Translations under genes and position numbers: made by a program
In this document: piece after piece, positions 1 to 64,000 of the stretch
How positions within the stretch are numbered: the first letter of the stretch is position 1
How the letters are laid out: each line of letters starts with the position of its first letter
Source: Alphaproteobacteria bacterium
GTDB lineage: Bacteria; Pseudomonadota; Alphaproteobacteria; CALKHQ01
DNA: 64,000 bases
Assembly: GCA_041396705.1 (NCBI GenBank)
Contig: JAWKYB010000003.1
Span: 28,985-92,984, forward strand
Reading direction: 5' to 3'
Notes under the pieces: model-generated
Told to the model about the DNA's origin: nothing
Seen by the model: only the letters and a program-made list of their open reading frames with translations
The model's database searches: none

Positions 1-1
1 C

Positions 2-3000
2 GACAACGACGACGACACCATCTCGACGGGCGGCGGCGACGTCACCATCCTGGCCAACGTGCTCACCTTCGCGCAGAGCAACACGCTCAACCCCGGCGAG
101 ATCGTGATCAATGCCGGCAGCGGCAAGGTGCAGTTCGACCGGGTCGACCCGGGCGAGTTCAGCCTGGGCGACGACAACGGCGGCACCCATCTGAGCCAGG
201 CGGAGATCCGCGCGATCCGCGCCGGTGTGCTGGTGGTCGGCGAGGGCGGCGGCGACCAGATCGCCAACCACGACGTGCAGGTCAACCTGATCAACGTCGC
301 CAACGTCAACACGAACCTTAGTAGTGCCATCAGCGGCCAGGTCCGTCTGTACGCGCTGGAGGGCAACAACGGCGACGTCGAGTTCAGCGGCGCCAACACT
401 TTCGTTTCGCTGGCGGCGTTTGCCGACGACAACGTGCTGCTGCTTGACGATGGCATTATCAGCATCACCGGCGGCGTCGGCGCGATCGCCGCACTGGCGG
501 CCGGCGACAACATCGAACTGCGCGCACGCACCTTGGTCACCACGAATGGCGGGGCGGTATCGCTGGGCGCCGGCACCAACGAGTCGACCGACACGGTGCT
601 GCTCGACGGCGACGTCACCACCAACGGCGGCCGGTTCTCGTCTGTGAGCAGGGACTTCATCATCGACGACGACGGCGACACGCTCTCGACCGCCGGTGGC
701 AAGGTCGAGATCCAGACCGACAGTATCGACATCGACAGCAACAACGCCGCGGTGGCGGCGATCGACGCCGGCAACGGCTCGGTCTACTTCTATCGTACCA
801 CGCCGGGCACGGTCGGCCTGGGCCAGGCGGCCGGCCAGTTCCAGCTGACCCAGGGCGAGATCGACCAGATCAACGCCCACGACCTGACCATCGGCGACCC
901 GGACAACGGCATCGTCGGCGACGACCTCAACGGCCACAGCAACCAGATCACCGACATCGCGCTGCTGAACGTCGACTTCACCGACAACGGTGCCAACGAC
1001 CAGGGCATCTCGACGCTGGTGCGGCTGTTCGCGCTGCGCGCGCCGGAGAGCGCCGACATCACGATGACGGGCAACATCATCGTGCCGCAGCTGCGCGCCC
1101 AGGCGAACGATCAGGTCATCGTCAACGCCTCGGGCAACCTCAATCCGGCCCTGCTCAGCGAACTGGGCACGATCCACCTGATCGCCCAGGCCGGCGCCAC
1201 CCAGCCGGGGCTGACGATCAACGGCGCGATCACGGCGGCGACCAACTTCCACGCCGACTCGCAGCAGGTCAGCCTCGACGCCAACATTATCGCCCCGGGC
1301 GGCATCACCGGCAGCGCCCAGCTGGTCACCGTGGTCGGCGCGACCAACGGCGCGCAGATCAACGACGCGCTCGGCATGATCACGACCAGCGCGACACCGG
1401 GCTCGCCGGCGCATGTCAACGTCGGCGACGGCATCTACAACGAAGCCGTGGTGGTGACCAAGAACAACGTGGTCCTGACCGGCGGCCTCGGCGCGATCGT
1501 GCAGCCGGCCAGCCCCGGCTTCACCATCAACGCCACCGGCGTCACCATCGACGGCTTCAGCTATTCCGGCACCGGCGGCGATTCAGCCATTCTGCTCACC
1601 GGAGCGGCGGACGACGTGATCATCCGCAACGGTGCCATCACCGGGACCTCCGGCGCGGCCGCCGCCGGGATCGAAGTCGACGTCACGGTGACAGCAGCGC
1701 TCGACCTGACTGTCGACAACGTGACGATGACCGGCGTTAGCGGTTTCGGGATCAGGATCGACCCGGCGCTGAATGGCGCCAACATTGCGATCACCGGCAG
1801 CACGGTCGCCGGGGCGGCCGACGGCATCCGCTTCGCCAACATCACCGACTCGACGGTGTCGATCGGCGGCCTGCTGCTCGGCGACGGCAACAGCATCACT
1901 GGCGGCGGCACCGGCATCGCCACCGGCAGCATCAGTGGCGGCAGCTTCGTCGTCGCCGGCAACAGCTTGGTGCGCGGCTCCTCGGGCTTTGTCTTCGGCG
2001 CGCTGTCGAACAACGCGCTGGTGGCCATCGTGAACAACAACGAGATCCGCGGGACGGTCGTCGATGGCATTGGCATTCTGCAGGTCACCGACAGCACGGT
2101 GGCCATCGCCGGCAACGCCGGCATCTTCGGCAACGACGACGGCATCTTCGTCAGCAACGCGATCGCCAACTCCAGCTTCACCGTTGGCAGCACGAATGTG
2201 ACGATCGGCGGCACGCCGACGGCCTTCGTCGGCAATGGCACCATCCAGGGCCAGAACGACGGCTTCGACATCGACAGGATCGACAACAGCGTATTCAGGG
2301 TGGCCGACAACACCCTGATCCGCGGCGTCAACGGTGATGGCTTCGAGTTCGACAACCTGATCCAGAACGGCGCGAGCATCGAGATCGTCGGCAACGACGA
2401 GGTTCGCGGCGGCACGCGTGCCATCCATTTCGAGCAGGCGATCACCGACAGCAGCGTCACCATTGCCGGCAACACCACGATGCTGGGCGACGCCAACGAT
2501 GGCATCCGCTTCAGCGGCACGCTGACCGGCGACACCGTGCTGATCGGCGGCTTGGCGGGGTCCGACGCCAACAGCATCCGCGGCGCCCAGGGCGGCATCT
2601 TCGCCGGCAACATCGCCGGCGGCAGCTTCCTCGTCATCGGTAACACCCTGGTCCGCGGCGACACCCAGGAGGGCATCCTGACCGGCGTGCTCTCCGCCGG
2701 CCTGACGTTCGGCATCGCCGGCAATTCCGAGATTCGCGGCGGAATCGACGCCATCGGCATCGGTCAGGTGGTCGGCAGCAGCACGGTGGCGATCGCGGAC
2801 AACTTCCTGATCGAGGGCGAAAGCGGCGACGGCGTGTTCGTCTCGACCGACATCACGGATTCCGTGTTCCGGGTCGGGTCCGCCACCCTCACGGTCGGGG
2901 GCATTCCGACACTGTTCGGCGGCAACGGGACGATCCGCGGACACGAGAACGCCTTCGACATCGACCAGATCGTCAACAGCACGTTCGCGATTACCAACAA

Positions 3001-4942
3001 CGCGCTGGTCCAGGGCGTGACGCAGGAAGCGATCCAGTTCGACAACACGATCGGCGGCGGCGCGAACATCGAGGTCCGGTCGAACACCACGGTCCACGGC
3101 GCCACCGACGGCATCGCCTTCCAGCAGACGGTGACCGACAGCACCGTCACGATTGCCGGCAACGTGATCGCCGGCGACAGCGAGAACGGCATCCGCTTTG
3201 CCGCAGCGCTGACCGGCGACACCGTGCTGATCGGCGGCCTCGGCGCGGGCGATGCCAATAACATCGCTGGCGGCAAGGTCGGCCTCGTCACGGGCAACAT
3301 CGACGGGGGCAGCTTCGTCGTCGCCGGCAACGCGCTGATCAAGGGCACGCTGTTCTCCGGCATCCAGATCGGGGCGCTCAGCAACGGCCTGCTCTTCGGC
3401 ATCGTCGGCAACACCGAGATCCGCGGCGTCGGCCTCGACGGCATCGACGTGCTGCAGGTCAACGGCAGCACGGTCGCCATCGCCGGCAACGACGGGATCT
3501 TCGGCGACGCCGACGACGGCATCTTCATCGGCAATGGAGTCTTCGACTCCACATTCATCGTCGGCACCGCGACGGTGGACGTCGCCGGAACGCCAACCGT
3601 CTTCGGCGGCAACGGCCAGATCGTCGCCAGGAACGACGGCATGGACATCGATCGGATCGACAACAGCACGTTCCGCATCGCCGACAACACGCTGATCCGC
3701 GGCACGGCCGGCGAGGGTCTGGAATTCGACAACACGATCCAGAACGGCGCGGTCGTCGAGGTAGCGGGCAATGTCGACATCCTTGGCGCGACGAGCGGCA
3801 TCGCGTTCCAGGCCAGCATCACCGGTGGCAGCGTGCTGATCGACCGGAACGGGACGGCCGACCAGAACGGGGCGCCCTATGACGGCACCGCACCGGTGGA
3901 CCTGGCAACCTTCGTGCCGACCGGCTCGATTGCCGGCGCCAGCGGCGCGGCCGTGTCGTTCTCCGACATCGCCGGCGATGCGGCGGTGACGGTTTCGCGC
4001 AACATCCTGACCGGCAGCCAGATCGGGGTCCTGTTCGGCACCGTAAGCTCAACCGGTACCACCGCGGTGCACAACAACTTCGTGCTGAACAACCTGTTCG
4101 ACGGCCTGCGCTTCGAAGGCAACGTGACCGGACGGGTCGAGGTGTTCCAGAACTTCATCGCCGACAACATCGATGACGGTATTGAGATCTCCGTCGGCGC
4201 CGATGTCGGCGCCGGCAACCTCGTGATCCAGCAGAACTTCCTGCCCGGCGCCGGTTTCCTCAACGGCAACGGCGGCTTTGCGGTCAAGCACGGCGGCACC
4301 GGCACCATCGACATCGAAGGCAACTGGTGGGGCTCGATCGCGGCCGCCGACATCGCCACCGTGCTGGACAACGTGCCGCTGCCGGCGCTGGTGGTGGCGA
4401 CCGGTGACGATACCAACGTGCCGGGCGTGCTCGGCGTGACCGGGCTGGACCCGTTCGCTTTCCAGAACGCGGTGCTGGTCGGGCCGTTCGTGCCTGGCGG
4501 CGGCGAAGTGCTGGGCTTCCTGGCCCAGGCGCTGCTGGTCGGTGTCCTGGAGCAGTCGTCAGGCGAGGCGACCCCGGGCGACCGCGTCGCCGGCCGGGCC
4601 GGTCCGGATGCCGGCAACGTCTTCACCAACGTGTTCGGCGAGGCCTACAGCCTGTTCGGTGAGGGCAGCCTGGCCGACCTGGCGCCGGCGGCGGGCGGCG
4701 AGGCCTGCACGCTGAGCCCGGTCGAGGGCGGCGTGTCGCTGGGTTGCGGCGCCGGCGGCGGTGGCGGCGGCACCGGCGAGGGCGGCCTGCCGAACCTGGA
4801 GCCGGCCGCGGGCGGTGCGCCGGCAATCGACCCGGGCCTGAACCTGCAGGACCTGCTGAACATGTGGCTGTTCAACTTCGGCACGCCGCTTGACGGCCCG
4901 GTCGCCGGGCTGGACGGGGCGGCGGCGGAGGAGGGCGCCTAA
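2..4942 (+). CDS. Giant secreted-type parallel beta-helix (PbH1/NosD-like) repeat protein, 5' partial. The reading frame is open from the window start; the ORF track begins at 59.
   Basis: 1627+ aa are made almost entirely of about 22-aa beta-helix turns (motifs GNxxIRG, DSTVxIAGN, GIxFxN). The C-terminus is Gly-rich. No stop occurs upstream in frame, so the N-terminus lies outside the window. Confidence 0.75.
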   Translation, partial: DNDDDTISTGGGDVTILANVLTFAQSNTLNPGEIVINAGSGKVQFDRVDPGEFSLGDDNGGTHLSQAEIRAIRAGVLVVGEGGGDQIANHDVQVNLINVANVNTNLSSAISGQVRLYALEGNNGDVEFSGANTFVSLAAFADDNVLLLDDGIISITGGVGAIAALAAGDNIELRARTLVTTNGGAVSLGAGTNESTDTVLLDGDVTTNGGRFSSVSRDFIIDDDGDTLSTAGGKVEIQTDSIDIDSNNAAVAAIDAGNGSVYFYRTTPGTVGLGQAAGQFQLTQGEIDQINAHDLTIGDPDNGIVGDDLNGHSNQITDIALLNVDFTDNGANDQGISTLVRLFALRAPESADITMTGNIIVPQLRAQANDQVIVNASGNLNPALLSELGTIHLIAQAGATQPGLTINGAITAATNFHADSQQVSLDANIIAPGGITGSAQLVTVVGATNGAQINDALGMITTSATPGSPAHVNVGDGIYNEAVVVTKNNVVLTGGLGAIVQPASPGFTINATGVTIDGFSYSGTGGDSAILLTGAADDVIIRNGAITGTSGAAAAGIEVDVTVTAALDLTVDNVTMTGVSGFGIRIDPALNGANIAITGSTVAGAADGIRFANITDSTVSIGGLLLGDGNSITGGGTGIATGSISGGSFVVAGNSLVRGSSGFVFGALSNNALVAIVNNNEIRGTVVDGIGILQVTDSTVAIAGNAGIFGNDDGIFVSNAIANSSFTVGSTNVTIGGTPTAFVGNGTIQGQNDGFDIDRIDNSVFRVADNTLIRGVNGDGFEFDNLIQNGASIEIVGNDEVRGGTRAIHFEQAITDSSVTIAGNTTMLGDANDGIRFSGTLTGDTVLIGGLAGSDANSIRGAQGGIFAGNIAGGSFLVIGNTLVRGDTQEGILTGVLSAGLTFGIAGNSEIRGGIDAIGIGQVVGSSTVAIADNFLIEGESGDGVFVSTDITDSVFRVGSATLTVGGIPTLFGGNGTIRGHENAFDIDQIVNSTFAITNNALVQGVTQEAIQFDNTIGGGANIEVRSNTTVHGATDGIAFQQTVTDSTVTIAGNVIAGDSENGIRFAAALTGDTVLIGGLGAGDANNIAGGKVGLVTGNIDGGSFVVAGNALIKGTLFSGIQIGALSNGLLFGIVGNTEIRGVGLDGIDVLQVNGSTVAIAGNDGIFGDADDGIFIGNGVFDSTFIVGTATVDVAGTPTVFGGNGQIVARNDGMDIDRIDNSTFRIADNTLIRGTAGEGLEFDNTIQNGAVVEVAGNVDILGATSGIAFQASITGGSVLIDRNGTADQNGAPYDGTAPVDLATFVPTGSIAGASGAAVSFSDIAGDAAVTVSRNILTGSQIGVLFGTVSSTGTTAVHNNFVLNNLFDGLRFEGNVTGRVEVFQNFIADNIDDGIEISVGADVGAGNLVIQQNFLPGAGFLNGNGGFAVKHGGTGTIDIEGNWWGSIAAADIATVLDNVPLPALVVATGDDTNVPGVLGVTGLDPFAFQNAVLVGPFVPGGGEVLGFLAQALLVGVLEQSSGEATPGDRVAGRAGPDAGNVFTNVFGEAYSLFGEGSLADLAPAAGGEACTLSPVEGGVSLGCGAGGGGGGTGEGGLPNLEPAAGGAPAIDPGLNLQDLLNMWLFNFGTPLDGPVAGLDGAAAEEGA
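1780..3850 (+). repeat. Three tandem super-repeats of about 690 bp (230 aa) inside the beta-helix gene.
   Basis: Near-identical blocks recur at about 1.8, 2.45 and 3.13 kb, for example TDSTVTIAGN..GDANDGIRFSGTLTGDTVLIGGL and FDIDRIDNS.FR.ADNTLIRG. Confidence 0.7.
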
Positions 4943-5478
4943 GCCGGGTCGCCGGCGATCAGCTTCGCGGCGGCGTCCATCATCCGGCGCAGGTTGCGCG
5001 GCACGATCACCGTGACCACGCTCTCGACGAAGCCGGCGACCTGACGCTCGAGCGGGCCGGCAACGGCCCGCAGGGCGCCGGGCGCCAGCTCGAACCGGCC
5101 GGCGAAGGTGACGCGCGTGCCGCGTCCGCCCATCGCCGGCTCGAACGCCGTGCTGCCATCGCAGCGGATCTTGTCGGGCAGCACCGACGGTTCGATCTGC
5201 CAGCGGCAGATTCGCGCCGCCTCGTCCCAGCTGTTGCGATCGATCCAGCTGACCGCGTCCGCGCCCAGCGGCTTGTGCAGGAAACCGGGGATACGCTGGC
5301 CGGAACGCCAGCGGTTGACCAGGCGGACGCATGCCGGGTCTGCATCGTCGCGTTCGACCACCTCGATGCTGTCGATGTCGTCGATCATCGCCGCCAGCTC
5401 CGGCAGGCGGTCGCGCACGGTGCGCCACAAGGCGTCGGGCGGCTGCTTGACCACGACGGTGTCGCGGAATTCCTTCAT
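4939..5478 (-). CDS. SRPBCC (START/polyketide-cyclase-like) ligand-binding domain protein, 179 aa.
   Basis: The protein begins MKEFRDTVVVKQPPDALWRTV.. with a typical SRPBCC layout. Its ATG overlaps the stop of the upstream epimerase as ATGA. Its stop overlaps the stop of the convergent beta-helix gene. Confidence 0.6.
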   Translation of the reverse strand: MKEFRDTVVVKQPPDALWRTVRDRLPELAAMIDDIDSIEVVERDDADPACVRLVNRWRSGQRIPGFLHKPLGADAVSWIDRNSWDEAARICRWQIEPSVLPDKIRCDGSTAFEPAMGGRGTRVTFAGRFELAPGALRAVAGPLERQVAGFVESVVTVIVPRNLRRMMDAAAKLIAGDPA

Positions 5479-6551
5479 GCCGCACCCGCAGCAGGCAGGG
5501 CCGCGGCAGCCCCGCGATGGCGCACGGCATAGACGTCGTCGTGCAGGCGCAGGCCGGCGCGGACCTCGCGGGAAACATGCGGGCTCGCCGCCAGCCAGGA
5601 GATCGCCTCGGCCAGTGCGGCGCGGGCTGGGTGCGGCCGGTAGCCGAGCGCCCGGGCGCGGGCGTCGTCGTACCAGTACCAGCGGCCAACCATGGCGGCC
5701 TGGTCGCGGGTGGTCAGCGGCCGGCGCCGGCGCGCCCGGGCGACCGCCTCCTCGGTCGCGGCGGCGAGATAGGCGGCGCCGTGGGTGAGGGAAAGCCGGG
5801 GCGGCGCCACGCCGGCCAGCTCGGCGACGAGGCCATGGAGCTGCGGCCATGCCAGGTTCTCGCCGCCGAGGAGATAGGCGGCACCGGGCGTCCCGCGCAG
5901 TGCCAGCAGCCGGTGGCCGGCCGCGACATCGGCCGCCGCGGCGATATTGCAGCCGCCCGGCCAGGTCAGCCGCAGCGGGTCGGCCAGATAGGCGACGACC
6001 AGGCCGTTGCTGGGGCCGAGCGCGGTGCCGTGCGGCCCCACCGTCACGGTCGGGCAGGCCGCGACCAGATCGAGGCCGAGCGCCTCGGCCTGAGCGAAGG
6101 CCCGGGCGTGCTGGCGCACCTTGGCGCGGACATAGGCGTTGGCGTCGCTGTCCTGGGCAAGCGCCGCGGTCTCGTCGCGTGCCGCCAGCCGGTCGCTGTG
6201 GCCGTAGACCACGGACGACGAGGTCAGCACCACGCGGCCGACGCCAGCCCGGCGCGCGGCCGCCAGCACGCTGTCGGTGGCGGCCAGCGCTTCGTCGAGC
6301 TCGCGTTCGCGGCGACGGTCGTAGGTGAAGTGCATCGCGGTGTGGAACAACACGTCGACGCCGGCGAGGGTGGCGGCGAGGGCGTCCGCGTCCGCCAGCG
6401 CCAGCCGGCGGATGTCGACGTCGACGCCGCCAAGCGCGGCAAGGTCGCTGCTCGGTCGGGCAATGGCCAGCACATCGTCGCCGGCGGCCAGCAGGCAGCG
6501 CACCAGGTTGGCGCCGATCAGCCCGCCGGCGCCGGTGACCGCCGCCTTCAT
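5475..6551 (-). CDS. NAD-dependent epimerase/dehydratase family protein (HpnA-like sugar epimerase type), 358 aa.
   Basis: MKAAVTGAGGLIGANLVRCLL is an N-terminal Rossmann GxxGxxG. The SDR-extended fold is present. The gene is translationally coupled on both sides. Confidence 0.8.
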   Translation of the reverse strand: MKAAVTGAGGLIGANLVRCLLAAGDDVLAIARPSSDLAALGGVDVDIRRLALADADALAATLAGVDVLFHTAMHFTYDRRRERELDEALAATDSVLAAARRAGVGRVVLTSSSVVYGHSDRLAARDETAALAQDSDANAYVRAKVRQHARAFAQAEALGLDLVAACPTVTVGPHGTALGPSNGLVVAYLADPLRLTWPGGCNIAAAADVAAGHRLLALRGTPGAAYLLGGENLAWPQLHGLVAELAGVAPPRLSLTHGAAYLAAATEEAVARARRRRPLTTRDQAAMVGRWYWYDDARARALGYRPHPARAALAEAISWLAASPHVSREVRAGLRLHDDVYAVRHRGAAAALPAAGAA

Positions 6552-8722
6552 GTCAACGCCTCCGCCAGCCGGGCCGGCGCCGCGATGCCGTCGCGGGCGA
6601 CAGCGGCGGCAAGGTCGCTGATGAACGCACCGAACGCCGCGACGGCAGCCTGCCATTGCGCCGCTGCGCCGGCCGTGTCCGCCTCCGCGTTCGCCCCGGC
6701 GGGACCGACGAAATGGCGGAATCCATCGTCGTCGATGCGGTCGGGCTCGCCGGCACCGCCCGGCATCGCCAACCCGCCGCGCCGGGCCAGCACGCCCTCC
6801 AGCTTTTCGCCGAGCGCGACCGCGAGCCGTTCGATCGCCTCGGCCGGCAGCGCCTCGGTGTCGCGCGGATGCGCCGGTTCGTGCCAGTCGCGGCCGATGT
6901 GCACCGCGCGGCCTTCGACCAGCGCCTCGAAATTGGCCAGCGTGCGATCGAAGAAGGTCTTGTAGGCGTGGGTGACCAGCGCCGCCTTCAACGCCGGGGC
7001 GAGGTCCAGGTTCACCGCCTGCCAGAACGGCGGCAGCGTGAACAGCTGCCGGCCGGCGATGCGGACGGCGGTGCCGCGGGCGCTGCGGGTGAAGGTGACC
7101 ACGCCGTCGTCGTGGACGGCGGAGCCGTTCGCACTGGCGATGGTCTTCCAGTACATGCGATGGCGATCGGCGCCATAGTCGCAGATCTCGATCTTGCCGA
7201 CGTCGATCGGCTTGCCCTGGTACAGGACCAGGTCGTTGGGCTGCGGCAGGTAGAGATTGCGTTCGACCTGGCGCAGCACGCGCCCCTGGCGGTCGCGCGC
7301 GGTCGGCACCACCACGCCGCCGACATAGTCGTTCATGAACTGGATGGTGCGGGCGACGTCGACCCGGGCGACGAACAGGTCGAACGGAATCGGCAGGTCG
7401 CGCGCGTAGCTGAAAACGGTGGCACCGTCGACCTCGCGCCAGGTCAGGTCCTCCGCCGCCGGCGCGACGCCGTCGAGCAGGGCGGCCAACCGGTCCAGCT
7501 CCGGCCGGATCGCGGCATAGTCGGCGGCGCGGTAGACGGCAGGATCGAAGCCGAGCGGCACGACCCGGCGGCGGATCGCATCCTTGTCGAACAGCACCCG
7601 CCAGCCGTCGAGCCACTGGCCGGCGGCGCTGATGGCGGCATTGGCCAGCACCAGCAGCGACAGCGCCAGCGGGTCGTCGTCGGTGCCGGCGAAGAACCGG
7701 CTGACATGCGGGTTGACCCGGGCGTCGACCACGTTCTTCAAGGGAAACAGCCCGGTATCGAGGGTCTGCAGCCAGGGCGCGACCAGCCGGTCGCCGACCG
7801 GCAGCGCGGCGCGGGCGCGGGCCGCGGCCGTCAGCGCCGGCGGCACGTTGCGCCAGCCCGGCCATGGCGCCAGGCTGCCGTCGACGGTGTAGGGCTCCGG
7901 CAGGCCGATGCCGGCGAACACGCGGTCGGCAAGCGGCGAGCCGTGCGGGTCGAGGCCCATCTTCAGCGCGCCGGCATAGTCGGCGAGGGGCGCGCTGGTG
8001 CTGGCGATCACACAACCGGCGGCGATCGGCTGCGGCGCGCGGGCGCCGCCGCTGCCGTGGGCGGCGGTCACCGCATCGATCACGGCGAAGTGCACCGGCG
8101 TCGCGCGCAGCAGGTCGCAGACCGCGTCACCCGCGTCCATCCGGCGCCGGTAGTAGTGGTCCTTGTCGGCCAACGGTAGCGCGCCGAGCAGGGCGTCGAG
8201 GCACAGTGCATAGGTCTCGCGCTCGTCGGTGCGGGCGCCGGCGACGACGATGCGGAAGCCGGCGTCCAGCCAGCGCCGGGCAAGCGGGCTGCCCCGCAGC
8301 ACGCCGCCGGAAGGGAACGGCGCATCGATCAGGTCCTCGGCCAGGTCGACGACGTCGTAGGCGCGGCCCTGCGGCGTGACATAGCGATAGCCGAGCAGGT
8401 CGGCGCGCACCGCGACGTCGCGGTTCTCGGCCCAGCCGTCGGCGGAATCGGCGGTGCCGCAGAGGGCGACGTCGGTGTAGCCCCGATCGTGCAGCAGGTC
8501 GACCAGGCCCTCGACCAGCGCCGGGTCGGCCGCTGCCGGCGATCCTGCCGCGAAGCCGCCCATGTCGGCGAGGATGAGCACCGGCAAGGCCGCCGGTTCG
8601 ACGGTGCCGTTGCCGCAAACGTCGGCCAGCGCCCGCCACAGTCCCGCCCGCGCGACCGCATCGGCCAGCAGGTCGGACCCCGCCCGGGCCGGGTCCGCGA
8701 CGACGGCGACGGTGGCCGTCAC
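6548..8722 (-). CDS. Large two-domain hypothetical protein, 724 aa. The N-terminal region is DUF362-like.
   Basis: This is a long ORF with a GTG start preceded by AAGGA. It is co-operonic with the epimerase. The domain assignment is tentative. Confidence 0.5.
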   Translation of the reverse strand: MTATVAVVADPARAGSDLLADAVARAGLWRALADVCGNGTVEPAALPVLILADMGGFAAGSPAAADPALVEGLVDLLHDRGYTDVALCGTADSADGWAENRDVAVRADLLGYRYVTPQGRAYDVVDLAEDLIDAPFPSGGVLRGSPLARRWLDAGFRIVVAGARTDERETYALCLDALLGALPLADKDHYYRRRMDAGDAVCDLLRATPVHFAVIDAVTAAHGSGGARAPQPIAAGCVIASTSAPLADYAGALKMGLDPHGSPLADRVFAGIGLPEPYTVDGSLAPWPGWRNVPPALTAAARARAALPVGDRLVAPWLQTLDTGLFPLKNVVDARVNPHVSRFFAGTDDDPLALSLLVLANAAISAAGQWLDGWRVLFDKDAIRRRVVPLGFDPAVYRAADYAAIRPELDRLAALLDGVAPAAEDLTWREVDGATVFSYARDLPIPFDLFVARVDVARTIQFMNDYVGGVVVPTARDRQGRVLRQVERNLYLPQPNDLVLYQGKPIDVGKIEICDYGADRHRMYWKTIASANGSAVHDDGVVTFTRSARGTAVRIAGRQLFTLPPFWQAVNLDLAPALKAALVTHAYKTFFDRTLANFEALVEGRAVHIGRDWHEPAHPRDTEALPAEAIERLAVALGEKLEGVLARRGGLAMPGGAGEPDRIDDDGFRHFVGPAGANAEADTAGAAAQWQAAVAAFGAFISDLAAAVARDGIAAPARLAEALT

Positions 8723-8725
8723 CGT

Positions 8726-9010
8726 TCAGTCCTTGGCGGCCTTCTCGGCCGGCTTGTCGTCGAGGCCGAAGGCGGAGGCGGCCCAGCGCGCATAGTCGAC
8801 CCAGGCCTGCAGCAGGCCCGCTGTCGCCGCCACCGAGCCGCGCACGCCCAGCGCATAGATGTCGCGGGCCAGCGCCTCGGGCGAGGTCTCGCCACGGCCG
8901 AACGCCTGCAACGCGCGGGCATAGGCCTCCAGCGCCTCGCCGCCACGCACGCTGTACGTGCGCAGGCCGTCGCGGCCCACCGTCTTCAGGTCGTCCCAGG
9001 ATGCTGCCAT
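8726..9010 (-). CDS. Small hypothetical protein, 94 aa, first gene of the operon.
   Basis: A strong RBS (GGAGGTG plus 5 nt plus ATG) precedes the start. The stop lies 3 nt before the next GTG start. Confidence 0.5.
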   Translation of the reverse strand: MAASWDDLKTVGRDGLRTYSVRGGEALEAYARALQAFGRGETSPEALARDIYALGVRGSVAATAGLLQAWVDYARWAASAFGLDDKPAEKAAKD

Positions 9011-9086
9011 CGCCCCACCTCCATGTGCCGGTTGCGGGTGCAGGACGGCAAGGTAGCGGGCCGCGGCCGGCTTTCCAACCGGCGCG

Positions 9087-9434
9087 TCAGCGCGCCGCGA
9101 CCACCATCACCTCGACCAGCAGCGTGTCGACCGCCAGCTTCGCCTCGGTGCAGGCCCGCGCCGGCGTGTTGCCGGGTGACACCCAGGCGTCCCACACCGA
9201 GTTCATCGCCGCGAAATCGGCGATGTTGCGCAGCCAGACCTGGGCGCTGAGCAGCTTGGTCTTGTCGGTGCCGGCGGCGGCCAGCAGCCGGTCGACCTTG
9301 GCCAGCACCTGGCGGGTCTGGGTGACCACGTCGGCATTCTGGTCGTCGGCGACCTGGCCGGCGAGATAGACGGTGTCGCCGTGGACGACGCACTGGCTCA
9401 TGCGCGGGCCGACGTCGGATCGCTGGATGGTCAT
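9087..9434 (-). CDS. ridA: RidA/YjgF/TdcF-family reactive-intermediate (imine/enamine) deaminase, 115 aa.
   Basis: MTIQRSDVGPRMSQCVVHGDTVYLAGQVA...VEVMVVAA matches the family. The ATG overlaps the stop of the upstream oxidase as ATGA. Confidence 0.8.
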   Translation of the reverse strand: MTIQRSDVGPRMSQCVVHGDTVYLAGQVADDQNADVVTQTRQVLAKVDRLLAAAGTDKTKLLSAQVWLRNIADFAAMNSVWDAWVSPGNTPARACTEAKLAVDTLLVEVMVVAAR

Positions 9435-10568
9435 GGGTGTTCCTTCCCTTTGGTGGCGGTGATAGTGCGTGTCGCGGCGACCGTCGCGGGGTCGAGCGCC
9501 GGGATCGGATTCGGCCGGCCGGCAAGCAGCGCGGCGACGTAGTCGGCCATGCCGGGCGCCGACTGGATGCCGTAGCCGCCCTGGCCGGCGAGCCAGAAGA
9601 AGCCGTCGACCGCGCCGTCCCAGCCGACCACCGGGTTGCCGTCGCCGACGAAGCTGCGCAGGCCGGCCCACTTGTGCAGCACGCGCCGGACGGCGATGTC
9701 GAGCGCATGCTCCAGCCGGTCGACCGCGACCGCCACGTCGATCTCGTCGGGCTGGGCGTCGCAGGGCTCGACCGGGGTCTGGTCGGCGGGCGAGACCAGC
9801 AGGTCGCCGACCTCGGCCCGGAAGTAGTAGGTTTCGGCCACGTCCGAGACCAGCGGCCAACGGCGCACGTCGTGGCCCGCGGGCGCCGGCACGATGACGG
9901 CGGTGCGGCGCTTCGGCTGCAGGCCGCGCGGGCGGGCGCCGGCCAGTGCGGCGACCCGGTCGGCCCAGGCGCCGGCGGCGTCGACCACGATGTCGGCGGC
10001 GAAATCGCCGGCGGGCGTCTCGATCCGCCAGCCATCGGCCCGCCGCGTCAGCGCGCGCACCCGGGCATCGGTGACGATCCGGCCGCCGAGGGCGCGGAAG
10101 CCGCGCAGATAGCCCTGGTGGATCGCCGCCACGTCCATCGCCATGGCGTCGTTCTCCATCGCCGCGCGGGTCAGCGCGGCGGGGCGCAGCAGCGGCACCA
10201 TGGCGCGCGCCGCCGCGACGCCGATCGCGCTGAGCATCGGATGGCGCGAAAGCTCGGCCTCCAGCAGCGCCTCGTCGCCGGGGGCGGCGACCAGCATCAC
10301 CGGCCGCGGCGTCAGCAGCGGCACCTCGGCGAAGCCCGGCGGCGGCGCCATGAAGAAGGCGCGGCTGGCGCCGGTCAGGGCATTGATCGGCTGCGGCCCG
10401 TAGGACTCCAGGTACATCGCCGCCGACCGACCGGTGGAGTGGTAGCCCGGCTGTGCTTCCGCCTCGACGATCGTGATCGCCGCCGTCGCCGCGGTCGGCC
10501 GCGATGCGCCACGCCGCGGACGCACCGGCGATGCCGCCGCCGACGACGGCGATCCGGGGGTCAGCCAT
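9431..10568 (-). CDS. FAD-dependent oxidoreductase (D-amino-acid oxidase/DAO family) with an apparent 1-nt frameshift near codon 25-30.
   Basis: Frame A from ATG 10568 gives MADPRIAVVGGGIAGASAAWRIAAD, a Rossmann FAD motif. The rest of the protein (ITIVEAEAQPGYHSTGRSAAMY...) is in another frame from about 10490. See findings. Confidence 0.7.
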
Positions 10569-10595
10569 GACGGGCGCCCGCGCCGCGATACACGT

Positions 10596-11234
10596 TCAAT
10601 CGCCGAGCCCCCTGGCCATCGCCTCGATCACGGTGACGGCCGAGGCGGCGCCGGGATCGACATGGCCGCGCGCCCGGTCGCCGAGCCGCATCGCGCGACC
10701 CTTGGTGGCAACCATTGCCTTGGTCGCTTCCGCGCCGCCGCGGGCGGCCTCCAGTGCGGCGGACAGGCCGGCGGCGAAGTCGCGGCCCGCCGCCTGGGCC
10801 TCGGCCATTGCCGCGGCCGCAGGCACCCAGGCGTCGATCATGGTCTTCTCGCCGACCTCGGCCTTGCCGCGGTCCTGGATGCCCTTGGCCATGGCCTGGA
10901 AGGCGGCCGCCATGTCGGCATCGTCGAGCGCCGGCTTGCCCTTGACCGCGGCACCGGCCCGCATGAACGCCGTGGCATAGAGCGGGCCGGAGGACGCGCC
11001 GACGGCGTTGAGGAACGACTTGGCGGCGGCATTGAGCACCGCGGTCGGCTCGCTGCCGGCCTCGAGCTTGCCCAGCGCCTCGCGCACCGCACCGAAACCG
11101 AGTGCCATGGCGATGCCATGGTCGGCGTCGCCGATCACGCCGTCGAGCTGGCACAGGCGCTCCTTGTCCGCCTCGATGGCGGTGGCGATCGCGTCGAACA
11201 TCGCGATCAGGCGGGCGGAGTCGTAGGTTGCCAT
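10596..11234 (-). CDS. dhaL: Dihydroxyacetone kinase ADP-binding subunit DhaL, 212 aa.
   Basis: Conserved DhaL motifs are present, for example DGVIGDADHGIAMALGF. Confidence 0.85.
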   Translation of the reverse strand: MATYDSARLIAMFDAIATAIEADKERLCQLDGVIGDADHGIAMALGFGAVREALGKLEAGSEPTAVLNAAAKSFLNAVGASSGPLYATAFMRAGAAVKGKPALDDADMAAAFQAMAKGIQDRGKAEVGEKTMIDAWVPAAAAMAEAQAAGRDFAAGLSAALEAARGGAEATKAMVATKGRAMRLGDRARGHVDPGAASAVTVIEAMARGLGD

Positions 11235-11248
11235 CCGGTCCCCCGCGG

Positions 11249-12259
11249 TCAGTTGGCGCGGAACATGGCGCAGTCGCAGGGATGGTCCAGCATCTGCTGC
11301 AGCTCGCCGTCAAGGTGGTGCAGCGTGATCGAGGCGCCGGCCATTTCCAGCGAGGTGCAGTAGGGCCCGACCCAGGTGGCGTAGACCTCGACGCCGATGT
11401 CGTCGAGCCGCTGCTTCACCCGCCGGTTCATGATGTAGAGCTCCATCAGCGAGGTGGAGCCGAGCGAGTTGACCAGCACCGCCACCCGGTCGCCGCGCGA
11501 CGGGCTCATCTCGCCGAGGATGGCGTCGAGCATGGTGTCGCTGATCGAATCGGCGCTGGTCAGCTTGCCGCGGGCGATGCCCGGCTCGCCGTGGATGCCC
11601 ATGCCGATCTCCATCTCGTCCGGGCCGATCTCGAAATTCGGCTTGCGGGTCTGCGGCAGCGAGCAGGGGCCGAGCGCGACGCCCATGGTGTAGGTCTGCG
11701 CATTGGCCTTGCGGGCGACGCGCTCGCATTCGTCGAAGTCCATCATCATGTCGCAGGCCGCACCGGCGGCCTTGAAGATGAAGAAGTTGCCGGCGACGCC
11801 GCGCCGGTCGGCGATGCGGTCGCGCGGGGCGGAGGCGACGTCGTCGGTCGACAGCACCGTGCGCACCGCGATGTCGTCCATCGCCGCCATCTCGGCGGCC
11901 ATGTCGAAGTTCATCACGTCGCCGGCGTAGTTGCCGTACATGAACAGCACGCCCGCACCGCCGCTGACCGCCTTGGCGCATTCGAGGATCGGGTCGGGCG
12001 GCGGCGACGCGAACACGTTGCCGATGGCGGCCGCATCGGCGAGACCGCGGCCGACATAGCCGAGGAAGGTCGGCTCGTGGCCGGACCCGCCGCCGATGAC
12101 CAGGCCGACCTTGCCCGGCCGCGGCCCGTCGACCGCGATCACCGAGCGCGGGCTGCCGTCGACCTGGCGCAGGTGGCGCGGATGGGCGGCGACGATGCCC
12201 TCCAGCATCTCCTCGATGACCCGGTCCGGGCCGTTCATGATTTTCTTGGTTTCAGCCAA
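11249..12259 (-). CDS. dhaK: Dihydroxyacetone kinase subunit DhaK, about 336 aa.
   Basis: KKIMNGPDRVIEEMLEGIVAAHP aligns with the E. coli DhaK N-terminus KKLINDVQDVLDEQLAGLAKAHP. The start is taken as a TTG preceded by GGGGGAGG. An alternative ATG lies at 12238. Confidence 0.8.
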   Translation of the reverse strand: MAETKKIMNGPDRVIEEMLEGIVAAHPRHLRQVDGSPRSVIAVDGPRPGKVGLVIGGGSGHEPTFLGYVGRGLADAAAIGNVFASPPPDPILECAKAVSGGAGVLFMYGNYAGDVMNFDMAAEMAAMDDIAVRTVLSTDDVASAPRDRIADRRGVAGNFFIFKAAGAACDMMMDFDECERVARKANAQTYTMGVALGPCSLPQTRKPNFEIGPDEMEIGMGIHGEPGIARGKLTSADSISDTMLDAILGEMSPSRGDRVAVLVNSLGSTSLMELYIMNRRVKQRLDDIGVEVYATWVGPYCTSLEMAGASITLHHLDGELQQMLDHPCDCAMFRAN

Positions 12260-12422
12260 ATGGTCCTCCCCCCGCCGCCGTGCGGCAGCCTTCGATCCGC
12301 GCTTGCGCCGGATGCGAAACATCGCCGATGCGCGCACGGATGTCATGCCCCAGTTCGCCAATCCGCGCGCGAATGCTAAACACACCGGGCGGCACCGGGC
12401 CGCGGCGCGAGGGCAAGGGGAC

Positions 12423-13934
12423 ATGGCGGACTATCTGCTGGGCATCGACAGCGGGCTGACCGTCACCAAGGCGGTGCTGTTCGACTCGGGCGGACGGGTC
12501 GTCGCCGTCGGCCGGCGCGCGGTGCCGCGCATCCAGCCACGTGCGCGCCATGTCGAGCGCGACATGGCCGCACTGTGGCGCGAATCCGCGGCGGCGATCC
12601 GCGATGCGATCGCCCAGGCCGGCGTGGCGCCGGGCGCGGTCGCCGCGATCGGCGTCACCGGCCATGGCGACGGCCTCTATCTGCTCGGCGACGATCTGGC
12701 GCCGCTGGGCAATGCCATCGTCTCGCTCGACACCCGCGCGGCCGAGGTGCTGGACGGCTGGCGGGCCGACGGCACCATGGCGGCGGCGCTGCGGGCGACC
12801 GGGCAGCAGCCCTATGCGGCGGCGCCGGCGGCGCTGCTGGCCTGGCTGCGGCGGCACGAGCCGGAGCGCTACGGCCGCATCCGCTGGGTGCTGTCGTGCA
12901 AGGATTGGCTGCGCTTCTGCCTGGCCGGTGCGATCGCGACCGACCTGACCGAAGCCAGCGTCTCGTTCACCGACTATCGCAGCCAGACTTACAGCGACGA
13001 GGCCTTCGCCCTGTACGGGCTGCCGGCGATGGCACGTGCGACGCCTGAGATGCTGGCGCCGGCGGCGGTCGCCGGGCAGGTGACGGCGGCCGCGGCGGCA
13101 ATGACGGGCCTTGCCGCAGGCACGCCGGTGGTCGCCGGCTTGCACGACGTCACCGCGTCGGCGATCGGCTCCGGTGTCGCCGAGACCGGCCGGCTGTCGA
13201 TCGTCGCCGGCACCTTCAGCATCAACCAGGTCTTCTCCGACCGGCCGCAGCCGTCGACGGAATGGTACTGCCGCAGCGGCTTTGCCCGCAGCCTGTGGCT
13301 GAACATGGCGATCTCGCCGGCCTCCAGCGCCAACATCGACTGGATGGTGCGGACGCTGTGCCCCGACGCGGTCGCGCGCGCCGCGGCGGAGGGCGGCACT
13401 GCCTTCGACCACCTGGAGCCGGAGATCGCGGCGGCATTCGCCGGCGACAGCACCGTCGTCTACCACCCGTTCCTCTATGGCTCGCCGCACGGCGACGACG
13501 CCACCGCCGGCTTTCTCGGCGTGCAGGGCTGGCACGACCGCGGCCACCTGATCCGGGCCCTGTACGAGGGCGTGGTGTTCAACCATCGCACCCATGTGGA
13601 TGCGCTGCGCAGCGCCTTTCCGATGACCTCGGCCCGGCTTTGCGGCGGCGGCGCGCGCAGCTCGCGGCTGTGCCAGCTGTTCGCCGACACGCTGGGACTC
13701 GACATCGAGGTGGTGGATGCGGAGGAGACCGGCGCGCTCGGCGCCGCGCTGTGCGCCGCCGTGGGCGTCGGGCGTTACGGGTCGCTGGCCGAGGCATCCG
13801 CGGCCGCGGTGAAGCTGCAGCGCCGCTACCGCAGCGACCCGGCGCGCGCGGCCGATCTGGACGCCCGCTATGCCCGCTATCGCGGCTCGATCGACGCCGT
13901 GGCGCCGATCTGGAAAAGCCTGCGCGGGCAATAG
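12423..13934 (+). CDS. FGGY-family carbohydrate (pentulose/polyol) kinase, 503 aa.
   Basis: MADYLLGIDSGLTVTKAVLFD is the typical FGGY N-terminus. The second domain carries GGGARS. The gene is divergent from dhaK. Confidence 0.8.
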   Translation: MADYLLGIDSGLTVTKAVLFDSGGRVVAVGRRAVPRIQPRARHVERDMAALWRESAAAIRDAIAQAGVAPGAVAAIGVTGHGDGLYLLGDDLAPLGNAIVSLDTRAAEVLDGWRADGTMAAALRATGQQPYAAAPAALLAWLRRHEPERYGRIRWVLSCKDWLRFCLAGAIATDLTEASVSFTDYRSQTYSDEAFALYGLPAMARATPEMLAPAAVAGQVTAAAAAMTGLAAGTPVVAGLHDVTASAIGSGVAETGRLSIVAGTFSINQVFSDRPQPSTEWYCRSGFARSLWLNMAISPASSANIDWMVRTLCPDAVARAAAEGGTAFDHLEPEIAAAFAGDSTVVYHPFLYGSPHGDDATAGFLGVQGWHDRGHLIRALYEGVVFNHRTHVDALRSAFPMTSARLCGGGARSSRLCQLFADTLGLDIEVVDAEETGALGAALCAAVGVGRYGSLAEASAAAVKLQRRYRSDPARAADLDARYARYRGSIDAVAPIWKSLRGQ

Positions 13935-13943
13935 GCGGTGGCC

Positions 13944-15674
13944 ATGCCGGAGACAGGCGAGACGGGCGCGGCCCGGCGGGCGCGGTTGCTGGCGGCGGCG
14001 CGGGCGCGCGGCCGCTTTCCTGTGGTGATCGTCGGCGCCGGCATCAATGGCCTCGGCACCTTTCGCGACCTCTGCCTGCAGGGAGTCGACTGCCTGATCG
14101 TCGACCGCGGCGACTATTGCTCCGGCACCAGCGCGGCGCCGTCGCGGATGATCCATGGCGGCCTGAAGTACCTGGAGACCGGCGAGTTCCGGCTGGTGGC
14201 GGAATCGGTGCGCGAGCGCAATCGGCTGCTGCGCAACGCCCCGCACCTGGTCCGGCCGCTGGAGATGGTGATCCCGCTGCCGCGTCGGTTCGGCGGCGAG
14301 CTGGCCTCGGCGCTGCGCTTCCTGGGGTTGAAGACGAAGATGCGCCGGCGCGGCAAGCTGATCATCGAGGCCGGGCTGACCGCCTACGACTTCTTCGGCC
14401 GCAAGACCCGGGTGATGCCGCCGCATCGCAGCATCTCGCGCGCCGAGCTCTATGCCACGCTGCCGGATCTGGCCGAGGGCATGATCGGCGGCAGCTCGTA
14501 TTTCGATGCCCAGATCGCGATTCCGGAGCGGCTGGGGGTGGAACTGGCGCTGGACGGGATGGCGGCCAATCCGGCCAGCGTCGCGCTGAACCACGTTGCA
14601 GTGGAGGGCCGCGACGGTACCGCATTGCGGCTGGTCGACCGGATCGGCGGCGACGCCTTCACCGTCCAACCCGACCTCGTGATCAACGCGGCCGGGCCGT
14701 GGATCGACCGCACCAACCGGGCGATGGCGGCCGAAAGCACCCTGATCGGCGGCACCAAGGGCTCGCACCTGCTGCTCGACCTGCCGGCGCTGCGCGACGA
14801 ACTCGGCGACCGCATGGTCTATTTCGATCCCGGCGACGGCCGGCTGCTGCTGGTCGCGCAGCTCGAGGGCCGGGTGCTGCTGGGGTCGACCGACATCCCG
14901 GCCGACGACCCGGACGCCGCGGTCTGCGGCGACGACGAAATCGACTACATGCTGGACGGGCTGCGCGCCGTGTTCCCGCGAATCGGCGCCACCCGTCGGC
15001 ACATCGTCTTCACCTATTGCGGGGTGCGCCCGCTGCCGCGCGGCGACAGCAGCGACCCCGGCGCGATCAGCCGCGACCATTCGATCGCGGTGGCCGAGCC
15101 AGCAGGCGACCGCAGCTTCCCGATCCTGTCGCTGGTCGGCGGCAAGTGGACCACGTTCCGCGCCTTCGCAGAACAGACCGCCGACATGGTCCTCGCGCGG
15201 CTCGGCGCCCCGCGGCGCACGGGCACCCTGGAGCTGGCCATCGGCGGCGGTCACGGGCTTTCCAACCGCGCCGAGGACTGGTCGCGGCTGCACGCCGAGG
15301 TCGCGGAGCGGCTGGGCGGAGACGGCACGCGCGCCTGGGCGCTGGTCCGGCGCTTCGGCGCGCGGTCGCTTGAGGCCGTGCCCTATTGCCGTGGAAGCGC
15401 CGACCCGTTGACCACGCTGCCCGGGATCGGCCGCGGCGAGATCGCGTTCATGGCGGAAACGGAGCAGGTCGAGCACATCGCCGACCTGGCGCTGCGGCGG
15501 ACGTCGATCGCGCTCGCCGGGCACTTGACAAGCGCGGCGGTGCGGGAACTCGCCGAAGTCGTCGGCGAGCTGCGCGGCTGGGACGCGGCGCGGCGGGACG
15601 CCGAGGCCGAGGGCCTGGCCGAGGCGATGCTGCGGCGTCACCGCATCGACATCGCGACCGGTCGGCTGGTATAG
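13944..15674 (+). CDS. glpD: FAD-dependent glycerol-3-phosphate dehydrogenase (GlpD/GlpA-like).
   Basis: FPVVIVGAGINGLGTFRDLCLQGVDCLIVDRGDYCSGTSAAPSRMIHGGLKYLE is the hallmark GlpD N-terminus. Confidence 0.85.
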   Translation: MPETGETGAARRARLLAAARARGRFPVVIVGAGINGLGTFRDLCLQGVDCLIVDRGDYCSGTSAAPSRMIHGGLKYLETGEFRLVAESVRERNRLLRNAPHLVRPLEMVIPLPRRFGGELASALRFLGLKTKMRRRGKLIIEAGLTAYDFFGRKTRVMPPHRSISRAELYATLPDLAEGMIGGSSYFDAQIAIPERLGVELALDGMAANPASVALNHVAVEGRDGTALRLVDRIGGDAFTVQPDLVINAAGPWIDRTNRAMAAESTLIGGTKGSHLLLDLPALRDELGDRMVYFDPGDGRLLLVAQLEGRVLLGSTDIPADDPDAAVCGDDEIDYMLDGLRAVFPRIGATRRHIVFTYCGVRPLPRGDSSDPGAISRDHSIAVAEPAGDRSFPILSLVGGKWTTFRAFAEQTADMVLARLGAPRRTGTLELAIGGGHGLSNRAEDWSRLHAEVAERLGGDGTRAWALVRRFGARSLEAVPYCRGSADPLTTLPGIGRGEIAFMAETEQVEHIADLALRRTSIALAGHLTSAAVRELAEVVGELRGWDAARRDAEAEGLAEAMLRRHRIDIATGRLV

Positions 15675-15686
15675 CGCGGCACACGA

Positions 15687-15703
15687 GCGCGGCCGGCCGC
15701 GCG
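15687..15703 (+). terminator. GC-rich perfect palindrome (CGCGGCCGGCCGCG) immediately after the glpD stop. It may be an attenuator or terminator hairpin. No U-tract follows.
   Basis: The palindrome is seen in the sequence. In a high-GC genome, absence of a T-run is common. Confidence 0.25.
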
Positions 15704-15763
15704 AAACTTGGCGAGTGGCGCAGGCGGCTGCGTCGCTCCGACATCCCAGGCAGGGAGGGCGAG

Positions 15764-16525
15764 GTGGACGGACGCTTCTGGGTCGGCACCAGCTGGAAGA
15801 TGAACAAGACGCTGGCCGAGGCCGAGGCCTTCGCCGATGCGCTGCTGCGCGCGCCGCGACCCGACGATCCGTCGCTGGTCCGCTTCGTGATCCCGCCGTT
15901 CACCGCGGTGCGCGAGGTCAAGCGCCGGCTGGCCGGCAGCGACGTGCTGGTCGGAGCCCAGACCATGCACTGGGACGACTCCGGTGCGTGGACCGGCGAG
16001 ATCTCGCCGGTGATGCTGCGCGACTGCGGCGCCGACCTGGTCGAACTCGGCCACAGCGAACGGCGCACCCACTTCGGCGAGACCGACGAAGCCATCGGGC
16101 GCAAGGTGGCCGCGGCCCTGCGCCACGGCCTGGTGCCGCTGGTCTGCATCGGCGAGACCGCGGCCGAGAAGGACCGGGGCGCGACGGCGTCCGTGCTGGA
16201 GCGCCAGGTGCACGGCGCGCTGGCCGGCGTGGACGCCCTGGCAGCAGGGACGGTGCTGCTGGCCTATGAACCGGTGTGGGCGATCGGCGCCGGCGGCGTG
16301 CCGGCGTCGCCCGACTACGCGCAGGCCCAGCACGCGCTGATCAGGCGGATCGCCGCCGAGGCGTGCGGTGCCGCGCTGCCGGTCCTCTACGGCGGCAGCG
16401 TCACCCTGGAGAATTGCGCCGCGCTGGCGGCACGGCCGGCGATCGACGGCCTGTTCGTCGGCCGCGCGGCCTGGGACGCGGAAGGCTATCTGGCGATCGT
16501 CGACCGGGCGGCCGCCGCGCGCTGA
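15764..16525 (+). CDS. tpiA: Triose-phosphate isomerase.
   Basis: A GTG start is preceded by GGGAGGG. FWVGTSWKMNKT aligns with E. coli LVMGNWKLNGSR. The motifs LGHSERR, CIGE and AYEPVWAIGAG are present. Confidence 0.85.
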   Translation: MDGRFWVGTSWKMNKTLAEAEAFADALLRAPRPDDPSLVRFVIPPFTAVREVKRRLAGSDVLVGAQTMHWDDSGAWTGEISPVMLRDCGADLVELGHSERRTHFGETDEAIGRKVAAALRHGLVPLVCIGETAAEKDRGATASVLERQVHGALAGVDALAAGTVLLAYEPVWAIGAGGVPASPDYAQAQHALIRRIAAEACGAALPVLYGGSVTLENCAALAARPAIDGLFVGRAAWDAEGYLAIVDRAAAAR

Positions 16526-16530
16526 ACGCC

Positions 16531-16560
16531 GGGCTGATGCGTCGGGCTGATGCGTCGGGC
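16531..16560. repeat. Tandem direct repeat, 13 bp x 2.3 (GGGCTGATGCGTC), filling the gap between the convergent tpiA and desulfhydrase stop codons.
   Basis: Seen directly in the sequence. Confidence 0.6.
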
Positions 16561-17556
16561 TCAGGCGGCGCCGAAGGCGGCGTGATAGACGAACAGCGCC
16601 GGCGTGCCGCCGGTGTGGACGAAGACGACGTTCTGGCCGCGGACGAATTCGCCGGCCCTGATCGCGGCGATCAGCCCGGCCATCGCCTTGCCGGTGTAGA
16701 CCGGATCGATGATCAGGCCTTCCAGCCGGGCGCACAGGCCCACCGCCTCGACCATTCCCTCGGTCGGCTGGCCGTAGGCGGGGCCGACGAAGCCGTCGCG
16801 CAGGTCGAGCAGGCCGTCGGCGATCGCCGCGCCGCGGCCGAGCCGGGCCGCGGCCTCGCGGGCGATCCGCATGACCTCCGGGCCAAGCTTGGCGGAGGGA
16901 TCGCCGACGCAGATTCCGACGACCGGCACCTCTCCGCCGATGCCGGCGAGCAGCCCGCCCTGGGTGCCGCCGCTGCCGGAGGCGTGGAACACCGCGTCGA
17001 CCTTCACGCCGCGGGCCTGGGCCTGATCCAGCAGCTCGCGCCCGGCCGCGGCATAGCCCAGCGCGCCGACCGCGTTCGAGCCGCCGATGGGAATGGCGTA
17101 GGGCCGTCCGCCGGCGTTGCGCAGTTCCACCGCCACCCGCGCGATCTGGGCGTCGGCATCGGTGTCGCCGGCGACCATGTGGACACGCGCGCCGGTCAGC
17201 CGGTCGAGCAGGATGTTGCCGGAGTGCATGTAGAGGTCGCGGTCGGCATAGGCGACCTTGTCCTGCAGCACCAGGTGGCAGGCGAGCCCGTGGCGGGCGG
17301 CCGCGGCCGCGGTCTGCCGGCAGTGGTTCGACTGCGGCGCGCCGGCGGTGATCAGCGCGTCGGCCCCTTCCGCCTGCGCCGCGCCGACCAGGAACTCCAG
17401 CTTGCGCGCCTTGTTGCCGCCGAGCGCCAGACCGGTGGCATCGTCGCGCTTGACCCAGATCGACGGCCCGCCGAGATGGGCGCTGAGCCGCGGCAGCGGC
17501 TCCAGCGGGGTCGGCAGGTGGCAGAAGCGGCTGCGGGGAAACTGGTCGAAGTTCAT
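16561..17556 (-). CDS. PLP-dependent D-cysteine desulfhydrase / ACC-deaminase family protein, 331 aa.
   Basis: MNFDQFPRSRFCHLPTPLEPLPRLS...KRDDATGLALGGNKARKLEFL is the family signature. Confidence 0.8.
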   Translation of the reverse strand: MNFDQFPRSRFCHLPTPLEPLPRLSAHLGGPSIWVKRDDATGLALGGNKARKLEFLVGAAQAEGADALITAGAPQSNHCRQTAAAAARHGLACHLVLQDKVAYADRDLYMHSGNILLDRLTGARVHMVAGDTDADAQIARVAVELRNAGGRPYAIPIGGSNAVGALGYAAAGRELLDQAQARGVKVDAVFHASGSGGTQGGLLAGIGGEVPVVGICVGDPSAKLGPEVMRIAREAAARLGRGAAIADGLLDLRDGFVGPAYGQPTEGMVEAVGLCARLEGLIIDPVYTGKAMAGLIAAIRAGEFVRGQNVVFVHTGGTPALFVYHAAFGAA

Positions 17557-17579
17557 GGCGGGCTCCCGTGGGATGGCCG

Positions 17580-18359
<780 letters not shown>

Positions 18360-18401
18360 GTCGGCAAGCTCAATGTTTTCTGTCTTTACAGGATGTTACG
18401 G

Positions 18402-19070
18402 TCAGTACTTGAGATACGCATAGCGCCGCTCCAGCCGTCCGCCCAGCCACGACACGGCATAGCAGATCGCGAAATAGACCACGGCGGCGATCAGATAGAA
18501 CGGGATCGGCTTGTAGGTGCGGCCGATGATCTGCTGGGTGGCGAGCAGCAGCTCGACCACGCCGATCACCGACAGCAGCGACGACGCCTTGATGATCTCG
18601 ACCGCCGTGTTGACCCAGGGCGGCAGGATGCGGCGGGCGGCCTGGGGCAGCACGACGTACCAGACCCGCTGCCAGAAGCCGAGGCCGATCGACTTGGCCG
18701 CCTCGGTCTGGCCGACGGGGATCGAGGCGATGGCCCCGCGCGCCAGCTCGGCGATGTGCGCGGTGCAGAAGCCGGCGAGGGCGACCGCACCGGCCTCGAA
18801 CGCGGCGATGTCGAGGCCGACCAGGCCGAGGCCGTAGAAGCTGAAGAACACCAGCACCAGCACCGGGATGCCGCGCATCACGTCGACATAGGCCCGCGCC
18901 GGTATCCGGACCGCCAGGTTGCCGTAAGCCAGCGCTAGGCCCAGCAGCAGGCCCAGCACCGTACCGATCGCGATCGCGATGGCAGAGACCAGCGCCGTGT
19001 TGGCCAGCCCGTCCAGCATGGCGAACCGCGCCACCCACAGCTGCTCCCAGAAGCCCGGTTGTCCGCCCAC
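18402..19070 (-). CDS. Amino-acid ABC transporter permease (His/Glu/Gln/Arg/opine family).
   Basis: Multi-TM protein with the EAA-like loop ELARGAIASIPVGQTEAAKSIG. Confidence 0.8.
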   Translation of the reverse strand: MGGQPGFWEQLWVARFAMLDGLANTALVSAIAIAIGTVLGLLLGLALAYGNLAVRIPARAYVDVMRGIPVLVLVFFSFYGLGLVGLDIAAFEAGAVALAGFCTAHIAELARGAIASIPVGQTEAAKSIGLGFWQRVWYVVLPQAARRILPPWVNTAVEIIKASSLLSVIGVVELLLATQQIIGRTYKPIPFYLIAAVVYFAICYAVSWLGGRLERRYAYLKY

Positions 19071-19079
19071 CGCCGGCCC

Positions 19080-19745
19080 CTAGCGGATGCTTGCATAGCG
19101 CCGCTCGACCTGGCGCAGCATGAGGGCGATGGCGTAGCAGACGGCGAGATACAGCGCGCTCGCCACCGTCCAGGTCTCGATCACGCGAAAGGTGTTCACG
19201 TTGATCTGGCGCGCCTCGAAGGTCAGCTCCGGCACCGCGATCGCGGCGGCCAGCGAGGTGTCCTTGAACAGCGAGATGAAGTTCGACGACAGCGCCGGCA
19301 GTGTGATGCGGAACATCACCGGCAGCACGACATAGCGCTGGCGCTGCAGCGGCATCAGGCCGATCGCCTTGCCGGCCTCGACATATTGCGTCGGGATCGA
19401 ACCGAGGCCGGCACGGAACACCTCGGTCAGATAGGCGCCGGCATAGAGCGCCAGCGTCAGCATGAACGAATCGTACTTGTCGAGAAAACGGATGCCGATC
19501 TCCGGCAGGCCGAAATAGACGAAGAAGATCAGCAGCAGGATCGGCACGTTGCGGATCGCCTCGACATAGGCGGCGACCGCCCAGCGCAACGGCGCGATCT
19601 GCGAGGTGCGGCCATAGGCGCAGGCCAGCCCGATGACCGCACCGACCAGCAGCGAGATCACCGCCATCAGCAGGCCGAGGCCGAGGCCGCCCAGCAGATT
19701 GTCGAATTCCCGCCAGACGGGATCGAAGTTGAAGTGATAGTCCAC
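19080..19745 (-). CDS. Amino-acid ABC transporter permease, second subunit.
   Basis: TM protein with loop EVFRAGLGSIPTQYVEAGKAIG. Confidence 0.8.
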   Translation of the reverse strand: MDYHFNFDPVWREFDNLLGGLGLGLLMAVISLLVGAVIGLACAYGRTSQIAPLRWAVAAYVEAIRNVPILLLIFFVYFGLPEIGIRFLDKYDSFMLTLALYAGAYLTEVFRAGLGSIPTQYVEAGKAIGLMPLQRQRYVVLPVMFRITLPALSSNFISLFKDTSLAAAIAVPELTFEARQINVNTFRVIETWTVASALYLAVCYAIALMLRQVERRYASIR

Positions 19746-19796
19746 GCCGTGCGCAGGCGGCGGCCGGGCGCGCGGACCGCCCGGCCGCGCAGCTCG

Positions 19797-20708
19797 TCAG
19801 GCGTACTCGACCGGGAAGCCGGTCCGCGGCGGCGGCACGTCGGCGCCGAACCACTTCTTGAACGAAGCCTGGTAGCTGAGGAAATCGACTCCGGTCATCG
19901 CCTCGTGCAGCACCGAGTTGACGAAGTTCAGCCAGACCTGATCGCCGGGTTTGACCGCGGCGGCGTAGGAGTTCGGCATCCAGCCATAGCCCGAATCGAC
20001 ATAGCGGTCCGGGAACTGGGCAAGCAGCCAGCCGATGGTCGACTGGTCCAGCGCCGCCGCGTGGGCGCGGCCGGAGTTGAGCGCCTGGATTTCGGCGTCG
20101 ACGCTCTCATACTGGTCGACCTTGGCATCGGGCAGCGCCAGACGGATCCAGTCCTCGATGAACACGTTCTGCAGCGCGGAGACGGTGATGTCGGCGCCGC
20201 CGGCCTTGAGCTGGTCGTAGGTCTGGATGTCCTCGCCCTTCATGAGCATGAGGCCGACGCCTTCGCGGTAGTACGGAATGGTGAACTCGACCTGCTGGGC
20301 GCGCCCCGCCGTCACCGTCATGAACTGGAAGATCACGTCGACCTTGTCGGTGGCCAGGTTCGGGATGCGGGCGTCGGAGGCGCCGATCACGAACTCCACT
20401 TTCTGGTCGTCGTCGAACAGGCCCTTGGCCAGCAGCCGGGCCATGTCGATGTCCATGCCCTGCAGGCCGCCCGCCGCGTCCTCGAAATGCCAGGGCGGGT
20501 TGGTGCTGCCGGTGCCGACGATCACGTGGCCGCGCTCGAGCACCGCCTGCAGCCGGCCGCCGGCCGTCTGGGCCGCTGCCTTGCGGGCGCTGACCCCGAG
20601 CCCGGCCGCACCGGCGATCGCGGCGGCGCCCGCCACGCCCAGCGACGACAAGGTCAGCATGTCGCGCCTGTTGACGCCGTCTCGGTCACGCTCTGGCTTT
20701 TCGGTCAT
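19797..20708 (-). CDS. Amino-acid ABC transporter substrate-binding protein with a Tat signal.
   Basis: MTEKPERDRDGVNRRDMLTLSSLGVAGAAAIAGAAG is a twin-arginine signal. The mature part has the SBP family 3 fold. Confidence 0.8.
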   Translation of the reverse strand: MTEKPERDRDGVNRRDMLTLSSLGVAGAAAIAGAAGLGVSARKAAAQTAGGRLQAVLERGHVIVGTGSTNPPWHFEDAAGGLQGMDIDMARLLAKGLFDDDQKVEFVIGASDARIPNLATDKVDVIFQFMTVTAGRAQQVEFTIPYYREGVGLMLMKGEDIQTYDQLKAGGADITVSALQNVFIEDWIRLALPDAKVDQYESVDAEIQALNSGRAHAAALDQSTIGWLLAQFPDRYVDSGYGWMPNSYAAAVKPGDQVWLNFVNSVLHEAMTGVDFLSYQASFKKWFGADVPPPRTGFPVEYA

Positions 20709-21344
20709 GGCTGAACCTCCCCTGTCATGCCATTCGCCGCCATGGCCGGCGGCCATCGCCGACAATGCACCGGGCCGCAGCACGCGGCAAGCGCTGCCCG
20801 AGCGGGCCGCACCGGCCGCCGCAGCGCATCGGCCGGAACCCGGTCGCAATGCAGCACTGCGCGCGCGGGACCGCGTCGAGGAAAACCGCGCAATGCTCAA
20901 AATGGATGACCGGCGCGAATACTACCCGATCGGGTAGTTTATCGGTTAACTACGTTGCGGCGTCAGATTGCGCGTGTGGAATGCCACATTTTCACTGCTC
21001 ACATTCGTGTGACATTCGCCTAAAGAAACTGTCATTACGATCTGATAAGGTGTAACACAGCGACGGGGGATTTCGGTTAGCATCCTGACCGCTGGCACGG
21101 TGTCCCGCCCGCGCAAACCGTTGAAATGACGGTATATGCGGGGCGCGGACGCATGATGCACGGTAGCGGAGACGAGCCGGATACCGGGGCAGGGTTCGCA
21201 CATTTCGCGCCCTGCCGAGCCACTGCGAAAGGAGGTGCCATCGCGAGGGCAGTCACGTTCATAAGTACGCCTAAATTGGTCGGTACCGCTGTCGGCGGTG
21301 CCAATTGGCATTGATCGTTCGTTCCCTGGGGGGGGGTACACGCA
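20709..21344. promoter_or_regulatory. 636 bp intergenic region upstream of the ABC operon (leftward) and of the LuxR gene (rightward).
   Basis: An AT-rich patch at 20940-21060 carries the inverted repeat TGTGGaatgCCACA (20975-20988) and direct repeats ACATTCG at 21001 and 21012, plus related ACATTTT and TCATTACG. Confidence 0.4.
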
Positions 21345-22196
21345 ATGCGACAGTTAGTCGTTCTGGAGCCGAGCAGGCTCGTCCGCGAGGGTATCTCGCA
21401 TCTGTTGGCCGAACACGGCTATGCGGTCGTCGAACAGACCGCCGTCAACGATCCGGACCAGGATCCGGTATCCGACGACAGCATCGATCTCGTCCTGAGC
21501 GAGCTGCCCGGTCCGCGCTACGACATGACCGAGTGGCTGAAGCGAATCGCGGCCTTCTATCCGAAGGCCAGGATCGTGCTGTTGACCGGGCGCTGCGACG
21601 ATCCGGACACGTTGCGCGAGGCGCTGGCTTGCGGCGCCTTCGGCTATATCGACAAGGATCTGTCTGCCGACGCGGTATGCGCCACCATCGACGCGGTGCT
21701 GCACGGGCAGATCGTGTATCCGCGCGAGCTGCGCGACTGCCTGGTCGGCGACGGCCGGGCACGGGCAGGGCGGGCGGCGCCTGCGGTCCGCGTTGCGGTC
21801 GGCGAATCGGTGCCGGCCGTGCGCATCGCGGCGGTCGGCAACGTCGTCGACCTGCGCCAGCCGAACGGCACGGCCGTGCATGCCGGTCCTGTGGCAGCCG
21901 AGGCGGCGGCACCGCGGGTGCCGGCGCCGTCGAAACCCGCGTTGGCAGGCGCGGGCAGGTTGCAGCAGTTCGGGCTGTCGCACCGCGAGGACGAGATCCT
22001 GCGTCATGTGGCGCGCGGCCACGCCAACAAGATCATCGCAAACGAGCTGAACATCAGCGAAGCGACGGTGAAGTCCCATCTGAAGAGCCTGCTGCGTAAG
22101 CTCAACTTCACCAACCGCACCCAGGCCGCGATCTGGGCGGTGAGCCAATATGGCAGCGCCGCCGGCGGCATGGATCCCGGTGCGCGCACCGCGTGA
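21345..22196 (+). CDS. LuxR/GerE-family transcriptional regulator with an atypical (aspartate-less) receiver domain.
   Basis: The N-terminus has receiver-like topology but VVLEPS replaces the acidic DD pocket, and DLVLSELPGP lacks the phospho-acceptor Asp. The C-terminal HTH is LSHREDEILRHVARGHANKIIANELNISEATVKSHLKSLLRKLNFTNRTQAAIWA. Confidence 0.75.
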   Translation: MRQLVVLEPSRLVREGISHLLAEHGYAVVEQTAVNDPDQDPVSDDSIDLVLSELPGPRYDMTEWLKRIAAFYPKARIVLLTGRCDDPDTLREALACGAFGYIDKDLSADAVCATIDAVLHGQIVYPRELRDCLVGDGRARAGRAAPAVRVAVGESVPAVRIAAVGNVVDLRQPNGTAVHAGPVAAEAAAPRVPAPSKPALAGAGRLQQFGLSHREDEILRHVARGHANKIIANELNISEATVKSHLKSLLRKLNFTNRTQAAIWAVSQYGSAAGGMDPGARTA

Positions 22197-22345
22197 ACCG
22201 GTCCGGGCCCAGCACCCGGGCGCACGAATCCGAACCGGCCGGACGGGGCCCTTACTGGTTGCCGTCCGGCCGGCGGAGGACGCGGGACATGCAGCGATCC
22301 CGCGTGTGGCGTCGGCCGGCGCCGTGCGCCGGCCTGCGGTCCGGG

Positions 22346-22855
22346 CTAGCGCGACTCGTCGGCCGGGCCGATCTGCAGCACCGCGGCCTGCTGCACCCAG
22401 GCGTTGACCGGCGAGGGCTGGTGGCCGCGCAGGATCCAGCCCTGTGCCGGCACCGGCAGGCCGGAGGCCATCGCGGTCCATGCGTCGATCGAGGCGGCCG
22501 GGTTGGGAATCATGCCGACGCCGATCGAGCCGGTTTCCGCCAGCGCATGGTAGTTCCAGCCGCGCAGGCTGCGGCCGCCGGCGCCGAGAATGGTCGAGGT
22601 GCGCGAGCGGACCACGGCCAGGCCGTTGGCGCCGCGCTGCACGTCGACCAGCGCGCCGCTGGAATCGCGCAGGAAGAACTCCGGCCGGTTGCCGGTCAGC
22701 TGCTCGTCGATGATGGCCTCGCGGTAGCCCGCGCTCATCCCGACCGACCCGCCGCCGCGGCTGAAGTTGAACGGCTCGTTGAACAGCTGGGCCTGCGCGG
22801 GCGCGACCAGCGCGCCGGCCGCCAATGCGATGCCGGCGACAAGGACCTTGAGCAT
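22346..22855 (-). CDS. Secreted protein, 169 aa, with signal peptide MLKVLVAGIALAAGALVAPAQA and a CsgF-like mature N-terminus (paralog A).
   Basis: Strong RBS: AAAGGAG, 7 nt, ATG. The mature protein starts QLFNEPFNFSRGGG. It has curlin-like SxxxxxQxGxxNxxA segments. Confidence 0.6.
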   Translation of the reverse strand: MLKVLVAGIALAAGALVAPAQAQLFNEPFNFSRGGGSVGMSAGYREAIIDEQLTGNRPEFFLRDSSGALVDVQRGANGLAVVRSRTSTILGAGGRSLRGWNYHALAETGSIGVGMIPNPAASIDAWTAMASGLPVPAQGWILRGHQPSPVNAWVQQAAVLQIGPADESR

Positions 22856-23452
22856 GGGGGTACTCCTTTGGTGTGCAATCAGCTCCGGGCTTTGCCGGTT
22901 CCCCCATAGGTATTCAACCAAAGGGGGAGGTTCAAGGAAAATGCAGATCGCAGACCGGCAGGTAATGCGTTCAAAGTGTTAGTGTTTTTATTCTACCGCG
23001 CCACCGGCGAATCCGCGAAGCGCTGAGGAATCAAGGCCCGCCGCCTGATGTGGACGCGCTGCGGCCGAGCGGATTCTCTCACATGAAAAATTCTTACCGC
23101 GGCCGCGGCCCTGCAGCCGGGCGCACCGCGACGGACCCGGATTCGCCGGCCGCGGTGCCCGACCGGCTCCTCGGCCCGTCGGAGGGAGTCATCCCTTGGC
23201 ATGAATGCGGCGATCAGCCTTGAGGGCTAGTCAGCAGCGAGGTCATCTTTTGTAGTACAGATCCGGGTGCATGCCGGATCATCCCTTGCGATTAGTACGT
23301 TATCGAAATTGTACAAACTGTCATGATTGCTATGATAGAAAACGAACACAAGAAAACGGCGAATTTTCCTGGTGTTCCCTGGGTCTTGGTGGGAATTCGC
23401 TCTCACACTGCATGTCGAATATCACGCGACTCAATGCGTGAGGAGAGGTCCG
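22856..23452. promoter_or_regulatory. 597 bp divergent intergenic region between the CsgF-like gene (leftward) and the CsgG-family gene (rightward), with strongly AT-rich patches.
   Basis: Positions 22960-23000 and 23220-23400 are AT-rich in a roughly 70% GC background. Likely promoters and regulator-binding sites. Confidence 0.45.
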
Positions 23453-24280
23453 ATGCGATTTGGATTGAAGATTGTTGGTCTCGTTGGCCTGGGCCTGGTC
23501 GTTGCCGGCTGCGCGCCGCGGGCGATCTATGGCGATAACGGCGTTCAGCCGCAGTACAGCTTTCCGGTGACCAACAACGACACGCCCTACAGCGCCTGCC
23601 TGCGCAACCTGGCGGCGCTGCCCGGCAACAACCTGCCGGTCATCGCGGTCGGCGAGGTCTCCGACAAGACCGGCCAGATCAACTACGAGGAAAACGGCAA
23701 TGCGCTGAGCCAGGGCGCGGCCGAGATGATGACCAGCGCGCTGTTCCTGAGCGGCAAGGCCAATCTGGTCGAGCGCTTCGACCTGCGCGTGCCGCTGGCC
23801 GAGGTGTCGATGGCGGAGCAGGGCCTGCTCAATCGCGGCATCGACAGCTATCGCGGCCAGATCCCGGGCAGCGACTTCATCATCCTGGGGGCGCTGACCG
23901 AGCTCAACTACAACATCACCAGTGACGGTGCCGGCCTGTGGATCATGGGCATGGGCGCCGGTGCAAGGACAGTCGTAATCAACGTGGCGTTGGATGCGCG
24001 GGTGGTCAACTCGCGCAACTTCACCGTTGTTTACGCGAAGTCACTTCAGAAGCAGGTATATGGCTTCGAAGTGGAGGCCAATGTGTTCCGTTTCTTTGGC
24101 AACACCTTGGTCGAGTTTGACGCCGGTTCGGTGCGGAACGAACCGCTCCAGATCGCCGTCCGCTCCGTCGTCGAGATGTTCGTGTACGGCATGATGACGG
24201 AGGCGTTCGGGCTGCCCACCACGCCTGAGTGCGAGCTGGTGTCGCTCGAATATCCGTACACGTTGCAAACGGAGGACTAA
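23453..24280 (+). CDS. CsgG/HfaB-family outer-membrane lipoprotein secretion channel, 275 aa.
   Basis: The lipobox is LVVAGC. Blocks align with E. coli CsgG: VGEVSDKTGQ / VYNIQDETGQ, GFEVEANVFRF / SYEVQAGVFRF and SVRNEPLQIAVRSVVE / YTSNEPVMLCLMSAIE. The RBS is AGGAGAGG. Confidence 0.85.
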   Translation: MRFGLKIVGLVGLGLVVAGCAPRAIYGDNGVQPQYSFPVTNNDTPYSACLRNLAALPGNNLPVIAVGEVSDKTGQINYEENGNALSQGAAEMMTSALFLSGKANLVERFDLRVPLAEVSMAEQGLLNRGIDSYRGQIPGSDFIILGALTELNYNITSDGAGLWIMGMGAGARTVVINVALDARVVNSRNFTVVYAKSLQKQVYGFEVEANVFRFFGNTLVEFDAGSVRNEPLQIAVRSVVEMFVYGMMTEAFGLPTTPECELVSLEYPYTLQTED

Positions 24281-24284
24281 GTCA

Positions 24285-25034
24285 ATGCAGCGTAAGCATC
24301 TGTTGGCCGCGGCGAGCGTGATCACGCTCGCCACGGGCCTGGCGGCGCCGTCCGCCCAGGCTTTCGATAGGGTCTGGTGGGACTGGAACCTCGATGTCGA
24401 CACGAAGGTCGACGTCAGGGTCGACGTCGACATCAACGTCGATCCCAAGGGCGCGGTGATCTCCGAGACCGACCAGTACTTCAAGGGCTCGCAGGAAGCG
24501 ACCGCGAAGATCGGCGACGTCTATGTCGATCCGAAGGGCTATCACCTGGACGGTGCCACCGACCTCGGCGAGGTCAACAACGTGGCGGCCGCGCTCGGCA
24601 ACTCGAACGCGATCACCTCGGACTTCTCCGTGCAGTCCGACGTCGACCAGGATGCCATCGGCACCGCCTGGTACGGCGCCGACTTCGAGGCGACCGCGAA
24701 AGTCTATGACATCGACAATGCGTCGGTCAGCAACGTCGCACAGGCGATCGCGAACTCGAACTCGATCACCGTCGACCCGCTGCGCGAGCATGGCTGGTAC
24801 CACAGCAGCTCCGACGACGCGCTGATCATCAGCAATGTCGAGCAGTCGGCCTATGCCAACGGCAGCGCCTACGCCTCGGTCTACGACGTCACCATCCGTG
24901 GCTTCGGCGACCTCGGCTCCGGTGACAACGAGCTGAACCGGGCTCTGGTCACCAACTCGGCGATCGCCGCCGGCAACGTGAACAACATCACCCTGGTGAA
25001 CGGCGCCATCGCCTTCCCCGATCAGGACAACTGA
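24285..25034 (+). CDS. Secreted curlin-like repeat protein, 249 aa. It is the candidate amyloid or cargo subunit for the CsgG-family channel.
   Basis: The signal peptide ends AQA. Four or more degenerate repeats SNVAQAIANSNSIT, NNVAAALGNSNAIT, TNSAIAAGNVNNIT and SNVEQSAYANGSAY resemble the NxAxxxQ curlin half-repeat. The gene starts 5 nt after the CsgG stop. Confidence 0.55.
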   Translation: MQRKHLLAAASVITLATGLAAPSAQAFDRVWWDWNLDVDTKVDVRVDVDINVDPKGAVISETDQYFKGSQEATAKIGDVYVDPKGYHLDGATDLGEVNNVAAALGNSNAITSDFSVQSDVDQDAIGTAWYGADFEATAKVYDIDNASVSNVAQAIANSNSITVDPLREHGWYHSSSDDALIISNVEQSAYANGSAYASVYDVTIRGFGDLGSGDNELNRALVTNSAIAAGNVNNITLVNGAIAFPDQDN

Positions 25035-25147
25035 TCGCAGGGCTGTTGCTCGCAACGCAAGGGCAGGGGCGGCGTTCGCGCCGCCCCCGTCCGCCAAGAC
25101 AGGGAATCGCGCTCCCGACCGCGCCGACGGCGCAGGGAGCGAACGCA

Positions 25148-25582
25148 ATGGGGGTAATGATGACTGCACATGCGAAGACGCGGGGCCTGACCGCCGTGAC
25201 GGCGGTTGCCGTTCTCGCCGCGAGCGCCCTGTGGGCCGCGCCGGCCTCGGCCCAGATGTTCCGCGAGCCGTTCTCGTTCGGCGCGCGCAGCTCGGCCAGC
25301 CTGGCGATCTTCATGCGTCAGCGCGACGACGCGCTCAGCGCGTCCTCGTCCGGCGTCGGGATCGGCAGCGGCACCTCGCAGGCGCTGGTCTGCGGCAGCA
25401 GCGGCGGCACCACCGCGTCGACTGCGGCCGGCAACATCACCTGCGTGCTCGCCGGCAACAACACCAACGTCGTGGTGAACAGCCACCAGGACTCGACCGG
25501 CGACCAGAATGCCGATGCCAACACGCACCAGACGGCGGCGGAGACCATCGGCGACATCCTGAACGGCGAGCCGAACGGCTAG
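25148..25582 (+). CDS. Secreted protein, 144 aa, with a CsgF-like mature N-terminus (paralog B).
   Basis: RBS: GGGAG, 8 nt, ATG. The signal peptide ends ASA. The mature protein starts QMFREPFSFGARSS and is Gly/Ser/Thr-rich with 2 Cys. Confidence 0.55.
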   Translation: MGVMMTAHAKTRGLTAVTAVAVLAASALWAAPASAQMFREPFSFGARSSASLAIFMRQRDDALSASSSGVGIGSGTSQALVCGSSGGTTASTAAGNITCVLAGNNTNVVVNSHQDSTGDQNADANTHQTAAETIGDILNGEPNG

Positions 25583-25777
25583 CGGTCGTACGCTCGCGGC
25601 CCGCGGCTCGGCGCCGCAGGCAGCATTCGGGTCAGTCCGGCGTCGCGCACGGCACCGCAGGGTGCGGGGGCAGATGGGCGGCAGCGCGGCAATCGGCGCT
25701 GCCGGCGACGACCGGCCGGGCCCGGTACGCAAAGCCGAACCGGGATCGCATGCCCGGAGCACCGGAGGAGGAACCAG

Positions 25778-26173
25778 ATGCGCCAGATCGTCATCCTGTC
25801 CATGCTGCCGCTGCTGGCGGGCTGCGGCCTGCCGCCGGCGGTCGCCATCGCGTCCTATGCGGTCGACGGCGTGCTGCTGGCCGCAACCGGCAAGACCACC
25901 AAGGACCATGCGCTGTCGGTCGCCATGCAGCAGGACTGCAACATGCTTCACGTCATCGCCGGCGAGTCGATCTGCCAGGACTACGAGCCGACCCAGCGTG
26001 CGGCGATGGCGATGGCGTCGAGCGGGCCGGGCGAAGAGGCGCTGACCACCACGTCCGACGGGCGGATCATCCGGGTGGCGGCGCAGCCGACGCCGTCGCT
26101 CGACGGCGGCCTGATCGCGGCGGCGCCGCGTGCCGGCCAGGCTGCCGCCGGCGATGCGGCCGCCGCGCACTAG
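25778..26173 (+). CDS. Small lipoprotein, 131 aa, last gene of the cluster.
   Basis: RBS: GGAGGAGG, 6 nt, ATG. The lipobox is LLAGC. Two further Cys are present. Confidence 0.55.
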   Translation: MRQIVILSMLPLLAGCGLPPAVAIASYAVDGVLLAATGKTTKDHALSVAMQQDCNMLHVIAGESICQDYEPTQRAAMAMASSGPGEEALTTTSDGRIIRVAAQPTPSLDGGLIAAAPRAGQAAAGDAAAAH

Positions 26174-26211
26174 GCGCAGGCAAAGCGAACCGAGCTGGCC
26201 GGGCGGCAAGT

Positions 26212-26586
26212 ATGGAACACAACACGAGAGCGCGGCCGGGACCGTCGGGCGAGGAGCCCCGCCGGTCGCCGGCGCCGGAGAGAGGGGCAATGGGCGCGGG
26301 CGAGGGATCCCGGGCCGAGACGGGGCGCCACCGGCGCTTCACGCCGGAAGAGATCGTCAAGATGCTGCGCGAGGCCGATGTCCGGATCAGCCACGGCGAG
26401 AGGGTCGGCGCCATCTGCGCCGACTTCGGCGTCTCGGAGCAGAGCTACTACCGCTGGCGCCGTCGCTATGGCGGCCTGCGCATCGACCAGGCCCGCCGGA
26501 TGCGGCAGCTGGAGCGGGAGAATACGAGGCTGCGCAAGCTCGTCGCGCTGCTGACTGCCGACCGCGAGCAGCACGGCGGCGCCTGA
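26212..26586 (+). mobile_element. IS3-family (IS407-like) transposase OrfA remnant. There is no OrfB or DDE domain downstream.
   Basis: RRFTPEEIVKMLREADVRISHGERVGAICADFGVSEQSYYRWRRRYGGL...LERENTRLRKLVALL shows the HTH plus leucine zipper typical of IS3 OrfA. The ORF stops and unrelated genes follow. Confidence 0.7.
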
Positions 26587-26614
26587 CGCCAAGGGCAGCC
26601 GGCCCGGCTCGGCA

Positions 26615-27457
26615 TCAGGACAGGGTGATGACCACCCGCCTGTTCGCCGCGTTGCGCACGCCATCGCCGGTGGCCTCGGCCGGCTCGCGCTCGCCGACGG
26701 CATCCATCTGGATCCGGCCGGCGTCGACGCCACGGGCGACCATCAGGTCGCGCACCGCCTCGGCCCGAGCCCGCGACAGCAGCTGGTTGTATTCCGGCGC
26801 GCCGGCGGTGTCGGTATAGCCGACCACCGCGATCGGCAGCGTCGGGTCGGCCAGCGCGGCGACGACGGCCTGCTCGACCACGGCGCGGCCGGCGGTGGTC
26901 AGCGCGGCGCTGTCGAAATCGAACAGGATCACGAAATTCTGCGCGTCCGCCGCGCCCGGGCCGGTCTGCGGCCGGCCGCCTGCCGCCATCAGGCATTCGT
27001 AGAAGCCGTCGCGGCAGACCATGATACGGGAATCGTCCTGGTCCTCTTCGGCTTCGGCGATCCAGCAGTCGTAAAGCGCCTGGCAATGCGCCACCAGCTC
27101 GGGCTGGAAGTCGCGGCCGCCGCTGTACAGGATCGCGACCAACTGGGCCCGCGCCTCGATCAGTTCCTGGACGACCGACTCCGGGACGGCACGCGCGGCG
27201 ACCTCGTCGGGCAGCACCTGCTGTCCGTAAGACGCCGCCAGGCCCTTCAGCGCGAAATAGTCGGCGTCGGTCCAGTCGCCGCGGCCGGCCTCGAACACCG
27301 CCAGGTCCTGATACTCGTCCATCAGCGCCACGTTGTGGCGATGGCCGACTCGCGGGGTCTCCTGCAGCGTCTCGATATTCCAGGCGGTGGTGCAGCCCGA
27401 AGCCAGCAACACCGCCGCGATGGCAAGCACCAGCGGTTGCCACGATCGGATGGACAT
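26615..27457 (-). CDS. OmpA-family lipoprotein with a peptidoglycan-binding OmpA_C domain.
   Basis: The lipobox is LLASGC. The C-terminus reads FDFDSAAL...VVGYTDTAGAPEYNQLLSRARAEAVRDLMVARGV...NRRVVITL. Confidence 0.8.
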   Translation of the reverse strand: MSIRSWQPLVLAIAAVLLASGCTTAWNIETLQETPRVGHRHNVALMDEYQDLAVFEAGRGDWTDADYFALKGLAASYGQQVLPDEVAARAVPESVVQELIEARAQLVAILYSGGRDFQPELVAHCQALYDCWIAEAEEDQDDSRIMVCRDGFYECLMAAGGRPQTGPGAADAQNFVILFDFDSAALTTAGRAVVEQAVVAALADPTLPIAVVGYTDTAGAPEYNQLLSRARAEAVRDLMVARGVDAGRIQMDAVGEREPAEATGDGVRNAANRRVVITLS

Positions 27458-27539
27458 GGCGCCTCTCCCCCTCTGCGACTGCCGATCCTAGCCTGCCTCT
27501 TTTGTTGCCGTCGGATCAACTCGCAAGGCGTGGCGGGCG

Positions 27540-28352
27540 CTATTGCACGCGGGCGCGCAGCCGGTCGGTCAGGTACTCCATTGCCAGCACGACGACGAAG
27601 ATCGCCAGCATGATCGTCGCGGCGTTGGGGTATTGGAACAGATCGAAGGCGACCTTCAGCTCCTGGCCGATTCCGCCGGCGCCGACCAGCCCCAGCACCA
27701 CCGACGATCGCACCGCCTTCTCAAGCGCGAACAGCCCGGTGTTGATCATCGACGGCGCCGCATCGGGCAGGATGGCACCCGTCAGGATCGACAGGCGGTT
27801 GGCGCCGATCGCCGACAGCGCCAGCTGCGAATCCTTGTCGGCATCCTCCATCGCCTCGGCGAAGAACCGGCCGCAGAAGCCGATGGTGTCGACCACGATG
27901 GTCATCGTGCCCGCCGTCGGACCCAGCCCGACCGCGACCACGAACAGCAGCGCCCAGACCAGGTCCGGCACCGTGCGGAACAGCGAGACCAGTGCCTTGC
28001 CCAGATAGGCGAATGGACCGACCGGCGAGACGGCGCGCGCCGACAGCCAAGCGACGGGGACGCTGGCGGCGACGCCGATCGCCGTGCCGACCACGGCGAT
28101 CTGGAAGGTCTCGACCAGCCGGTCGAGGATGCGCAGCAGAAACCCCTCGTCCAGGTTGGGCGGCAGCATCCGGTCGAGCAGCCGCCCCAGGCTGGGCAGG
28201 CCGTCGGCCAGTCGCTGTGGCGACGGCGCGACATCGCCAAGCGACGCGATCACCACGGCGACCGCAGCCAGCAACAGGGTGAAGGCGACCGGCGACGGCG
28301 CGCGCAGCCGCGGCGGCGCGCCTGGCGTCCGGCCGCGCGGAACCTCAGCCAT
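27540..28352 (-). CDS. phnE: Phosphonate ABC transporter permease PhnE.
   Basis: PhnE-type TM protein. The ATG overlaps the phnC stop within ATGGCTGA. Confidence 0.8.
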   Translation of the reverse strand: MAEVPRGRTPGAPPRLRAPSPVAFTLLLAAVAVVIASLGDVAPSPQRLADGLPSLGRLLDRMLPPNLDEGFLLRILDRLVETFQIAVVGTAIGVAASVPVAWLSARAVSPVGPFAYLGKALVSLFRTVPDLVWALLFVVAVGLGPTAGTMTIVVDTIGFCGRFFAEAMEDADKDSQLALSAIGANRLSILTGAILPDAAPSMINTGLFALEKAVRSSVVLGLVGAGGIGQELKVAFDLFQYPNAATIMLAIFVVVLAMEYLTDRLRARVQ

Positions 28353-29145
28353 TGAAGGTGCCCGCGATCATGCGGTCGGTTACGGCCATGGTCGGGCTGT
28401 CGAAGTGCAGTCGGCCGCCCCGCAACGCCAGCACGCGGTCGGAAAAGGCGAGCGCGTGTTCGATGTCGTGGGTGGTGAACAGCAGCGTGATGCCGTGCGT
28501 CCGCGCCAGGGCCGCGAACAGGTCCATGACCTCGCGGCCGGCCGCCGGGTCGAGGCTCGCGGACGGCTCGTCGGCGATCAGCAGTCGCGGCTGGCGCACG
28601 ATCGCCCGAGCGATCGCCACGCGCTGCTGCTGTCCGCCGGACAGGGTGTCGGCCCGGTGACCCGCCCTGTCGGCAAGGCTGACCGCCTCCAGGGCCGCCA
28701 GCGCGTTGCGGCGCCACGCGTATGGCGCGGTCGTCTGGCAGAAGCCGCGCCAACTGCCCGGCGTGCCGAGCATGCCGTGCACGACGTTGGACAGCACCGA
28801 CCGCCGCCGGACCAGCCCGTGGTGCTGGAACACGAAGCCGGTCTGCCGGCGCAGGCGCGCACGCTGGGCGGATGTCGGCGTCGCGCCGAACCGTTCGCCC
28901 AGGGTCTCGACCGTGCCGCGGGAGATCGGCACCAGGCCGATCAGACATTTCAGCAGCGTCGACTTGCCGGACCCGTTCGGCCCGATCAGGGCGACACGTT
29001 CGCCTGCGCCGATGGTCAGGCAGACATCGCGCAGCACCGGCGCGACGCGCCCATAGGCCTTGTCGAGGTTTGCGGTGCTGACGATCGCGCGGTCCGTGGC
29101 GGTCGGGCCCGGTGCGGGCGGTTCCGCCGGCGTGGACAGGCGCAC
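28345..29145 (-). CDS. phnC: Phosphonate ABC transporter ATP-binding protein PhnC.
   Basis: Walker A GPNGSGKSTL, LSGGQQQRVAIARA and LLIADEPSASLDP are present. The start is a GTG at 29145 or 29157. Confidence 0.8.
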   Translation of the reverse strand: MRLSTPAEPPAPGPTATDRAIVSTANLDKAYGRVAPVLRDVCLTIGAGERVALIGPNGSGKSTLLKCLIGLVPISRGTVETLGERFGATPTSAQRARLRRQTGFVFQHHGLVRRRSVLSNVVHGMLGTPGSWRGFCQTTAPYAWRRNALAALEAVSLADRAGHRADTLSGGQQQRVAIARAIVRQPRLLIADEPSASLDPAAGREVMDLFAALARTHGITLLFTTHDIEHALAFSDRVLALRGGRLHFDSPTMAVTDRMIAGTFNG

Positions 29146-29171
29146 CTGCCTGCCCACGCCCGGGGGCGCGT

Positions 29172-30029
29172 TCAGTTGCCGACGAACGCGTCGAAGGTGT
29201 CGACGCCGATGGTGCGATACATCGCGCGGACATATTCGTAGTCGGCGTCGTCGATCGCGGTCAGGAAGAAGCCGCCCCGGTACTTGCCGTTGTCCTCGCC
29301 GGTCAGCACCGCCTGCATCAGGTCGGCGCCTTCGTTGACGAAGGCGTCGCGCACCGTGGCGACGATCGCCGCGTCCAGATCCGCCCGCGCGACCAGGATG
29401 TCGTTGGGCAGGTCGCGGCCGCGGGCGACCACGGTGAACGCCTGGTCGGGGAAGGCCTCGCGGATCGCGGCCAGGTGGGTGAAGTTCATGCCCACAGCGG
29501 CGACGTCGCCACGGATCATCGCCTCGACCGCGACGTTGCGGGCGATGATCTGGGCCTCGTAGTCGACGCCGTACATCAGGCCCAGGTCCGCCAGCGCCTG
29601 CGCCGGCCCGAGATGCTGCGAGGTGGAGCCGACGGAGCCGAAGGTGACGATCTGGCCGCGCAAGTCGGCGACATCCTTGATCGGGCCATCGGCCATCACC
29701 ACCACCTGGGCGAAATAGTCGGGCCGCTGCCAGCCGGCCACGATCTGCGCGTCGGTCAGCTGGCGGATGACGACATATTCGGCCGGGCCGGTCAGCACCA
29801 GATCGGCCTGGCCCGCGACCATCGCCTCGACCGCTGCCGTGCGCGAGTTGACGGGGTAGAGCTCGATGTCGAGGCCGGTCGCCTTTTCCAGGGCCAGTTC
29901 GAACGCGCCGAACTCCTGCTGCAGGACCTCCAGCCCCTCGATGTCGGTCACGGCGAAACTGACCGGCTCGGCCAGGGCCGGGGCGGCGAGCGCCGCCGTT
30001 GCGGCGGCGGCGAGAATGGCGCGGAACAT
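29172..30029 (-). CDS. phnD: Phosphonate ABC transporter substrate-binding protein PhnD.
   Basis: Signal MFRAILAAAATAALAAPALA and the PhnD-family fold. The RBS is GAGGGGAAG. Confidence 0.8.
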   Translation of the reverse strand: MFRAILAAAATAALAAPALAEPVSFAVTDIEGLEVLQQEFGAFELALEKATGLDIELYPVNSRTAAVEAMVAGQADLVLTGPAEYVVIRQLTDAQIVAGWQRPDYFAQVVVMADGPIKDVADLRGQIVTFGSVGSTSQHLGPAQALADLGLMYGVDYEAQIIARNVAVEAMIRGDVAAVGMNFTHLAAIREAFPDQAFTVVARGRDLPNDILVARADLDAAIVATVRDAFVNEGADLMQAVLTGEDNGKYRGGFFLTAIDDADYEYVRAMYRTIGVDTFDAFVGN

Positions 30030-30053
30030 GATGCTTCCCCTCTTCTGCGGCTT

Positions 30054-30061
30054 GTGTATAC
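30054..30061. promoter_or_regulatory. GTGTATAC, which matches the GntR/HutC-subfamily operator core GT-N-TA-N-AC, in the phnD / phnM divergent region.
   Basis: The site is palindromic. It lies 24 nt upstream of the phnD start codon and 85 nt upstream of phnM. Confidence 0.35.
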
Positions 30062-30146
30062 AGGAACCGTTGCGACCGCCCCTGCATAGCGGGATTCGGT
30101 GACAGCGGCGTGACGTTCCCCCAGGGACGGACGGCAGGAGCGGAAG

Positions 30147-31271
30147 GTGAACTGGATCCTCTCGGGAGGCCGGGTCCTGCGCGGAGACGCGCTGGAGCGC
30201 AGCGACCTCCATCTTTGCGACGGGCTGGTGGCCGAGCGGCCGGCCGCGGATGCGCGCCGGTTCGATGCCGGCGGCATGCTGGTCCTGCCTGGCATCGTCG
30301 ACATCCATGGCGACGGTTTCGAGCGCCAGATCATGCCGCGGCCCAAGGTCAGCTTCGACCTGGAGCTGGCGCTGGCCGAGACCGACCGGCAGCTGGTCGC
30401 CAACGGGATCACCACCGCCTTTCATGGCCTGACCGTGTCATGGGAGCCCGGCCTGCGGTGCCTGGACAACGCCCGGACCTTCGTGCCGACGCTGGAGCGG
30501 ATGCGGCCGGGGCTTGCCTGCGACACTCGCCTGCACCTGCGCTGGGAAACCTTCGCCCTCGATGCGATGGCCGATGTCGAAGGCTGGCTCGACCGCGAAC
30601 CGGCCCCGATCCTGGCCTTCAACGACCACACAACCAGCAGCGCGCAGAATGGCCGCCTGGCCAGCAAGCTCGGGCATTGGGCCGCGCGCGCCGGCGTCGG
30701 CGAGGCGGAGTATGTGGCGCTGGTCGACCGGGTCTGGAGCCGGCGCGACGAGGTACCGGCCGCCATCGAGCGGCTGGCAGGCGTGGCGCGCGATCATGGC
30801 GCGATCCTGCTGGCCCACGACGAGGCGACTCCCGACGACAGGCAGCGCTTCCGCGCGCTCGGCGCCCATGCCTCGGAGTTCCCGGTGACGGTCGAGACCG
30901 CGCGGGCGGCGCGAGCGGCCGGCGAGGACGTCATTCTCGGCGCGCCCAACGTGGTGCGCGGCGGCAGCCATACCGGTGCCTTGGATGCGACCGCGGCGGT
31001 GGCCGACGACCTGTGCTCGGTGCTCGCCTCCGACTACTACTATCCGACGCTGGCCGCCGCGGCGTTCAAGCTGGCCGCCGCCGGGCAGCTGCCGTTCCAC
31101 GCCGCCTGGGCGCTGGTCTCGGCCAACCCGGCGCGGGCGGCGGGCCTGCCAGATCGCGGCGCGCTGTCGGCGGGCATGCGCGGCGATGTCATCGTGGTCG
31201 ACGACGGCGGGGCGCAGCCGCGCGTGGTCGCCAGCTTCGTCGCCGGCCGCAAGGTCTATGAGGCCGGCTAG
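30147..31271 (+). CDS. phnM: PhnM, the C-P lyase pathway amidohydrolase (alpha-D-ribose 1-methylphosphonate 5-triphosphate diphosphatase).
   Basis: LPGIVDIHGDGFERQIMPRPKV and ILGAPNVVRGGSHTG...LASDYYYPTLAAAAFKLA align closely with E. coli PhnM. RBS: AGGAG, 6 nt, GTG. Confidence 0.85.
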   Translation: MNWILSGGRVLRGDALERSDLHLCDGLVAERPAADARRFDAGGMLVLPGIVDIHGDGFERQIMPRPKVSFDLELALAETDRQLVANGITTAFHGLTVSWEPGLRCLDNARTFVPTLERMRPGLACDTRLHLRWETFALDAMADVEGWLDREPAPILAFNDHTTSSAQNGRLASKLGHWAARAGVGEAEYVALVDRVWSRRDEVPAAIERLAGVARDHGAILLAHDEATPDDRQRFRALGAHASEFPVTVETARAARAAGEDVILGAPNVVRGGSHTGALDATAAVADDLCSVLASDYYYPTLAAAAFKLAAAGQLPFHAAWALVSANPARAAGLPDRGALSAGMRGDVIVVDDGGAQPRVVASFVAGRKVYEAG

Positions 31272-31272
31272 C

Positions 31273-32049
31273 GTGGATGGACCGGATCTGCTGGCGCGGC
31301 TGGCGCTCGCGGGCGGCCCCGCCTTCCGCCCGCGCGGCGAGCGGGCACTGTGGCTGCAGATCTACGACCTGTTGCGCCGGGAACTGACCAGCGGCCGGCT
31401 GCGCCCAGGATGCCAGCTGCCGGGCGAGAACCAGCTTGCCGAGGCCTTCGGCGTCACCCGGGTGACGCTGCGCCGGGCATTGCGGCGCTTGCAGCAGGAG
31501 GGCGTGCTGGTCGCGCGCAAGGGTGTCGGCGTGTTCCTGCGCAAGCCGCCGAGCGTCTATGTGGTCGCCAGCGACCGCCGTTTCGGCGACGCCCTGGTCG
31601 GCGATCACGGCACCGTCGACACGCGGACACTCGGCCTGCGCCGCCGCAAGGCCGGCCGCACGGCCGGCGAACGGCTGTGCCTGCCGGTGGGGGCGCCGAC
31701 CATCGCGCTTCGCCGGCTGCGCCTGCTCGACGGCCAGCCGGTCTACCTGACCGAGAAGCTGTTCCCGGCGGAGCGTTTCCCCGAGTTCGAGGCGTGCTAT
31801 CGCGAGCGCCAGTCGGTCGCCGCTGTTTATGCAGGCCACGGCATCGCCCGCTTCAGCCGGGTGGAGACACGGGTCAGCGGCGGCTTCGCCACGGCGGCCG
31901 AGGCCGAGGCGCTGGGCCTGACGCCGGCGACACCGGTGCTGCGGACCAGCGCGCTGAATGTCGACGAGGCCGGCATCCCCATCGAGTTCAGCAGCGGCTG
32001 CTGGCCGCTGACCATGGTCGAGCTGGTGTTCCGGCAGGGCACCGGCTGA
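31273..32049 (+). CDS. GntR/HutC-family regulator with a UTRA effector domain (PhnF-like).
   Basis: The N-terminal wHTH reads LAEAFGVTRVTLRRALRRLQQEGVLVARKGVGVFL. A C-terminal UTRA domain follows. The GTG start is 1 nt after the phnM stop. Confidence 0.75.
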   Translation: MDGPDLLARLALAGGPAFRPRGERALWLQIYDLLRRELTSGRLRPGCQLPGENQLAEAFGVTRVTLRRALRRLQQEGVLVARKGVGVFLRKPPSVYVVASDRRFGDALVGDHGTVDTRTLGLRRRKAGRTAGERLCLPVGAPTIALRRLRLLDGQPVYLTEKLFPAERFPEFEACYRERQSVAAVYAGHGIARFSRVETRVSGGFATAAEAEALGLTPATPVLRTSALNVDEAGIPIEFSSGCWPLTMVELVFRQGTG

Positions 32050-32128
32050 GCGCCGCGGCGGTGCCGCATTGACGCCGGGCCCGCCCTCCGCTTGCATCGC
32101 AGGGTGAATCGCACGGGGAGGGCGGATC

Positions 32129-33343
32129 ATGGGCGAATGGAGCGACCCGTTCGGGCGCTGGGGACTGCGGCGGGTGATCAACGCGTCGGGCACGATGACC
32201 GTGCTGGGCGCGTCGCGCGTGGCGCCGGAAGTGATCGAGAGCGTCGCCGGCATGCTGCCGCGCTTCGTGATCATGGACGAGCTGCAGGCGCGCGCCTCGC
32301 GCGTGATTGCGGAGGCGACCGGGGCCGAGGCGGGCTGCGTCGTCCATTGCACCGCCGCGGGAATCACCCTCGGCGTCGCCGCCGCCATCGCGGGCGACGA
32401 CCTGGCCGCCATCGAGGCGCTGCCGGACTGCGGCGGGCGCGAGCGCCGGGTCGCCGTCCAGATGGGCCACATGATCACCTACGGCGCCACCGTGCAGCAG
32501 GCGATCGCGCTGGCCGGAGCCGAGGTCGTGCCGGTGGGCAGCGCCGCCCTGTGCGAGGTCTATCACCTGCGCCGGGCGCTGGATGCCGGCTGCGCCGCCG
32601 CAGTGTACGTGATTTCCCACCACACCGTGCGCGAAGGCGAGCTGCCGCTCGACCTGTTCATCGAGACCTGCGCCGACTACGGCGTGCCGGTGATCGTCGA
32701 CATGGCGGCCGAATACGACATGCACCGCGCGGCGGCATTGGGCGCCGGCGTGGTCATCCACAGCGGCCACAAGTTCCTCGCCGGGCTGACCAGCGGCGTC
32801 GTCGCCGGCAAGCGCGACCTGGTGCGTGCGCTCTATCTGCAGCACCGCGGCATCGGCCGCACGATGAAGGTGCCGAAGGAGGCGATCGTCAGCGTGATGA
32901 CGGCACTGGAACTGTGGTCGAAGCGCGATGCCGCCAAGGCGCGCGCGGCCGAGGAGACGGTGCTGGCGCTGTGGGAAGGTTATCTTGCCGGCCTGGCCGG
33001 CATCGCCATTTCCCGTCACGACGACTGGACCGGCAACCCGGTGACGCGGCTGCGCCTGCACGTCGACGGGCCGGCGGCCGGGCTGCATGCTTGGGAGCTG
33101 GCCGGAAGGCTGGCGGCACGCGACCCCGCCATCGTGGTCCGCGACGACCTGGCCGAGCACGGCCTGCTGTTCCTCGATCCGTGCAACCTGGACCAGGGCG
33201 AGCCGGCAATGGTCGGCGACGCGATCCTGGAGGAAGTGCGCAAGGCGCGCGAGGCGGGCGACGGCTGTCGGATGAGCTGGAGCGACGTCAAGCGCCGCCG
33301 CGCGGTGGCGCCGCTCGACTGGCCCTATGACGGCGGCGGCTGA
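32129..33343 (+). CDS. SelA-like / DgaE-family PLP-dependent enzyme (fold type I).
   Basis: HSGHKFLAGLTSGVVAGKRDLV is the SelA-like PLP-Lys region. RBS: GGAGGG, 6 nt, ATG. Confidence 0.65.
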   Translation: MGEWSDPFGRWGLRRVINASGTMTVLGASRVAPEVIESVAGMLPRFVIMDELQARASRVIAEATGAEAGCVVHCTAAGITLGVAAAIAGDDLAAIEALPDCGGRERRVAVQMGHMITYGATVQQAIALAGAEVVPVGSAALCEVYHLRRALDAGCAAAVYVISHHTVREGELPLDLFIETCADYGVPVIVDMAAEYDMHRAAALGAGVVIHSGHKFLAGLTSGVVAGKRDLVRALYLQHRGIGRTMKVPKEAIVSVMTALELWSKRDAAKARAAEETVLALWEGYLAGLAGIAISRHDDWTGNPVTRLRLHVDGPAAGLHAWELAGRLAARDPAIVVRDDLAEHGLLFLDPCNLDQGEPAMVGDAILEEVRKAREAGDGCRMSWSDVKRRRAVAPLDWPYDGGG

Positions 33344-33349
33344 GGCGTC

Positions 33350-34456
33350 CTAGGCTGCGGTCGTGGGGAAGCCGGCCGGCCTCGCCCCCACGAGCCGTTG
33401 CAGGTCGGCGGAGCATCCGGTGAACGCATGGCCGCTGTGCGGCGGCACGACGAAGCTGTCGCCGGTCGCCAGCGCCTGCGGCGGCGCGCCGTCGACCGCC
33501 AGCGTCATGGCGCCCTGCAGCACGAAATGGAACAGGAATTCGGCGTCGTGGCGCACGCGTACGCTGTCTCCGGCGCCGGTCCGGCGCGCGACGCGGGCAC
33601 CGGCGACGCCGCCGGTGGCGGTTCCGATGCCTGTGTCGCGTGCCGCGAACCCGTCCAGCCGCCATGGATGCCAGGCCGCCTCGGCGGCGACGTGGCGGAC
33701 GAAGCGCTGGCCGCCGAAGTCGCGGTCGGGCAGGACGGCGCCGGTCGGCAGCGTCAGGTCGTGGTCGACGCAGGTCATGTGCTCGGCCGGGCAGCCAACC
33801 TCGATCACTTCCAGCCCGTCGCCGCTTTCCAGCACGCGGTGGCGGATCTGCGGCGGCTGCAGCACGCAGTCGCCGGCCCGCAGCACGAACGGCTCGCCCT
33901 GGTCCTCATAAGCCACCCTGACCCAGCCCCGGTAGCAGTAGATCATCTGGAAACGGATCTTGTGGAAGTGGACGTAGTCCGGCACCGGGCCGGGCTCGAC
34001 GATGCGGATGTGCGAGGCGATGGCGAAGCCGCCCTGGCGGTCGGGCACCAGGTCACGGTAGCGCATGCCGGCGCGGCCGACGCCCCAGCCGGCCTCGTCC
34101 TGCATCCGGGTGACGACCAGCGCCGGCGCCACCGGCGGTACCGCCAGCGGCGGCTCCAGCGGCGCCAGCTCGATGCGCGTGCCGTTGGGCGCGGTCAGGG
34201 TGCGCGTACCGCCGGCGACCGCGTCCGGGTCGGGGCACAGCAGCCGCAGCGCGCCGGGGTCGCCGGTCGCGTCGCGCTGCAGGCGCAGGTGCACGCCATA
34301 GCCGGAGATGTCGGCGATGGCCGGCCGGTCGGCCGGGAAGATCGCGTCGATGCGGAAGCCCAGCGTGTCGGTGAAGAAGGGCAGCGTCGCCTTGAGGTCC
34401 GGGCAGGGCAGCACAACCTCCGCCGCCCGCACCTGCTGCCGGTCGATATGGTTCAT
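33350..34456 (-). CDS. VOC (glyoxalase-like) N-terminal domain plus bicupin protein.
   Basis: Two cupin motifs are present: HFHKIRFQMIYCYRGWVRV...GDCVLQPPQIRH and FLFHFVLQGAMTLAVDG...GDSFVVPPHSGH. Confidence 0.6.
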   Translation of the reverse strand: MNHIDRQQVRAAEVVLPCPDLKATLPFFTDTLGFRIDAIFPADRPAIADISGYGVHLRLQRDATGDPGALRLLCPDPDAVAGGTRTLTAPNGTRIELAPLEPPLAVPPVAPALVVTRMQDEAGWGVGRAGMRYRDLVPDRQGGFAIASHIRIVEPGPVPDYVHFHKIRFQMIYCYRGWVRVAYEDQGEPFVLRAGDCVLQPPQIRHRVLESGDGLEVIEVGCPAEHMTCVDHDLTLPTGAVLPDRDFGGQRFVRHVAAEAAWHPWRLDGFAARDTGIGTATGGVAGARVARRTGAGDSVRVRHDAEFLFHFVLQGAMTLAVDGAPPQALATGDSFVVPPHSGHAFTGCSADLQRLVGARPAGFPTTAA

Positions 34457-34671
34457 CGGCTCGCCCCGTCGCTCCGCGCAGCCGCCTGCCGCGCACGCGC
34501 CGACAGTAGCCCAGGCCGCCGCGGCCGTCATGCGGACCGGGTGGCTCGCGGCACCATATGCGGCTTCCGGGCACGAAGAGTTGAAGCCGCGTCGCGCGCC
34601 GATCGCTCGGCGCTGGCCGCGATTTGGCTATGCTGCGCGCTGGATGCTGCTTTTTGCAGAGGAGGGCGGTC

Positions 34672-35466
34672 ATGCGCTGGCGTTCGTTCCTCGGTCTGGG
34701 CCGTCTCGTGGTCGGGCTGGTATCGGCGGTCGTCCTCGGCGGCGGAGCCGCGGCCAAGTGCCTGCCGATCGCGGCAGCGCCGGGCGCCGCCCAGGTCGTC
34801 CCGGTCTCCGCGCCGGCCGACGGCGAAATCCGGCTCAGCTTCCTCGGCCATTCCAGCTTCCTGATCGAGACGGCCGGCGGCGCCAGCGCGGTCACCGACT
34901 ATTTCGGGCTGCCGCTGCCCTTTCCGCCCGATGTGGCGACGATGAACAACGCCCATTCGTCGCACTACACCGACTTCCCGGACCCGAAGATCGGGCAGGT
35001 ACTGCGCGGCTGGGCGACCGAGGCCGGGATTGCGTCCTACGACGTCACGGTGAAGGACCTGCGGGTCTGGAACGTGCCGACCAACGTGCGCGACTATGGC
35101 GGCACCCGTTTCAACGGCAATTCGATCTTCGTGTTCGAGGCCGACGGGATGTGCATCGCCCATCTCGGCCACCTGCACCACACGCTGACCGACCAGCATC
35201 TGGCCGACCTGGGTCAGATCGACGTGCTGCTGGTGCCGGCCGATGGCAGCTATACCATTTCGCACAGCCTGCTCGTCGAGGTGATCGAGCAGATCGGCCC
35301 GTCGATGATCGTGCCGATGCACTATTTCGGTGCGCTGACGCTGTCCGGCCTGCTCGGCCGATTGGAGGACGACGGCTACGCAATCGACCTGCGCAGCGAG
35401 AGCGCGATCACGGTCTCGCGCCTGACCATGCCGCACCGCACGGTGGTGGTGCTCGGCGACGGGTGA
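34672..35466 (+). CDS. Secreted MBL-fold metallo-hydrolase.
   Basis: RBS is GGAGGG, followed by a signal peptide. HLGHSSFLI...HSSHYTD...HLGH are metal-binding His clusters. Confidence 0.65.
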   Translation: MRWRSFLGLGRLVVGLVSAVVLGGGAAAKCLPIAAAPGAAQVVPVSAPADGEIRLSFLGHSSFLIETAGGASAVTDYFGLPLPFPPDVATMNNAHSSHYTDFPDPKIGQVLRGWATEAGIASYDVTVKDLRVWNVPTNVRDYGGTRFNGNSIFVFEADGMCIAHLGHLHHTLTDQHLADLGQIDVLLVPADGSYTISHSLLVEVIEQIGPSMIVPMHYFGALTLSGLLGRLEDDGYAIDLRSESAITVSRLTMPHRTVVVLGDG

Positions 35467-35495
35467 CGTGCCGGCCGAGCCGAGCGGCCGGCGCA

Positions 35496-36722
35496 TCAGC
35501 CCTTCAGCAGCGCCTTCAGCTTGAATCCCGGGTCGCCCAGGGCGGCCGGGTCGGGCACCGCGCGGCGTTCGATCAGCATCTCTGCCAGCCTGATCTCGCG
35601 GCCGACCTTGCCGATCGCGCCGAGCGCGCTGGCGGCGACCAGCCGGCCGCCGGCCGCCAGGTGGAACAGCATGACGGCGCCGTCGCCGAGGTCGCGCGCG
35701 ACCGTCTCGGTGCCCGCGTCGACCAGGCCGGCGATCTGCAGGCACAGCTCGTACTGGTCGGACCAGAACCACGGCACCGCCGAGACCGGCTCTGCCGCGC
35801 CCAGCATGTTGCGGGCGGCCAGCGCTCCCTGGTCGTGGCTGTTGCGCCAGGCCTCCAGCCGGATGCGCCGGCCGTCGTACAACGGATGCGGGAACGAGCA
35901 GCAGTCGCCGGCGGCCAGGATGTGCGGATCCGCGGTCGCCAGCGTCGCGTCGACCCGGATGCCGTTCTCGACGGCCAGGCCCGCCGCCTCGGCCAGGTCG
36001 GTCCGCGGCACGGCGCCGACGCCGGCGATCGCCGCGTCGCATGGCACGACCGCGCCGTCGCCGAGCATCACGGCGTCGCTGCCGACCTCGGCGATCGTCA
36101 CGCCGGCGCGCAGGTCCACGCCCGCCGCACGGTGGCGTGCAGCCAGCATGTCGGCCAGCGTCTGCGGCACGCCGCGGGTCAGGATGCGCGGCGCGGCCTC
36201 CAGCAGCACCACCGCGGCGCCGCGGATGGCGGCGCTGGCCGCCAGCTCCAGCCCGATGAATCCCCCGCCGATCACCGCCACACGGGCGCCGGGCCGCAGC
36301 GCGGCGCGGATGGCACGCGAATCCTCGTGCCGGCGCAGATAGAGCACGCGGTCGGCGCCGGCACCGTGCAGCGGCAGGCGCCGGGCCTCGGCGCCGGTGG
36401 CCAGCAGCAGGCGGCGATAGCCGACGCCGGTGCCGTCGTCGAGCGCCACCCGCGCGGCGCCGCGGTCGATGGCGACGGCGCGGCGGCCGGCAAGGTGGAC
36501 GATGCCATGCTCGGCGCATTGCGCCTCGCTCAGCGCCAGCTTCGGTCCGGGATGCCCGTCGGCGGTGATCGCGTCCTTCGACAGCGGCGGCCGTTCGTAG
36601 GGAAGGTGCGCCTCTTCGCCGATCAGCGTGACCGGTCCGCGCCAGCCGGCTTCGCGTAGTGTCACGGCTGCGCGCGCGCCGGTCTCGCCGGCGCCGACGA
36701 TCACCATGCCGTCGTCGCTCAT
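35496..36722 (-). CDS. FAD/NAD(P)H ferredoxin reductase (oxygenase-coupled, putidaredoxin/rubredoxin-reductase type).
   Basis: MVIVGAGETGARAA binds FAD and VAVIGGGFIGLELAASA binds NAD. The C-terminal dimerisation domain is present. Confidence 0.85.
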   Translation of the reverse strand: MSDDGMVIVGAGETGARAAVTLREAGWRGPVTLIGEEAHLPYERPPLSKDAITADGHPGPKLALSEAQCAEHGIVHLAGRRAVAIDRGAARVALDDGTGVGYRRLLLATGAEARRLPLHGAGADRVLYLRRHEDSRAIRAALRPGARVAVIGGGFIGLELAASAAIRGAAVVLLEAAPRILTRGVPQTLADMLAARHRAAGVDLRAGVTIAEVGSDAVMLGDGAVVPCDAAIAGVGAVPRTDLAEAAGLAVENGIRVDATLATADPHILAAGDCCSFPHPLYDGRRIRLEAWRNSHDQGALAARNMLGAAEPVSAVPWFWSDQYELCLQIAGLVDAGTETVARDLGDGAVMLFHLAAGGRLVAASALGAIGKVGREIRLAEMLIERRAVPDPAALGDPGFKLKALLKG

Positions 36723-36735
36723 CGCGCCGCGCCGC

Positions 36736-37044
36736 CTAGATGTCGATATAGACGGTGCCGTCCTCGACCTTGGTCGGATAGGTCTTCAGGTCGATGCAGA
36801 CGGGCGCGCCCTTGGCCTGGCCGGTCATGTAGTTGAAGCGGCCGTTGTGCTTCGGACATTCGATGATCTCGTCCATGACCAGACCGTCGGCCAGATGCAC
36901 CTTCTCGTGCGTGCACAGGCCATCGGTGGCGAAATAGCGGTCATCCGGCGACCGGTAGACCGCGAAGGTGCGGCCGCCATGGTCGAAACGGATCACGTCT
37001 TCCTCGTCGATCTCGTCTGCGGCGCAGACCTCGACCCAGCTCAT
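36736..37044 (-). CDS. Rieske [2Fe-2S] ferredoxin, 102 aa.
   Basis: CTHEKVHL...CPKHNGRF is the Rieske CxH...CxxH motif. RBS: GGAGA, 6 nt, ATG. Confidence 0.85.
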   Translation of the reverse strand: MSWVEVCAADEIDEEDVIRFDHGGRTFAVYRSPDDRYFATDGLCTHEKVHLADGLVMDEIIECPKHNGRFNYMTGQAKGAPVCIDLKTYPTKVEDGTVYIDI

Positions 37045-37124
37045 CGGCATTCTCCAGGGCGATTGCAGGCAAACGACCGCGCGGCGGATGCGCCGCGCGG
37101 CCGCGGTCAGGGTATTCCTTTTGC

Positions 37125-38195
37125 CTATTCGGCCGGAACCAGTCCAGCGTCGTCCTTGCCCCCCGGCGGGGCCGGCGGCAGCTTGCGGTCGACCCACCAG
37201 TCCGGATTGCGGTGCTGGCGGATCAGTGCCGGGAAGATCTCCCGATAGGCCGCCAGGGTGCTGGGATAGGGCGGCGGGCAGTCGGCCTTGATCTCCTCGT
37301 GCAGCGCCGGCAGGGCGTGGAACGGCACCATCGGGAACATGTGGTGCTCGATGTGGTAGTTCATGTTCGAATAGAGATAGCGGAACACCGGGTTCATGTA
37401 GACCGTGCGGGTGTTCAGCCGGTGGTCGAGCACGTCGTCGGCCAGCCCGATATGCTGGGTCATGCCGAAGAACAGCACCAGCCAGTGGCCGTAGAACTGC
37501 GGCAGCAGGAACATCACGATCGGCAGCAGCGACCACGCGATCAGCGCCCAGGCGATGATTGCCGCCCAGATCGCGATCCACACCCGCGCGGTCCAGAACA
37601 TCCGGTTCCAGTCGGACTCGGGAATGAAATCGCGCTCGTGGTCGCTTACCTTGCCGGCGGCGTGGGCGAACACGCGCATGATGGTCTGGGTGCCGCCCTT
37701 CAGATTGAAGATGGTCAGCACCAGGCCGAGAAAGTCGGGCGGGCGCGGGGTGATGATCTCCGGGTCGCGGCCGACAATGATGGTGTCGGTGTGGTGGCGC
37801 ACATGGCTCCAGCGCCAGACATCGGGCTCGCGGTACAGGAAGAAGCAGGCGAACTGGTAGACGACGTCGTTCAGCCAGTTGGTCTTGAAGCAGGTGCGGT
37901 GGCCGCACTCGTGCCAGCGCGAATCGGCCGAACCGGTGATCAGCGTGCCGTAGACCGGCAGCGTCAGCAGCAGCCACCAGGTGCCCCAGGACCAGACCAC
38001 CAGCGCGCCGGCGGCGAAGACCAGCGCGAACCACAGCCCCTGCCACCACAGGCCCGGCCAATCGCTGCGCTGCATCAGCTCCTTCATCCGCTTGCGCGGT
38101 ACGTCGCATTTGTACCAGTCGGCCGAGACCAGGCCGCGCTCGAAAGCGCGCACCGTCTCGGCACCGTTCAGGCTGTAGTCGCGTCGCACGGTCAT
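37125..38195 (-). CDS. Membrane fatty-acid-desaturase-family di-iron hydroxylase/desaturase.
   Basis: Three His boxes HECGH, HVRHH and HIEHH, with multiple TM segments. RBS: GGGGAGAG, 6 nt, ATG. Confidence 0.8.
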   Translation of the reverse strand: MTVRRDYSLNGAETVRAFERGLVSADWYKCDVPRKRMKELMQRSDWPGLWWQGLWFALVFAAGALVVWSWGTWWLLLTLPVYGTLITGSADSRWHECGHRTCFKTNWLNDVVYQFACFFLYREPDVWRWSHVRHHTDTIIVGRDPEIITPRPPDFLGLVLTIFNLKGGTQTIMRVFAHAAGKVSDHERDFIPESDWNRMFWTARVWIAIWAAIIAWALIAWSLLPIVMFLLPQFYGHWLVLFFGMTQHIGLADDVLDHRLNTRTVYMNPVFRYLYSNMNYHIEHHMFPMVPFHALPALHEEIKADCPPPYPSTLAAYREIFPALIRQHRNPDWWVDRKLPPAPPGGKDDAGLVPAE

Positions 38196-38352
38196 CGCGC
38201 ACTCTCCCCAGCGTGCGCCTGCCTTCGGCAGGGTCGTCTGTCTAAGTAATAGGCGAAGCCGCCCGCGCAATCAATGCGGCGATGACGGAACCCATCAAAT
38301 CAATCAGCTCTTGACGGCAGGAACCATCAAAAACCATCAGACCGGGCCGGCG

Positions 38353-39300
38353 TCACGCATCGTTGGCGCTGCGCCTGCGCTTGTGGGCGACGAGGGCCAT
38401 CAACTCGCGGTCGCGCCAGCGCGTGCGCGCGGCGATGCGGTCGCGCGGCAGGCTGGCGCTGCGCTCCGCCGCGATCCGTTCGGCCAGGGCGGGGCCCCAG
38501 TCGGGCCGGCGCTGCTGCGACGGCCACAGCCGGACATAGATGTCCTGGTAGCGCTCGACGTAGTCGGTCACGCCGCCGGGGGCGTTCAGGTCGATGGTCT
38601 CGAACGGGCCCATGAAGGCCCAGCGCAGGCCGAGGCCGTCGCGGATCCCGACATCGACGTCCTCGGCGCTGGCATAGCCGTCGTCGACCAGCCGGAATGC
38701 CTCCTGCAGCAACGCGCCCTGCATCCGGTTCATGATGAAGCCGGCGAGTTCCTTCTTCATCACGATCGGCACCTGGCCGATGGCGCGCATCAGGGCCGCG
38801 GTGCGCGCGACCGTCTCCTGCGCGGTCCAGGGCGCGGGCACCACCTCGACCGCCGGCACCAGATAGGGCGGGTTGATCGGGTGGGCGACCACGCAGCGCG
38901 CACCGCCGGACAACCCCTCGGAAAAGGCCGAGGGCAGGATCGCCGAGGTCGAGCTGGCCAGCACCGTCTCCGGCGCCGCCAGCGCGTCGAGTTGCTGCCA
39001 CAGCGGCCGCTTGACCTCCAGCCGCTCCGGGGCGTTCTCCTGCACGTGGTCCGCACCGTCCAGCGCGTCCTCCAGGCTGGCGGCGACGGCGATGCGCTGC
39101 ATCACCTGCGCTTCGGTCTGGCCGTCGAGCAGGTCGGCCGCGGCGAGGTCGGCCAGCATGGCCGGGATCAGCGCCCGCGAGGCCGCGGCGGCGCCGTCGA
39201 CCGGGTCGTACATCGAAACCGCGCAGCCGCCGCGGGCGAAGCTGATCGCCCATGCCCGCCCGATCAGGCCGGCCCCGACCAGTCCGATTTTCTGCACCAT
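38353..39300 (-). CDS. 3-hydroxyacyl-CoA dehydrogenase family protein (L-carnitine dehydrogenase-like).
   Basis: MVQKIGLVGAGLIGRAWAISFA is a Rossmann motif. The 3HCDH C-terminal domain is present. Confidence 0.75.
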   Translation of the reverse strand: MVQKIGLVGAGLIGRAWAISFARGGCAVSMYDPVDGAAAASRALIPAMLADLAAADLLDGQTEAQVMQRIAVAASLEDALDGADHVQENAPERLEVKRPLWQQLDALAAPETVLASSTSAILPSAFSEGLSGGARCVVAHPINPPYLVPAVEVVPAPWTAQETVARTAALMRAIGQVPIVMKKELAGFIMNRMQGALLQEAFRLVDDGYASAEDVDVGIRDGLGLRWAFMGPFETIDLNAPGGVTDYVERYQDIYVRLWPSQQRRPDWGPALAERIAAERSASLPRDRIAARTRWRDRELMALVAHKRRRSANDA

Positions 39301-39371
39301 GCACCTCCGCCAAGGGTCTAGATTTGCGGCGCCTCGCCGTCGCCGCGCACCATGCACCGGGCCCCGTTGCC

Positions 39372-39989
39372 ATGACCAGAGCCTCGACCGCACCCACCGC
39401 CCAGCGCCTGGCCGCCGCCGCGACCGACGCGATCCGGCGTGCCGACTGGCCCAAGGCGGAGGCGACGTTGCGCCGCCTGGTCAAGCTGCGCGATGCGCCG
39501 GCGGAGGCGTCCTACAACCTGGCCCAGGTCCTGCTGCGCGCCGGCAAGCCGGAGCAGGCCGGCAGCTGGCTGCGGCGGGCGGTATCGCTGCGCGCCGACT
39601 ACGGTATCGCCTGGTTCGAACTCGGCCGGTGGCTGGTGGAACAGGGCGAGCCGGCCGAGGCGCGCGACTGCTTTGCCAGGGCCACGGTGCTGCTGCCCGA
39701 GGATACCGATGGCTGGCGCAACCTGGCGCGGCTGGCGGAGCGGCTGGGCGATCCCGCCCAGGCCCGCGACGCCTGGCGCCGGATCGCCGGCGCCGGCTTC
39801 GCCGAGGCCAGGGTCGGCCTGATGCGTGCGCTGCTGGAGCTGCGCGACCCCGAAGGCGAGGTCCTGCGCCGCGCGCTGTGGCGCGAGCCGGCGCTGCGGC
39901 CGCTGGTTCTGCGCGCGGTCACCCGGTCCACCGCCGGCCGCATCGCGCTGGCGGCAGATGGGCCGTCGGCTCAGTCGCCGGAGCGATAG
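39372..39989 (+). CDS. Tetratricopeptide-repeat protein.
   Basis: Three or four TPR units are present (AEASYNLAQVLLRAGKPEQA.., ADYGIAWFELGRWLVEQGEPAEA..). Confidence 0.55.
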   Translation: MTRASTAPTAQRLAAAATDAIRRADWPKAEATLRRLVKLRDAPAEASYNLAQVLLRAGKPEQAGSWLRRAVSLRADYGIAWFELGRWLVEQGEPAEARDCFARATVLLPEDTDGWRNLARLAERLGDPAQARDAWRRIAGAGFAEARVGLMRALLELRDPEGEVLRRALWREPALRPLVLRAVTRSTAGRIALAADGPSAQSPER

Positions 39990-40678
39990 TCTTTGCGATA
40001 GACCCCGCGCTCGTCCTGCAGCCGTTGCTGCAGTTCGCGGGTGGCGGCCTGGTGCGCGGCGTCCATCGTCTCGACCGTCAGAGCGATGCGGTCGCGCGGC
40101 AGCGGGATCGCCTGCGCCACCGGCGTGCCGGCCGGGATGGTGCCGACGAAGGCGGGATCGGTCCACAGCGCCGGAAAATGGACGTAGCCATCGGCGTAGC
40201 TGTCGCAGTCGACCAGGCCGGTCAGCGTGTGGAACGGCGTCGTCGGCCGGCCGAACGGGTGGGTGAACAGCACCGACCAGCCCGGCGGCGCCTGCAGGGT
40301 CCAGAAGTTCATGAACTTGACCACGAAGCGCCCGGTGATGGCGAGCGGCGCGCCGCTGGCCTGTTCCGGCGCGTGCACGCCGATCGGCGCCCGACTGGTC
40401 AGCTGGTCCGGCAGCGCCGGCGGATTCCAGTCCCAGGCGATCTCGCCGTCGGCGACGTGCAGGTCGCATGCGAGCGGCATCAGCAGGCCGAGCCCGAGGG
40501 CGTCGACCAGCGGCGGGCAGTGCTTCAGCGTGCGCATAGGGATGCCGCCCAGGCTGTCGGCCGGCACCTCCGCCGGCATGTCGCGCAGCCAGTCCGGCCG
40601 GGCCTCGCGCGCCGGCACCGGCCGCGGCAGGATCGGCTGCAGCGCCGGGTGGCAACGGGCCGTCAGCGCCACGCTCAC
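39971..40678 (-). CDS. Hypothetical protein, 235 aa, last gene of the ABC operon.
   Basis: The ORF lies 4 nt after the permease stop. It overlaps the convergent TPR gene by 19 nt. The start codon is uncertain. Confidence 0.4.
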   Translation of the reverse strand: MSVALTARCHPALQPILPRPVPAREARPDWLRDMPAEVPADSLGGIPMRTLKHCPPLVDALGLGLLMPLACDLHVADGEIAWDWNPPALPDQLTSRAPIGVHAPEQASGAPLAITGRFVVKFMNFWTLQAPPGWSVLFTHPFGRPTTPFHTLTGLVDCDSYADGYVHFPALWTDPAFVGTIPAGTPVAQAIPLPRDRIALTVETMDAAHQAATRELQQRLQDERGVYRKDYRSGD

Positions 40679-40682
40679 GCGC

Positions 40683-41543
40683 TCAGCCCGTCTTGCGCGC
40701 GGCCTCGCGCCGCAATGCGAGGGTGTGGGTCACCGCGGCGGCGACAGTCAGCACCACGATGATGGCGCCGATCGCGTTGATCACCGGCGGGTGGCCGTTC
40801 GGGTTGCGCACCATCGCCCCGATCTCGGTGGAGAAGGTGCAGGCGCCGCCCTTGGCGAACATGGTGGTGTTGTAGTTCTCGAACGACGACATGAAGGCGA
40901 TCACCGCGGCGCTGGCCAGCGCCGGCAGCAGATAGGGCAGGGTGATGCGCCGGAACACCCGCCAGGGCGAGGCGCCGAGGTCGAGCGCCGCTTCCTCGTG
41001 CTCCGGCGGCTGGCGCTGCAGGCGGGCCATCACCACCAGCATCGGATAGCCGGCAATGAAGGTGGTCTGGGCGATGATCACCGTGGTCAGCCCGGCGCTG
41101 ACGCCCATGCCGTTCCACAGGATCATGGTCGACAGCCCGAGCACGATGCCCGGCGCCAGCATCGGCGACAGCAGCACCCACCACAGGAAGCTGTTGAAGC
41201 GGGTCTGCCAGCGGGTCAGCATCACCGCGCCCGCCAGCCCCAGCACCAGCGACAGCGGCACGACGAAGGCGGCGACGATCATCGAGTTGCCGAAGCAGTC
41301 GTACAGCCGGGGCCGGTCCAGGCTGCGCAGCACCGGGTCGGCGCGGAGCCCGGTCTCGTCCATCCACAGGAAGGCGTACCACTTGCCGGTCAGGCCCTGC
41401 CAGTCGGTGACGCTGGGCGGCGAGACGTCGTTGAACGAGGCGACGATCAGCAGCAGCAGCGGCAGGAACATGAACAGCAGGAACAGCCAGGTGTAGCCGC
41501 GCAGCAGGCGCGCGCTGAACCGATGCGTCGCGGCGGCGCTCAT
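40683..41543 (-). CDS. ABC transporter permease (PotC/PotI-like).
   Basis: TM protein with EEAALDLGASPWRVFRRITLP, an EAA motif. The ATG overlaps the upstream stop as ATGA. Confidence 0.8.
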   Translation of the reverse strand: MSAAATHRFSARLLRGYTWLFLLFMFLPLLLLIVASFNDVSPPSVTDWQGLTGKWYAFLWMDETGLRADPVLRSLDRPRLYDCFGNSMIVAAFVVPLSLVLGLAGAVMLTRWQTRFNSFLWWVLLSPMLAPGIVLGLSTMILWNGMGVSAGLTTVIIAQTTFIAGYPMLVVMARLQRQPPEHEEAALDLGASPWRVFRRITLPYLLPALASAAVIAFMSSFENYNTTMFAKGGACTFSTEIGAMVRNPNGHPPVINAIGAIIVVLTVAAAVTHTLALRREAARKTG

Positions 41544-42934
41544 GCCCGCACGAAGTCCTTCAGCCGCGCGCGCACCGCCCACATGAACACGCCGACAATG
41601 GCGAAGCAGATGAACATGTAGGCGAAGGCGTAGGCCGAGCCGAGGTTGCTGTTCTGCGATTCGAAGAACTTGTTGTAGATGGTCTGGCTGAACCATTCGC
41701 CCTGCAGGCCGCGCGAGATGATGCGCGGCACCGAGAAGGCGCCCGCCGACAGCATGAAGGTGGCGATGCAGCCGACCGCGATGCCCGGCTTGGCGTGCGG
41801 GACGATGATGCGGCGGTGGATGCGCCAGGTGCTGGCGCCGAGGTCGTGGGCCGCCTCGATCTGGTTGCGGTCCAGCGTCGCCATCACGTTGTACAGCGGG
41901 AACACCATGAACAGGATGTAGGTGTAGACGATCACCACGAAGACGGTGATCGGGCTGCGCTTGAACGCGATCGCCTCGTCGGCGGCGAGGTCGAGCACGC
42001 CGAGCCAGTCGAGGATCTGGTTGAACACGCCGTTGGCGTCGATCAGCGCCACCCAGGCGTAGATCCGCATCAGCTCGACCGTCGCATAGGGGATGATCAG
42101 CGCCAGGAACAGCCAGACGGCGCGCTGCGGCGTGGCCACCAGCGCCAGGTTGTAGGCGATCGGATAGCAGGCGATGAGCGCGAGCCCGGTGGCGAGCACC
42201 GCGAACAGGATCGTGCGCATCAGGGTGGTCAGCGTGATCCGCTCATAGACCGTGCCGTCGCGCTCGAACCGCAGGCCGATCCATTCCTGCAGCTGGCTGC
42301 CGAACTCGGCATCGGCGCGGGCCTTGGCCTCCTCGGTCAGCGGGATCGCCCGCGGCTCGAAGATGAAGGCGAAGTTGGCCAGACCGTGCGAGCTTGCCGA
42401 GGCTTCCGCCTGCAGCAGTTGCGCGCGCAGCGCCTCGGCGGCGTCCTGCACCGCCTGCGCCTGGGCGAGTTGGGTTTCGAGGTCGGCGCTGCCGTCGACC
42501 GCCAGGGTCGCGATGCCGTATTCGAGATCGAGCCAGGCCTGCTCGCCCTCGTCGCGGGCCAGCATCTGGTGGGTGGTGGCGCGGTCGCACTGGATGATGT
42601 AGGGCAGGCCGCTGCCGCCGGGGCTGGGCGCGGCCATGATCGAAGGCGACGGCGACGGCGAGGGGGACGGCGTGATCGAGGGGATCGCCAGCCCGCCGCC
42701 GTCCTGGTCTGCGCCCGTATCGTCGCGATAGGATTCGAGGACGGTGCGACAGGTGTGCGCATCCTGCCCGACGGCGTAGGCGATGGAGGAGTCGAGCTGG
42801 CGCAGCGGCGTGCGCAGGGCGCTGTCCAGCATGCTGACCTGCGGCAGGATGATCAGCAGTACGCCCCACAGCGCGGTCACCGAGACGAACAGTGCCGTCA
42901 GGCCGTGGCCGTAGGCCTGGATCAGCCTACGCAT
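41540..42934 (-). CDS. ABC transporter permease (PotB/PotH-like) with an insertion of about 200 aa between TM1 and TM2.
   Basis: The EAA motif is IEAAHDLGASTWRIHRRIIVP. The insertion contains PSPSPSPSPS and coiled-coil-like Ala/Gln-rich segments. Confidence 0.75.
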   Translation of the reverse strand: MRRLIQAYGHGLTALFVSVTALWGVLLIILPQVSMLDSALRTPLRQLDSSIAYAVGQDAHTCRTVLESYRDDTGADQDGGGLAIPSITPSPSPSPSPSIMAAPSPGGSGLPYIIQCDRATTHQMLARDEGEQAWLDLEYGIATLAVDGSADLETQLAQAQAVQDAAEALRAQLLQAEASASSHGLANFAFIFEPRAIPLTEEAKARADAEFGSQLQEWIGLRFERDGTVYERITLTTLMRTILFAVLATGLALIACYPIAYNLALVATPQRAVWLFLALIIPYATVELMRIYAWVALIDANGVFNQILDWLGVLDLAADEAIAFKRSPITVFVVIVYTYILFMVFPLYNVMATLDRNQIEAAHDLGASTWRIHRRIIVPHAKPGIAVGCIATFMLSAGAFSVPRIISRGLQGEWFSQTIYNKFFESQNSNLGSAYAFAYMFICFAIVGVFMWAVRARLKDFVRA

Positions 42935-44048
42935 TCTCGGCCATGTCGCGGCCGGTGGCGGCCAGGGCGCCGGCGGGCAGCACGATCGCGTCCTCGCAGG
43001 CGAAGCCGATGCGCTGCGGGCCGGCCATGTCGCGCCCGGCGTTGCCGGTATTGGTCAGGTGCATCGTCACCTCGCGCTGCCCGGCGCGTAGCAGCACGTT
43101 GACGAACGGACCCTCCAGGTCGCGACGCTCGACCGCGGCATCGAGCTCGTTGCCGTAGCGATCGCCCGGCTGCTGCGCGGCGAGGCCGACATGTTCGGGC
43201 CGCACGAACACCATCGCCTCGGCGCCGACCGGCAGGTTGCCCGGATTGCGGCCGAGGAACCGGCCGAGCGGGGTCTCGACATAGGCCATGCCGTCTTCCA
43301 GCGCGGCGACGCTGCCCGGAAACACGTTGGTCTCGCCGACGAAGCTGGCGACGAAGGCGGTGGCCGGGTTGCCATAGACCTCGTCCGCCGGACCGACCTG
43401 CTCGATCACGCCCTCGCGCATCACCGCGACGCGGTCCGACATGGTCAGGGCCTCGCCCTGGTCGTGGGTGATGTAGATGAAGGTGACGCCGGTCTTGCGC
43501 TGGATCGCGCGCAGCTCCGCCCGCATGTGCTGGCGCAGCTTGAGGTCCAGCGCCGACAGCGGCTCGTCCAGCAGCAGCACCGACGGCTCGACCGCCAGCG
43601 CCCGCGCGATCGCCACCCGCTGGCGCTGGCCGCCGGACAGCTCGGTCGGCTTCTTCTCGCCCTGACCGGTCAGCGCGACCAGGTCGAGCAGTTCCATCGC
43701 CCGCTTGCGGCGGGAACGCCGGTCGACGCCGCGCGCTTCCAAACCGAAGGCGACGTTCTCCCACACCGTCATCAGCGGGAACAGCGCGAGGTTCTGGAAG
43801 ATCAGCGCCGTCGGCCGCGCGTTCGGGCCGGAGCGGCCCATGTCGACGCCGCCGATCAGGATGCGGCCTGCCGACGGCTGCACGAAACCGGAGACGGCGC
43901 GAAGGATGGTGGTCTTGCCGCAGCCGGAGGGGCCGAGGATCGAGAAGAACTCGCCCGCCTCGATGGTCAGCGAGGTCGGCTGGACCGCCGTGAAGCCGTT
44001 GGGATAGGTGATCCGGAGCTGGTCCAGGACCACGTCCTTGCCGTGCAT
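42927..44048 (-). CDS. ABC transporter ATP-binding protein (PotA-like, with a C-terminal TOBE/MOP-like domain).
   Basis: GPSGCGKTT, LSGGQRQRVAIARA and LLLDEPLSALD are present. Confidence 0.85.
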   Translation of the reverse strand: MHGKDVVLDQLRITYPNGFTAVQPTSLTIEAGEFFSILGPSGCGKTTILRAVSGFVQPSAGRILIGGVDMGRSGPNARPTALIFQNLALFPLMTVWENVAFGLEARGVDRRSRRKRAMELLDLVALTGQGEKKPTELSGGQRQRVAIARALAVEPSVLLLDEPLSALDLKLRQHMRAELRAIQRKTGVTFIYITHDQGEALTMSDRVAVMREGVIEQVGPADEVYGNPATAFVASFVGETNVFPGSVAALEDGMAYVETPLGRFLGRNPGNLPVGAEAMVFVRPEHVGLAAQQPGDRYGNELDAAVERRDLEGPFVNVLLRAGQREVTMHLTNTGNAGRDMAGPQRIGFACEDAIVLPAGALAATGRDMAENA

Positions 44049-44124
44049 GGCCGCTGCACTCGTGGCGCGGGCGCAGGCGGGCCGGCCGCGGGCGACGTGC
44101 CCGGCGGCCGGCCCGCAGCGGCCG

Positions 44125-45255
44125 TCAGGCGTTGGTGATGATCTCGACGAACTCGTCGCGCACCGGCGCGAAGAAAGCCGTGTCGGCCTGCCACCACCAC
44201 ATGTTGTTCAGCACCTCGGCGGTGTAGGTCTCGTTGAACTGGCGCTTGAACTCGTCGGAGGCGAAATCGGCGGCGCCGGCCACGGCGGAGTTGTAGCCGG
44301 TGTTGTTGGAGAACATGCCGCCGATCTCCGGCTTCAGCACGAAGTTGATGAAGGCGTAGGCCTGGTCGGCGTTGGCGACCCCCGACGGGATGCCGATCGA
44401 ATCGAGCCAGGTGATGATGCCGTCCTTCGGCGCCCGGTAGACGAAGTTCGGGTCCTCGCGGTTCAGCAGCAGCCCGGTGGTGTCCCAGGTCTGGCCGATG
44501 ACGCAGCCCGCGTCCTTGAACGCGCCGGTCGCCTCGGTGGCGTTGTTCCAGAAGGCGCCGAAATTCGCCTTGTGCTCGATGATGAACTGGGTGACCGCGC
44601 CCCAGACCCGGCGCGCATCGTCCTCGGACTTGTAGACGTCGAGCATGCGGTTCGACGGCACCTCGCCGGTGGCGTCGAGATAGAGGCCGGTGCCCATGAT
44701 CGCGGATTTCTGGCGGAACGCCGCCGCGCCCTCGGCCTCCGACCGCCACAGGTCGCCGAACGACAGGTCCGCGTCGCTGATGTTCAGCGCGCCGCGGTTC
44801 AGGGTGATGCCCTCGGTGCCCCAGTCGAACGGGATCAGATAGCGCTTGCCGTTATAGGTGGCGCCGAGCTGCACGGAATCGCGCAGGAACGACGGAATCA
44901 CCGAGTCGAGATTGGCCTTCGCCTCGTCGATCGGTGCCAGCCAGATGCCGTCCGGTGCGTTCGGGTCCTCATAGCCGGCCCGGTTGGTGATCGAGGGCAT
45001 GATGACGTCGAAGCCCTTGCCGCCGTTGGCGCGCAGGGTCGATTCCGCCTCGTCGTTGGAGCCATAGGTGGTCAGGTTCAGGGTGATGCCGGTCTCGGCC
45101 TCGAACGCCTCGGCGATGTTGGGCTGGACGTAGTCCTGCCAGGCGAAGACGTTGACGGAGCCCGACGTGGCGAGCGCGTCATGGGCGCGCAGGACGGCGG
45201 GTGCAGCGACGGCCGCGGCCGCGCCCTTGAGGACGGAACGGCGTGAAATGGGCAT
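44125..45255 (-). CDS. Periplasmic substrate-binding protein (PotD/PotF family) with a Tat signal.
   Basis: MPISRRSVLKGAAAAVAAPAV is the Tat signal. RBS: AGGGAG, 6 nt, ATG. Confidence 0.8.
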   Translation of the reverse strand: MPISRRSVLKGAAAAVAAPAVLRAHDALATSGSVNVFAWQDYVQPNIAEAFEAETGITLNLTTYGSNDEAESTLRANGGKGFDVIMPSITNRAGYEDPNAPDGIWLAPIDEAKANLDSVIPSFLRDSVQLGATYNGKRYLIPFDWGTEGITLNRGALNISDADLSFGDLWRSEAEGAAAFRQKSAIMGTGLYLDATGEVPSNRMLDVYKSEDDARRVWGAVTQFIIEHKANFGAFWNNATEATGAFKDAGCVIGQTWDTTGLLLNREDPNFVYRAPKDGIITWLDSIGIPSGVANADQAYAFINFVLKPEIGGMFSNNTGYNSAVAGAADFASDEFKRQFNETYTAEVLNNMWWWQADTAFFAPVRDEFVEIITNA

Positions 45256-45473
45256 CGGAAACTCCCTGTGCATTGCTTGCGGTCTTCTTGGGCATCTACC
45301 AGCGTCGCATGCCACCCCGATTACGGTTCGATGACGGTCTTGTGACACTCCGGAATCGCGACCGAATCGGGCGCTCTGGCGCCATTCTGGTGACATGGCT
45401 GACGGCTAGAGACGCTACGGTAGCGCCGCACGATGCGGCGGGCGAGTCGAAAAAGCGCGGCGAGGGAACGGCG

Positions 45474-47012
45474 ATGAACGTGCTGTTGATCACCTGCGAC
45501 CAGTGGCGAGGCGACTGCCTGTCGGCGCGCGGCCATCCGGTCGCCCGCACGCCGGCCGCCGATGCGCTGGCGGCGCGCGGCGTGCTGTTCGCCAGGCATT
45601 ACTGCCAGGCGGCACCGTGCTCGCCGGCACGGGCGTCGCTGCTGACCGGCCTCTACCAGATGAACCACCGGGTCTGCCGCAACGGCACCCCGCTGGACGA
45701 CCGGCACGACAACATCGCCCGCGCCGCCCGGCGCCTGGGCTACGAGCCGGTGCTGTTCGGCTATACCGACACCGGCATCGACCCGCGCGGGCTCGATCCG
45801 GCCGACCCGCGCACCCGCACCTATGAAGGCGTCCTGCCGGGATTCGTCCAGCGCCGCCCGTTGCCGGAGGAATCCGGGCCCTGGCTGCAGTGGCTGCGCC
45901 GCCACGGCGTCGCGGTGCCGGATTGCGGCCTCGATGTCTACCTGCCGGCGGAGGGCCCAGCCGACCCGCCGTCGGGCGCGCCGGCGCGCTTTCCGGCCGA
46001 CCGGTCGGAGGCCGCATTCCTGGCGGAGGGGTTCATCGACTACGCCAGCGAAATGGGCGCGAGCCCCTGGTTCGCCCATGTCAGCTTCCTGCGCCCGCAT
46101 CCGCCGTTCATCGCCCCGGCGCCCTACAACGCGCTGGTGAAGCCGGAGGCGGTGCCGGACTTCGTGCGCGCGCCCTCGCTGGCGCAGGAGCGGGCAGGGC
46201 ACCCGTTCCTTGCCTATGCGCTGGCCGGCCAGCGCAAGGGCGATTTCGTCTATGGCGCCGAGGGCCTGGCCACCGACTGGGACGACGCGGCCCGGCGCCG
46301 GATCAGGGCGACCTACTACGGCCTGCTGGCCGAGGTCGACGCGCAGGTCGGCCGCATGATCGCGCATCTCGAGCGGATCGGCCGCCTGGACGACACGCTG
46401 GTCGTGCTGACCACCGACCATGGCGAGATGCTGGGCGACCATTATCTGTTCGGCAAGCTGGGCTATTTCGACCAGAGCTTCCACATCCCGCTGATCGTCG
46501 CCGGTCCCGGTGTGGTCGGCGGCCGCAGGGTCGAGGCCTTCACCGAATCGGTCGACGTGATGCCCACGGTGATCGACCTGCTCGGCGCCGCGGTGCCGCG
46601 CGCGGTCGACGGCCGCTCGCTGCGGCCGTTCCTGCAGGGACGGGACGCGGAAGGCTGGCGGGATGCGGCGCATTGGGAGTTCGATTTCCGCGAGGTGGCG
46701 ACCGGCGCGGCGCAGCGCGCGCTCGGGCTGGATCTGGACGACTGCGCGCTCGGCGTGCTGCGCGACGACGCGTTCAAGTACGTGCACTTCACGGCACTGC
46801 CGCCGTTGCTGTTCGACCTCGCCCGCGACCCCGGCGAGCTGTGCAACCGGGCGGAGGATCCGGACTATGCCGCGGTGCGGCTGCGCTATGCCGAGCGCAT
46901 GCTGGCGTGGCGCGCCCGCCACCTCGACCGCACGCTCAGCGGGATCGAGTTGCACCCGTCCGGCATGGTCGCCGCCGGGCGGGCCGAAACGAACCAATTT
47001 GGGCCCAATTGA
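45474..47012 (+). CDS. Cys-type sulfatase / phosphonate-monoester-hydrolase-family enzyme (alkaline phosphatase superfamily).
   Basis: CSPARASLLTG is the C-x-P-x-R formylglycine signature. The 512 aa protein is cytoplasmic with no signal peptide. Confidence 0.75.
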   Translation: MNVLLITCDQWRGDCLSARGHPVARTPAADALAARGVLFARHYCQAAPCSPARASLLTGLYQMNHRVCRNGTPLDDRHDNIARAARRLGYEPVLFGYTDTGIDPRGLDPADPRTRTYEGVLPGFVQRRPLPEESGPWLQWLRRHGVAVPDCGLDVYLPAEGPADPPSGAPARFPADRSEAAFLAEGFIDYASEMGASPWFAHVSFLRPHPPFIAPAPYNALVKPEAVPDFVRAPSLAQERAGHPFLAYALAGQRKGDFVYGAEGLATDWDDAARRRIRATYYGLLAEVDAQVGRMIAHLERIGRLDDTLVVLTTDHGEMLGDHYLFGKLGYFDQSFHIPLIVAGPGVVGGRRVEAFTESVDVMPTVIDLLGAAVPRAVDGRSLRPFLQGRDAEGWRDAAHWEFDFREVATGAAQRALGLDLDDCALGVLRDDAFKYVHFTALPPLLFDLARDPGELCNRAEDPDYAAVRLRYAERMLAWRARHLDRTLSGIELHPSGMVAAGRAETNQFGPN

Positions 47013-47062
47013 TGGCAATTAATGGATTGAAGCGGCCCGAAATCTGAGGCTAGGTTGCCTCG

Positions 47063-48726
47063 ATGGGAACCAATCGCGGTTACAGCCACATCATCGTCGG
47101 TGCCGGTTCCGCCGGCTGCGCGCTGGCCAATCGGCTGTCGGCCGACCCGGCGACGCGGGTGCTGCTGGTCGAGGCCGGCGGCTGGGACCGCGACCCGCTG
47201 ATCCACGTGCCGCTGGGCTGGGGCAAGATCCTGCAGCGCCGCCTGCACGACTGGATGTACTTCAGCGAGCCGGAGGACTCGGTCGGCGGCCGCCGCATCG
47301 AATGCGCGCGCGGCAAAGTGATCGGCGGATCGTCGTCGGTGAACGCGATGGCCTATGTCCGCGGCAACCGCGCCGACTATGACGGTTGGGCCGAGGCCGG
47401 GCTCGACCGCTGGTCCTATGCCCATGCGCTGCCCTATTTCCGCCGTCAGGAAAGCTGGGCCGGCGGCGCCGACGCCTATCGCGGCGATTCCGGACCGCTC
47501 GCGACCCAACCCTGCCGCTATCAGGACCCGCTGGTCGAGGCCTTCGCCGACGCCGGGCGCGAGGCCGGACACGGCTGGACCGACGACTACAACGGCGCGC
47601 AGCAGGAGGGCTTCGCCCGCCTGCAGATGACCATCCGCAACGGCCGGCGCTGCAGTGGCGCCACCGCCTATCTGCGTCCCGTCCTCAAGCGGTCGAACCT
47701 CGACGTGATGGTCGGCGCGCAGGCGACGCAGGTGCTGCTCGAGGGCCCGCCGCGCCGTCGGCATCGAGCTGGCGCGCGGCGGAATCCGCGAGGAAATCCG
47801 CGCCGACAGCGAAGTGATCCTGGCCGGCGGCGTGATCAACTCGCCACAGCTGCTGCTGTTGTCGGGTATCGGCGATCCGGCGGCGCTGGCGCGGCACGGG
47901 ATCGCGGTCAAGGCGGCGCTGCCCGGGGTCGGCGCCAACCTGCAGGACCACGTCTCGGTCATCCTGATGTATCAGCGCAAGGAGCCGGGACCGTTCCACC
48001 GGCTGATGCGCCTCGACCGCGTCGGCACGGCGATGGCACGGGCCTATCTGACCGGAACCGGGCCCGCGGCCGACGTTCCCGGCGGCATCACCGCCTTCCT
48101 GCGCAGCGATGCCGGCCTCGCGCTGCCTGACATCCAATTTCTGTTCACGGCGGCGCCGCTGGGCGCATGGCCCTACCTGCAGCCGTTCAAGGCACCGTTC
48201 GCCGACGGATTCGCCAGCCGCATCGTGATGCTGCAGCCGGAAAGCGAAGGCACCGTCGCGCTGGCCGGACCGGACCCGCTGGCCAAGCCGCTGATCCGCT
48301 CGAATTTCCTGGCGACCGACGCCGACTGGCGCACGTTGCGCCGCGGCGTCGAAGATGGCCCGCGCGGTCGCCGCGCAGCCGGCGCTGCGTCCGTTCATCG
48401 CCAGCGAGATCGCGCCGGGCCTCGACAAGACCACGCCGGACGCAATCGATGCGCATATACGCAGCACGGCGATCACCGTGCATCACCCGCTGGGCACCTG
48501 CCGGATGGGCCCGGACGACGACCCGCTGGCGGTGGTGGACCAGGACCTGCGGGTGCGCGGGGTCGACGGGCTGCGGGTGGTCGACGCCTCGGTGATGCCG
48601 CGGCTGGTGCGCGGCAACATCAATGCGGCGGTGGTGATGATCGCCGAAAAGGCGTCGGACCTGATCCTGGGCAAGACCCCGCTGGCGCCGGCCGCATCGG
48701 TGGCACCGGGCGCGGCCGCCGCCTGA
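47063..48726 (+). pseudogene. GMC-family FAD oxidoreductase (choline-dehydrogenase-like) broken by two +1 frameshifts.
   Basis: The N-terminal third ([16 protein letters not shown]..) is in one frame, the middle third in a second and the C-terminal third (..[40 protein letters not shown]..) in a third. Shift points lie near a C-run at 47746-47748 and at GAAGATG 48346-48352. Confidence 0.65.
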
Positions 48727-48728
48727 GA

Positions 48729-49475
48729 CTACTCGGCGGCGATGCTCTCCCGCCGAGCGCGATAGCCGGTCGGCAGCGCGTCCGCGAACAGGCTCTGGTG
48801 CACGTCGCTCAGATGCTCGTGCATCAACTGCTCGGCACGGGCGCCGTCGCGTGCCGCGATCGCGGCGACGATCGCCTCATGAAAGGCCGCATGGGCCGAC
48901 TGCCGCTTGAAGCAGTGCCCGCTCTCGCCGAAGCGCGCCATCGCCTCCTCGCGCAGCGCGCCGCTGAACGCGTCGAAGAACATCAGGAACAGCGCGTTGT
49001 GCGACAGTTCCGCGATGAAGCGGTGCAGGGCGGTATCGGCGGCCTGGTAGGCGGTATGCTCGGCGGCATCGCGGGTGCGCTGGGCGAGCCTGCGCAGGCG
49101 CTGCACATCCTGCTGCGAAGCATAGAGCGCCGCGCGCCGTGCCATGATCGGCTCGATGATCAGCCGCAGCTCGATCATCTCCACCGGGTTGGCGCGCTGC
49201 GCCAGCCAGCGCCAGTCGTCCTGTACGGGGACCTCGCCGCGTCGCGGCGCCGGTGCCGCCTTGTCGACGACGAAGGTACCGCGGCCCTGGTGGCGCTGGA
49301 CGACGCCTTCCTCCTCCAACTCGGCCAGCGCACGACGCAGCACCCGGCGGCCGGTACCGAGCTGTTCGGCCAGCACGCGTTCCGGCGGGACCCGCCCGTC
49401 CGATTGCTGCGCCCAGCTGCCGATCATCTGCCGCAGCGACGCCAGCGTGTTCTGATAGCGCTCCATTCCAGCCAT
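48729..49475 (-). CDS. GntR/FadR-family transcriptional regulator (FCD domain).
   Basis: ERVLAEQLGTGRRVLRRALAELEEEGVVQRHQGRGTFVV is a wHTH. A C-terminal FCD helical domain follows. Confidence 0.8.
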   Translation of the reverse strand: MAGMERYQNTLASLRQMIGSWAQQSDGRVPPERVLAEQLGTGRRVLRRALAELEEEGVVQRHQGRGTFVVDKAAPAPRRGEVPVQDDWRWLAQRANPVEMIELRLIIEPIMARRAALYASQQDVQRLRRLAQRTRDAAEHTAYQAADTALHRFIAELSHNALFLMFFDAFSGALREEAMARFGESGHCFKRQSAHAAFHEAIVAAIAARDGARAEQLMHEHLSDVHQSLFADALPTGYRARRESIAAE

Positions 49476-49901
49476 CCGAAATCGCCGCGGCCGCCTGCCG
49501 TGGCCGCACTTCGCGCGCGCCTGCCTGCACGCCGTCGTTCTGCATACACCAGCCGGAGCGCATTGGTCCACACGCCAGCATGCACGCGGGGCCTGCACGC
49601 CGGACGGCGGCGACCGCAGTCGGTTGACAACCGCCGGCGGAGTGGTGTCATCTGATGGCGGAATTGGTGCGCTCGTTGGGTTGGATGCAACCAATTTGGT
49701 TCGCATCCGTCTTGCGGGCGCTGCTGGGCTCGGGGGAGGAGCGGCCACCGCCAGTTGTGTCCGCTTTGCTGGCGCGGCCCGTGCACAGGTGTCATTCTGG
49801 CGCCTGGGCACGGGCCAACCGGCACGTGATCGACGAAGCAAGGCCTGCGCCCGGCCGCGTCGGCGCGGGCAACAAGGGCGAGGTTGTTCAGGAGGGCGAT
49901 G

Positions 49902-50963
49902 ATGAAGCATTTCGATCCGAAGTCGACCAAACTGCGTGCGGGCCTGCTGGCGAGCGCGCTGACCGGGGCGATGCTGGCGTTGCAGCCGGCCCTGGCGGCG
50001 GACGTGACCAGCATCGCCATCTTGGTGCCGGAGCAGGGCACCGACTATGGCTGGAACCAGCAGGGGGTCGACGCGGCGCGCGCGGTGGCGGAGACCTACG
50101 GGCTCGAGTTCCTGCCGGCCGAGGGCCTGGGCTACGGCGACGTCCGGCCGACCCTGCGCGAACTGGCCGAGGAAGGCGCCAGCCTGATGATCGCCCACGC
50201 CAGCGGCTACAACACCGCGGCGCCGGAGATCGCGGCGGAGACCGGCGTGCCGGTGGCGATCGTCGACCGGCCCGACGACATCCAGGCCGGCCTGGTCGCC
50301 GACTACACGCTGCACGGCCACACCGGCGCCTATCTGGCCGGCGCCATGGCGGCGATGATGACCCGCACCGGCACGGTCGGCGTGGTGGTGTCCGGCGAGC
50401 CGCCGTCGTGGAACTCGCAGTCGGCCGGTTTCGCCCAGGGCGTGCGGGCGACCAATGCCAACGTCAAGATCGTCTATGCCGTGATCGGCCCGGCCGCCTA
50501 CAGCGACGCGGCCGGCGGCCGCCGGGTCACCGAATCGGTGATCGCCGCAGGCGCCGACATCGTGTTCGGCCAGGGCAACGGCTCCAGCTTCGGCATGATC
50601 GAGGCGGTGGAGACGACGCCTGCGGTCGATGGCGGTCAGGCCTGGTTCATCGACGTCATCGGCGACAAGTCGGAGCTCGACAAGGGCTTCCTGCTGTCGT
50701 CGGTGCTGTGGAACATGGTGCCGGTCTACTCCGCCATGGTCGAGGACCTGCGGGCCGATACCTTCGGCACCAAGAGTTACACCATCCAGCTGGCCGACGA
50801 TTCGGTGCAGCTGCTGCAGACGGACCATATTCCGGCCGATGTCTGGACCGCGGTGATGCAGATCCGCGACCAGATCATCGACGGCACCGTGACCGTCGAC
50901 CTGATCACCGATGCCCAGGCCGTGCGCGACCTGATGACGTCGGTGGAGATCGGCGAGGAGTAA
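49902..50963 (+). CDS. BMP-family (PnrA-like) ABC transporter substrate-binding protein.
   Basis: RBS: GGAGGG, 5 nt, ATG. The signal peptide ends ALA. The BMP fold is present. Confidence 0.75.
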   Translation: MKHFDPKSTKLRAGLLASALTGAMLALQPALAADVTSIAILVPEQGTDYGWNQQGVDAARAVAETYGLEFLPAEGLGYGDVRPTLRELAEEGASLMIAHASGYNTAAPEIAAETGVPVAIVDRPDDIQAGLVADYTLHGHTGAYLAGAMAAMMTRTGTVGVVVSGEPPSWNSQSAGFAQGVRATNANVKIVYAVIGPAAYSDAAGGRRVTESVIAAGADIVFGQGNGSSFGMIEAVETTPAVDGGQAWFIDVIGDKSELDKGFLLSSVLWNMVPVYSAMVEDLRADTFGTKSYTIQLADDSVQLLQTDHIPADVWTAVMQIRDQIIDGTVTVDLITDAQAVRDLMTSVEIGEE

Positions 50964-51109
50964 TCCTCCCGCCGCGCCGCCTGCGGCGGTGCGATCCCAG
51001 CCTTGTCCGGGGCTGCGGCCGTCCATGCGACCGGCCGGTTGCAGCCCCGGCGCCATTTCTGCTTTGAATCGGCGACGGCCGGGGCCGGCATGACCGGCAG
51101 ACGGAACAT

Positions 51110-52720
51110 ATGACGATGGACGCGGTGCAGCGCGACGGAACGGCGGCGATCGCCCTTACCGGAATCACCAAGCGTTTTCCCGGCGTGCTGGCCAATGACA
51201 ACATCTCGCTGCAGTTCAACCGCGGCGAGGTGCACGCGCTGCTCGGCGAGAACGGCGCCGGCAAGTCCACCCTGATCGGCATCATGGCCGGGATGCAGCA
51301 GCCCGACGCCGGCCAGATCGCGGTCGAAGGCCACGCGGTCAGGCTCGGCGCACCGCACGACGCGCTGGCGCGCGGCATCGGCACGGTCTACCAGCACGTC
51401 CTGCTGATCCCCAGCCTGACCGTGCTCGAGAACCTGATGCTGGGGTCGCCCTGGTACCGGCCCTACAGCCGCGCGCGCACCCTGGCCCGGTTCCGCGAGC
51501 TGTGCGCGCTGCTGGCGATCACCCTGGACCCCGACGCACCGGTCGGCCGGCTTTCGCTCGGCGAGCAGCAGCAGGTCGAGATCGTGCGCGCCCTGTGGCA
51601 CGGCCAACTGGTGCTGATCCTCGACGAGCCGACCTCGATGCTGACGCCGAAGGGGGTCGAGGAGCTGATCACCGTGGTGCGGCGGCTGCGCGACCACGGG
51701 CTGGCGGTGGTGTTCATCACCCACAAGCTGCGCGAGGCCTACCAGTTGGCCGACCGCATCAGCGTGCTGCGCCAGGGACGCGTGGTCGGCGAACTGGCTC
51801 CGGACCGCCTGCGCGGGATGAGCGAGCACGCGGTCATCGACGCGGTGGTCGCGATGATGTTCGGACGGGCCGAGGCCGACGCCGACCTGGAGGAGGTGCT
51901 TGTCGGCGAGGCCCGCGCGCACGAGGCACTGCGGCCGGTCGACCGCACCGGCCCCGCCAAGCTGACCATTGCGGGGCTGTCGACGGTCGGCGAGCGCGGC
52001 GAGTGCGCGCTGACCGACGTCGGCTTCGCCGTGTGGCCGGGCGAGATCCTCGGCATCGCCGGCGTCGACGGCAACGGCCAGAAGCATCTGGCCGAGGCGC
52101 TGGCCGGCCAGCGTCACGCAACGGCGGGTACGATCCTGCTGAACGATGCCGACATCACCCGGATGGGCGTGCCGCAACGGCGCGAGGCCGGGGTCCGCTA
52201 TGTCACCGACGAACGGCTGGACGAGGGTACCGCCGGCGGCCACTCCGTGGCGGTCAACCTGATCCTGAAGGACATGGGGCAGGCGCCGTTCTGGCGCGCC
52301 GGGCTAACCCGCTGGGGCGCGATCAACGGCCATGCCCGCGCGCAGATCGCGGCACACGACGTGCGTACGCCGTCGGAGCGGACGGCGATCGGCAAGCTGT
52401 CGGGCGGCAACATCCAGAAGGTGCTGCTGGCACGGGAGCTCTCGCGCTCGGCCCAGCTGGTGGTGTTCAACAAGCCGACCTACGGCCTCGACCTGCAGAC
52501 GACGCAACTGGCGCGCAGCCGCATCCGCCAGGGCGCCGGCACCGAGGACGCCGCGCTGGTGGTGATCTCGACCGAGCTGGACGAGCTGTTCGAGGTCTGC
52601 CACCGCATCGCCGTGCTCGATCGCGGCCGGCTGGCCGGCATCGTCGACAACCGCGCCGGCGCCGAGACGGAGATCGGCCGCCTGATGACCGGCACGGCCG
52701 GCAAGGCGGCGCCGCAATGA
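51110..52720 (+). CDS. ABC transporter ATP-binding protein with two fused NBDs.
   Basis: GENGAGKST and LSLGEQQQVEIVRAL are present, plus a second NBD. Confidence 0.85.
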   Translation: MTMDAVQRDGTAAIALTGITKRFPGVLANDNISLQFNRGEVHALLGENGAGKSTLIGIMAGMQQPDAGQIAVEGHAVRLGAPHDALARGIGTVYQHVLLIPSLTVLENLMLGSPWYRPYSRARTLARFRELCALLAITLDPDAPVGRLSLGEQQQVEIVRALWHGQLVLILDEPTSMLTPKGVEELITVVRRLRDHGLAVVFITHKLREAYQLADRISVLRQGRVVGELAPDRLRGMSEHAVIDAVVAMMFGRAEADADLEEVLVGEARAHEALRPVDRTGPAKLTIAGLSTVGERGECALTDVGFAVWPGEILGIAGVDGNGQKHLAEALAGQRHATAGTILLNDADITRMGVPQRREAGVRYVTDERLDEGTAGGHSVAVNLILKDMGQAPFWRAGLTRWGAINGHARAQIAAHDVRTPSERTAIGKLSGGNIQKVLLARELSRSAQLVVFNKPTYGLDLQTTQLARSRIRQGAGTEDAALVVISTELDELFEVCHRIAVLDRGRLAGIVDNRAGAETEIGRLMTGTAGKAAPQ

Positions 52721-53781
52721 GCGAGGCGGCGCTGCAGCGGACGCCGGCAATGGCGGCGCGTCTCGGCGGGCTGGTCCGCATCCTGGTGCCGGTGCTTCTG
52801 GCGCTGGTCGCCGGCGGGCTGCTGCTGCTGGCCTGGGACATCGACCCGCTGGCCTACTATGGCTACGTCATCGACCGCGGCCTGTTCAGCGCCACCGGGC
52901 TCGAGGGCTCGATCACCCGCACCGCGCCGCTGCTGCTGATCGCGGCCGGCCTGATCGTGGCGTTCCGCGCCGGGCTGTGGAACCTGGGGGTCGACGGCCA
53001 GTTCCTGTTGGCCACCGTCTGCGTCGCCGCGCTGGCGCCGGCGCTGGCGCCGCATGTGCCGCTGCTGCTGATGGACCTGATCTGCTTCGCGGTCGCCTTC
53101 GCGGTGGCGGCGGCATGGTCGCTGATCCCCGCCTTCCTCAAGGCGGTGCACGGCATCAACGAGATCATCTCGACGCTGATGATGAGCTTCCTCGGCGTCA
53201 GCCTGGCCAACATCCTGATCAAGACCGCGTTCAACGACCCGTCGACGACCGTGCCGCAGACCGCCACCCTGGAGGTGGCCGACCGCCTGGGCCGACTCGG
53301 CGATTCCACCGTGCACTGGGGCGTGCTGCTGGCGGTGGCGGCGGTGATCGGCGTCCACCTGATGATGGAATACACCGCCTTCGGGCTGCGGCTGCAGGTC
53401 GTCGGCGCCAACCCGCGCACCGCGGTGCACGCCGGGCTGAACCTGCGGCTGCTGACCTTTCTGGCCTTCGGCATCAGCGCCGGCCTCGCCGGCATCGGCG
53501 GCGCGGTCGACACCGTCGGCGTGCTCGGCACCATCCGGGCCGACTGGAACCCGGCCTACGGCATCCTGGTGATCCCGCTGGTGTTCCTCGCCCGCTTCAA
53601 CGGCTTCGGTGTCATCGCCTTCGTGTTTTTCTTCGCGGTGCTGATGATCGGCGGCGAGAGCGCGGCCCGGCGGCTGGGCGTGCCGAACTTCTTCGTCCTG
53701 GTGCTGGTGGCGCTGCTGCTGCTGTTCCTGGCCGTGGTCGAGTATCTCGACCAGGAATGGCGCCGGCGCAGGATGGCCTGA
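52717..53781 (+). CDS. ABC transporter permease.
   Basis: Polytopic TM protein. The ATG overlaps the upstream stop as ATGA. Confidence 0.8.
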   Translation: MSEAALQRTPAMAARLGGLVRILVPVLLALVAGGLLLLAWDIDPLAYYGYVIDRGLFSATGLEGSITRTAPLLLIAAGLIVAFRAGLWNLGVDGQFLLATVCVAALAPALAPHVPLLLMDLICFAVAFAVAAAWSLIPAFLKAVHGINEIISTLMMSFLGVSLANILIKTAFNDPSTTVPQTATLEVADRLGRLGDSTVHWGVLLAVAAVIGVHLMMEYTAFGLRLQVVGANPRTAVHAGLNLRLLTFLAFGISAGLAGIGGAVDTVGVLGTIRADWNPAYGILVIPLVFLARFNGFGVIAFVFFFAVLMIGGESAARRLGVPNFFVLVLVALLLLFLAVVEYLDQEWRRRRMA

Positions 53782-53784
53782 GCG

Positions 53785-54720
53785 ATGGACGCGCTGCTGA
53801 CCGAGGTGTTCATCGGCTCGCTGCTGTTCGGCGCGGTGACGGCGGCGGTGCCGCTGCTGCTGGCCGGCCTGGGCGAGCAGGTCTCCGAGAAGGCCGGGGT
53901 ACTCAACATCGGCATCGAGGGCATGATGCTGCTCGGCGCCTTCGTCGGCTTCGCGGTGACCTACAAGGAGGATTCCTTCTGGCTGGGCTTCCTGGCCGGC
54001 GGTGCCGCCGGAATGGCCGCTGCCGCGCTGATGGTGGTTTTCTGCGTCTTCGCCGGGATGAACCAGATCGTCGTCGGCATCGCCATCACCCTGGGTGCGG
54101 AGGGGCTGACCGCACTGCTGCACCATTTCGAGTTCAGCCGCAGCTATCCGCGCCTGCCCAAGACCGAGACGTTGCCGATCCCGGGCCTCAGCGATCTGCC
54201 GGCTGTCGGTACGGCGTTCTTCGACCGCAACCCGATCGTCTATCTGGCGGTGCTGCTGGCCTTCTTCCTGGTCTGGTTGTTCCGCAAGACCCATATCGGG
54301 CTGAACCTACAGGCGGCGGGCGACAAGCCGGCGGCGCTGGACGCGGCCGGCGTCAGCGTCCGCACCACCCGCGCGGCCGCCGTACTGACCACCGGCTTCC
54401 TCGCCGGCGTCGGCGGCGCCTTCCTGTCGTCGGTGGGCGGCGGGCTGTTCCTGCCGTTCATGACCGGCGGCGCCGGCTTCATCGCCATCGTCCTGGCCAT
54501 GCTGGCCCGCGGCAAGCCGACCTGGGTGCTGATCGGCGCGTTCCTGTTCGGCATCAGCCTGTCGCTGACCACCGCGATGCAGGTCGCCGGCATCAACGTG
54601 CCGACCGACCTGATCCAGATGCTGCCTTTCGCGATGGTGATCCTCGTGCTGGTGGCATTCGGCCGCAACAGCCGGCTGCCGCCCGCGCTGGGCTTGCCCT
54701 ATCGCCGCGGCGCGCGTTGA
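53785..54720 (+). CDS. ABC transporter permease.
   Basis: Polytopic TM protein, 4 nt after the preceding stop. Confidence 0.8.
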   Translation: MDALLTEVFIGSLLFGAVTAAVPLLLAGLGEQVSEKAGVLNIGIEGMMLLGAFVGFAVTYKEDSFWLGFLAGGAAGMAAAALMVVFCVFAGMNQIVVGIAITLGAEGLTALLHHFEFSRSYPRLPKTETLPIPGLSDLPAVGTAFFDRNPIVYLAVLLAFFLVWLFRKTHIGLNLQAAGDKPAALDAAGVSVRTTRAAAVLTTGFLAGVGGAFLSSVGGGLFLPFMTGGAGFIAIVLAMLARGKPTWVLIGAFLFGISLSLTTAMQVAGINVPTDLIQMLPFAMVILVLVAFGRNSRLPPALGLPYRRGAR

Positions 54721-54746
54721 ATGCCCTGAAACGACGGAGAGAGCCC

Positions 54747-55544
54747 ATGGCCGAGACCAAGGTCTATTTGCTGGACGGCGGCACGCTGGTGATCGACGGC
54801 TTCCACGCCTTCTGGAACCGCGGGCCGGGCGGCGAGCTGCGCTTTCCCTGCTATTCCGTCCTGGTCGAGCATGCCGACGGCCTCTACATCTTCGACACCG
54901 GCTACGACTTCGACCACGTGATGAAGGTGCTGCCGTTCGAGAAGCCGATCCAGGACCCGGCGCAGACCATTCCCGGCGCGCTGGCCGCGATCGGCAAGAA
55001 GCCGGAAGACATCAACTACGTCATCAACTCGCACTACCACTTCGACCATTGCGGCGGGAACAAGCACCTGACCGCCGCCTGCACGGTCTGCCACGCCAAG
55101 GAGCTGGAGGCCTGCAGCTGCCACCAGCCGTTCGAGCACCTGGGCTACTCCGACCTCAGCTTCGCGCCGGAGCTGGCGGCGAAGAAGGCCGGCACCGAGC
55201 CGGCGCTCGACATCTACACGCCGAAGTTCGAGACCGTGACCGGCGACCAGGAGATCGCCAAGGGCCTGTGGCTGTTCGAGACGCCGGGCCACACCGCCGG
55301 CCACTATTCGATGATGGTGGAGCTGGCGAACCGGCGGCCGATGCTGTTCACCGCCGATGCCTGCTACTCCAAGAAGAACATGGACATGATGTGCATCTCC
55401 AGCTTCCACCTCGACCCGACCGCGAGCCTGCGCTCGATGGTGCGGCTGAAGGAACTGGCCGAGAAGCACGATGCCGAGCTGTTCTACTCCCACGACCCCG
55501 ACAGCTTCGGCGACTACATCAAGGCGCCCGGCTACTATTCCTGA
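54747..55544 (+). CDS. MBL-fold metallo-hydrolase of the N-acyl-homoserine-lactonase / 4-pyridoxolactonase type.
   Basis: HYHFDHCGG is the HxHxDH motif. The protein is 265 aa and cytoplasmic. RBS is GGAGAGAG. Confidence 0.75.
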   Translation: MAETKVYLLDGGTLVIDGFHAFWNRGPGGELRFPCYSVLVEHADGLYIFDTGYDFDHVMKVLPFEKPIQDPAQTIPGALAAIGKKPEDINYVINSHYHFDHCGGNKHLTAACTVCHAKELEACSCHQPFEHLGYSDLSFAPELAAKKAGTEPALDIYTPKFETVTGDQEIAKGLWLFETPGHTAGHYSMMVELANRRPMLFTADACYSKKNMDMMCISSFHLDPTASLRSMVRLKELAEKHDAELFYSHDPDSFGDYIKAPGYYS

Positions 55545-55565
55545 CCGCCCCCGGCACGCGCCGCC

Positions 55566-55767
55566 GTGCGTCCTTCGAGACGCCGCCCTGCGGGCGGCTC
55601 CTCAGGATGAGGGGCGGGGGTGTTTGGCAGCGACGATTGGAACGCGGCGGCGATTGCGCTCGCTCGCGCGAAATGTGCGTGCGCCGATCGGCGCAAGACC
55701 GATGGAGCCGCACCGCCCTTCCTCATCCTGAGGAGGCGCGCAGAGCGCGCCGTCTCGAAGGACGCAC
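55566..55767. repeat. Palindromic MITE/REP-like element of about 200 bp. Two imperfect 57 bp inverted arms flank an 88 bp core. Each arm contains its own internal hairpin.
   Basis: Arm 1 is GTGCGTCCTTCGAGACG..CTCCTCAGGATGAGG..GTG. Arm 2 is its reverse complement with compensatory changes: CCGCCCTGCGGGCGG versus GCGCGCTCTGCGCGC. Confidence 0.65.
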
Positions 55768-55775
55768 CCTGTTCG

Positions 55776-56954
55776 CTATCCGGCCGCGTCGATCACGGCC
55801 ATCGCAGCCGCCACGCCTGCGGGCACGTCGGCGCGGAAGCCGAGGCGGTTGAGGGCGCCGCCGAGGGCGGCGATGGCGACGACGGCGTAGATCGGTTCGG
55901 CGGTCGGGCCCATGTGGCCGATGCGGATCAGCTTGCCGAGGGTCTCGCCGCGGCCGACCGACAGCATCACGCCATAGCCGTTGCGGGCGGCAGCGATGAT
56001 GTCGCCGTCGCGCAGACCCTCGGGCACCGCGACCGCGGTGGTGGTCGGCGAGGCAATGGCCTCGTCGGCGGCCCACAGCCGGCAGCCCATCGCCTTGACG
56101 CCGGCACGGCACGCGGCAGCGGTCAGCGCGTGGCGGCGCCAGACATTCTCCGGGCCTTCGGCCAGATAGACGTCGATCGCGGCCGACAGGCCGGCGATCT
56201 CCGAAACCGACGGCGTGAACGGGAACGGTGAGTCCTTGCTCCAGGCGTGCTGCCAGTCCCGCAGGCTGAGGATCGAGGCGGTGGGGCAGTCGGGGTTGGC
56301 CGCCATCTGCGCCCACGCCGCCTGGCTGACCGCGATGACGGTCACGCCCGGCGTGCCGCCCAGGCACTTGCCCGGCCCGGTGATGAACACGTCGGCATGG
56401 CAGTCGGCCGGGTGCACGTCCATGCCGCCGAACGACGACACCGCGTCGACCAGCAGCAACGCACCGTGATCGTGGACGATGCGGCCGATCTCGTTCAGCG
56501 GGTTGACGGTGCCGGACGGGGTGTCGTGATGGACGACGGAGACGATCCTGATGTCCGGCCGCTGCTTGAACGCGCGGGCGACGTCGGCCGGGTCGATCGC
56601 CGCGTTGTACGGCACCTCGATTTCGACCATGTCGCCGTGATAGCGCGCCGACCAGTATCCGAAGCCCTTGCCGTAGACGCCTGAGGCGAGGTTGAGCACG
56701 GTATCGTTGCGGCCGATCAGCGAGGCCGCGGCGGCCTCGATCGCCACCGCCGGCTCGGCCTGGATGATCAGCGCCGGGTCCGGCCAGCGCATCGCCTCGG
56801 CGCAGCGGCGCGCCACCTGCTCATAGAAGTGCAGGAAGCTGGGGTCGTAGTCGTAGCCGAGCGGCCGGGCCATCGCGAGCAGCACCTCGGGATAGCCCTG
56901 CACCGGGCCGGAGGTCAGCGTGATCACCGCCTTCTTGATCGGTGCGTCGCTCAT
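55776..56954 (-). CDS. Class V aminotransferase (alanine-glyoxylate / serine-pyruvate / pyridoxamine-pyruvate type).
   Basis: GPGKCLGG carries the PLP-Lys. RBS: AGGGAG, 6 nt, ATG. Confidence 0.8.
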   Translation of the reverse strand: MSDAPIKKAVITLTSGPVQGYPEVLLAMARPLGYDYDPSFLHFYEQVARRCAEAMRWPDPALIIQAEPAVAIEAAAASLIGRNDTVLNLASGVYGKGFGYWSARYHGDMVEIEVPYNAAIDPADVARAFKQRPDIRIVSVVHHDTPSGTVNPLNEIGRIVHDHGALLLVDAVSSFGGMDVHPADCHADVFITGPGKCLGGTPGVTVIAVSQAAWAQMAANPDCPTASILSLRDWQHAWSKDSPFPFTPSVSEIAGLSAAIDVYLAEGPENVWRRHALTAAACRAGVKAMGCRLWAADEAIASPTTTAVAVPEGLRDGDIIAAARNGYGVMLSVGRGETLGKLIRIGHMGPTAEPIYAVVAIAALGGALNRLGFRADVPAGVAAAMAVIDAAG

Positions 56955-57039
56955 CGTCTTCTCCCTATTGGTCCCGCCGCGCGGAACCATGATAGGGTCC
57001 GATCATGAACGACGCCACGGGGAAGCGCAGGCAGCGCCG

Positions 57040-58617
57040 ATGACGCAGGGCCGCACCGCGTATGATTTCGTCGTGGTCGGGGCCGGCACCGCCGGCTGTG
57101 TGCTGGCCGCGCGGCTGAGCGAGGATCGGCACGCCAGGGTGGCCCTGGTCGAGGCTGGGCGCGCGGCCAGCGACCCCGCCATCGCCGACCCGCTGGCTTG
57201 GCCGGCCCTGCAGGGCTCCGCCGTCGACTGGGGCTATGCGACCGTGCCGCAGGCGGCGGGGCGGCGGCACGCGTGGCCGCGCGGGCGCGTGCTCGGCGGG
57301 TCCTCGGCGATCAACGCGATGGCGCATGTGCGCGGCCACCCCGACGACTTCGACCGGTGGGCGGCGGCCGGTTGCCGCGGCTGGGGCTATGCCGACCTGA
57401 TGCCCTACTTCCGGCGCAGCGAGGATTCGCCGCTGGCGCCGTCGCCCTACCATGCCGCCGGCGGACCGATCCGGCTGATGCGGCCGGAGGCGCCGCATCC
57501 GATCACCGAGGCCTATCGGGCGGCCGGTGCGGAACGTGGGCTGGCGCCGACAGCGGACCATAATGGTTCGCAGATGGCCGGGCCGACGCTGAACACGCTG
57601 ACCATCGACCGCGGCCGCCGGCAAACGGTGGCCGACGCCTATCTGACCGAGGCCGTGCGCGCGCGGCCGAACCTGGCGCTGCTGACCGGCCTGCTGGTCG
57701 ACCGGCTGGCGCTGGAGCCGGACGGCCGGTGCACAGGGATCGCCGTCGTCGACCAGTCCGGCACGCGCACGATCCGCGCCGACCGCGCGGTGGTGCTGGC
57801 CGCCGGCGCGATCGGCTCGCCGGCCATCCTGCTGCGTTCCGGCATCGGCCCGGCCGACGAACTGGCGGCGCTGGGCATCCGGCCGCTGGTGCCGCTGGCC
57901 GGCGTCGGCGCCAACCTGCACGATCATCTGCTGTCGGGCGGCAATGTCTATCGCGCGCGCCGGCCGGTGCCGCCGTCGCGCTACCAGCATTCCGAGTCGC
58001 TGATGTACATCGCGGGCGAGGGTGCCGACCCGGCGCCGCAGCTGGTGCTGGCCTGCGTGATTGCACCGGTGACGACCGAGGCCTTCACGGCGCCGGAAGC
58101 CGGCAGCGCCTACACCGTCATGTTCGGCTTCACCCATCCGCGCAGCCGCGGCACGCTGCGGCTGGCTTCGGCCGACCCGCTGGCGCAGCCGCTGCTCGAT
58201 CCGGCCTATCTGTCCGATCCGGCCGACCGCGCCCGTTATGCCGAGGCGCTGGACTGGGCGCGGGCGGTGGGCGGCGCGCAGGCGCTGGACGACTGGCGGG
58301 CCGACGAGCTGCTGCCGACGCCGGCCGATCTGGCCGACGAGGCCGCGCGTCAGACATTCCTGGCCCGGGCCGCCTATACCCACCACCACCCGGTCGGCAC
58401 GTGCCGCATGGGCACCGGCGCGGATGCGGTGGTTGGCCCGGACCTGGCGGTGCGCGGTTGCGAGGGCCTGTATGTGGCCGACGCGGCGGTGATGCCCTCG
58501 ATCACCACCGGCCCGGTCAACGCGGCCATCCTGGCGATCGCCGAGCGCGCCAGCGACCTGATCGCGGGACGCGATCCGCTTCCGCCCTACGATCCGCGGA
58601 CGGTGGTGCAGCCGTGA
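57040..58617 (+). CDS. GMC-family FAD oxidoreductase (choline dehydrogenase / pyridoxine 4-oxidase-like).
   Basis: YDFVVVGAGTAGCVLAARLSED binds FAD. The C-terminus HHPVGTCRMG...DLAVRGCEGLYVADAAVMP is the GMC signature. Confidence 0.85.
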   Translation: MTQGRTAYDFVVVGAGTAGCVLAARLSEDRHARVALVEAGRAASDPAIADPLAWPALQGSAVDWGYATVPQAAGRRHAWPRGRVLGGSSAINAMAHVRGHPDDFDRWAAAGCRGWGYADLMPYFRRSEDSPLAPSPYHAAGGPIRLMRPEAPHPITEAYRAAGAERGLAPTADHNGSQMAGPTLNTLTIDRGRRQTVADAYLTEAVRARPNLALLTGLLVDRLALEPDGRCTGIAVVDQSGTRTIRADRAVVLAAGAIGSPAILLRSGIGPADELAALGIRPLVPLAGVGANLHDHLLSGGNVYRARRPVPPSRYQHSESLMYIAGEGADPAPQLVLACVIAPVTTEAFTAPEAGSAYTVMFGFTHPRSRGTLRLASADPLAQPLLDPAYLSDPADRARYAEALDWARAVGGAQALDDWRADELLPTPADLADEAARQTFLARAAYTHHHPVGTCRMGTGADAVVGPDLAVRGCEGLYVADAAVMPSITTGPVNAAILAIAERASDLIAGRDPLPPYDPRTVVQP

Positions 58618-59036
58618 AGCACGCGCTTGCCGTTGCCGGCGTGCTGGTCCTGGCCGGCTGCACCGCCGGCGGTTCGCCGCCGACCGCGGCTCCGCCCGCC
58701 ACCGTTACGATCGCGATCGACAACCGCAGCGGCGCGACCCTGTTCTGCACCGCCGTGCTGGCGCACTTCATCACGCGCGATACCGGGCCGATCCCTTCCG
58801 GCGCGCGTGTCGCGCTCGAGTTCGACCGGCCCGACGACCGCGGCACGCTTGCCTACGGCACCCACAACGGCGCGCCGATGTACGTCGAGAACCTGCTGTG
58901 CGGCCGGGAAGGGGCGTGGGACGCGACCCGGGTCGACATCGACCTGCGCCCGGCGCGCAGCGGCACGGCGGAGCGCTATGCGTTGCGTTGTACGGACGGC
59001 GAACCGCTCGCCTGCGCGCTCGAACCGCAACCCTGA
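58614..59036 (+). CDS. Cys-rich lipoprotein, 141 aa. The GTG start overlaps the GMC stop.
   Basis: The lipobox is VLVLAGC. The mature part contains four Cys. Confidence 0.5.
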   Translation: MKHALAVAGVLVLAGCTAGGSPPTAAPPATVTIAIDNRSGATLFCTAVLAHFITRDTGPIPSGARVALEFDRPDDRGTLAYGTHNGAPMYVENLLCGREGAWDATRVDIDLRPARSGTAERYALRCTDGEPLACALEPQP

Positions 59037-59051
59037 GCGGCCCGCGCCGGC

Positions 59052-60119
59052 TCAGCCCGCCTTGCGTCCGTGCAGCACCATGTTGAAGGCGGAGGCGGTG
59101 GCCAGCGAGAGATCGTCGAACCCGGCCCGCTGTGCGACGACCCGCAGCCGCGCCGGCCCCGCCTGCGCGCCCAGCGCCGCGCCGACCTCCTGGCTCATCG
59201 ACGCCGGGGTGCAGACGCAGGTCGAGCCGGAATAGTAGAGCCGGCCGACCGGCGTCAGGTTGTCGGCCAACCGGTCGTTGGCGAAGGGCTCGACCAGCAT
59301 GACGATGCCGCCGGGCTTCAGCGCGGCATGGGCGTGGGCCATGGCGCCGACCGGGTCGCCCATGTCGTGCAGGCAGTCGAAGAAGGCGATCACGTCGAAA
59401 TCGCGCTCGGCATAGCCCTTTGCCGCGGCCACCTCGAAGCGTGTGTTGTGCAGACCCGCCTCCGCCGCTGTCTCGCGGGCGCGGTCGATCGAGGGGCCGT
59501 GGAAGTCGTAGCCGACGAAGTTCGCATTCGGGAACGCCTCGGCCATCAGCGCGGTCGAGATGCCGTAGCCGCAGCCGACGTCCGCCACCTTGGCGCCGGC
59601 ACGCAGCCGCTCGGCCAGCCCGACCACCGCCGGGATCCAGTGCTCGACCAGGTTGGCGATGTAGGCCGGGCGGAAGAACCGCTCGGTGCCGCAGAACAGG
59701 CAGCTGTGGCGGTCGCCCCAGGGCACGCCTCTGCCGGAATGGAAGGCCTCGGCGATGCGGTCGAGGTCGTGGATCATCGACGCGGTCGACAGGAAGAAGC
59801 CCTGCAGGTTGTCGGGGCTGTCGTCGTCGGCGAACACCAGCGCCTGCTCCGGCGTCAGCGTGAAGCTCGGGATCGCCGGGTCGCAGTCGATCCAACCGGC
59901 CGCGGCCAGCGCGTTCAGCCATTCGCGCACCATCCGCTCGGCACAGCCGGTGCGCGCGGCCAGCTCGGCGGAGGTCAGCGGCCCGGCGCCCGCCATCGCC
60001 TTGAACAGCCCGGTCTTGTCGCCGAGCATGGCGACCACCATCGACGCCGCCCCGCCCAGCTCGGGCATCAGCCGCGCCTTGAAGGCCTCGAGTTTCGCCG
60101 GATCCGCTGCGGTCGCCAT
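59052..60119 (-). CDS. Class I SAM-dependent (O-)methyltransferase with an N-terminal winged-helix dimerisation domain.
   Basis: VADVGCGYG is motif I. The overall architecture is O-methyltransferase-like. Confidence 0.75.
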   Translation of the reverse strand: MATAADPAKLEAFKARLMPELGGAASMVVAMLGDKTGLFKAMAGAGPLTSAELAARTGCAERMVREWLNALAAAGWIDCDPAIPSFTLTPEQALVFADDDSPDNLQGFFLSTASMIHDLDRIAEAFHSGRGVPWGDRHSCLFCGTERFFRPAYIANLVEHWIPAVVGLAERLRAGAKVADVGCGYGISTALMAEAFPNANFVGYDFHGPSIDRARETAAEAGLHNTRFEVAAAKGYAERDFDVIAFFDCLHDMGDPVGAMAHAHAALKPGGIVMLVEPFANDRLADNLTPVGRLYYSGSTCVCTPASMSQEVGAALGAQAGPARLRVVAQRAGFDDLSLATASAFNMVLHGRKAG

Positions 60120-60169
60120 CGCCTTCCTCCCCAGAAGCGCAGTGGCGGCAGCTTACGCCGGGACGGCCC

Positions 60170-60931
60170 TCAGATCGATCCCGCCTCGACCATGTAGTTG
60201 TTGGCGGTGCACATCGCGCCGTCGTCGGAGGCGAGGAACAGCACCATGCGTGCGAGATAGACCGGCTCGATCAGGTCGGGCAGGCACTGGTTCTGCCGAT
60301 GGCGCTCCAGCGCCTCGGGCGTGGCCCACAGCGTCTTCTGCCGCTCGGTCATCACCCAGCCGGGCACCACGGTGTTCACCCGGATGCGATGCTTGCCGAG
60401 GTCGCGCGCCATGCCGCGGGTCAGGCCGTGCACGGCCGCCTTGGCTGTGGTGTAGACCGGCATGCCGCTGGCCTTCTCCCACCAGCTGTTCGAGCCGAAG
60501 TTGACGATCGCGCCCTTGCCGGCCCGGATCATCCCCGGCGCCACCGCCTGGATGGCGAAGAACATGTGGCGCAGATTTGTGGCGATCCGCTCGTCGTAAT
60601 ATTCGGGCGTCACGTCCTCCCAGCCGTGCCGGTCGTCGCGCGCCGCGTTGTTGACCAGCACGCCGGCCGGCCCGAGCGCCGCCTCCATGCCGGCAAAGGC
60701 GCGCTTCAGCGCCTCGATGTCGCGCAGATCGGCCGCCTCGAAATGCACCTTGGTGCCCCCGGCCTTCAGATCGTCGGCCAGCGCGGTGCCGCGGGCCGCG
60801 TCCATGTCGACAAACCCGATGTGCGAGCCCTGGCCGGCGAATGCGCGAACGATCTCCTCACCGATGCCGGAAGCGCCGCCGGTGACGAAGACGACGACGT
60901 CCTTCAGGCTCGGATAGTTTGCGAAGCTCAT
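60170..60931 (-). CDS. SDR-family oxidoreductase.
   Basis: TGGASGIG is the glycine motif. Y..K is present in YTTAKAAV. Confidence 0.85.
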   Translation of the reverse strand: MSFANYPSLKDVVVFVTGGASGIGEEIVRAFAGQGSHIGFVDMDAARGTALADDLKAGGTKVHFEAADLRDIEALKRAFAGMEAALGPAGVLVNNAARDDRHGWEDVTPEYYDERIATNLRHMFFAIQAVAPGMIRAGKGAIVNFGSNSWWEKASGMPVYTTAKAAVHGLTRGMARDLGKHRIRVNTVVPGWVMTERQKTLWATPEALERHRQNQCLPDLIEPVYLARMVLFLASDDGAMCTANNYMVEAGSI

Positions 60932-61059
60932 CGCGCGTTCCCCTCGTTGCTGCCGGCGGTGGCATGGGTGTTGAGCATTCGCGGGCCGCCGTCAAGGCTT
61001 CACCGTCCGTCCCGCGATGCTATGGTGCCGGCCGATTCGATGGAGCGAAGGGGGAAGCG

Positions 61060-61908
61060 GTGAGCGATCATCCGGCACTGGCGGCGGGCAACGTCGCGGT
61101 CATCACCGGGGCGGCAAGCGGCATCGGCCTGGCCGCCGCCGAGCGCTTCGCGTCACGCGGCATGCAGGTGTGCCTGGCCGACGTGACCGCCGACGCGCTG
61201 GCCGCCGCGTCGGCCAAGGTTGCCGGCTTGGCCCGCGATCCGGCGGACGTCATGCACATGGTCACCGACGTCGCCAACGAGACCGCCCTGCAGCGGCTTA
61301 AGGATGCGGCCTATGCCCGTTTCGGCGCCGTCCACGTGCTGATGGCCAATGCCGGTGTCGAGCCGGTCGGCCGTGCGCTGGAGGCCGGCGCGGCCTGGAC
61401 CCGCATCATCGAGATCAACCTGTGGGGCGTGATCCGCACGGTCCAGACATTCGCCCCGGCGATGATCGGGCAGGGCAGCGCCGGCGCGATCGTCAGCACC
61501 GGCTCGAAGCAGGGCATCACCACGCCGCCCGGCAACACCGCCTACAATGTCGCCAAGGCCGGGGTGAAGGTGTTCACCGAGGCGGTGGCGCACGAGCTGC
61601 GCGAGCAGCCGGGCTGCCGGATCACCGCGCACCTGTTGGTGCCGGGCTTCACCTTCACCGGCTTCACCCGCGCGCGCACCCAGACCAAGCCGGCCGGCGC
61701 CTGGATGCCGGAGCAGGTGATCGATTTCATGATGGCGCGGATGGCGGAAGGCGACTTCTACATCCTCTGCCCCGACAACGACGTCACGCGCGAGATGGAC
61801 AACAAGCGGATGCTGTGGGCCGCCCAGGACCTGATCGAGAACCGGCCGGCGCTGTCGCGCTGGCATCCCGACTGGAAGGACGCCTTCGCCCGCTTCATGC
61901 AGTCATAG
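61060..61908 (+). CDS. SDR-family oxidoreductase.
   Basis: TGAASGIG and YNVAKAGV are present. GTG start. Confidence 0.8.
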   Translation: MSDHPALAAGNVAVITGAASGIGLAAAERFASRGMQVCLADVTADALAAASAKVAGLARDPADVMHMVTDVANETALQRLKDAAYARFGAVHVLMANAGVEPVGRALEAGAAWTRIIEINLWGVIRTVQTFAPAMIGQGSAGAIVSTGSKQGITTPPGNTAYNVAKAGVKVFTEAVAHELREQPGCRITAHLLVPGFTFTGFTRARTQTKPAGAWMPEQVIDFMMARMAEGDFYILCPDNDVTREMDNKRMLWAAQDLIENRPALSRWHPDWKDAFARFMQS

Positions 61909-61917
61909 GGTCGCCGG

Positions 61918-63030
61918 TCAGGCGGTGCCGAAGAAGGCCGCCATCTCGTCGATCAGCTGGCGGTGGAACTGCCGCACGCGCTCGCGCGGCTGCTGGTATG
62001 CCAGCCGCGGGCCGAGCGGATCCGGCGCCTCGATGGCGGAGCCGGCCATCGCCGCGATCACCGCATGGCCGCAGAACGGGACATGCACCTCGGCATAGCC
62101 GCCCTCGTGGGCCATCGCCAGCCGGCCGTCGCAGATCTCGTCGCAGAGCGCAAGCAGGCGCCGCGTCATCGCGCCGAACGTCTCCGCCGACGCCAGCGTG
62201 CGCGACAGCGGATCGACGCCGGAGGCATCGAAGCCGCAGGCGACGACGACGCAGTCGGGCCGGAACCGACGCAAGGCGGGCTCGACGATCCGTTCGAAGG
62301 CGTGGAGATAGGCATCGTGGCCAGCGCCAGGCGGCAGCGGCACATTGATGTTGCAGCCTGCGCCGGCGCCGCTGCCGCGCACCTCCGCCCCGCCGCTGTC
62401 TGGCGGATAGTTGTTGTCCTGGTGCAGCGAGACGGTCAGCACGTCGCCGCGCTCCAGGAAGATCGCCTCGGTGCCGTTGCCGTGATGCACGTCCCAATCG
62501 ACCACCGCCACGCGCTCGGCCTTGCCGGCGGCGCGCGCCGCCTCGACCGCGATGGCGATGTTCGCCAGCAGGCAGAAGCCCATCGGCGTCGCCGGCAGGC
62601 AGTGGTGGCCCGGCGGGCGGCTGAGGGCATAGGCGTTGCGGACCCGGCCATCCAGCACGTCGAACAGGGCGGCCTTGACCAGGCCTGCAGACAGCGCGGC
62701 GATCTCGAAGCCGCCGGGCCCGAAGGGCGTGCGCTGGCCCAACTCGCCGCCCTGCGCGTCACTGAGCGCCTTGAAGCGTGCGATGTAGTCGCGGTCGTGG
62801 ACGCGCAGCAGGTCCTCGTCGGTGGCCGGCTCGGCCGAGCGCATGTCGAGCGCTGCGGCCAGGCCGGTCACCTCGATCAGATTCTTCAGCCGGCGCTTTC
62901 CCTCCGGGTGCTCGGGCAGGCCCGGGCCGGCCAGCGGCTGCACCAGTCCGCCGACCGGGGCGAGGAACGCATAGCGGTCGGCCGAGTGCCAGAAGCAGCG
63001 TTCGTCAGAGAAAAAAGCCGTTCGTGCCAT
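61918..63030 (-). CDS. Histone-deacetylase-family (acetoin-utilisation / acetylpolyamine amidohydrolase-like) protein.
   Basis: PPGHHC, the DWDVHHGNG metal-binding motif, and GGYA are present. Confidence 0.8.
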   Translation of the reverse strand: MARTAFFSDERCFWHSADRYAFLAPVGGLVQPLAGPGLPEHPEGKRRLKNLIEVTGLAAALDMRSAEPATDEDLLRVHDRDYIARFKALSDAQGGELGQRTPFGPGGFEIAALSAGLVKAALFDVLDGRVRNAYALSRPPGHHCLPATPMGFCLLANIAIAVEAARAAGKAERVAVVDWDVHHGNGTEAIFLERGDVLTVSLHQDNNYPPDSGGAEVRGSGAGAGCNINVPLPPGAGHDAYLHAFERIVEPALRRFRPDCVVVACGFDASGVDPLSRTLASAETFGAMTRRLLALCDEICDGRLAMAHEGGYAEVHVPFCGHAVIAAMAGSAIEAPDPLGPRLAYQQPRERVRQFHRQLIDEMAAFFGTA

Positions 63031-63154
63031 GAATTACCGAGGCCTCGCAAAGGGGACAACAGGCTGGCCATAGACCACCCCTTGACGTAACATTGCAACC
63101 GCAAAGCGGTCGCAGGCCGCCGCGCCAAGTGGGGAAAGAAAAACTGTGGCAGGT

Positions 63155-64000
63155 ATGGTGTTCCGGGCTGACCATGTTGGCAGCCTGTTGCGTCCCACGC
63201 AACTAGTGGCGGCGCGCCGGGATCATCGCGCGGGCCGTGTCGACCGCGACGACCTCAGACGCATCGAGAATGACTGCATCGCGCAGGCAGTACGCCGGCA
63301 GGAGCAGGTCGGCCTGGCCGTGGTGACCGACGGCGACTTCCGGCGCGAGAACTGGTGGATCGATTTCGTCCGCAAGATTCCCGGCGTCGCGATCGGGCGG
63401 TCCGACGGAAACGCCGCATTCGCCGGCCATTCCCACGTCCCGCTGCACGTTGCGGTCAACGGTCGCATCGGCTGGGACGGGTCGATCCTGGCCGACGATG
63501 CGGCGCGTCTGCTGGCGATGACGGCCGCGACCGCCAAGGTGACGCTGCCGTCGCCGACGCGGATCCACTTCCACGGCGGCGACGCCGCGGTCGCGCAGGA
63601 GGCCTATGCCGACATCGCCGCCTTCTGGGACGATGTCGCCGCCTTCTATCGCCGGGAGATCGCGGCGCTTGAGACGGTCGGCTGCCGCTACATCCAGATC
63701 GACGACCCGATGATGAGCTATTTCGTCGACGACTTTCATCGGGCCAACATGCTGGCGCGCGGCCTGGATCCTGATAGCACGCTGGCGCGTTATGTCAGTG
63801 TGATCAACGCGTGCGTCGCGGCACGCGGGCCCGACACCAGGCTGGCACTGCACATCTGCCGCGGCAACGCCCGCAGTTCGTGGGTGGCGACCGGCGTCTA
63901 CGCCCGCATCGCCGACATCGTCTTTCCGGAGCTCGACGTCGACGCGCTGCTGCTGGAATACGACGACGACCGGTCGGGAGACTTCGCGCCGCTCAAGCTG
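63155..64000 (+). CDS. Cobalamin-independent methionine-synthase-like (MetE C-terminal domain family) protein, 3' partial.
   Basis: YIQIDDP and HICRGN match the MetE-like zinc/homocysteine site. The ORF runs off the window end. Confidence 0.6.
   Translation, partial: MVFRADHVGSLLRPTQLVAARRDHRAGRVDRDDLRRIENDCIAQAVRRQEQVGLAVVTDGDFRRENWWIDFVRKIPGVAIGRSDGNAAFAGHSHVPLHVAVNGRIGWDGSILADDAARLLAMTAATAKVTLPSPTRIHFHGGDAAVAQEAYADIAAFWDDVAAFYRREIAALETVGCRYIQIDDPMMSYFVDDFHRANMLARGLDPDSTLARYVSVINACVAARGPDTRLALHICRGNARSSWVATGVYARIADIVFPELDVDALLLEYDDDRSGDFAPLKL

Follow-up and report, generated by a model that had tools for sequence, protein, structure and literature searches.

The 64,000-nucleotide stretch of DNA analyzed here (the window), from a MAG called 'Alphaproteobacteria bacterium', contains a five-gene cluster in which a CsgG-family lipoprotein, the putative channel, is accompanied by three secreted proteins and a LuxR-type regulator. 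Dozens of genomes share this arrangement, many more than expected by chance. Judging from the sequences, the cluster probably exports the three unnamed proteins to form a surface adhesive or anchoring structure, and we favor, as somewhat the likelier account, a self-contained and vertically conserved secretion and assembly module that represents a third branch beside csg and the Caulobacterales hfaABD. No description of the five-gene cluster was found in the literature searched, which agrees with the proposal of an undescribed variant made in the initial annotation; the variant is a CsgG/HfaB-dependent secretion cluster set apart from curli and from the canonical hfaABD.

Gene Organization and Flanking Regions

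The cluster begins with the LuxR/GerE-type regulator gene (21345..22196, forward strand), followed by the gene of DivP, a secreted 169-aa protein (22346..22855, reverse strand). A divergent intergenic region, the presumed promoter (22856..23452), separates the latter from the gene of the HfaB-like, CsgG-family outer-membrane lipoprotein, the putative channel (23453..24280, forward strand). Only a few bases further lies the gene of Rep, a secreted, acidic, and Cys-free repeat protein (24285..25034, forward strand), and then that of a small secreted Gly/Ser/Asn-rich protein with a Cys pair, named HfaA-like (25160..25582, forward strand). All ORFs listed in the initial annotation exist as described there, and four of them were identical to the NCBI calls MEZ5666507-510 (283, 169, 275, and 249 aa); the sole differing start was that of the HfaA-like gene, which had been placed at 25148 and is called by NCBI at 25160 (140 aa). 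Downstream, an extra lipoprotein gene (25778-26173) does present the lipobox LLAG-C expected from its earlier description, and it is followed by an IS3 orfA-like gene (26212-26586; HTH_Tnp_1, 2.5e-16).

The locus had also been taken for a horizontally acquired island with an IS remnant, and this claim was not supported. The module is flanked in the window by housekeeping transporters, and its conservation extends over several orders of Alphaproteobacteria. Two relatives have kept the orfA-like gene in an equivalent position (68% and 59% aa identity), and the GC3 values, 0.82-0.91 for the cluster genes, overlap those of the remaining called window ORFs (0.76-0.97, mostly 0.87-0.95).

The length of the divergent intergenic region (597 bp) and its lower GC content (0.57-0.64 versus about 0.70 around it) were both reproduced. 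No sigma-70 consensus match and no Rfam family were found within it, and a direct repeat, TCATCCCTTG, is present in two copies, at 23189 and 23279. The adjoining regulator matched Pfam GerE (1.6e-19) and Response_reg (3e-9), its receiver being degenerate: the acidic pair is absent, and the phospho-acceptor position is occupied by Glu53 in the window and, among 59 linked homologues, by E (18), D (17), G (13), S (5), or N (3). Against the NCBIfam CsgD model, only the HTH was matched, with 62.7 bits for a cut-off of 250. From its adjacency, this orphan response-regulator-type factor is proposed as the regulator of the module, in which it may act as a functional analogue of CsgD.

The Putative CsgG-Family Channel

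The assignment of the 23453-24280 product to the CsgG family proved solid, since it matched Pfam CsgG (PF03783) with an E-value of 1.5e-30 and aligned to the E. coli CsgG structures in the PDB over residues 49-249 (E 2.7e-12). This membership holds at the superfamily level only, because the score against the CsgG equivalog PRK15184 was 45 bits for a cut-off of 505, so that the protein is not a CsgG orthologue. When the channel family is aligned with the CsgG structures, a deletion removes the positions of N55 and F56, the constriction residues of CsgG.

The best NCBIfam family was HfaB (NF037935), matched over the full length at 4e-50 with 170 bits, whereas the cut-off of this equivalog is 300 bits. 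Eight further channels, including the member from a Caulobacterales MAG, reached 150-175 bits, all below the cut-off, and such uniform scores fit the pattern of a sister subfamily rather than of orthologues. The channel presents the lipobox VVAG-C, with C20 as the lipidation site, and C20, C49, and C260 were invariant in 22 homologues. Altogether, 701 channel homologues were retrieved, with identities of 58-86% among the best 120 of the 701.

The Three Secreted Proteins and Their Common Motif

Rep, HfaA-like, and DivP showed no CsgF, curlin, CsgE, CsgC, Pfam, or NCBIfam match except for one weak HfaA match, so these putative cargo proteins cannot be placed in a named family. In Rep, the repeats that had been noted correspond to three NxAxAx(G/A)NxNxIT motifs, at residues 99, 150, and 224, and when the sequence was shuffled 20,000 times, a looser version of the motif never matched twice or more. 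The label of a curlin-like protein, however, was not borne out: Curlin_rpt (PF07012) was found neither in the window protein at E-values up to 1 nor in any of 52 family members, and the hhalign probability of the Rep family profile against E. coli CsgA and CsgB was at most 1%. None of these 52 members matched an NCBIfam or Pfam family, and ten sampled database relatives were named 'hypothetical protein' or carried no name. The structure model of Rep was beta-solenoid-like, at low confidence, and the protein is proposed as the main polymer or adhesin subunit.

The HfaA-like protein starts, after the signal peptide cleavage site ASA-Q, with Q[MQ]xxxP[WYF]xF..NRASxAxxMxQxE, continues with a G/S linker, and then reads LVCGG..SxATANSxCIILNNSxG..GQDSxGDQ; two Cys are present in 39 of 45 family members. 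The initial annotation had seen no small HfaA upstream of the channel gene. Of the secreted proteins, this one alone, encoded downstream of the channel gene instead, gave an Hfa signal: a weak match to the C-terminal half of the NCBIfam HfaA model (NF037934; E 9e-5, 22.8 bits, cut-off 50), obtained with the window protein only among the 45 members. A distant relation to HfaA, which is a small amyloid-like subunit, is possible, and a role as a minor, nucleating, or anchoring subunit is proposed.

DivP, with the signal peptide AQA-Q, presents the mature N-terminus Q[LM][NS]N[KR]P[FY]xF followed by GGVGMSxAGRQAI, two W-T..V motifs in the C-terminal half, and zero or one Cys per family member. No Pfam or NCBIfam family was matched by any of its 44 members, and the hhalign probability of its profile against E. 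coli CsgE and CsgC was at most 1%. It may be an accessory protein, an adaptor, or a third cargo of the channel.

All three proteins carry a signal peptide, and an aromatic-x-aromatic motif is conserved in each of them right after it, at mature residues 6-9, within segments that begin exactly at the predicted mature N-terminus. In a profile-profile comparison, the N-termini of DivP and HfaA-like aligned over 13 columns with an E-value of 1.8e-4 and a probability of 48% when the signal peptide was left out, and with 1e-8 when it was included; the modest significance results from the shortness of the motif. The Rep segment is analogous only and is not alignable to the other two. DivP and HfaA-like had been described as CsgF-motif proteins, of which only part survives. 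Their short N-terminal motifs are real and conserved in both families, but the likeness to CsgF is visual only (FxF..GG): by eye, the starts QLFNEPFNFSRGGG and QMFREPFSFGARS resemble CsgF GTMTFQFRNPNFGG. Pfam CsgF (PF10614) was absent from the 44 DivP and 45 HfaA-like members, Curlin_rpt was absent from the latter as well, and neither family profile exceeded an hhalign probability of 1% when compared with E. coli CsgF.

Conservation and Distribution

Linkage was surveyed in 78 species-level genomes or loci, and the cluster was found to be kept in order across other Alphaproteobacteria, which answers the synteny check suggested earlier: channel, Rep, and HfaA-like follow each other in this order in 73 of the 74 loci holding all three. 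Rep was present in 75/78 loci, as was HfaA-like, as the third operon gene, and in the three loci missing one or the other the contigs end early. DivP was found in 66/78 loci, being upstream and divergent in 62, and a homologue of the regulator with its degenerate receiver adjoins the cluster in 68/78. The carriers include Rhodospirillales, Hyphomicrobiales (Parvibaculum, Tianweitania), Micavibrio, Sphingomonadales contigs, and the Caulobacterales MAG L078. Among the culturable carriers are Thalassospira, Pelagibius litoralis, Algihabitans albus, and Parvibaculum. The flanking genes vary between genomes and are of the housekeeping type, which makes the module look self-sufficient.

The core was also seen to be mobile elsewhere. 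The three genes, without DivP and without the regulator, are present on five plasmids of V. alginolyticus and on one of Photobacterium (channel identity 48.6%; Rep HMM 1e-48 to 1e-57; HfaA-like HMM 1e-12). Since the core travels alone on these plasmids, it forms a functional unit. DivP and the regulator may be dispensable, as the plasmids lack both, 12 loci lack DivP, and 10 lack the regulator.

Proposed Mechanism and Alternative Explanations

In the proposed mechanism, the HfaB-like lipoprotein would form a CsgG-type oligomeric channel in the outer membrane, and Rep, HfaA-like, and DivP, whose signal peptides are all of the classical AxA type, would reach the periplasm via Sec and engage the channel through their aromatic-x-aromatic motif. 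After export, they would build a beta-rich structure on the cell surface that may be amyloid-like, with Rep as the main subunit, the Cys-pair protein as a minor or anchoring one, and DivP as an adaptor. Expression would be controlled by the adjoining regulator, in the position that CsgD holds for curli, and the likely role would be surface adhesion, biofilm matrix formation, or exopolymer anchoring. A bolder version, in which a widespread third CsgG-type branch builds a non-curlin, beta-solenoid-like surface fiber from three protein families that have no known relatives and the common motif serves HfaB-type channels as a signal for docking or export, is put forward tentatively. If true, the motif would also explain client recognition by Caulobacter HfaB, and plasmids would carry the system from one class to another.

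It could be argued that the cluster is the holdfast anchor itself, that is, a rearranged set of hfaB-hfaD-hfaA orthologues tethering a polar polysaccharide (holdfast- or UPP-like) in Alphaproteobacteria outside the Caulobacterales, as would be favored by the full-length HfaB match, by the weak HfaA match, and by the occurrence of the same cluster in a Caulobacterales MAG. This is unlikely given the uniform shortfall of the channels against the HfaB cut-off, the single HfaA match below its own cut-off, the gene order, and the core on Vibrionaceae plasmids. Moreover, in the three genomes inspected for this (that of the window, Thalassospira, and Parvibaculum), no hfs-type polysaccharide genes were found over about 7-10 kb around the cluster. 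HfaE, which presents 10 Cys and the motifs PHPASQV, CNERSLLR, and DGGVG, has no counterpart in the cluster, as judged from the Cys count and motifs of DivP, which is Cys-free: PHPASQV and CNERSLLR occur neither in the DivP family nor anywhere in the window, and DGGVG is found in 9/44 DivP members at the N-terminus, the opposite end from HfaE.

A divergent curli (type VIII) system, with two CsgF-like adaptors plugging the channel by their N-termini and a curlin-like amyloid subunit, has a CsgG-family channel, the CsgF resemblance of the two N-termini, the short Asn/Ala/Gly-rich repeats of Rep, and the csgD-like placement of the regulator on its side. We consider it very improbable, as neither CsgF nor Curlin_rpt was detected in the window proteins at E-values up to 1 or in the 44, 45, and 52 family members, the hhalign comparisons and the CsgG equivalog score were equally negative, N55 and F56 are deleted, and CsgE and CsgC/H are missing; curli membership is thus largely refuted. 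Slightly less remote is the notion that the neighbors are not cargo, the lipoprotein having another envelope role, such as that of a scaffold in the periplasm or of a pore related to polysaccharides, and the small secreted proteins being periplasmic partners or unrelated envelope proteins. In Caulobacter, deleting hfaB had more severe effects than deleting hfaA, hfaD, and hfaE together, so that HfaB has a further unknown function (bioRxiv 10.1101/2022.07.20.500906). Nevertheless, the tight operon and near-universal co-occurrence, plasmids included, speak for a joint function, and the compositions of the secreted proteins are typical of exported fiber or adhesin subunits.

Comparison with Known Secretion Systems

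As the initial annotation had stated, the arrangement matches neither csgDEFG/csgBAC nor hfaABD. The cluster shares with the curli system of E. coli and Salmonella a CsgG-family lipoprotein channel, putative cargo with Asn/Gly/Ala-rich repeats and predicted Sec-dependent transport, and a divergent layout with a LuxR-family regulator whose receiver is non-canonical. The short conserved segments at the N-termini of the partners are conceptually similar to the N-terminus of CsgF or the N22 segment of CsgA. Unlike in curli, curlin repeats are replaced by the NxAxAxGNxNxIT motif, the constriction loop is shorter, the channel is a distant relative only, and Pfam CsgE and CsgC/H were absent from every cluster protein, as previously claimed for CsgE. 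In the Fap system of Pseudomonas (fapA-F), the pore is the beta-barrel FapF rather than a CsgG-type lipoprotein; the sequences are unrelated, and the match in structure is weak and generic.

In the holdfast anchor of Caulobacter, HfaA, HfaD, and HfaE form SDS-resistant multimers and depend on HfaB for surface localization (bioRxiv 10.1101/2022.07.20.500906; PMC6707917), and the order hfaA-hfaB-hfaD is reported to be conserved in all analyzed Caulobacterales (bioRxiv 10.1101/523142). According to the literature, HfaA and HfaE are restricted to the Caulobacterales, whereas the present cluster spans Rhodospirillales, Hyphomicrobiales, Micavibrio, Sphingomonadales contigs, and Vibrionaceae plasmids. 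It further differs from hfa in its B-Rep-A instead of A-B-D order, in scores below the HfaB and HfaA equivalog cut-offs, in the additional DivP and linked LuxR-type regulator, and in having neither HfaE nor adjacent hfs genes. As in the hfa operons of Caulobacter crescentus and Hirschia baltica, however, a CsgG-like lipoprotein is encoded together with a small and a medium secreted protein, the larger one directly 3′ of the channel gene and the small one, like HfaA, containing cysteines, and the product of this cluster is probably likewise a machine for surface anchoring or adhesion.

Gene content of the cluster

The genes gathered around the channel lipoprotein are best read as a self-contained secretion and assembly module of the CsgG/HfaB type, with three client families and a regulator of its own. 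It comprised a LuxR-type regulator (21345-22196, plus strand), in which Pfam and NCBIfam recognized a response-regulator receiver and a GerE/LuxR HTH; the divergent secreted protein DivP (22346-22855, minus strand); the CsgG-family channel (23453-24280, plus strand); the repeat protein Rep (24285-25034, plus strand); and a small Cys-pair protein, termed HfaA-like (25160-25582, plus strand). DivP and Rep belonged to no Pfam or NCBIfam family. These were followed by a small extra lipoprotein (25778-26173, plus strand), likewise without a family in either collection, an IS3 orfA-type gene with an HTH_Tnp_1 domain (26212-26586, plus strand), and an OmpA-family lipoprotein assigned by Pfam/NCBIfam (26615-27457, minus strand), whose N-terminus was weakly CpaD-like (3e-4).

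Every ORF proposed in the initial annotation was recovered, and the NCBI proteins MEZ5666507-514 (MAG 'Alphaproteobacteria bacterium') corresponded to the window's own gene products. The starts of the regulator, DivP, channel and Rep were identical with the NCBI calls, and the HfaA-like ORF was present on the proposed strand, its start moving from 25148 to 25160 according to NCBI (P0134).

The divergent intergenic region (22856-23452, 597 bp) presented a GC content of 0.57-0.64, against ~0.70 around it. Within it, a two-copy direct repeat with the core TCATCCCTTG was observed at 23189-23209 and 23279-23299, 90 bp apart, which is a possible regulator site and could also be a product of chance. 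Across 20.5-27.8 kb, searches for Rfam families, promoters and terminators gave no signal above background. Near the window edge, a 1627-aa ORF (59-4942, plus strand) displayed a genome-typical GC3 of 0.92 and was without a Pfam match at E up to 1e-5. Judging by its N-terminus (NAGSGKVQF..., 'GDDNGG'), it may encode a giant protein of surface or adhesin-like type.

The putative channel lipoprotein

The CsgG-family assignment made in the initial annotation was borne out by Pfam (CsgG, 1.5e-30) and by the solved E. coli CsgG, which could be aligned to channel residues 49-249 (2.7e-12). CsgG Y51 was matched in this alignment, whereas N55 and F56, the constriction residues of the curli channel, fell in a gap, the channel loop reading DKTGQINYEENGNALSQG. 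The best family was HfaB of NCBIfam (4e-50, 170 bits, cut-off 300), the NCBIfam CsgG family scoring 9e-12 and 45 bits against a cut-off of 505. Nine channels taken across the range, including those of the window and of a Caulobacterales MAG, gave uniform HfaB scores of 150-175 bits against the cut-off of 300, with 139 bits for the Vibrio form and 195 bits for a Variovorax plasmid form. On these scores, the channels look like sister subfamilies of HfaB and not like HfaB orthologues.

A tandem second channel gene was found in both closest relatives of the window (L001, 1042-2592 and 4658-6205; L002, 2907-3911 and 5572-6789), and in L001 the Rep gene was duplicated together with it. The Variovorax paradoxus plasmid CP063168 (L084, 4370-10717) carried another HfaB-like variant, the one scoring 195 bits, with a 471-aa channel bearing a C-terminal extension. 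There, a small N/S/T/G-rich protein with 'AWQF' preceded the channel and an 'S-layer family protein' of >1456 aa followed it, in an hfaA-hfaB-hfaD-like order with an EAL-domain gene upstream.

Conservation and distribution

A scan in which each species was represented by one genome, queried with aligned channel homologues, yielded 78 loci, in which the presence of the partners was counted with family HMMs. Carriers included Thalassospira, Pelagibius, Algihabitans, Tistlia, Inquilinus, Ferrovibrio, Parvibaculum, Tianweitania, Rhizomicrobium, Neomegalonema and Thermohalobaculum, as well as Sphingopyxis and Sphingobium contigs, one Caulobacterales MAG and many alphaproteobacterial MAGs. Micavibrio, placed by NCBI in the Bdellovibrionota and which we take to be an alphaproteobacterium, was also a carrier. 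Four cluster contigs (L065, L074, L009 and L046) came from MAGs labelled Planctomycetaceae, Mycobacteriaceae or Pseudobdellovibrionaceae, of which those with the first two labels are probably mis-binned.

Rep and HfaA-like were each found in 75/78 loci. In the loci L032, L057 and L065, which missed one or both, the contig ended no more than ~1.4 kb past the channel gene, and L073 held a homologue of Rep plus a candidate HfaA-like protein missed by the profile. Synteny in other Alphaproteobacteria, which the initial annotation had proposed to check, was present, the strict order channel>Rep>HfaA-like being kept in 73/74 loci, with the tandem duplicate of L001 as the exception. DivP was detected in 66/78 loci, upstream and divergent in 62 of those 66, and a homologue of the regulator adjoined the cluster in 68/78. 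Of the genes downstream, the extra lipoprotein and the orfA-like gene were shared with the two closest relatives (L001 and L002) alone, and the OmpA gene with L001 alone; neither lipoprotein is part of the module.

The flanks consisted of unrelated housekeeping genes: in the window, ABC transporters for amino acids (upstream) and for phosphonate (downstream), and in Thalassospira australica and Parvibaculum, NAD synthesis genes, sulfatases and similar. In none of these three cases did polysaccharide genes lie within ~7-10 kb.

Partner proteins

In the Rep family (52 members), the signal peptide ended in AxA and was directly followed by FDxVxWxW, whose F, W and W were invariant (52/52). Three copies of SxATAVGNNxSI separated by variable inserts characterized the family, represented in the window by NVAAALGNSNAIT, NVAQAIANSNSIT and NSAIAAGNVNNIT at residues 99, 150 and 224. 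Most members had 330-380 aa and some reached 584 aa, the window protein being a short form (~220-260 aa) also present on Vibrio plasmids. Mature Rep was acidic (pI 4.05), Cys-free and 26% N/Q/S/T. With the Rep profile, 267 relatives (E up to 1e-3) were retrieved from 1.84 billion cluster representatives; among ten sampled, three were named, each 'hypothetical protein', and seven had no name. The Rep structure was predicted from a 9-row alignment, and comparison with known folds listed SufD (6.4), Polygalacturonase (4.8), FapC amyloid (4.6), RsaA (4.3), UpaB (4.1) and a CsgA (3.6), a list that fits a solenoid-like repeat fold and proves nothing.

Mature DivP (44 members) began with AxA|Q[LM][NS]N[KR]P[FY]xF followed by GGVGMSxAGRQAI, presented two W-T..V motifs in its C-terminal half, and was essentially Cys-free as a family. 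An identification with HfaE, which is CC_2639 in Caulobacter crescentus CB15, was ruled out by this lack of cysteines, of which HfaE has ten, and by the absence of the PHPASQV and CNERSLLR motifs (bioRxiv 10.1101/2022.07.20.500906). DGGVG, one of the three conserved HfaE motifs, was present in 9/44 DivP members near the N-terminus (…PDGGVGMS…), the other HfaE features being absent.

HfaA-like proteins (45 members) began with AxA|Q[MQ]xxxP[WYF]xF..NRASxAxxMxQxE, continued through a Gly/Ser linker into LVCGG..SxATANSxCIILNNSxG..GQDSxGDQ, and held two Cys in 39/45 members. A profile search with their alignment retrieved 11 proteins, none with a name, and the predicted model was unusable (pLDDT 46).

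All three families conserved an aromatic-x-aromatic pair within the predicted mature protein, at residues 6-9. In profile-profile comparison, the DivP and HfaA-like N-termini matched at E 1e-8 with signal peptides and, without them, over 13 columns at E 1.8e-4 and a probability of 48%; the Rep motif was analogous and not alignable. A repeat unit common to Rep and HfaA-like, as in CsgA and CsgB, was discarded: hhalign between mature Rep and the C-domain of HfaA-like gave a probability of 0.3%. The Rep HMM matched the Vibrio HfaA-like protein at 5e-5, a value obtained with a tiny database.

The regulator

The regulator receiver lacked the acidic pair, and its phospho-acceptor position, Glu in the window, was E/D/G/S/N across 59 linked homologues, so conventional phosphorylation is precluded in many members. 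The match to NCBIfam CsgD was confined to the HTH (62.7 bits, cut-off 250), and a CsgD-like action is an idea suggested by gene position alone. Upstream of the cluster, Thalassospira loci (L024-L026, L049 and L082, 7568-9714) carried a pair of LuxR/GerE-type genes in place of a single one.

Mobility of the three-gene core

The initial annotation had suggested that the island, with its IS3 remnant, was acquired horizontally, a view that did not hold. The module is conserved, and the orfA-like gene was kept in the same place in L001 and L002, at 68% and 59% aa identity, so that it may represent a domesticated HTH gene rather than an IS in decay. The GC3 of the cluster genes (0.82-0.91) overlapped that of the window's other called ORFs (0.76-0.97, mostly 0.87-0.95). 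These GC3 values, the retained orfA-like gene and the shared synteny led to the rejection of recent acquisition in this genome. An HTH_Tnp_1 gene was again observed just downstream of the cluster in L083 (Parvibaculum, 12529-16649) and L018 (8486-8788), and in L083 the genes after it encoded a phage-type integrase, HipA/HipB and a DDE transposase. Proximity to mobile DNA may be a recurrent feature of the cluster border.

The core of channel, Rep and HfaA-like is nonetheless mobile. It was found on five Vibrio alginolyticus plasmids and on Photobacterium ganghwense pPGC22 (for example, 5959-8288 of NZ_CP082309 and 6016-8029 of pPGC22), with a channel of 48.6% identity, a Rep of 222-243 aa (HMM 1e-48 to 1e-57) and an HfaA-like protein (HMM 1e-12). 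DivP and the regulator were absent from these Vibrionaceae copies. In V. alginolyticus, the core directly adjoined the plasmid RepB and ParAB genes, and an Hpt-domain protein gene followed it.

Comparison with curli and the holdfast anchor

To our knowledge, curli and the Caulobacter holdfast anchor are the only two CsgG-family systems studied. The partners of this channel did not carry the curli signatures that had been read into them. The 'CsgF-motif' label found no backing, since Pfam CsgF matched none of the window proteins (E up to 1), the 44 DivP or the 45 HfaA-like members, and hhalign of both family profiles against E. coli CsgF gave a probability <1%. Similarly, the 'curlin-like' label was withdrawn, as Curlin_rpt matched none of the 52 Rep members and hhalign against CsgA and CsgB gave 1% or less. 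CsgE and CsgC were sought among the cluster proteins and nothing was found, in agreement with the earlier statement on CsgE. The visual likeness between QLFNEPFNFSRGGG in a cluster partner and GTMTFQFRNPNFGG in CsgF may hint at a similar way of acting, without being evidence of homology.

The main rival explanation, less probable but plausible, is that the cluster is simply a rearranged and diverged hfa system. HfaB is the best family of the channel, yet all tested members stayed uniformly under its cut-off. The initial annotation had seen no small HfaA upstream of the channel gene, which does not hold as a 'no HfaA' statement: the HfaA-like protein of the window matched NCBIfam HfaA, its only family match, if weakly (9e-5, 22.8 bits, cut-off 50); just 1/45 family members did so. 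HfaE is absent, and both it and HfaA have been described as confined to Caulobacterales (bioRxiv 10.1101/2022.07.20.500906). The gene order also differs from hfaA-hfaB-hfaD, an arrangement reportedly kept by every member of the Caulobacterales analysed (bioRxiv 10.1101/523142). A distribution that takes in plasmids argues further against the rival.

By analogy with HfaB and CsgG, we infer that the lipoprotein would form an outer-membrane channel through which the Sec-exported clients would pass, to assemble at the cell surface as a beta-rich structure for adhesion or anchoring, with the conserved N-terminal aromatic motif as a candidate recognition element. What the data establish is the layout of the genes, their conservation, the family to which the channel belongs and the lack of curli signatures. 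HfaB-like channels with conserved clients of their own thus exist well beyond the Caulobacterales, in culturable marine and soil genera (Thalassospira, Pelagibius, Algihabitans, Parvibaculum and Inquilinus) and on V. alginolyticus plasmids, in all of which the clients are annotated as hypothetical. These carriers offer tractable systems for client recognition through the N-terminal motif, and may bear on how the holdfast anchor works, namely on client recognition and export by HfaB and its further role. Rep, DivP and HfaA-like are three unnamed protein families to be defined, and the cluster is a candidate adhesion or biofilm determinant, plasmid-mobile in an aquaculture pathogen. No paper describing it was found in the literature searched, and the initial view of an undescribed variant among CsgG-dependent systems proved right: the module is best understood as a further variant beside curli and hfaABD.

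Follow-up and report, generated by a model that had tools for sequence, protein, structure and literature searches.

A LuxR-type regulator with an aspartate-less pseudo-receiver beside a CsgG/HfaB-like surface-protein export cluster in an uncultured alphaproteobacterium

The gene at positions 21345-22196 of the 64,000-nucleotide stretch of DNA analysed here (the window) is genuine and encodes a DNA-binding regulator. With a probability of roughly 0.6, we read its product as an orphan transcription factor of the NarL/FixJ-LuxR class that carries an Asp-less pseudo-receiver, acts independently of phosphorylation, may be constitutively active and controls the adjacent gene cluster. Because this adjacency recurs in several related bacteria, the regulator is probably the switch of that cluster, which encodes a CsgG/HfaB-like system for surface-protein export. 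The source is an uncultured MAG, and the role of the regulator is read from sequence. The protein itself is an ordinary member of the already known class of pseudo response regulators; a specialist would find this unsurprising, and it opens no long-standing question.

The open reading frame (plus strand, 283 aa, stop codon included in the coordinates) begins with ATG, is the longest reading available in its frame and follows a Shine-Dalgarno-like run of G residues 8-15 nt 5' of the start. Its codon-position GC content of 0.71/0.49/0.84 is usual for coding DNA in this genome, Pfam recognises both of its domains, and an identical protein (P0001) is annotated at NCBI on a 539,575-bp alphaproteobacterial MAG contig. 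Antisense reading frames that overlap the gene, such as 21354-22907 (minus strand), were regarded as artefacts of the high GC content. The gene is monocistronic and has its own upstream region of 630 nt, and its product runs from a receiver domain through a disordered linker of about 60 aa to a GerE/LuxR helix-turn-helix. From 13.9 to 31.3 kb no gene for a HisKA or HATPase protein was found, and some 7 kb to each side of the regulator are free of histidine kinases; a distant kinase is possible.

The pseudo-receiver (residues 1-125; 21345-21719, plus strand) was defined by alignments to VraR and NarL, an AlphaFold2 model, Foldseek searches and a table of homolog residues. Pfam matches Response_reg to residues 6-115 with 37.5 bits (gathering cutoff 30.2), and the model shows a (beta-alpha)5 receiver of five strands and helices, mostly at pLDDT above 90. 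Foldseek places LiaR, VraR, ChrA, VpsT, RcsB, FixJ and NarL at the top of its matches, with TM-scores to receivers, normalised to the target, of 0.73-0.80. In phmmer alignments with the solved VraR/LiaR and NarL proteins, 'VLEPS' stands opposite 'VDDH'/'IDDH', which puts E8 (codon 21366-21368) at DD1 and P9 (21369-21371) at DD2, while 'DLVLSELPGP' stands opposite 'DVILMDLVME' of VraR/LiaR and 'DLILLDLNMP' of NarL, which puts E53 (21501-21503) at the acceptor Asp (NarL D59). As beta3 of the model comprises residues 49-53, E53 forms its C-terminal end, where the acceptor sits. Retained are T81 at the end of beta4 (21585-21587), K104 at the end of beta5 (21654-21656) and Y101, at the K-3 position.

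These alignments bear out the preliminary description in its central point, a pseudo-receiver without the phospho-acceptor Asp: a conserved Asp at that position was looked for, and Glu stands there instead. The accompanying suggestion of a lost acidic pocket is correct insofar as P9 replaces the metal-binding Asp of DD2; the pocket is not wholly gone, since E8, an acceptable acidic residue at DD1, and E53 are both acidic, and what is missing is the DD2 Asp together with the acceptor Asp. Compared with a canonical phospho-accepting receiver, the domain has the fold and the Thr and Lys residues, and lacks the DD pair, the acceptor Asp and an adjacent kinase. It falls within the pseudo-receiver, or aspartate-less receiver (ALR), regulators as defined in PMC12632262. 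Among 12 close homologs in the clade alignment, Glu occupies the acceptor position in 11, T is kept in 10 and K in 8; the E, T, K, Y pattern is invariant within the regulator's own subclade, and D48 hardly varies across the clade. Within it the receiver has a mean identity of 46%, the helix-turn-helix one of 69% and the linker one of about 13%, and the excess of receiver over linker identity indicates that the receiver is under constraint. A decaying pseudogene receiver was ruled out, the domain being conserved and confidently folded. That the regulator works independently of phosphorylation is a sound prediction from its residues.

The regulator resembles characterised pseudo-receiver proteins such as ChxR, HP1043, GlnR, RamR and Rem in being recognised by PF00072, in its lost catalytic residues, non-acidic DD2, Glu at the acceptor ('D') position and orphan status, in remodelled alpha2 and alpha3 regions, and in a presumed kinase-independent activity. 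In the AlphaFold2 model alpha2 is almost absent, an acidic loop occupies residues 30-48 and the start of alpha3 is altered. Several percent of bacterial receivers are pseudo-receivers, and how these are activated is for the most part not understood; about 80% of them have a non-acidic DD2, alpha2, the gamma-turn and alpha3 are their most altered parts, and those that bind ligands do so through the alpha2/alpha3 regions (PMC12632262). Glu is the commonest replacement of the acceptor in Asp-less receivers and a known partial phosphomimic, although for some pseudo-receivers the notion that Glu acts as a phosphomimic has been tested and disproved (PMC12632262). Whereas the characterised examples mostly belong to the OmpR/PhoB family or have other outputs, this one has a NarL/LuxR output, a linker some 60 aa long and a specific association in the genome with a CsgG/HfaB-like cluster.

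Beyond the receiver, the AlphaFold2 model and sequence identity delimit a helix alpha6 (residues 127-142) and an Ala/Pro/Val/Gly-rich disordered linker (residues 143-201, pLDDT below 50), which together span 21723-21947 on the plus strand. Among the full-length members listed for the Glu clade, linkers measure about 60-125 aa; Asp-retaining relatives have a total length of only 220-230 aa. The DNA-binding domain (residues 206-273; 21960-22163, plus strand) is a four-helix helix-turn-helix of the GerE/LuxR type: Pfam GerE matches residues 211-265 (E=1.6e-19), the domain aligns with those of NarL, VraR and DosR, its model reaches pLDDT 96-98, and the signature 'KSLLRKLxxxNRTQAAIWA' is conserved across the whole family. 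Of the GerE/CsgD-type assignment proposed earlier, the GerE part stands, and the quoted helix-turn-helix string is present verbatim; membership of the CsgD family does not stand. Over its two domains, the regulator matches NarL, VraR and LiaR best in both sequence and structure, the recognition helix being much alike (TVKSHLK in the regulator, TVKVHVK in NarL) and a K-D motif after beta5 being common to both. Unlike the regulator, these proteins keep the full set of DD, D, T and K and have short linkers and cognate kinases. No named NarL/FixJ equivalog model is satisfied (best NarL, 93.4 bits against a cutoff of 250, others lower). Nor is this a quorum-sensing LuxR protein, as Pfam finds no PF03472 autoinducer-binding domain and the N-terminal domain is a receiver.

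The clade is rare, with about 12 clusters among 1.84 billion representatives, contains no studied member and is nested in a larger LuxR family of Rhodospirillales type. DD2 is non-acidic in every sampled member of this wider family, the exceptions being canonical neighbouring NarL-type regulators, and most members retain the acceptor Asp. A rough neighbour-joining tree suggests that the change from Asp to Glu was acquired independently at least four times, in the clade of the window and in the regulators at loci L018, L074 and L010. FlcA, a 215-aa LuxR-type flocculation regulator of Azospirillum (PMC4264754, PMC4618731), was considered as a possible family member; canonical DD-D-S-K genes of the NarL type (213-221 aa) beside Azospirillum family members fit its length better.

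The neighbouring cluster begins with P170 (22346-22858, minus strand), an open reading frame for a 170-aa secreted protein of unknown family, with no Pfam or NCBIfam match, which lies beside the regulator in all linked loci. Its gene converges with that of the regulator and diverges from the CsgG-like operon. The latter opens with a CsgG-family, HfaB-like outer-membrane lipoprotein of 275 aa (23453-24280, plus strand; Pfam CsgG, E=1.5e-30), which is 61-81% identical among linked loci. The NCBIfam models give it 170.4 bits for HfaB (NF037935, cutoff 300) and 45 bits for CsgG of the E. coli type (cutoff 505). There follow, on the plus strand, P249 (24285-25034), a 249-aa secreted Asp/Asn/Val-rich protein without a family match that stands after the CsgG-like gene in L001, L009, L018 and L076; P145 (25148-25582, start codon approximate), a small secreted protein of about 144 aa kept in L001, L009, L018 and L033; and P131 (25778-26173), a putative lipoprotein of 131 aa without a family match, present in L001 and L009 at 57-64% identity. 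P145 matches NCBIfam HfaA (NF037934) weakly (22.8 bits, E=9e-5, cutoff 50) and shares the motif AQ[LM]FxEPFxF after its signal peptide with P170. Since the HfaB and HfaA scores lie below their equivalog cutoffs, these genes are best called Hfa-like rather than Hfa orthologs.

At the end of the cluster lies a small IS3-OrfA-like protein of the HTH_Tnp_1 type (26212-26586, start approximate, plus strand). NCBIfam transpos_IS3 matches its N-terminal part only (35 bits), and Pfam HTH_Tnp_1 matches the L001 ortholog. The gene occupies the same position in L001 and L009 (59-68% identity), exists as a single copy in the window and has no transposase partner. Its product is a second candidate DNA-binding protein of the cluster; that it could be the direct regulator instead counts against the main reading. 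The right edge of the conserved island is marked by an OmpA-family lipoprotein of 280 aa (26615-27457, minus strand; Pfam OmpA, E=4e-19), whose gene has the same position in L001 and lies on the other side of the regulator in L009.

The comparison with a canonical curli locus, made in the preliminary description, did not survive. Even at E<=10, Pfam found no match to the curlin repeat (PF07012), CsgE or CsgF among the proteins nearby, and a curli reading was ruled out, the CsgG-domain protein standing alone without these partners and being closer to HfaB than to CsgG. The holdfast anchor locus of Caulobacter, hfaABD(E), is the nearer likeness, through the HfaB-like lipoprotein and the weakly HfaA-like P145. 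It differs in its gene order, and no HfaD match was found at the regulator's locus. To our knowledge, the Caulobacter hfa locus has no LuxR-type regulator. HfaB exports amyloid-like anchor proteins (PMC6707917; bioRxiv 10.1101/2022.07.20.500906).

The order regulator, P170 (minus strand), CsgG-like gene, P249 and P145, with P131 in some cases, is repeated in nine genomes or more, drawn from no fewer than four subclades, with regulator identities of 30-50%. The linked loci comprise the window, L001-L006, L173-L175, L009, L008 (partial), L018 (Pelagibius), L033, L051 and L076 (Oceanibaculum pacificum). On its other flank the regulator has varying company among loci: an amino-acid ABC transporter, a 310-aa unknown protein with Crp, or OmpA. 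As first proposed, the regulator stands at an edge of the island (the left one), which is conserved and holds a CsgG-family gene, and orthologs of the regulator are not consistently tied to unrelated operons. The proposed divergent placement beside structural genes was mistaken: the monocistronic gene runs tail-to-tail with that of P170, 149 nt apart. This convergent arrangement with the first gene of the cluster, in place of a classic divergon, counts against the main reading. Because close paralogs sit in unrelated contexts, the linkage is frequent, not universal. Glu at the acceptor position is not needed for the association, since the linked regulators in L033, L051 and L076 keep the Asp.

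Two intergenic regions bear on how the locus might be controlled. The region upstream of the regulator (20715-21344, 630 nt) has a lower GC content, of about 0.60, and must contain its promoter; a partly conserved block of it aligns with L001. It holds a perfect 18-bp palindrome at 20921-20938 that is unique in the window and was matched in none of 100 shuffles, and whose core, CCGATCGG, is shared by position only with L001. The divergent region between P170 and the CsgG-like operon (22859-23452, 594 nt, GC 0.53-0.60), similarly long in L001 and L009, is the presumed regulatory target. Candidate elements within it are an inverted repeat, GAACACAAGAAAA/TTTCCTGGTGTTC, at 23344-23377, and AAACTGTCAT at about 23315-23324, which is repeated at about 21026-21035 upstream of the regulator. 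The TACCC..GGGTA pattern is missing from this region. A search, genome by genome, for 12-mers that occur in both intergenic regions gave one weak candidate specific to the window, A.AAACTGTCAT.A. Three-way alignments of both the P170/CsgG region and the regulator's upstream region gave only short, weakly conserved blocks, and enumeration of inverted repeats across seven linked loci gave only a GC-rich background. As no motif recurs across genomes in the footprinting, inverted-repeat or 12-mer tests, no operator is claimed; that the search returned weak, non-recurrent candidates only counts against the main reading. No sigma-70 consensus promoter was found in 20600-23600, and 20000-28000 gave no match to an Rfam family. 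A GC-rich hairpin with a 12-bp stem, CCGGCCGGACGG/CCGTCCGGCCGG (22235-22273), lies between the convergently oriented genes for the regulator and P170, in a segment (22197-22345) with a predicted RNA fold of -95.4 kcal/mol (z = -2.6). It is a candidate bidirectional terminator, a function that is putative since no T-tract is present.

Adjacency might also be historical, with the regulator functionally unrelated to the cluster and controlling other genes, possibly jointly with its paralogs. We consider this unlikely, while acknowledging that several observations favor it. Unrelated surroundings were seen for four close paralogs or orthologs (P0002, P0007 and P0011 are among the proteins concerned, L007, L169 and L170 among the loci), and P0005 is encoded elsewhere in the regulator's own genome. 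The cluster is found near 0 of 80 distant metagenomic relatives among the matches listed, a set that does not bear on the close clade, since full-length alignments to them never exceed 33% identity, and is absent near most of 80 genome relatives; L031 and L042 have both flanking regulators without it; and the convergent orientation and the search for a common operator, which found none, point the same way. Against this stands the recurrence of one gene order at low regulator identity while the other flank varies, and such persistence is usually functional. Rather less probable, in our estimate, is that the pseudo-receiver serves as a ligand or second-messenger sensor or as a partner-binding module, switched by a small molecule, by a paralog heterodimer as in BldM-WhiI (PMC4125116) or by an inhibitor as in Rem-MirA. 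Where the regulator has an acidic loop in place of alpha2 and an altered start of alpha3, those pseudo-receivers that bind ligands do so (PMC12632262). In L001 and L173 the cluster is preceded by paralogs in tandem pairs, and the regulator's own genome encodes a paralog too. VpsT, the c-di-GMP-sensing LuxR/CsgD-family regulator of Vibrio cholerae, is a structural neighbour (Foldseek E of about 1e-9) that likewise joins a pseudo-receiver, a sixth helix and a GerE helix-turn-helix, and that controls matrix genes; its sequence similarity to the regulator is, however, restricted to the helix-turn-helix. The c-di-GMP motif, W[F/L/M][T/S]R, reportedly lies at the base of the extra helix alpha6, as Krasteva and colleagues are said to have described in 2010. 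This motif is missing from the regulator, whose sole Trp residues are W63 (in the WLKR of alpha3) and W264 (in IWAV), and the third position of W63-L-K-R varies in the clade among K, E, D, A and Q. No ligand pocket or partner was identified.

It is far less plausible that the regulator is still phosphorylated, either at a non-canonical Ser, Thr or Tyr, as in plant pseudo-response regulators, or at D48 or D60, with Glu53 irrelevant. T81, K104 and Y101 are conserved, D48 is nearly invariant, and plant pseudo-response regulators with Glu at the acceptor position are phosphorylated elsewhere (PMC12632262). Yet D48 corresponds to the common D-5 residue, where beta3 begins, and lies outside the active site, and Mg2+-dependent phosphotransfer is not expected, because the DD2 metal ligand is Pro. 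In many clade members the T+1 residue is bulky or charged (K, V, D or E) and would block access to the site, and no kinase gene lies nearby.

The suggested CsgD-like role stands in part. Like CsgD, which governs curli and biofilm formation as master regulator in Salmonella and E. coli, the regulator is an orphan protein of the LuxR/FixJ type with a receiver-like N-terminus and a GerE helix-turn-helix, encoded beside a CsgG-containing secretion cluster with a long intergenic region, and CsgD is active without phosphorylation, as is predicted for the regulator. Yet only residues 208-266 of the helix-turn-helix align with the NCBIfam CsgD model (NF007505), at 62.7 bits against a cutoff of 250, which places the regulator outside that family. 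CsgD retains an acceptor Asp, D59, at which phosphorylation inactivates it (PMC13304067), whereas the regulator has Glu at this position. Furthermore, csgD is the first gene of csgDEFG and divergent from csgBAC, in contrast to the monocistronic, convergent gene described here, and Alphaproteobacteria have been reported to be without csgD (PMC3521004). An engineered protein provides a parallel for the receiver: the constitutively active PhoB D10A/D53E (PDB 2jb9) carries the same two classes of change that P9 and E53 represent in nature, and is among both the sequence and the fold matches of the regulator, the receivers being about 28% identical where Foldseek aligns them. It is a receiver of the OmpR/PhoB family, and for the regulator constitutive activity is what we infer by analogy.

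A possible mechanism for the preferred reading, an orphan phosphorylation-independent factor controlling the adjacent cluster, can be outlined. The regulator would not be phosphorylatable at the canonical site, and Glu53, together with T81 and K104, may bias the receiver to the 'on' conformation, as in PhoB D10A/D53E; a receiver so biased would therefore allow the regulator to dimerise and bind DNA without a kinase. Its output would then be set by the amount made, and possibly also by partnering with a paralog or by a ligand acting on the remodelled alpha2/alpha3 face. The likeliest targets would be the divergent promoters in the 594-nt region, and perhaps the regulator's own promoter. Acting in this way, the regulator might serve as an on/off switch for a set of secreted surface-anchor or amyloid-like adhesins, in a manner analogous, not homologous, to CsgD. 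A bolder proposal, which we hold to be doubtful, is that a lineage-restricted clade of LuxR-type pseudo-response regulators acts as the dedicated master switch of Hfa-like, CsgG-family export of surface anchors or amyloids outside Caulobacterales; its members would be naturally 'locked on' in the manner of PhoB D10A/D53E, carry a disordered tether of 60-125 aa, represent a convergent, non-homologous counterpart of CsgD and be tuned by paralog heterodimers, not by a kinase.

The regulator illustrates cleanly, in a natural protein of the NarL/LuxR class, a receiver with Glu in place of Asp, and the wider family, in which DD2 is lost throughout and the Asp mostly kept, provides a natural comparison for Glu as a built-in phosphomimic. 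If our inference is true, the regulator would be the first transcriptional switch proposed for the CsgG/HfaB-like secretion clusters of free-living Alphaproteobacteria, which are poorly understood.

The regulator gene reads without interruption for 283 codons from its ATG at 21345 to 22196 on the forward strand, a frame with no longer reading, and its GC content at codon positions 1/2/3 (0.71/0.49/0.84) follows the pattern of the neighbouring genes. An identical protein in NCBI (P0001), encoded on a 539,575-bp alphaproteobacterial MAG contig, is annotated as a response regulator transcription factor. Because the gene has an upstream region of its own (20715-21344; 630 nt, GC 0.53-0.60 versus about 0.70) and is followed by a 149-nt spacer before the convergent downstream gene, with a strong predicted GC hairpin (22235-22273; 12-bp stem, z = -2.6), it is evidently monocistronic. 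No histidine kinase is encoded from 13.9 to 31.3 kb of the window, and the regulator counts as an orphan.

Pfam recognizes a Response_reg domain at residues 6-115 (37.5 bits, gathering cutoff 30.2) and a GerE domain at residues 211-265 (E=1.6e-19). In phmmer comparisons with solved structures, VVLEPSRLVR of the regulator aligns with LLVDDHEMVR of VraR/LiaR and LIDDHPMLR of NarL, and DLVLSELPGP aligns with DVILMDLVME and DLILLDLNMP of the same proteins; these pairings place E8 and P9 at the acidic pair following beta1, and E53, rather than a conserved Asp, at the phospho-acceptor position (D59 of NarL). The preliminary description of an Asp-less pseudo-receiver was thus right in that the metal-binding second Asp of the pair (DD2) and the acceptor Asp are both lost, although two of the three acidic positions remain acidic, as E8 and E53. 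T81, K104, and the aromatic Y101 three residues before the Lys are retained. The receiver topology proposed there is borne out by the Pfam match and by an AlphaFold2 model, built on a 27-sequence alignment, which predicts a confident (beta-alpha)5 fold (beta1 3-7, beta3 49-53, beta4 76-81, beta5 98-103; most blocks pLDDT >90), with an acidic loop at residues 30-48 in place of a full alpha2. In the same model, residues 127-142 form an additional helix, residues 143-201 are disordered (pLDDT <50), and residues 206-273 make up a four-helix HTH predicted with confidence. Foldseek matches in the PDB are LiaR, VraR, ChrA, spr1814, VpsT, RcsB, FixJ, and NarL.

Without DD2 and an Asp acceptor, a receiver is incapable of Mg2+-dependent phosphotransfer, and Glu, the commonest acceptor replacement among Asp-less receivers, is often a partial phosphomimic that engages the conserved Thr and Lys (PMC12632262). 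Both of these partners are kept here, together with the Tyr of Y-T coupling. The engineered PhoB D10A/D53E variant (PDB 2jb9), described as constitutively active, carries the same two classes of change and is among both the sequence and the fold matches of the regulator. Judged from its residues, the regulator is very probably not phosphorylated at the canonical site (probability about 0.9), and phosphorylation-independent signaling, previously stated as fact, is a reasonable reading of the missing DD2 and acceptor Asp. That Glu53 serves as an activating phosphomimic is a more tentative proposal, with the odds leaning slightly against it. Given the lost Asp residues, the presence of Glu53 beside the retained Thr, Lys, and Tyr, and the PhoB precedent, we favor a dimer that would be constitutively competent for DNA binding, independent of a kinase. 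Its output would be set by its own expression, as the long upstream region argues, possibly with further tuning by paralog heterodimers or by a ligand at the remodeled alpha2/alpha3 face.

The protein fits squarely in the recognized class of pseudo-receiver, or aspartate-less, response regulators, which make up about 6% of bacterial receivers (PMC12632262). Among named NCBIfam response-regulator models it finds no equivalog-level match; its NarL score, for instance, is 93 bits where 250 would be needed. Nor does it carry a VpsT-like ligand motif. CsgD offers the closest functional analogy, being an orphan LuxR-type factor active without phosphorylation and encoded beside a CsgG-containing cluster. 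However, the regulator departs from CsgD on every count examined: it scores 62.7 against a cutoff of 250 on the CsgD model, which aligns to the HTH only; it has Glu where CsgD keeps acceptor D59 (PMC13304067); and both the gene arrangement, monocistronic and convergent with P170, and the type of neighboring genes differ. The GerE-type HTH claimed previously stands; a CsgD-like role, made plausible by conserved synteny, survives as no more than an analogy.

The adjoining island is, by its gene content, Hfa-like: it belongs to the CsgG family in the broad sense and is not a curli locus. It comprises the 170-aa secreted P170 (22346-22858, reverse strand), a divergent intergenic region of 594 nt (22859-23452; GC likewise 0.53-0.60), and, to its right, a CsgG-domain lipoprotein (Pfam CsgG, E=1.5e-30) that is closer to NCBIfam HfaB (170 bits) than to E. 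coli-type CsgG (45 bits), both under cutoff. There follow P249, a 249-aa secreted protein rich in Asp, Asn, and Val; P145 (25148-25582, forward), a secreted protein of about 144 aa that weakly matches HfaA (22.8 bits; cutoff 50); the 131-aa lipoprotein P131; the small HTH protein described below; and, on the right side, an OmpA-family lipoprotein on the reverse strand, beyond which lie phosphonate ABC transporter and amidohydrolase genes. No curlin repeat, CsgE, or CsgF was found in the neighboring proteins even at E<=10. Reports that Pfam CsgG matches many non-curli paralogs and that csgD, csgC, and csgE are absent from Alphaproteobacteria (PMC3521004) fit an Hfa-like, non-curli island. P170 and P145, otherwise unrelated, share AQ[LM]FxEPFxF (6/9 identical) right after the signal peptide; by analogy with the CsgA N-terminal secretion signal, it might direct both proteins to the CsgG/HfaB-like channel.

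The preliminary description would fall if orthologs were consistently linked to unrelated operons; instead, the order regulator, P170 (reverse), CsgG-like gene, P249, P145, and sometimes P131 recurs across genomes, and genes on the regulator's other side differ among linked loci, pointing to the cluster as the conserved partner. Two related populations (L001-L006 and L173-L175) carry two tandem Glu-type regulators ahead of P170; L009 has one regulator and a duplicated CsgG-like gene; and at L008 only the regulator and P170 (reverse) are seen, since the contig is too short to confirm a CsgG-like gene. More distant subclades are represented by L018 (Pelagibius), L033, L051, and L076 (Oceanibaculum pacificum), with acceptors E, D, D, and D, respectively. 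Exceptions are P0011 (L007), P0002 (L169), and P0007 (L170), homologs sitting among unrelated genes; P0005, a second paralog in the window's own genome, lies outside the 64-kb window. No cluster was detected near the regulator in the large Azospirillum-type subfamily or among the 80 more distant metagenomic relatives listed. The family has clearly duplicated and dispersed.

Several loci vary on this arrangement. The tandem genes (L001 8007-9902; L173 1805-3778), where the window has one, show the patterns E-P-E-T-K and G-S-E-T-N (DD1-DD2-acceptor-Thr-Lys positions) and suggest heterodimeric control by analogy with BldM-WhiI. At L033 (10001-19400) the CsgG-like cluster lies between two family regulators of G-R-D-N-K and G-G-A-A-S type; L031 (10001-14100) and L042 (4004-8200) keep both regulators, but these are just some 3.4 kb from each other and the cluster is undetectable, which looks like cluster loss or replacement. 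In L009, the closest genome relative, the two CsgG/HfaB-like genes (12109-13113 and 15203-15985; 69% and 74% identical to the window's) flank a 416-aa ORF absent from the window.

We consider control of the adjacent cluster by the regulator somewhat better than an even bet; its targets would be the divergent promoters in the region separating P170 from the CsgG-like operon. A second candidate, as an alternative or additional DNA-binding factor, is a small IS3-OrfA-like HTH protein (HTH_Tnp_1; 26212-26586, forward), single-copy in the window and kept at the cluster end there, in L001 (13663-14034), and in L009 (about 18038-18277). With 59-68% identity at the same position in three genomes and no adjacent transposase ORF, it resembles a domesticated transposase HTH. 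Intergenic alignments with repeat and k-mer searches of the regulator-upstream and P170/CsgG-like regions of linked loci gave no convincing operator, and none of the three candidates recurs across genomes: a perfect 18-bp palindrome, ACTACCCGATCGGGTAGT (20921-20938), an inverted repeat (23344-23377), and a 10-mer, AAACTGTCAT, common to the two intergenic regions. The palindrome is unique in the 64-kb window (0/100 shuffles match) and sits 407 nt ahead of the regulator's ATG and 207 nt ahead of a divergent ABC substrate-binding gene; L001 carries the imperfect CCATCCGATCGGAGGG at the aligned position, and other related loci do not. The TACCC/GGGTA arms of the palindrome resemble NarL-type half-sites. 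Neither a sigma-70 consensus promoter (20600-23600) nor an Rfam element (20000-28000) was found. The two long low-GC intergenic regions have similar lengths in L001 and L009 and are reminiscent of heavily regulated biofilm promoters.

The receiver is rare and divergent, as so few matches attest: exhaustive phmmer with residues 1-142 against 1.84 billion cluster representatives returned only 4,293 proteins at E<=1e-3 and 11 at E<=1e-22, query included, 10 of them in the clade and one a multi-receiver protein (P0123, 26% identity); two members with weaker E-values bring the clade to about 12 clusters. Relatives above 37% identity numbered only about a dozen in a word-indexed search of 5.8 billion proteins, and a one-per-species genome scan gave one close relative (L009, 43%) and many at 30-36% in Azospirillaceae, Acetobacteraceae, Niveispirillum, Skermanella, Oceanibaculum, Pelagibius, and others. 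Within the close clade, whose hallmark is a linker of 60-125 aa, the acceptor is Glu in 11/12, Thr is kept in 10/12 and Lys in 8/12, and DD2 is Pro, Ser, or Thr. Mean identity to the window protein is 69% for the HTH and 46% for the receiver versus 13% for the linker, which argues that the receiver is under constraint and not decaying.

In many Azospirillum genomes a DD2-less member (D-S/A-D-T-K) precedes, by 0.3-2.4 kb, a canonical NarL-type regulator of 213-221 aa (D-D-D-S-K), as at L039 (10001-10669 and 12457-13074) and L080 (10001-10678 and 10953-11585); length and family of this neighbor would be compatible with FlcA, a 215-aa flocculation regulator. Across the wider family, an acidic DD2 is absent in every member (S, A, P, T, R, or Q instead), and most keep the acceptor Asp, D-S-D-T-K and D-A-D-T-K dominating. 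In a rough neighbor-joining tree without support values, rooted on canonical NarL-type neighbors (D-D-D-S-K), the Glu clade is monophyletic inside this Asp-retaining family, and Glu also appears independently at L018, L074, and L010. Given this nesting and the separate gains, DD2 seems to have been lost before Asp was repeatedly replaced by Glu, the order expected if phosphotransfer had already been abandoned while a negative charge at the site was still useful.

Follow-up and report, generated by a model that had tools for sequence, protein, structure and literature searches.

The window analysed here is a 64,000-nucleotide stretch of an alphaproteobacterial contig (JAWKYB010000003.1), and within it lies a gene cassette that includes a CsgG/HfaB-family outer-membrane lipoprotein of 275 amino acids (23453..24280, plus strand). 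This protein matches the Pfam CsgG model PF03783 (2e-30, 106 bits, against a cutoff of 20.8) and carries the lipobox L-V-V-A-G-C (read as VVAG/C), and thus belongs to the CsgG superfamily. Its best-scoring NCBIfam model is HfaB (NF037935), at 170 bits, and NCBI names it 'CsgG/HfaB family protein'; we refer to it as the HfaB-like channel. No other protein of the cassette is as well conserved: its column identity is 0.63, versus about 0.3 for its partners, and the best 120 of its 757 homologues are at 57-100% identity.

Upstream of the channel gene are a LuxR/GerE-type response-regulator-like transcription factor (21345..22196, plus strand; Pfam GerE 1.6e-19, Response_reg 3e-9) and, on the minus strand, the gene of a small secreted protein with a precursor of 169 amino acids (22346..22855; P0007, NCBI R3F55_03555), which we call family A. 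Downstream, all on the plus strand, follow a secreted repeat protein of 249 amino acids (24285..25034), a second protein with a precursor of 140 amino acids, family B (25160..25582; P0001, R3F55_03570), and a small lipoprotein of 131 amino acids (25778..26173; lipobox LLAG/C), homologues of which occur only in the window and in loci L001 and L002, limiting it to the cassette version of this clade. An earlier note on this DNA had taken the proteins of families A and B for secreted partners of a CsgG-family channel, which agrees with the Pfam match of the channel; it had family B begin at 25148, where NCBI annotates 25160, and the mature end of the protein is the same whichever start is used. 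Three of the four core proteins (family A, the repeat protein and family B) have no Pfam or NCBIfam family, and Pfam profiles found neither a CsgE nor a CsgF gene in the cassette. Our best guess from these comparisons is that families A and B are accessory components of a secretion and assembly system of the CsgG/HfaB type (type VIII-like), as yet uncharacterised and kin to the curli and holdfast-anchor types.

Distribution of the cassette

The cassette is widespread across Alphaproteobacteria, where it is found in dozens of genomes. Its organization was surveyed in 78 fetched loci drawn from the 80 closest, with no Caulobacterales among those 80. Hosts of the cassette are Rhodospirillales-like bacteria, Parvibaculum, Micavibrio, Micropepsaceae and Vibrio; cultivable carriers include Thalassospira xianhensis, T. 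mesophila, Pelagibius litoralis DSM 21314, Algihabitans albus, Oceanibaculum pacificum and plasmid strains of Vibrio alginolyticus. The conserved order is LuxR, family A, HfaB-like channel, repeat protein, family B; all four core genes are present, in fixed order, at 63 of the 78 loci. The repeat protein is encoded directly 3' of the channel gene (76/78 loci), family B is nearly as constant (75/78), and a LuxR-type gene lies within ±10 kb in 73/78, mostly directly upstream of family A. A reduced form of the cassette occurs on Vibrio and Photobacterium plasmids, and on the Vibrio plasmids family B and the repeat protein are present without family A.

The secreted partners of the channel

Cleavage sites were predicted from an A-x-A at -3/-1 behind a hydrophobic segment, together with the onset of conservation at the Gln that follows. 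For family A, the translated minus strand gives a predicted Sec signal peptide, MLKVLVAGIALAAGALVAPAQA (22790..22855, minus strand), with a hydrophobic core and then A-Q-A, followed by the mature sequence QLFNEPFNFSRGGGSVGMSAGYREAIIDEQL; cleavage could alternatively fall at APA/QAQLF, which would put the motif described below at +3. The N-terminal module of the mature protein, delimited by its conservation and by its alignment to family B, spans residues 1-35 (22685..22789, minus strand) and consists of QLFNEPFNF, a Gly-rich SRGGGSVGMS and a predicted helix, AGYREAIIDEQL. It is the best-conserved part of the family, with a column identity of 0.50 against 0.31 elsewhere and near-invariant residues N4, P6, F9, G17 and S19. 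A profile search of 1.84 billion proteins yielded 142 global representatives at 50% identity, 79-208 amino acids in length; the motif is found in 104 of 141 of them, and near-variants in most others.

We also considered whether family A is HfaE, the C-terminal motifs of which are PHPASQV, CNERSLLR and DGGVG (Chepkwony et al. preprint). This identity is unconfirmed: compared with the published motifs alone, the protein in the window has only loose look-alikes (NPAASID and GWILRG); DGGVG does occur in the wider family, but near the N-terminus, whereas the HfaE motif is C-terminal; and the 142 representatives returned by the global search were all family A, with nothing recognisably HfaE-like among them.

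The family B precursor is read as MTAHAKTRGLTAVTAVAVLAASALWAAPASA followed, after predicted cleavage, by QMFREPFSFGARSSASLAIFMRQRDDA. Its module (mature residues 1-30 by alignment; 25253..25342, plus strand) has QMFREPFSF and GARSS ahead of a predicted helix, ASLAIFMRQRDDA. AlphaFold2 places the helices at precursor residues 42-54 in family A and 45-63 in family B, at low confidence; the monomer models of the two precursors (mean pLDDT 38.5 and 42.0, from alignments of 10 and 6 sequences) are too poor for use. In family B a linker leads from the module to a Cys-flanked segment, GN-x-x-C...Q-D-S-x-G-x-Q, and the protein ends in an acidic tail. The protein matches the NCBIfam HfaA model (NF037934) at 22.8-24 bits (E 4e-5 to 9e-5); the match covers the C-terminal part only (model positions 53-115), and the model matches two of 41 family B members at E<=0.01. 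On this evidence family B is distantly HfaA-like.

The repeat protein contains about three A-x-A-[IV]-[GA]-N-x-x-[SN]-I repeats and is a putative fibre or adhesin subunit. This recurrent motif is its sole likeness to curlin, and the curlin repeat model (PF07012) matches neither it nor family B. Its mature N-terminus (FDRVWWDWN...) is also conserved, with the different pattern FD-x-V-x-W-x-W. That family B might be a single unit of the repeat protein was considered but is not supported, an HMM of the family B C-terminal part giving no match at E<0.05 to 77 repeat proteins.

A module shared by families A and B

When profiles of the mature proteins of the two families are aligned, the alignment spans only the first 28-35 positions (hhalign P 8.3e-6, score 38.1), which indicates one common module on otherwise unrelated bodies, much as the earlier note had described the remainders of the two proteins. 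Column-shuffle controls (n=150) scored 9.3 ± 2.2, with a maximum of 15.9, and together with the hhalign P value rule out a chance likeness of two N-termini. Jackhmmer had merged the two families, and signal-peptide likeness could likewise be dismissed as the reason once the mature sequences were compared on their own.

Both families have the core Q-h-x-x-x-P-[FYW]-x-F with a predicted helix behind it, the prevailing 9-mers being QLNN[KR]PFSF in family A and QMFEQPWGF in family B. The N-termini first noticed in the window, QLFNEPFNF and QMFREPFSF after an A-x-A site, are borne out by the translations. In the F-x-x-P-x-F motif proposed for them, the P-x-F part lies within the general core and the first Phe is specific to this clade; the Gly-rich stretch said to follow is a property of family A and not of family B. 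Conservation across orthologous loci, which the note had suggested checking, is high: an A-x-A site followed by the conserved Gln is found in 10/10 close orthologues of family A and 5/6 of family B, and by a heuristic the A-x-A/motif pattern is recognised in 55 of 66 family A members and 49 of 75 family B members at the 78 loci. A motif exactly at the mature N-terminus is thus the majority state, but not the only one, for in Micropepsaceae and on Vibrio plasmids the P-aromatic-x-F core lies 8-10 residues past the predicted cleavage site. Nor is the presence of the module on two proteins of one locus unusual, as had been supposed, both carriers being present at 63/78 loci.

Comparison with CsgF

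The earlier note had likened the two N-termini to the plug segment of CsgF, and no sequence test that was run returned significant profile similarity. The N-terminal residues of CsgF sit within the barrel of CsgG at a 1:1 ratio, where they make a second constriction. In the CsgG-binding part of CsgF, 12 residues at the free N-terminus form an aromatic loop, which a short loop separates from a helix (Zhang et al. 2020, PMC7304575). The Pfam CsgF model PF10614, which found 172/172 known CsgF proteins (Dueholm et al. 2012), matches 0/41 family A and 0/41 family B members at E<=10, and neither window protein at E<=1. For comparison, eight diverse CsgF proteins from three bacterial classes were taken from a plasmid collection, while a metagenome scan with E. 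coli CsgF returned only enterobacterial copies at 88-100% identity and confirmed the CsgF and CsgG reference sequences. Against enterobacterial CsgF and the eight-protein set, hhalign gave P values of 0.05-0.89 (0.17-0.83 for the eight diverse proteins alone) and never aligned the N-termini; comparison of the N-termini with CsgF gave P 0.17-0.33. When residues 1-40 of E. coli CsgF were scored against the two module HMMs, 570/2000 and 491/2000 of its own shuffles scored as high as or higher than the real sequence, and CsgF was not among the PDB sequences recovered with a profile. The eight CsgF proteins (Gamma- and Betaproteobacteria, Bacteroidota) share the signature N-P-x-F-G-G-N-[PT], then L-L-x-x-A-x-A-Q-[ND]; the N-P-x-F-G-G-N-P signature is absent from the alignments of families A and B.

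That families A and B are nonetheless highly diverged true CsgF homologues, the module being the CsgF plug by descent, is already disfavoured by these comparisons and seems very improbable. The module does occupy the same place, at a processed N-terminus, has a Pro and then a Phe, is followed by a helix and is encoded next to a CsgG-family gene, as csgF is, although the cassette encodes no CsgE-like protein. Against this, a model whose sensitivity for known curli systems was given as 100% (Dueholm et al. 2012) matches 0/82 members, profile comparison with the diverse CsgF set yields P values of 0.17-0.83, E. coli CsgF fares no better than its shuffles, the CsgF signature is missing, and the C-terminal domains are unrelated.

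Relationship to curli and holdfast-anchor systems

Like the curli system of E. coli (CsgF-CsgG), the cassette places a CsgG-family lipoprotein gene beside genes for a LuxR-type regulator, which holds the place of CsgD in the curli locus, and for small secreted proteins that depend on Sec; in CsgF, too, the first ~35 mature residues work as a functional unit of their own. The differences are that the core here is Q-x4-P-[FYW]-x-F rather than N-P-x-F-G-G-N-P, with no detectable sequence relationship; that the module is on two distinct proteins; that CsgE, CsgC and proteins with curlin repeats (PF07012) are all absent; and that the channel has a shorter constriction loop and replacements of the residues that bind the CsgF amine.

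The second point of comparison is the holdfast anchor of Caulobacterales (HfaA, HfaB, HfaD and HfaE). In Caulobacter, HfaA, HfaD and HfaE reach the surface only with HfaB, and there they anchor the holdfast. The channel scores best against HfaB, family B weakly against HfaA, and the three small or repeat-containing secreted partners recall HfaA, HfaD and HfaE. By contrast, both scores are under the equivalog cutoffs (170 against 300 bits for HfaB, 24 against 50 for HfaA), the repeat protein and family A match no Hfa model, and the hosts sampled are not Caulobacterales; no holdfast-synthesis genes were seen among the inspected ORFs adjoining the locus.

A third parallel is the N22 segment of CsgA, its first 22 residues, which targets CsgA to CsgG. 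Both are short mature N-terminal segments, distinct from the protein body, of proteins associated with a CsgG-type channel, N22 being that of a CsgG-dependent substrate. N22, however, is rich in Gly and Asn and not predicted to be helical, while the module combines aromatic residues with a Pro and a predicted helix, and its carriers are the two minor proteins rather than the repeat protein.

Discussion

We hypothesize, with somewhat less than even confidence, that the module is a docking peptide for the HfaB-like channel, common to families A and B. It would tether both proteins to one partner, most likely in the lumen or at the rim of the channel, with their differing C-terminal parts at the cell surface; nucleating or anchoring the repeat protein would fall to the HfaA-like family B, and a second, separate role to family A. 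The module would then be CsgF-like by function and not by ancestry. Its layout, in which a linker joins an aromatic loop at the free end to a helix, parallels the CsgG-binding part of CsgF. The homology of the module between two otherwise unrelated proteins, its tight coupling to the channel gene, the fixed order of the four core genes and the lack of CsgE and CsgF genes in the cassette are consistent with docking, as are the module's standing as the best-conserved part of family A and the HfaB-dependent surface anchoring by HfaA, HfaD and HfaE in Caulobacter; and the strong conservation of the channel is what would be expected of the receptor of a conserved peptide. Residues F206 and F208 of CsgG, at which the CsgF helix makes contact, are retained by 33/33 HfaB-like proteins; N148 is retained by 32/33. 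The single change at N148 is in the one genome with two channel paralogues, in the paralogue adjoining a family A gene whose N-terminus is divergent, which favours docking as one example. The two 9-mers are also slightly more alike within than across genomes (p about 0.009, the genomes being non-independent). Other observations point the opposite way. None of the sequence tests relates the module to CsgF. In an ungapped alignment, Q168 and D170 of CsgG, which bind the N-terminal amine of CsgF, are V and I here; the constriction loop is three residues shorter than that of CsgG and lacks Y66, N70 and F71; the core is displaced from the N-terminus in Micropepsaceae and on Vibrio plasmids; and the repeat protein, the third one secreted, shows conservation and aromatic residues at its N-terminus as well, so that conserved N-termini could be a general feature of export or assembly.

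The suggestion of the earlier note that the two proteins could act as two caps or adaptors for one channel would be a reasonable analogy. In a more specific version, which we consider doubtful, Q-x4-P-aromatic-x-F and its helix would be an independently evolved counterpart of the CsgF plug, the two proteins filling the nine sites of one HfaB-like channel and giving mixed or alternative caps that couple secretion to surface anchoring of the repeat adhesin. Somewhat less probable is that the module acts as a transient export or targeting signal, read by the HfaB-like channel or by a periplasmic factor and having no role after export. All three secreted proteins of the cassette have a conserved predicted mature N-terminus with an aromatic-x-aromatic pair, all three Caulobacter clients need HfaB for surface localisation, and the CsgA segment is a precedent for such targeting; but the absence of the module from the repeat protein, whose motif differs, argues against a single generic tag, the conserved predicted helix and the invariant G-M-S of family A are more than a simple tag usually needs, and N22 is wholly unlike the module. 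It is also unlikely, though much less so than descent from CsgF, that the module binds the repeat protein (perhaps at its FD-x-V-x-W-x-W region) or links families A and B, as an element of fibre assembly or capping and not a ligand of the channel. Such a contact would suit the constant adjacency of family B and the repeat protein, also where family A is missing on Vibrio plasmids, the dependence of HfaA multimerisation on HfaD in Caulobacter, and a weak match of the repeat-family HMM to Vibrio family B (E 2.4e-5 in a two-sequence search); yet conservation is far lower in the repeat protein than in the channel, and it is strong in the core of the module.

CsgG-family channels are far more widespread than curli, and the cargo and surface retention of most are little understood; most Pfam CsgG matches lie outside curli operons (Dueholm et al. 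2012). The cassette described here is kept in many marine and soil Alphaproteobacteria and carried on Vibrio plasmids, and a short conserved module on two otherwise unrelated partners offers a ready experimental handle. CsgG-CsgF pores are used in nanopore sequencing, and a different natural lumen-binding peptide would accordingly be of practical interest. The cassette may also shed light on the holdfast anchor of Caulobacter, in particular on the link between HfaB and its clients. If the module is indeed an independently evolved plug, docking in the lumen through N-terminal peptides would hold generally for CsgG-family channels, and the cassette would provide a concrete model of the tie between HfaB and anchor proteins of the holdfast type.

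A shared N-terminal module on two secreted protein families

Two families of small secreted proteins, encoded on either side of a CsgG/HfaB-family channel gene, carry a conserved module of 30-35 residues at the predicted mature N-terminus. In the window, translation of the family A gene (22346-22855, minus strand; 169 aa) gives a precursor reading VAPAQA before the predicted cleavage site and QLFNEPFNFSRGGGSVGMSAGYREAIIDEQL after it, and that of the family B gene (25160-25582, plus strand; 140 aa) gives AAPASA followed by QMFREPFSFGARSSASLAIFMRQRDDA (NCBI product names R3F55_03555 and R3F55_03570, respectively). Cleavage sites were placed by the A-x-A rule together with the start of conservation. 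Among close homologues a variable hydrophobic leader ends in A-x-A in 10/10 family A and five of six family B proteins, and invariance starts at the Gln just after it; the same A-x-A and conserved Gln recur across 78 loci fetched around channel-gene homologues and among 142 global family A representatives. The common N-terminal motif described in the earlier note is therefore confirmed by translation and conserved in orthologous loci.

When profiles built after signal-peptide removal were compared by hhalign, family A matched family B with a P value of 8.3e-6 and a score of 38.1, against 9.3 ± 2.2 (maximum 15.9) for 150 column-shuffled controls. A score so far above the shuffles establishes a single homologous module in both families, in line with the earlier note, which had called the proteins paralogous and the module duplicated. 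Only the first 28-35 positions were aligned; outside them hhalign found no alignment between the mature profiles, in agreement with the same note's view that the rest of the proteins are unrelated. The majority consensus is Q-[LMW]-N-N-[KR]-P-[FY]-S-F in family A, followed by a Gly-rich stretch ending in G-M-S and then A-G-R-Q-A-I-[IL], and Q-M-[FY]-E-[QK]-P-[WFY]-[GS]-F-x-x-Q-N-R-A-S-[IL]-A-A-L-M-[KR]-Q in family B. Common to both is a core of Q-h-x-x-x-P-aromatic-x-F, then a helix predicted with low confidence; monomer structure models of the precursors were too poor to use (pLDDT 38.5 and 42.0). Of the motif as originally worded, the P-aromatic-x-F core holds family-wide, while the F-x-E-P-F form is restricted to the window's clade.

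The gene cassette in the window and in other genomes

The module-bearing genes belong to a compact cluster in a high-G+C alphaproteobacterial MAG, listed here from ORFs and Pfam/NCBIfam scans. A LuxR/GerE response-regulator-like gene (21345-22196, plus strand) precedes family A; the channel lipoprotein (23453-24280, plus strand; Pfam CsgG 106 bits, lipobox VVAG/C, NCBIfam HfaB sub-threshold at 170 bits vs a cutoff of 300) and a secreted 249-aa repeat protein (24285-25034, plus strand) lie between family A and family B. The repeat protein, with homologues in 76/78 loci (for example L024:10825-12117), has a strongly conserved mature N-terminus, A-x-A/F-D-x-V-x-W-x-W, as well as roughly three copies of the repeat A-x-A-[IV]-[GA]-N-x-x-[SN]-I. 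All three secreted proteins thus have an aromatic-x-aromatic pair within about nine residues of the processed end. Pfam holds no family for any of the three and NCBIfam none for the repeat protein, the sole NCBIfam signal among them being a sub-threshold HfaA match in 2/41 family B members (22.8-24 bits vs a cutoff of 50).

Several features of the surroundings may be recorded. A gene for a small 131-aa lipoprotein (25778-26173, plus strand) comes after family B in the window, L001 and L002 and in no other locus, and just downstream of the cluster lies an OmpA-family protein (26615-27457, minus strand; Pfam) whose N-terminal part is weakly CpaD-like (Pfam Pilus_CpaD E 3e-4, below cutoff). The inspected ORFs on either flank appear ABC-transporter-like from the ORF list, and G+C is 0.65-0.67 at 18001-26000, covering the cassette and the adjoining ABC-transporter genes, vs 0.70-0.74 around. 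Read by eye, the receiver domain of the LuxR-type regulator seems atypical, somewhat recalling that of CsgD: it has Glu at the expected phospho-accepting Asp position (DLVLSELPGP), no N-terminal acidic pair, and its helix-turn-helix is preceded by a lengthy linker rich in Ala, Pro and Arg.

The cassette built around this CsgG/HfaB-type channel is widespread. Local iterative searches of all ORFs in the 78 loci recovered the recurrent order LuxR (+), family A (-), often a second LuxR (-), channel (+), repeat protein (+) and family B (+), with family B in 75 loci and a LuxR gene in 73, missing genes falling mostly at contig ends. The four core genes occur together in 63/78 loci. The association with a CsgG-type channel in the earlier note is upheld. 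Hosts among the loci listed include Thalassospira, Pelagibius, Algihabitans, Tistlia, Inquilinus, Oceanibaculum, Ferrovibrio, Aquibaculum, Parvibaculum, Micavibrio, Rhizomicrobium/Micropepsaceae and Neomegalonema. Column identity is highest in the channel (0.63), about 0.3 in its partners and 0.50 in the family A module.

A reduced cassette adjoins replication and partition genes on five Vibrio alginolyticus plasmids (for example NZ_CP082309.1, L159:5959-7891; similar plasmid matches are H2-H6, of which H6 is from Photobacterium). It comprises a channel at 48.6% identity, the repeat protein and a family B-like protein whose P-Y-D-F core lies 10 residues past the predicted cleavage site; family A and the LuxR gene are absent from it. 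From the Photobacterium plasmid (H6) the channel gene was recorded. In L001:1042-6205, the closest relative of the window locus, the channel and repeat-protein genes form two tandem copies whose repeat proteins share the same N-terminus; a recent duplication would explain this, as would an assembly artefact. The cassette also appears on contigs binned as Flavobacteriaceae (L059, L069) and Actinomycetota (L074), where the channels share about 60% identity with those of Alphaproteobacteria; these contigs are probably mis-binned rather than genuine occurrences in those phyla.

Comparison with CsgF and CsgG

The earlier note had likened the module to the pore-plug N-terminus of CsgF. [quoted passage not shown] The Pfam CsgF model, reported to be fully sensitive on known curli systems (Dueholm et al. 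2012), matched 0/82 family A and B members at E<=10. With CsgF profiles set against family A or family B, over the whole protein or the N-terminus alone, hhalign gave P values of 0.05-0.89 (0.17-0.83 for the diverse set) and scores of 1-16, within the shuffled-background range, and never paired the N-termini; 570 and 491 of 2000 shuffles of E. coli CsgF residues 1-40 scored as high as the real segment or higher against the two module HMMs, and CsgF was not among the PDB sequences recovered by profile search. Neither family belongs to the CsgF family, and, since the profile similarity is insignificant, which the note itself had named as decisive, the proposed sequence resemblance, no better than chance, is refuted.

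What may be shared is a layout. In the CsgF-CsgG complex, mature residues 1-12 of CsgF make up an aromatic loop along the barrel, with F24, F26 and F31 touching its wall and the free amino group bonding N148, Q168 and D170. A loop of four residues (G32-P35) reaches towards the channel centre, and a helix (36-46) rests against F206 and F208 (Zhang et al. 2020, PMC7304575). The module follows the same order at similar length, with an aromatic loop at its free N-terminal end, then a linker, then a helix, the last a low-confidence prediction. Aligned with E. coli CsgG, all 33 HfaB-like proteins retain the F206 and F208 equivalents and 32 of them retain N148, whereas Q168 and D170 appear as Val and Ile, in a strand register taken from the alignment and not from a structure. 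These points, while proving nothing, would fit another peptide that docks at a comparable site. The HfaB-like constriction loop is three residues shorter than that of CsgG and lacks Y66, N70 and F71 (the Y-x-x-x-N-F constriction residues), and E. coli CsgG has non-Cys residues opposite the conserved Cys C49 and C260 (275-aa protein numbering), so that the channel may be gated differently from CsgG.

Possible roles of the module

We tentatively favor, while holding it to be somewhat short of an even chance, the hypothesis that the module is a common docking peptide for the HfaB-like channel. The sequences establish the make-up of the module and its genomic linkage to the channel gene; binding and anchoring are inferred. 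Co-adaptation is weakly suggested by two observations: the 9-mers of family A and family B are slightly more alike within than between genomes (permutation p about 0.009, the genomes being non-independent), and L002 (MAG CBDDFZ010000001.1), the only genome with two channel paralogues in one cassette (P0024 and P0025, at about 10001 and 12666), encodes a family A protein (P0137, L002:5840-6340) with the divergent N-terminus QADPTGKVFEFHQP, adjoined by the paralogue whose N148 equivalent is Ser, the sole change among the 33. This single case could be co-adaptation. The conserved aromatic N-terminus of the repeat protein, a third secreted product, would also suit a transient export signal, a reading that we consider rather unlikely; we give slightly less credence to the module binding the repeat protein or linking family A with family B. 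Descent from CsgF, for which the similar layout might speak, is very improbable given the uniformly negative sequence comparisons.

As a docking peptide, the module would hold both small proteins at the HfaB-like channel, with their differing C-terminal parts exposed. That family A is an HfaE counterpart is an idea drawn from loose motif look-alikes alone. Family B combines a Cys-flanked G-N-x-x-C...Q-D-S-x-G-x-Q segment with a distant resemblance to HfaA, which makes it the foremost candidate for nucleating or anchoring the repeat protein. Such a role would parallel those suggested for CsgF/CsgB in the curli system and for Caulobacter HfaA/HfaD.
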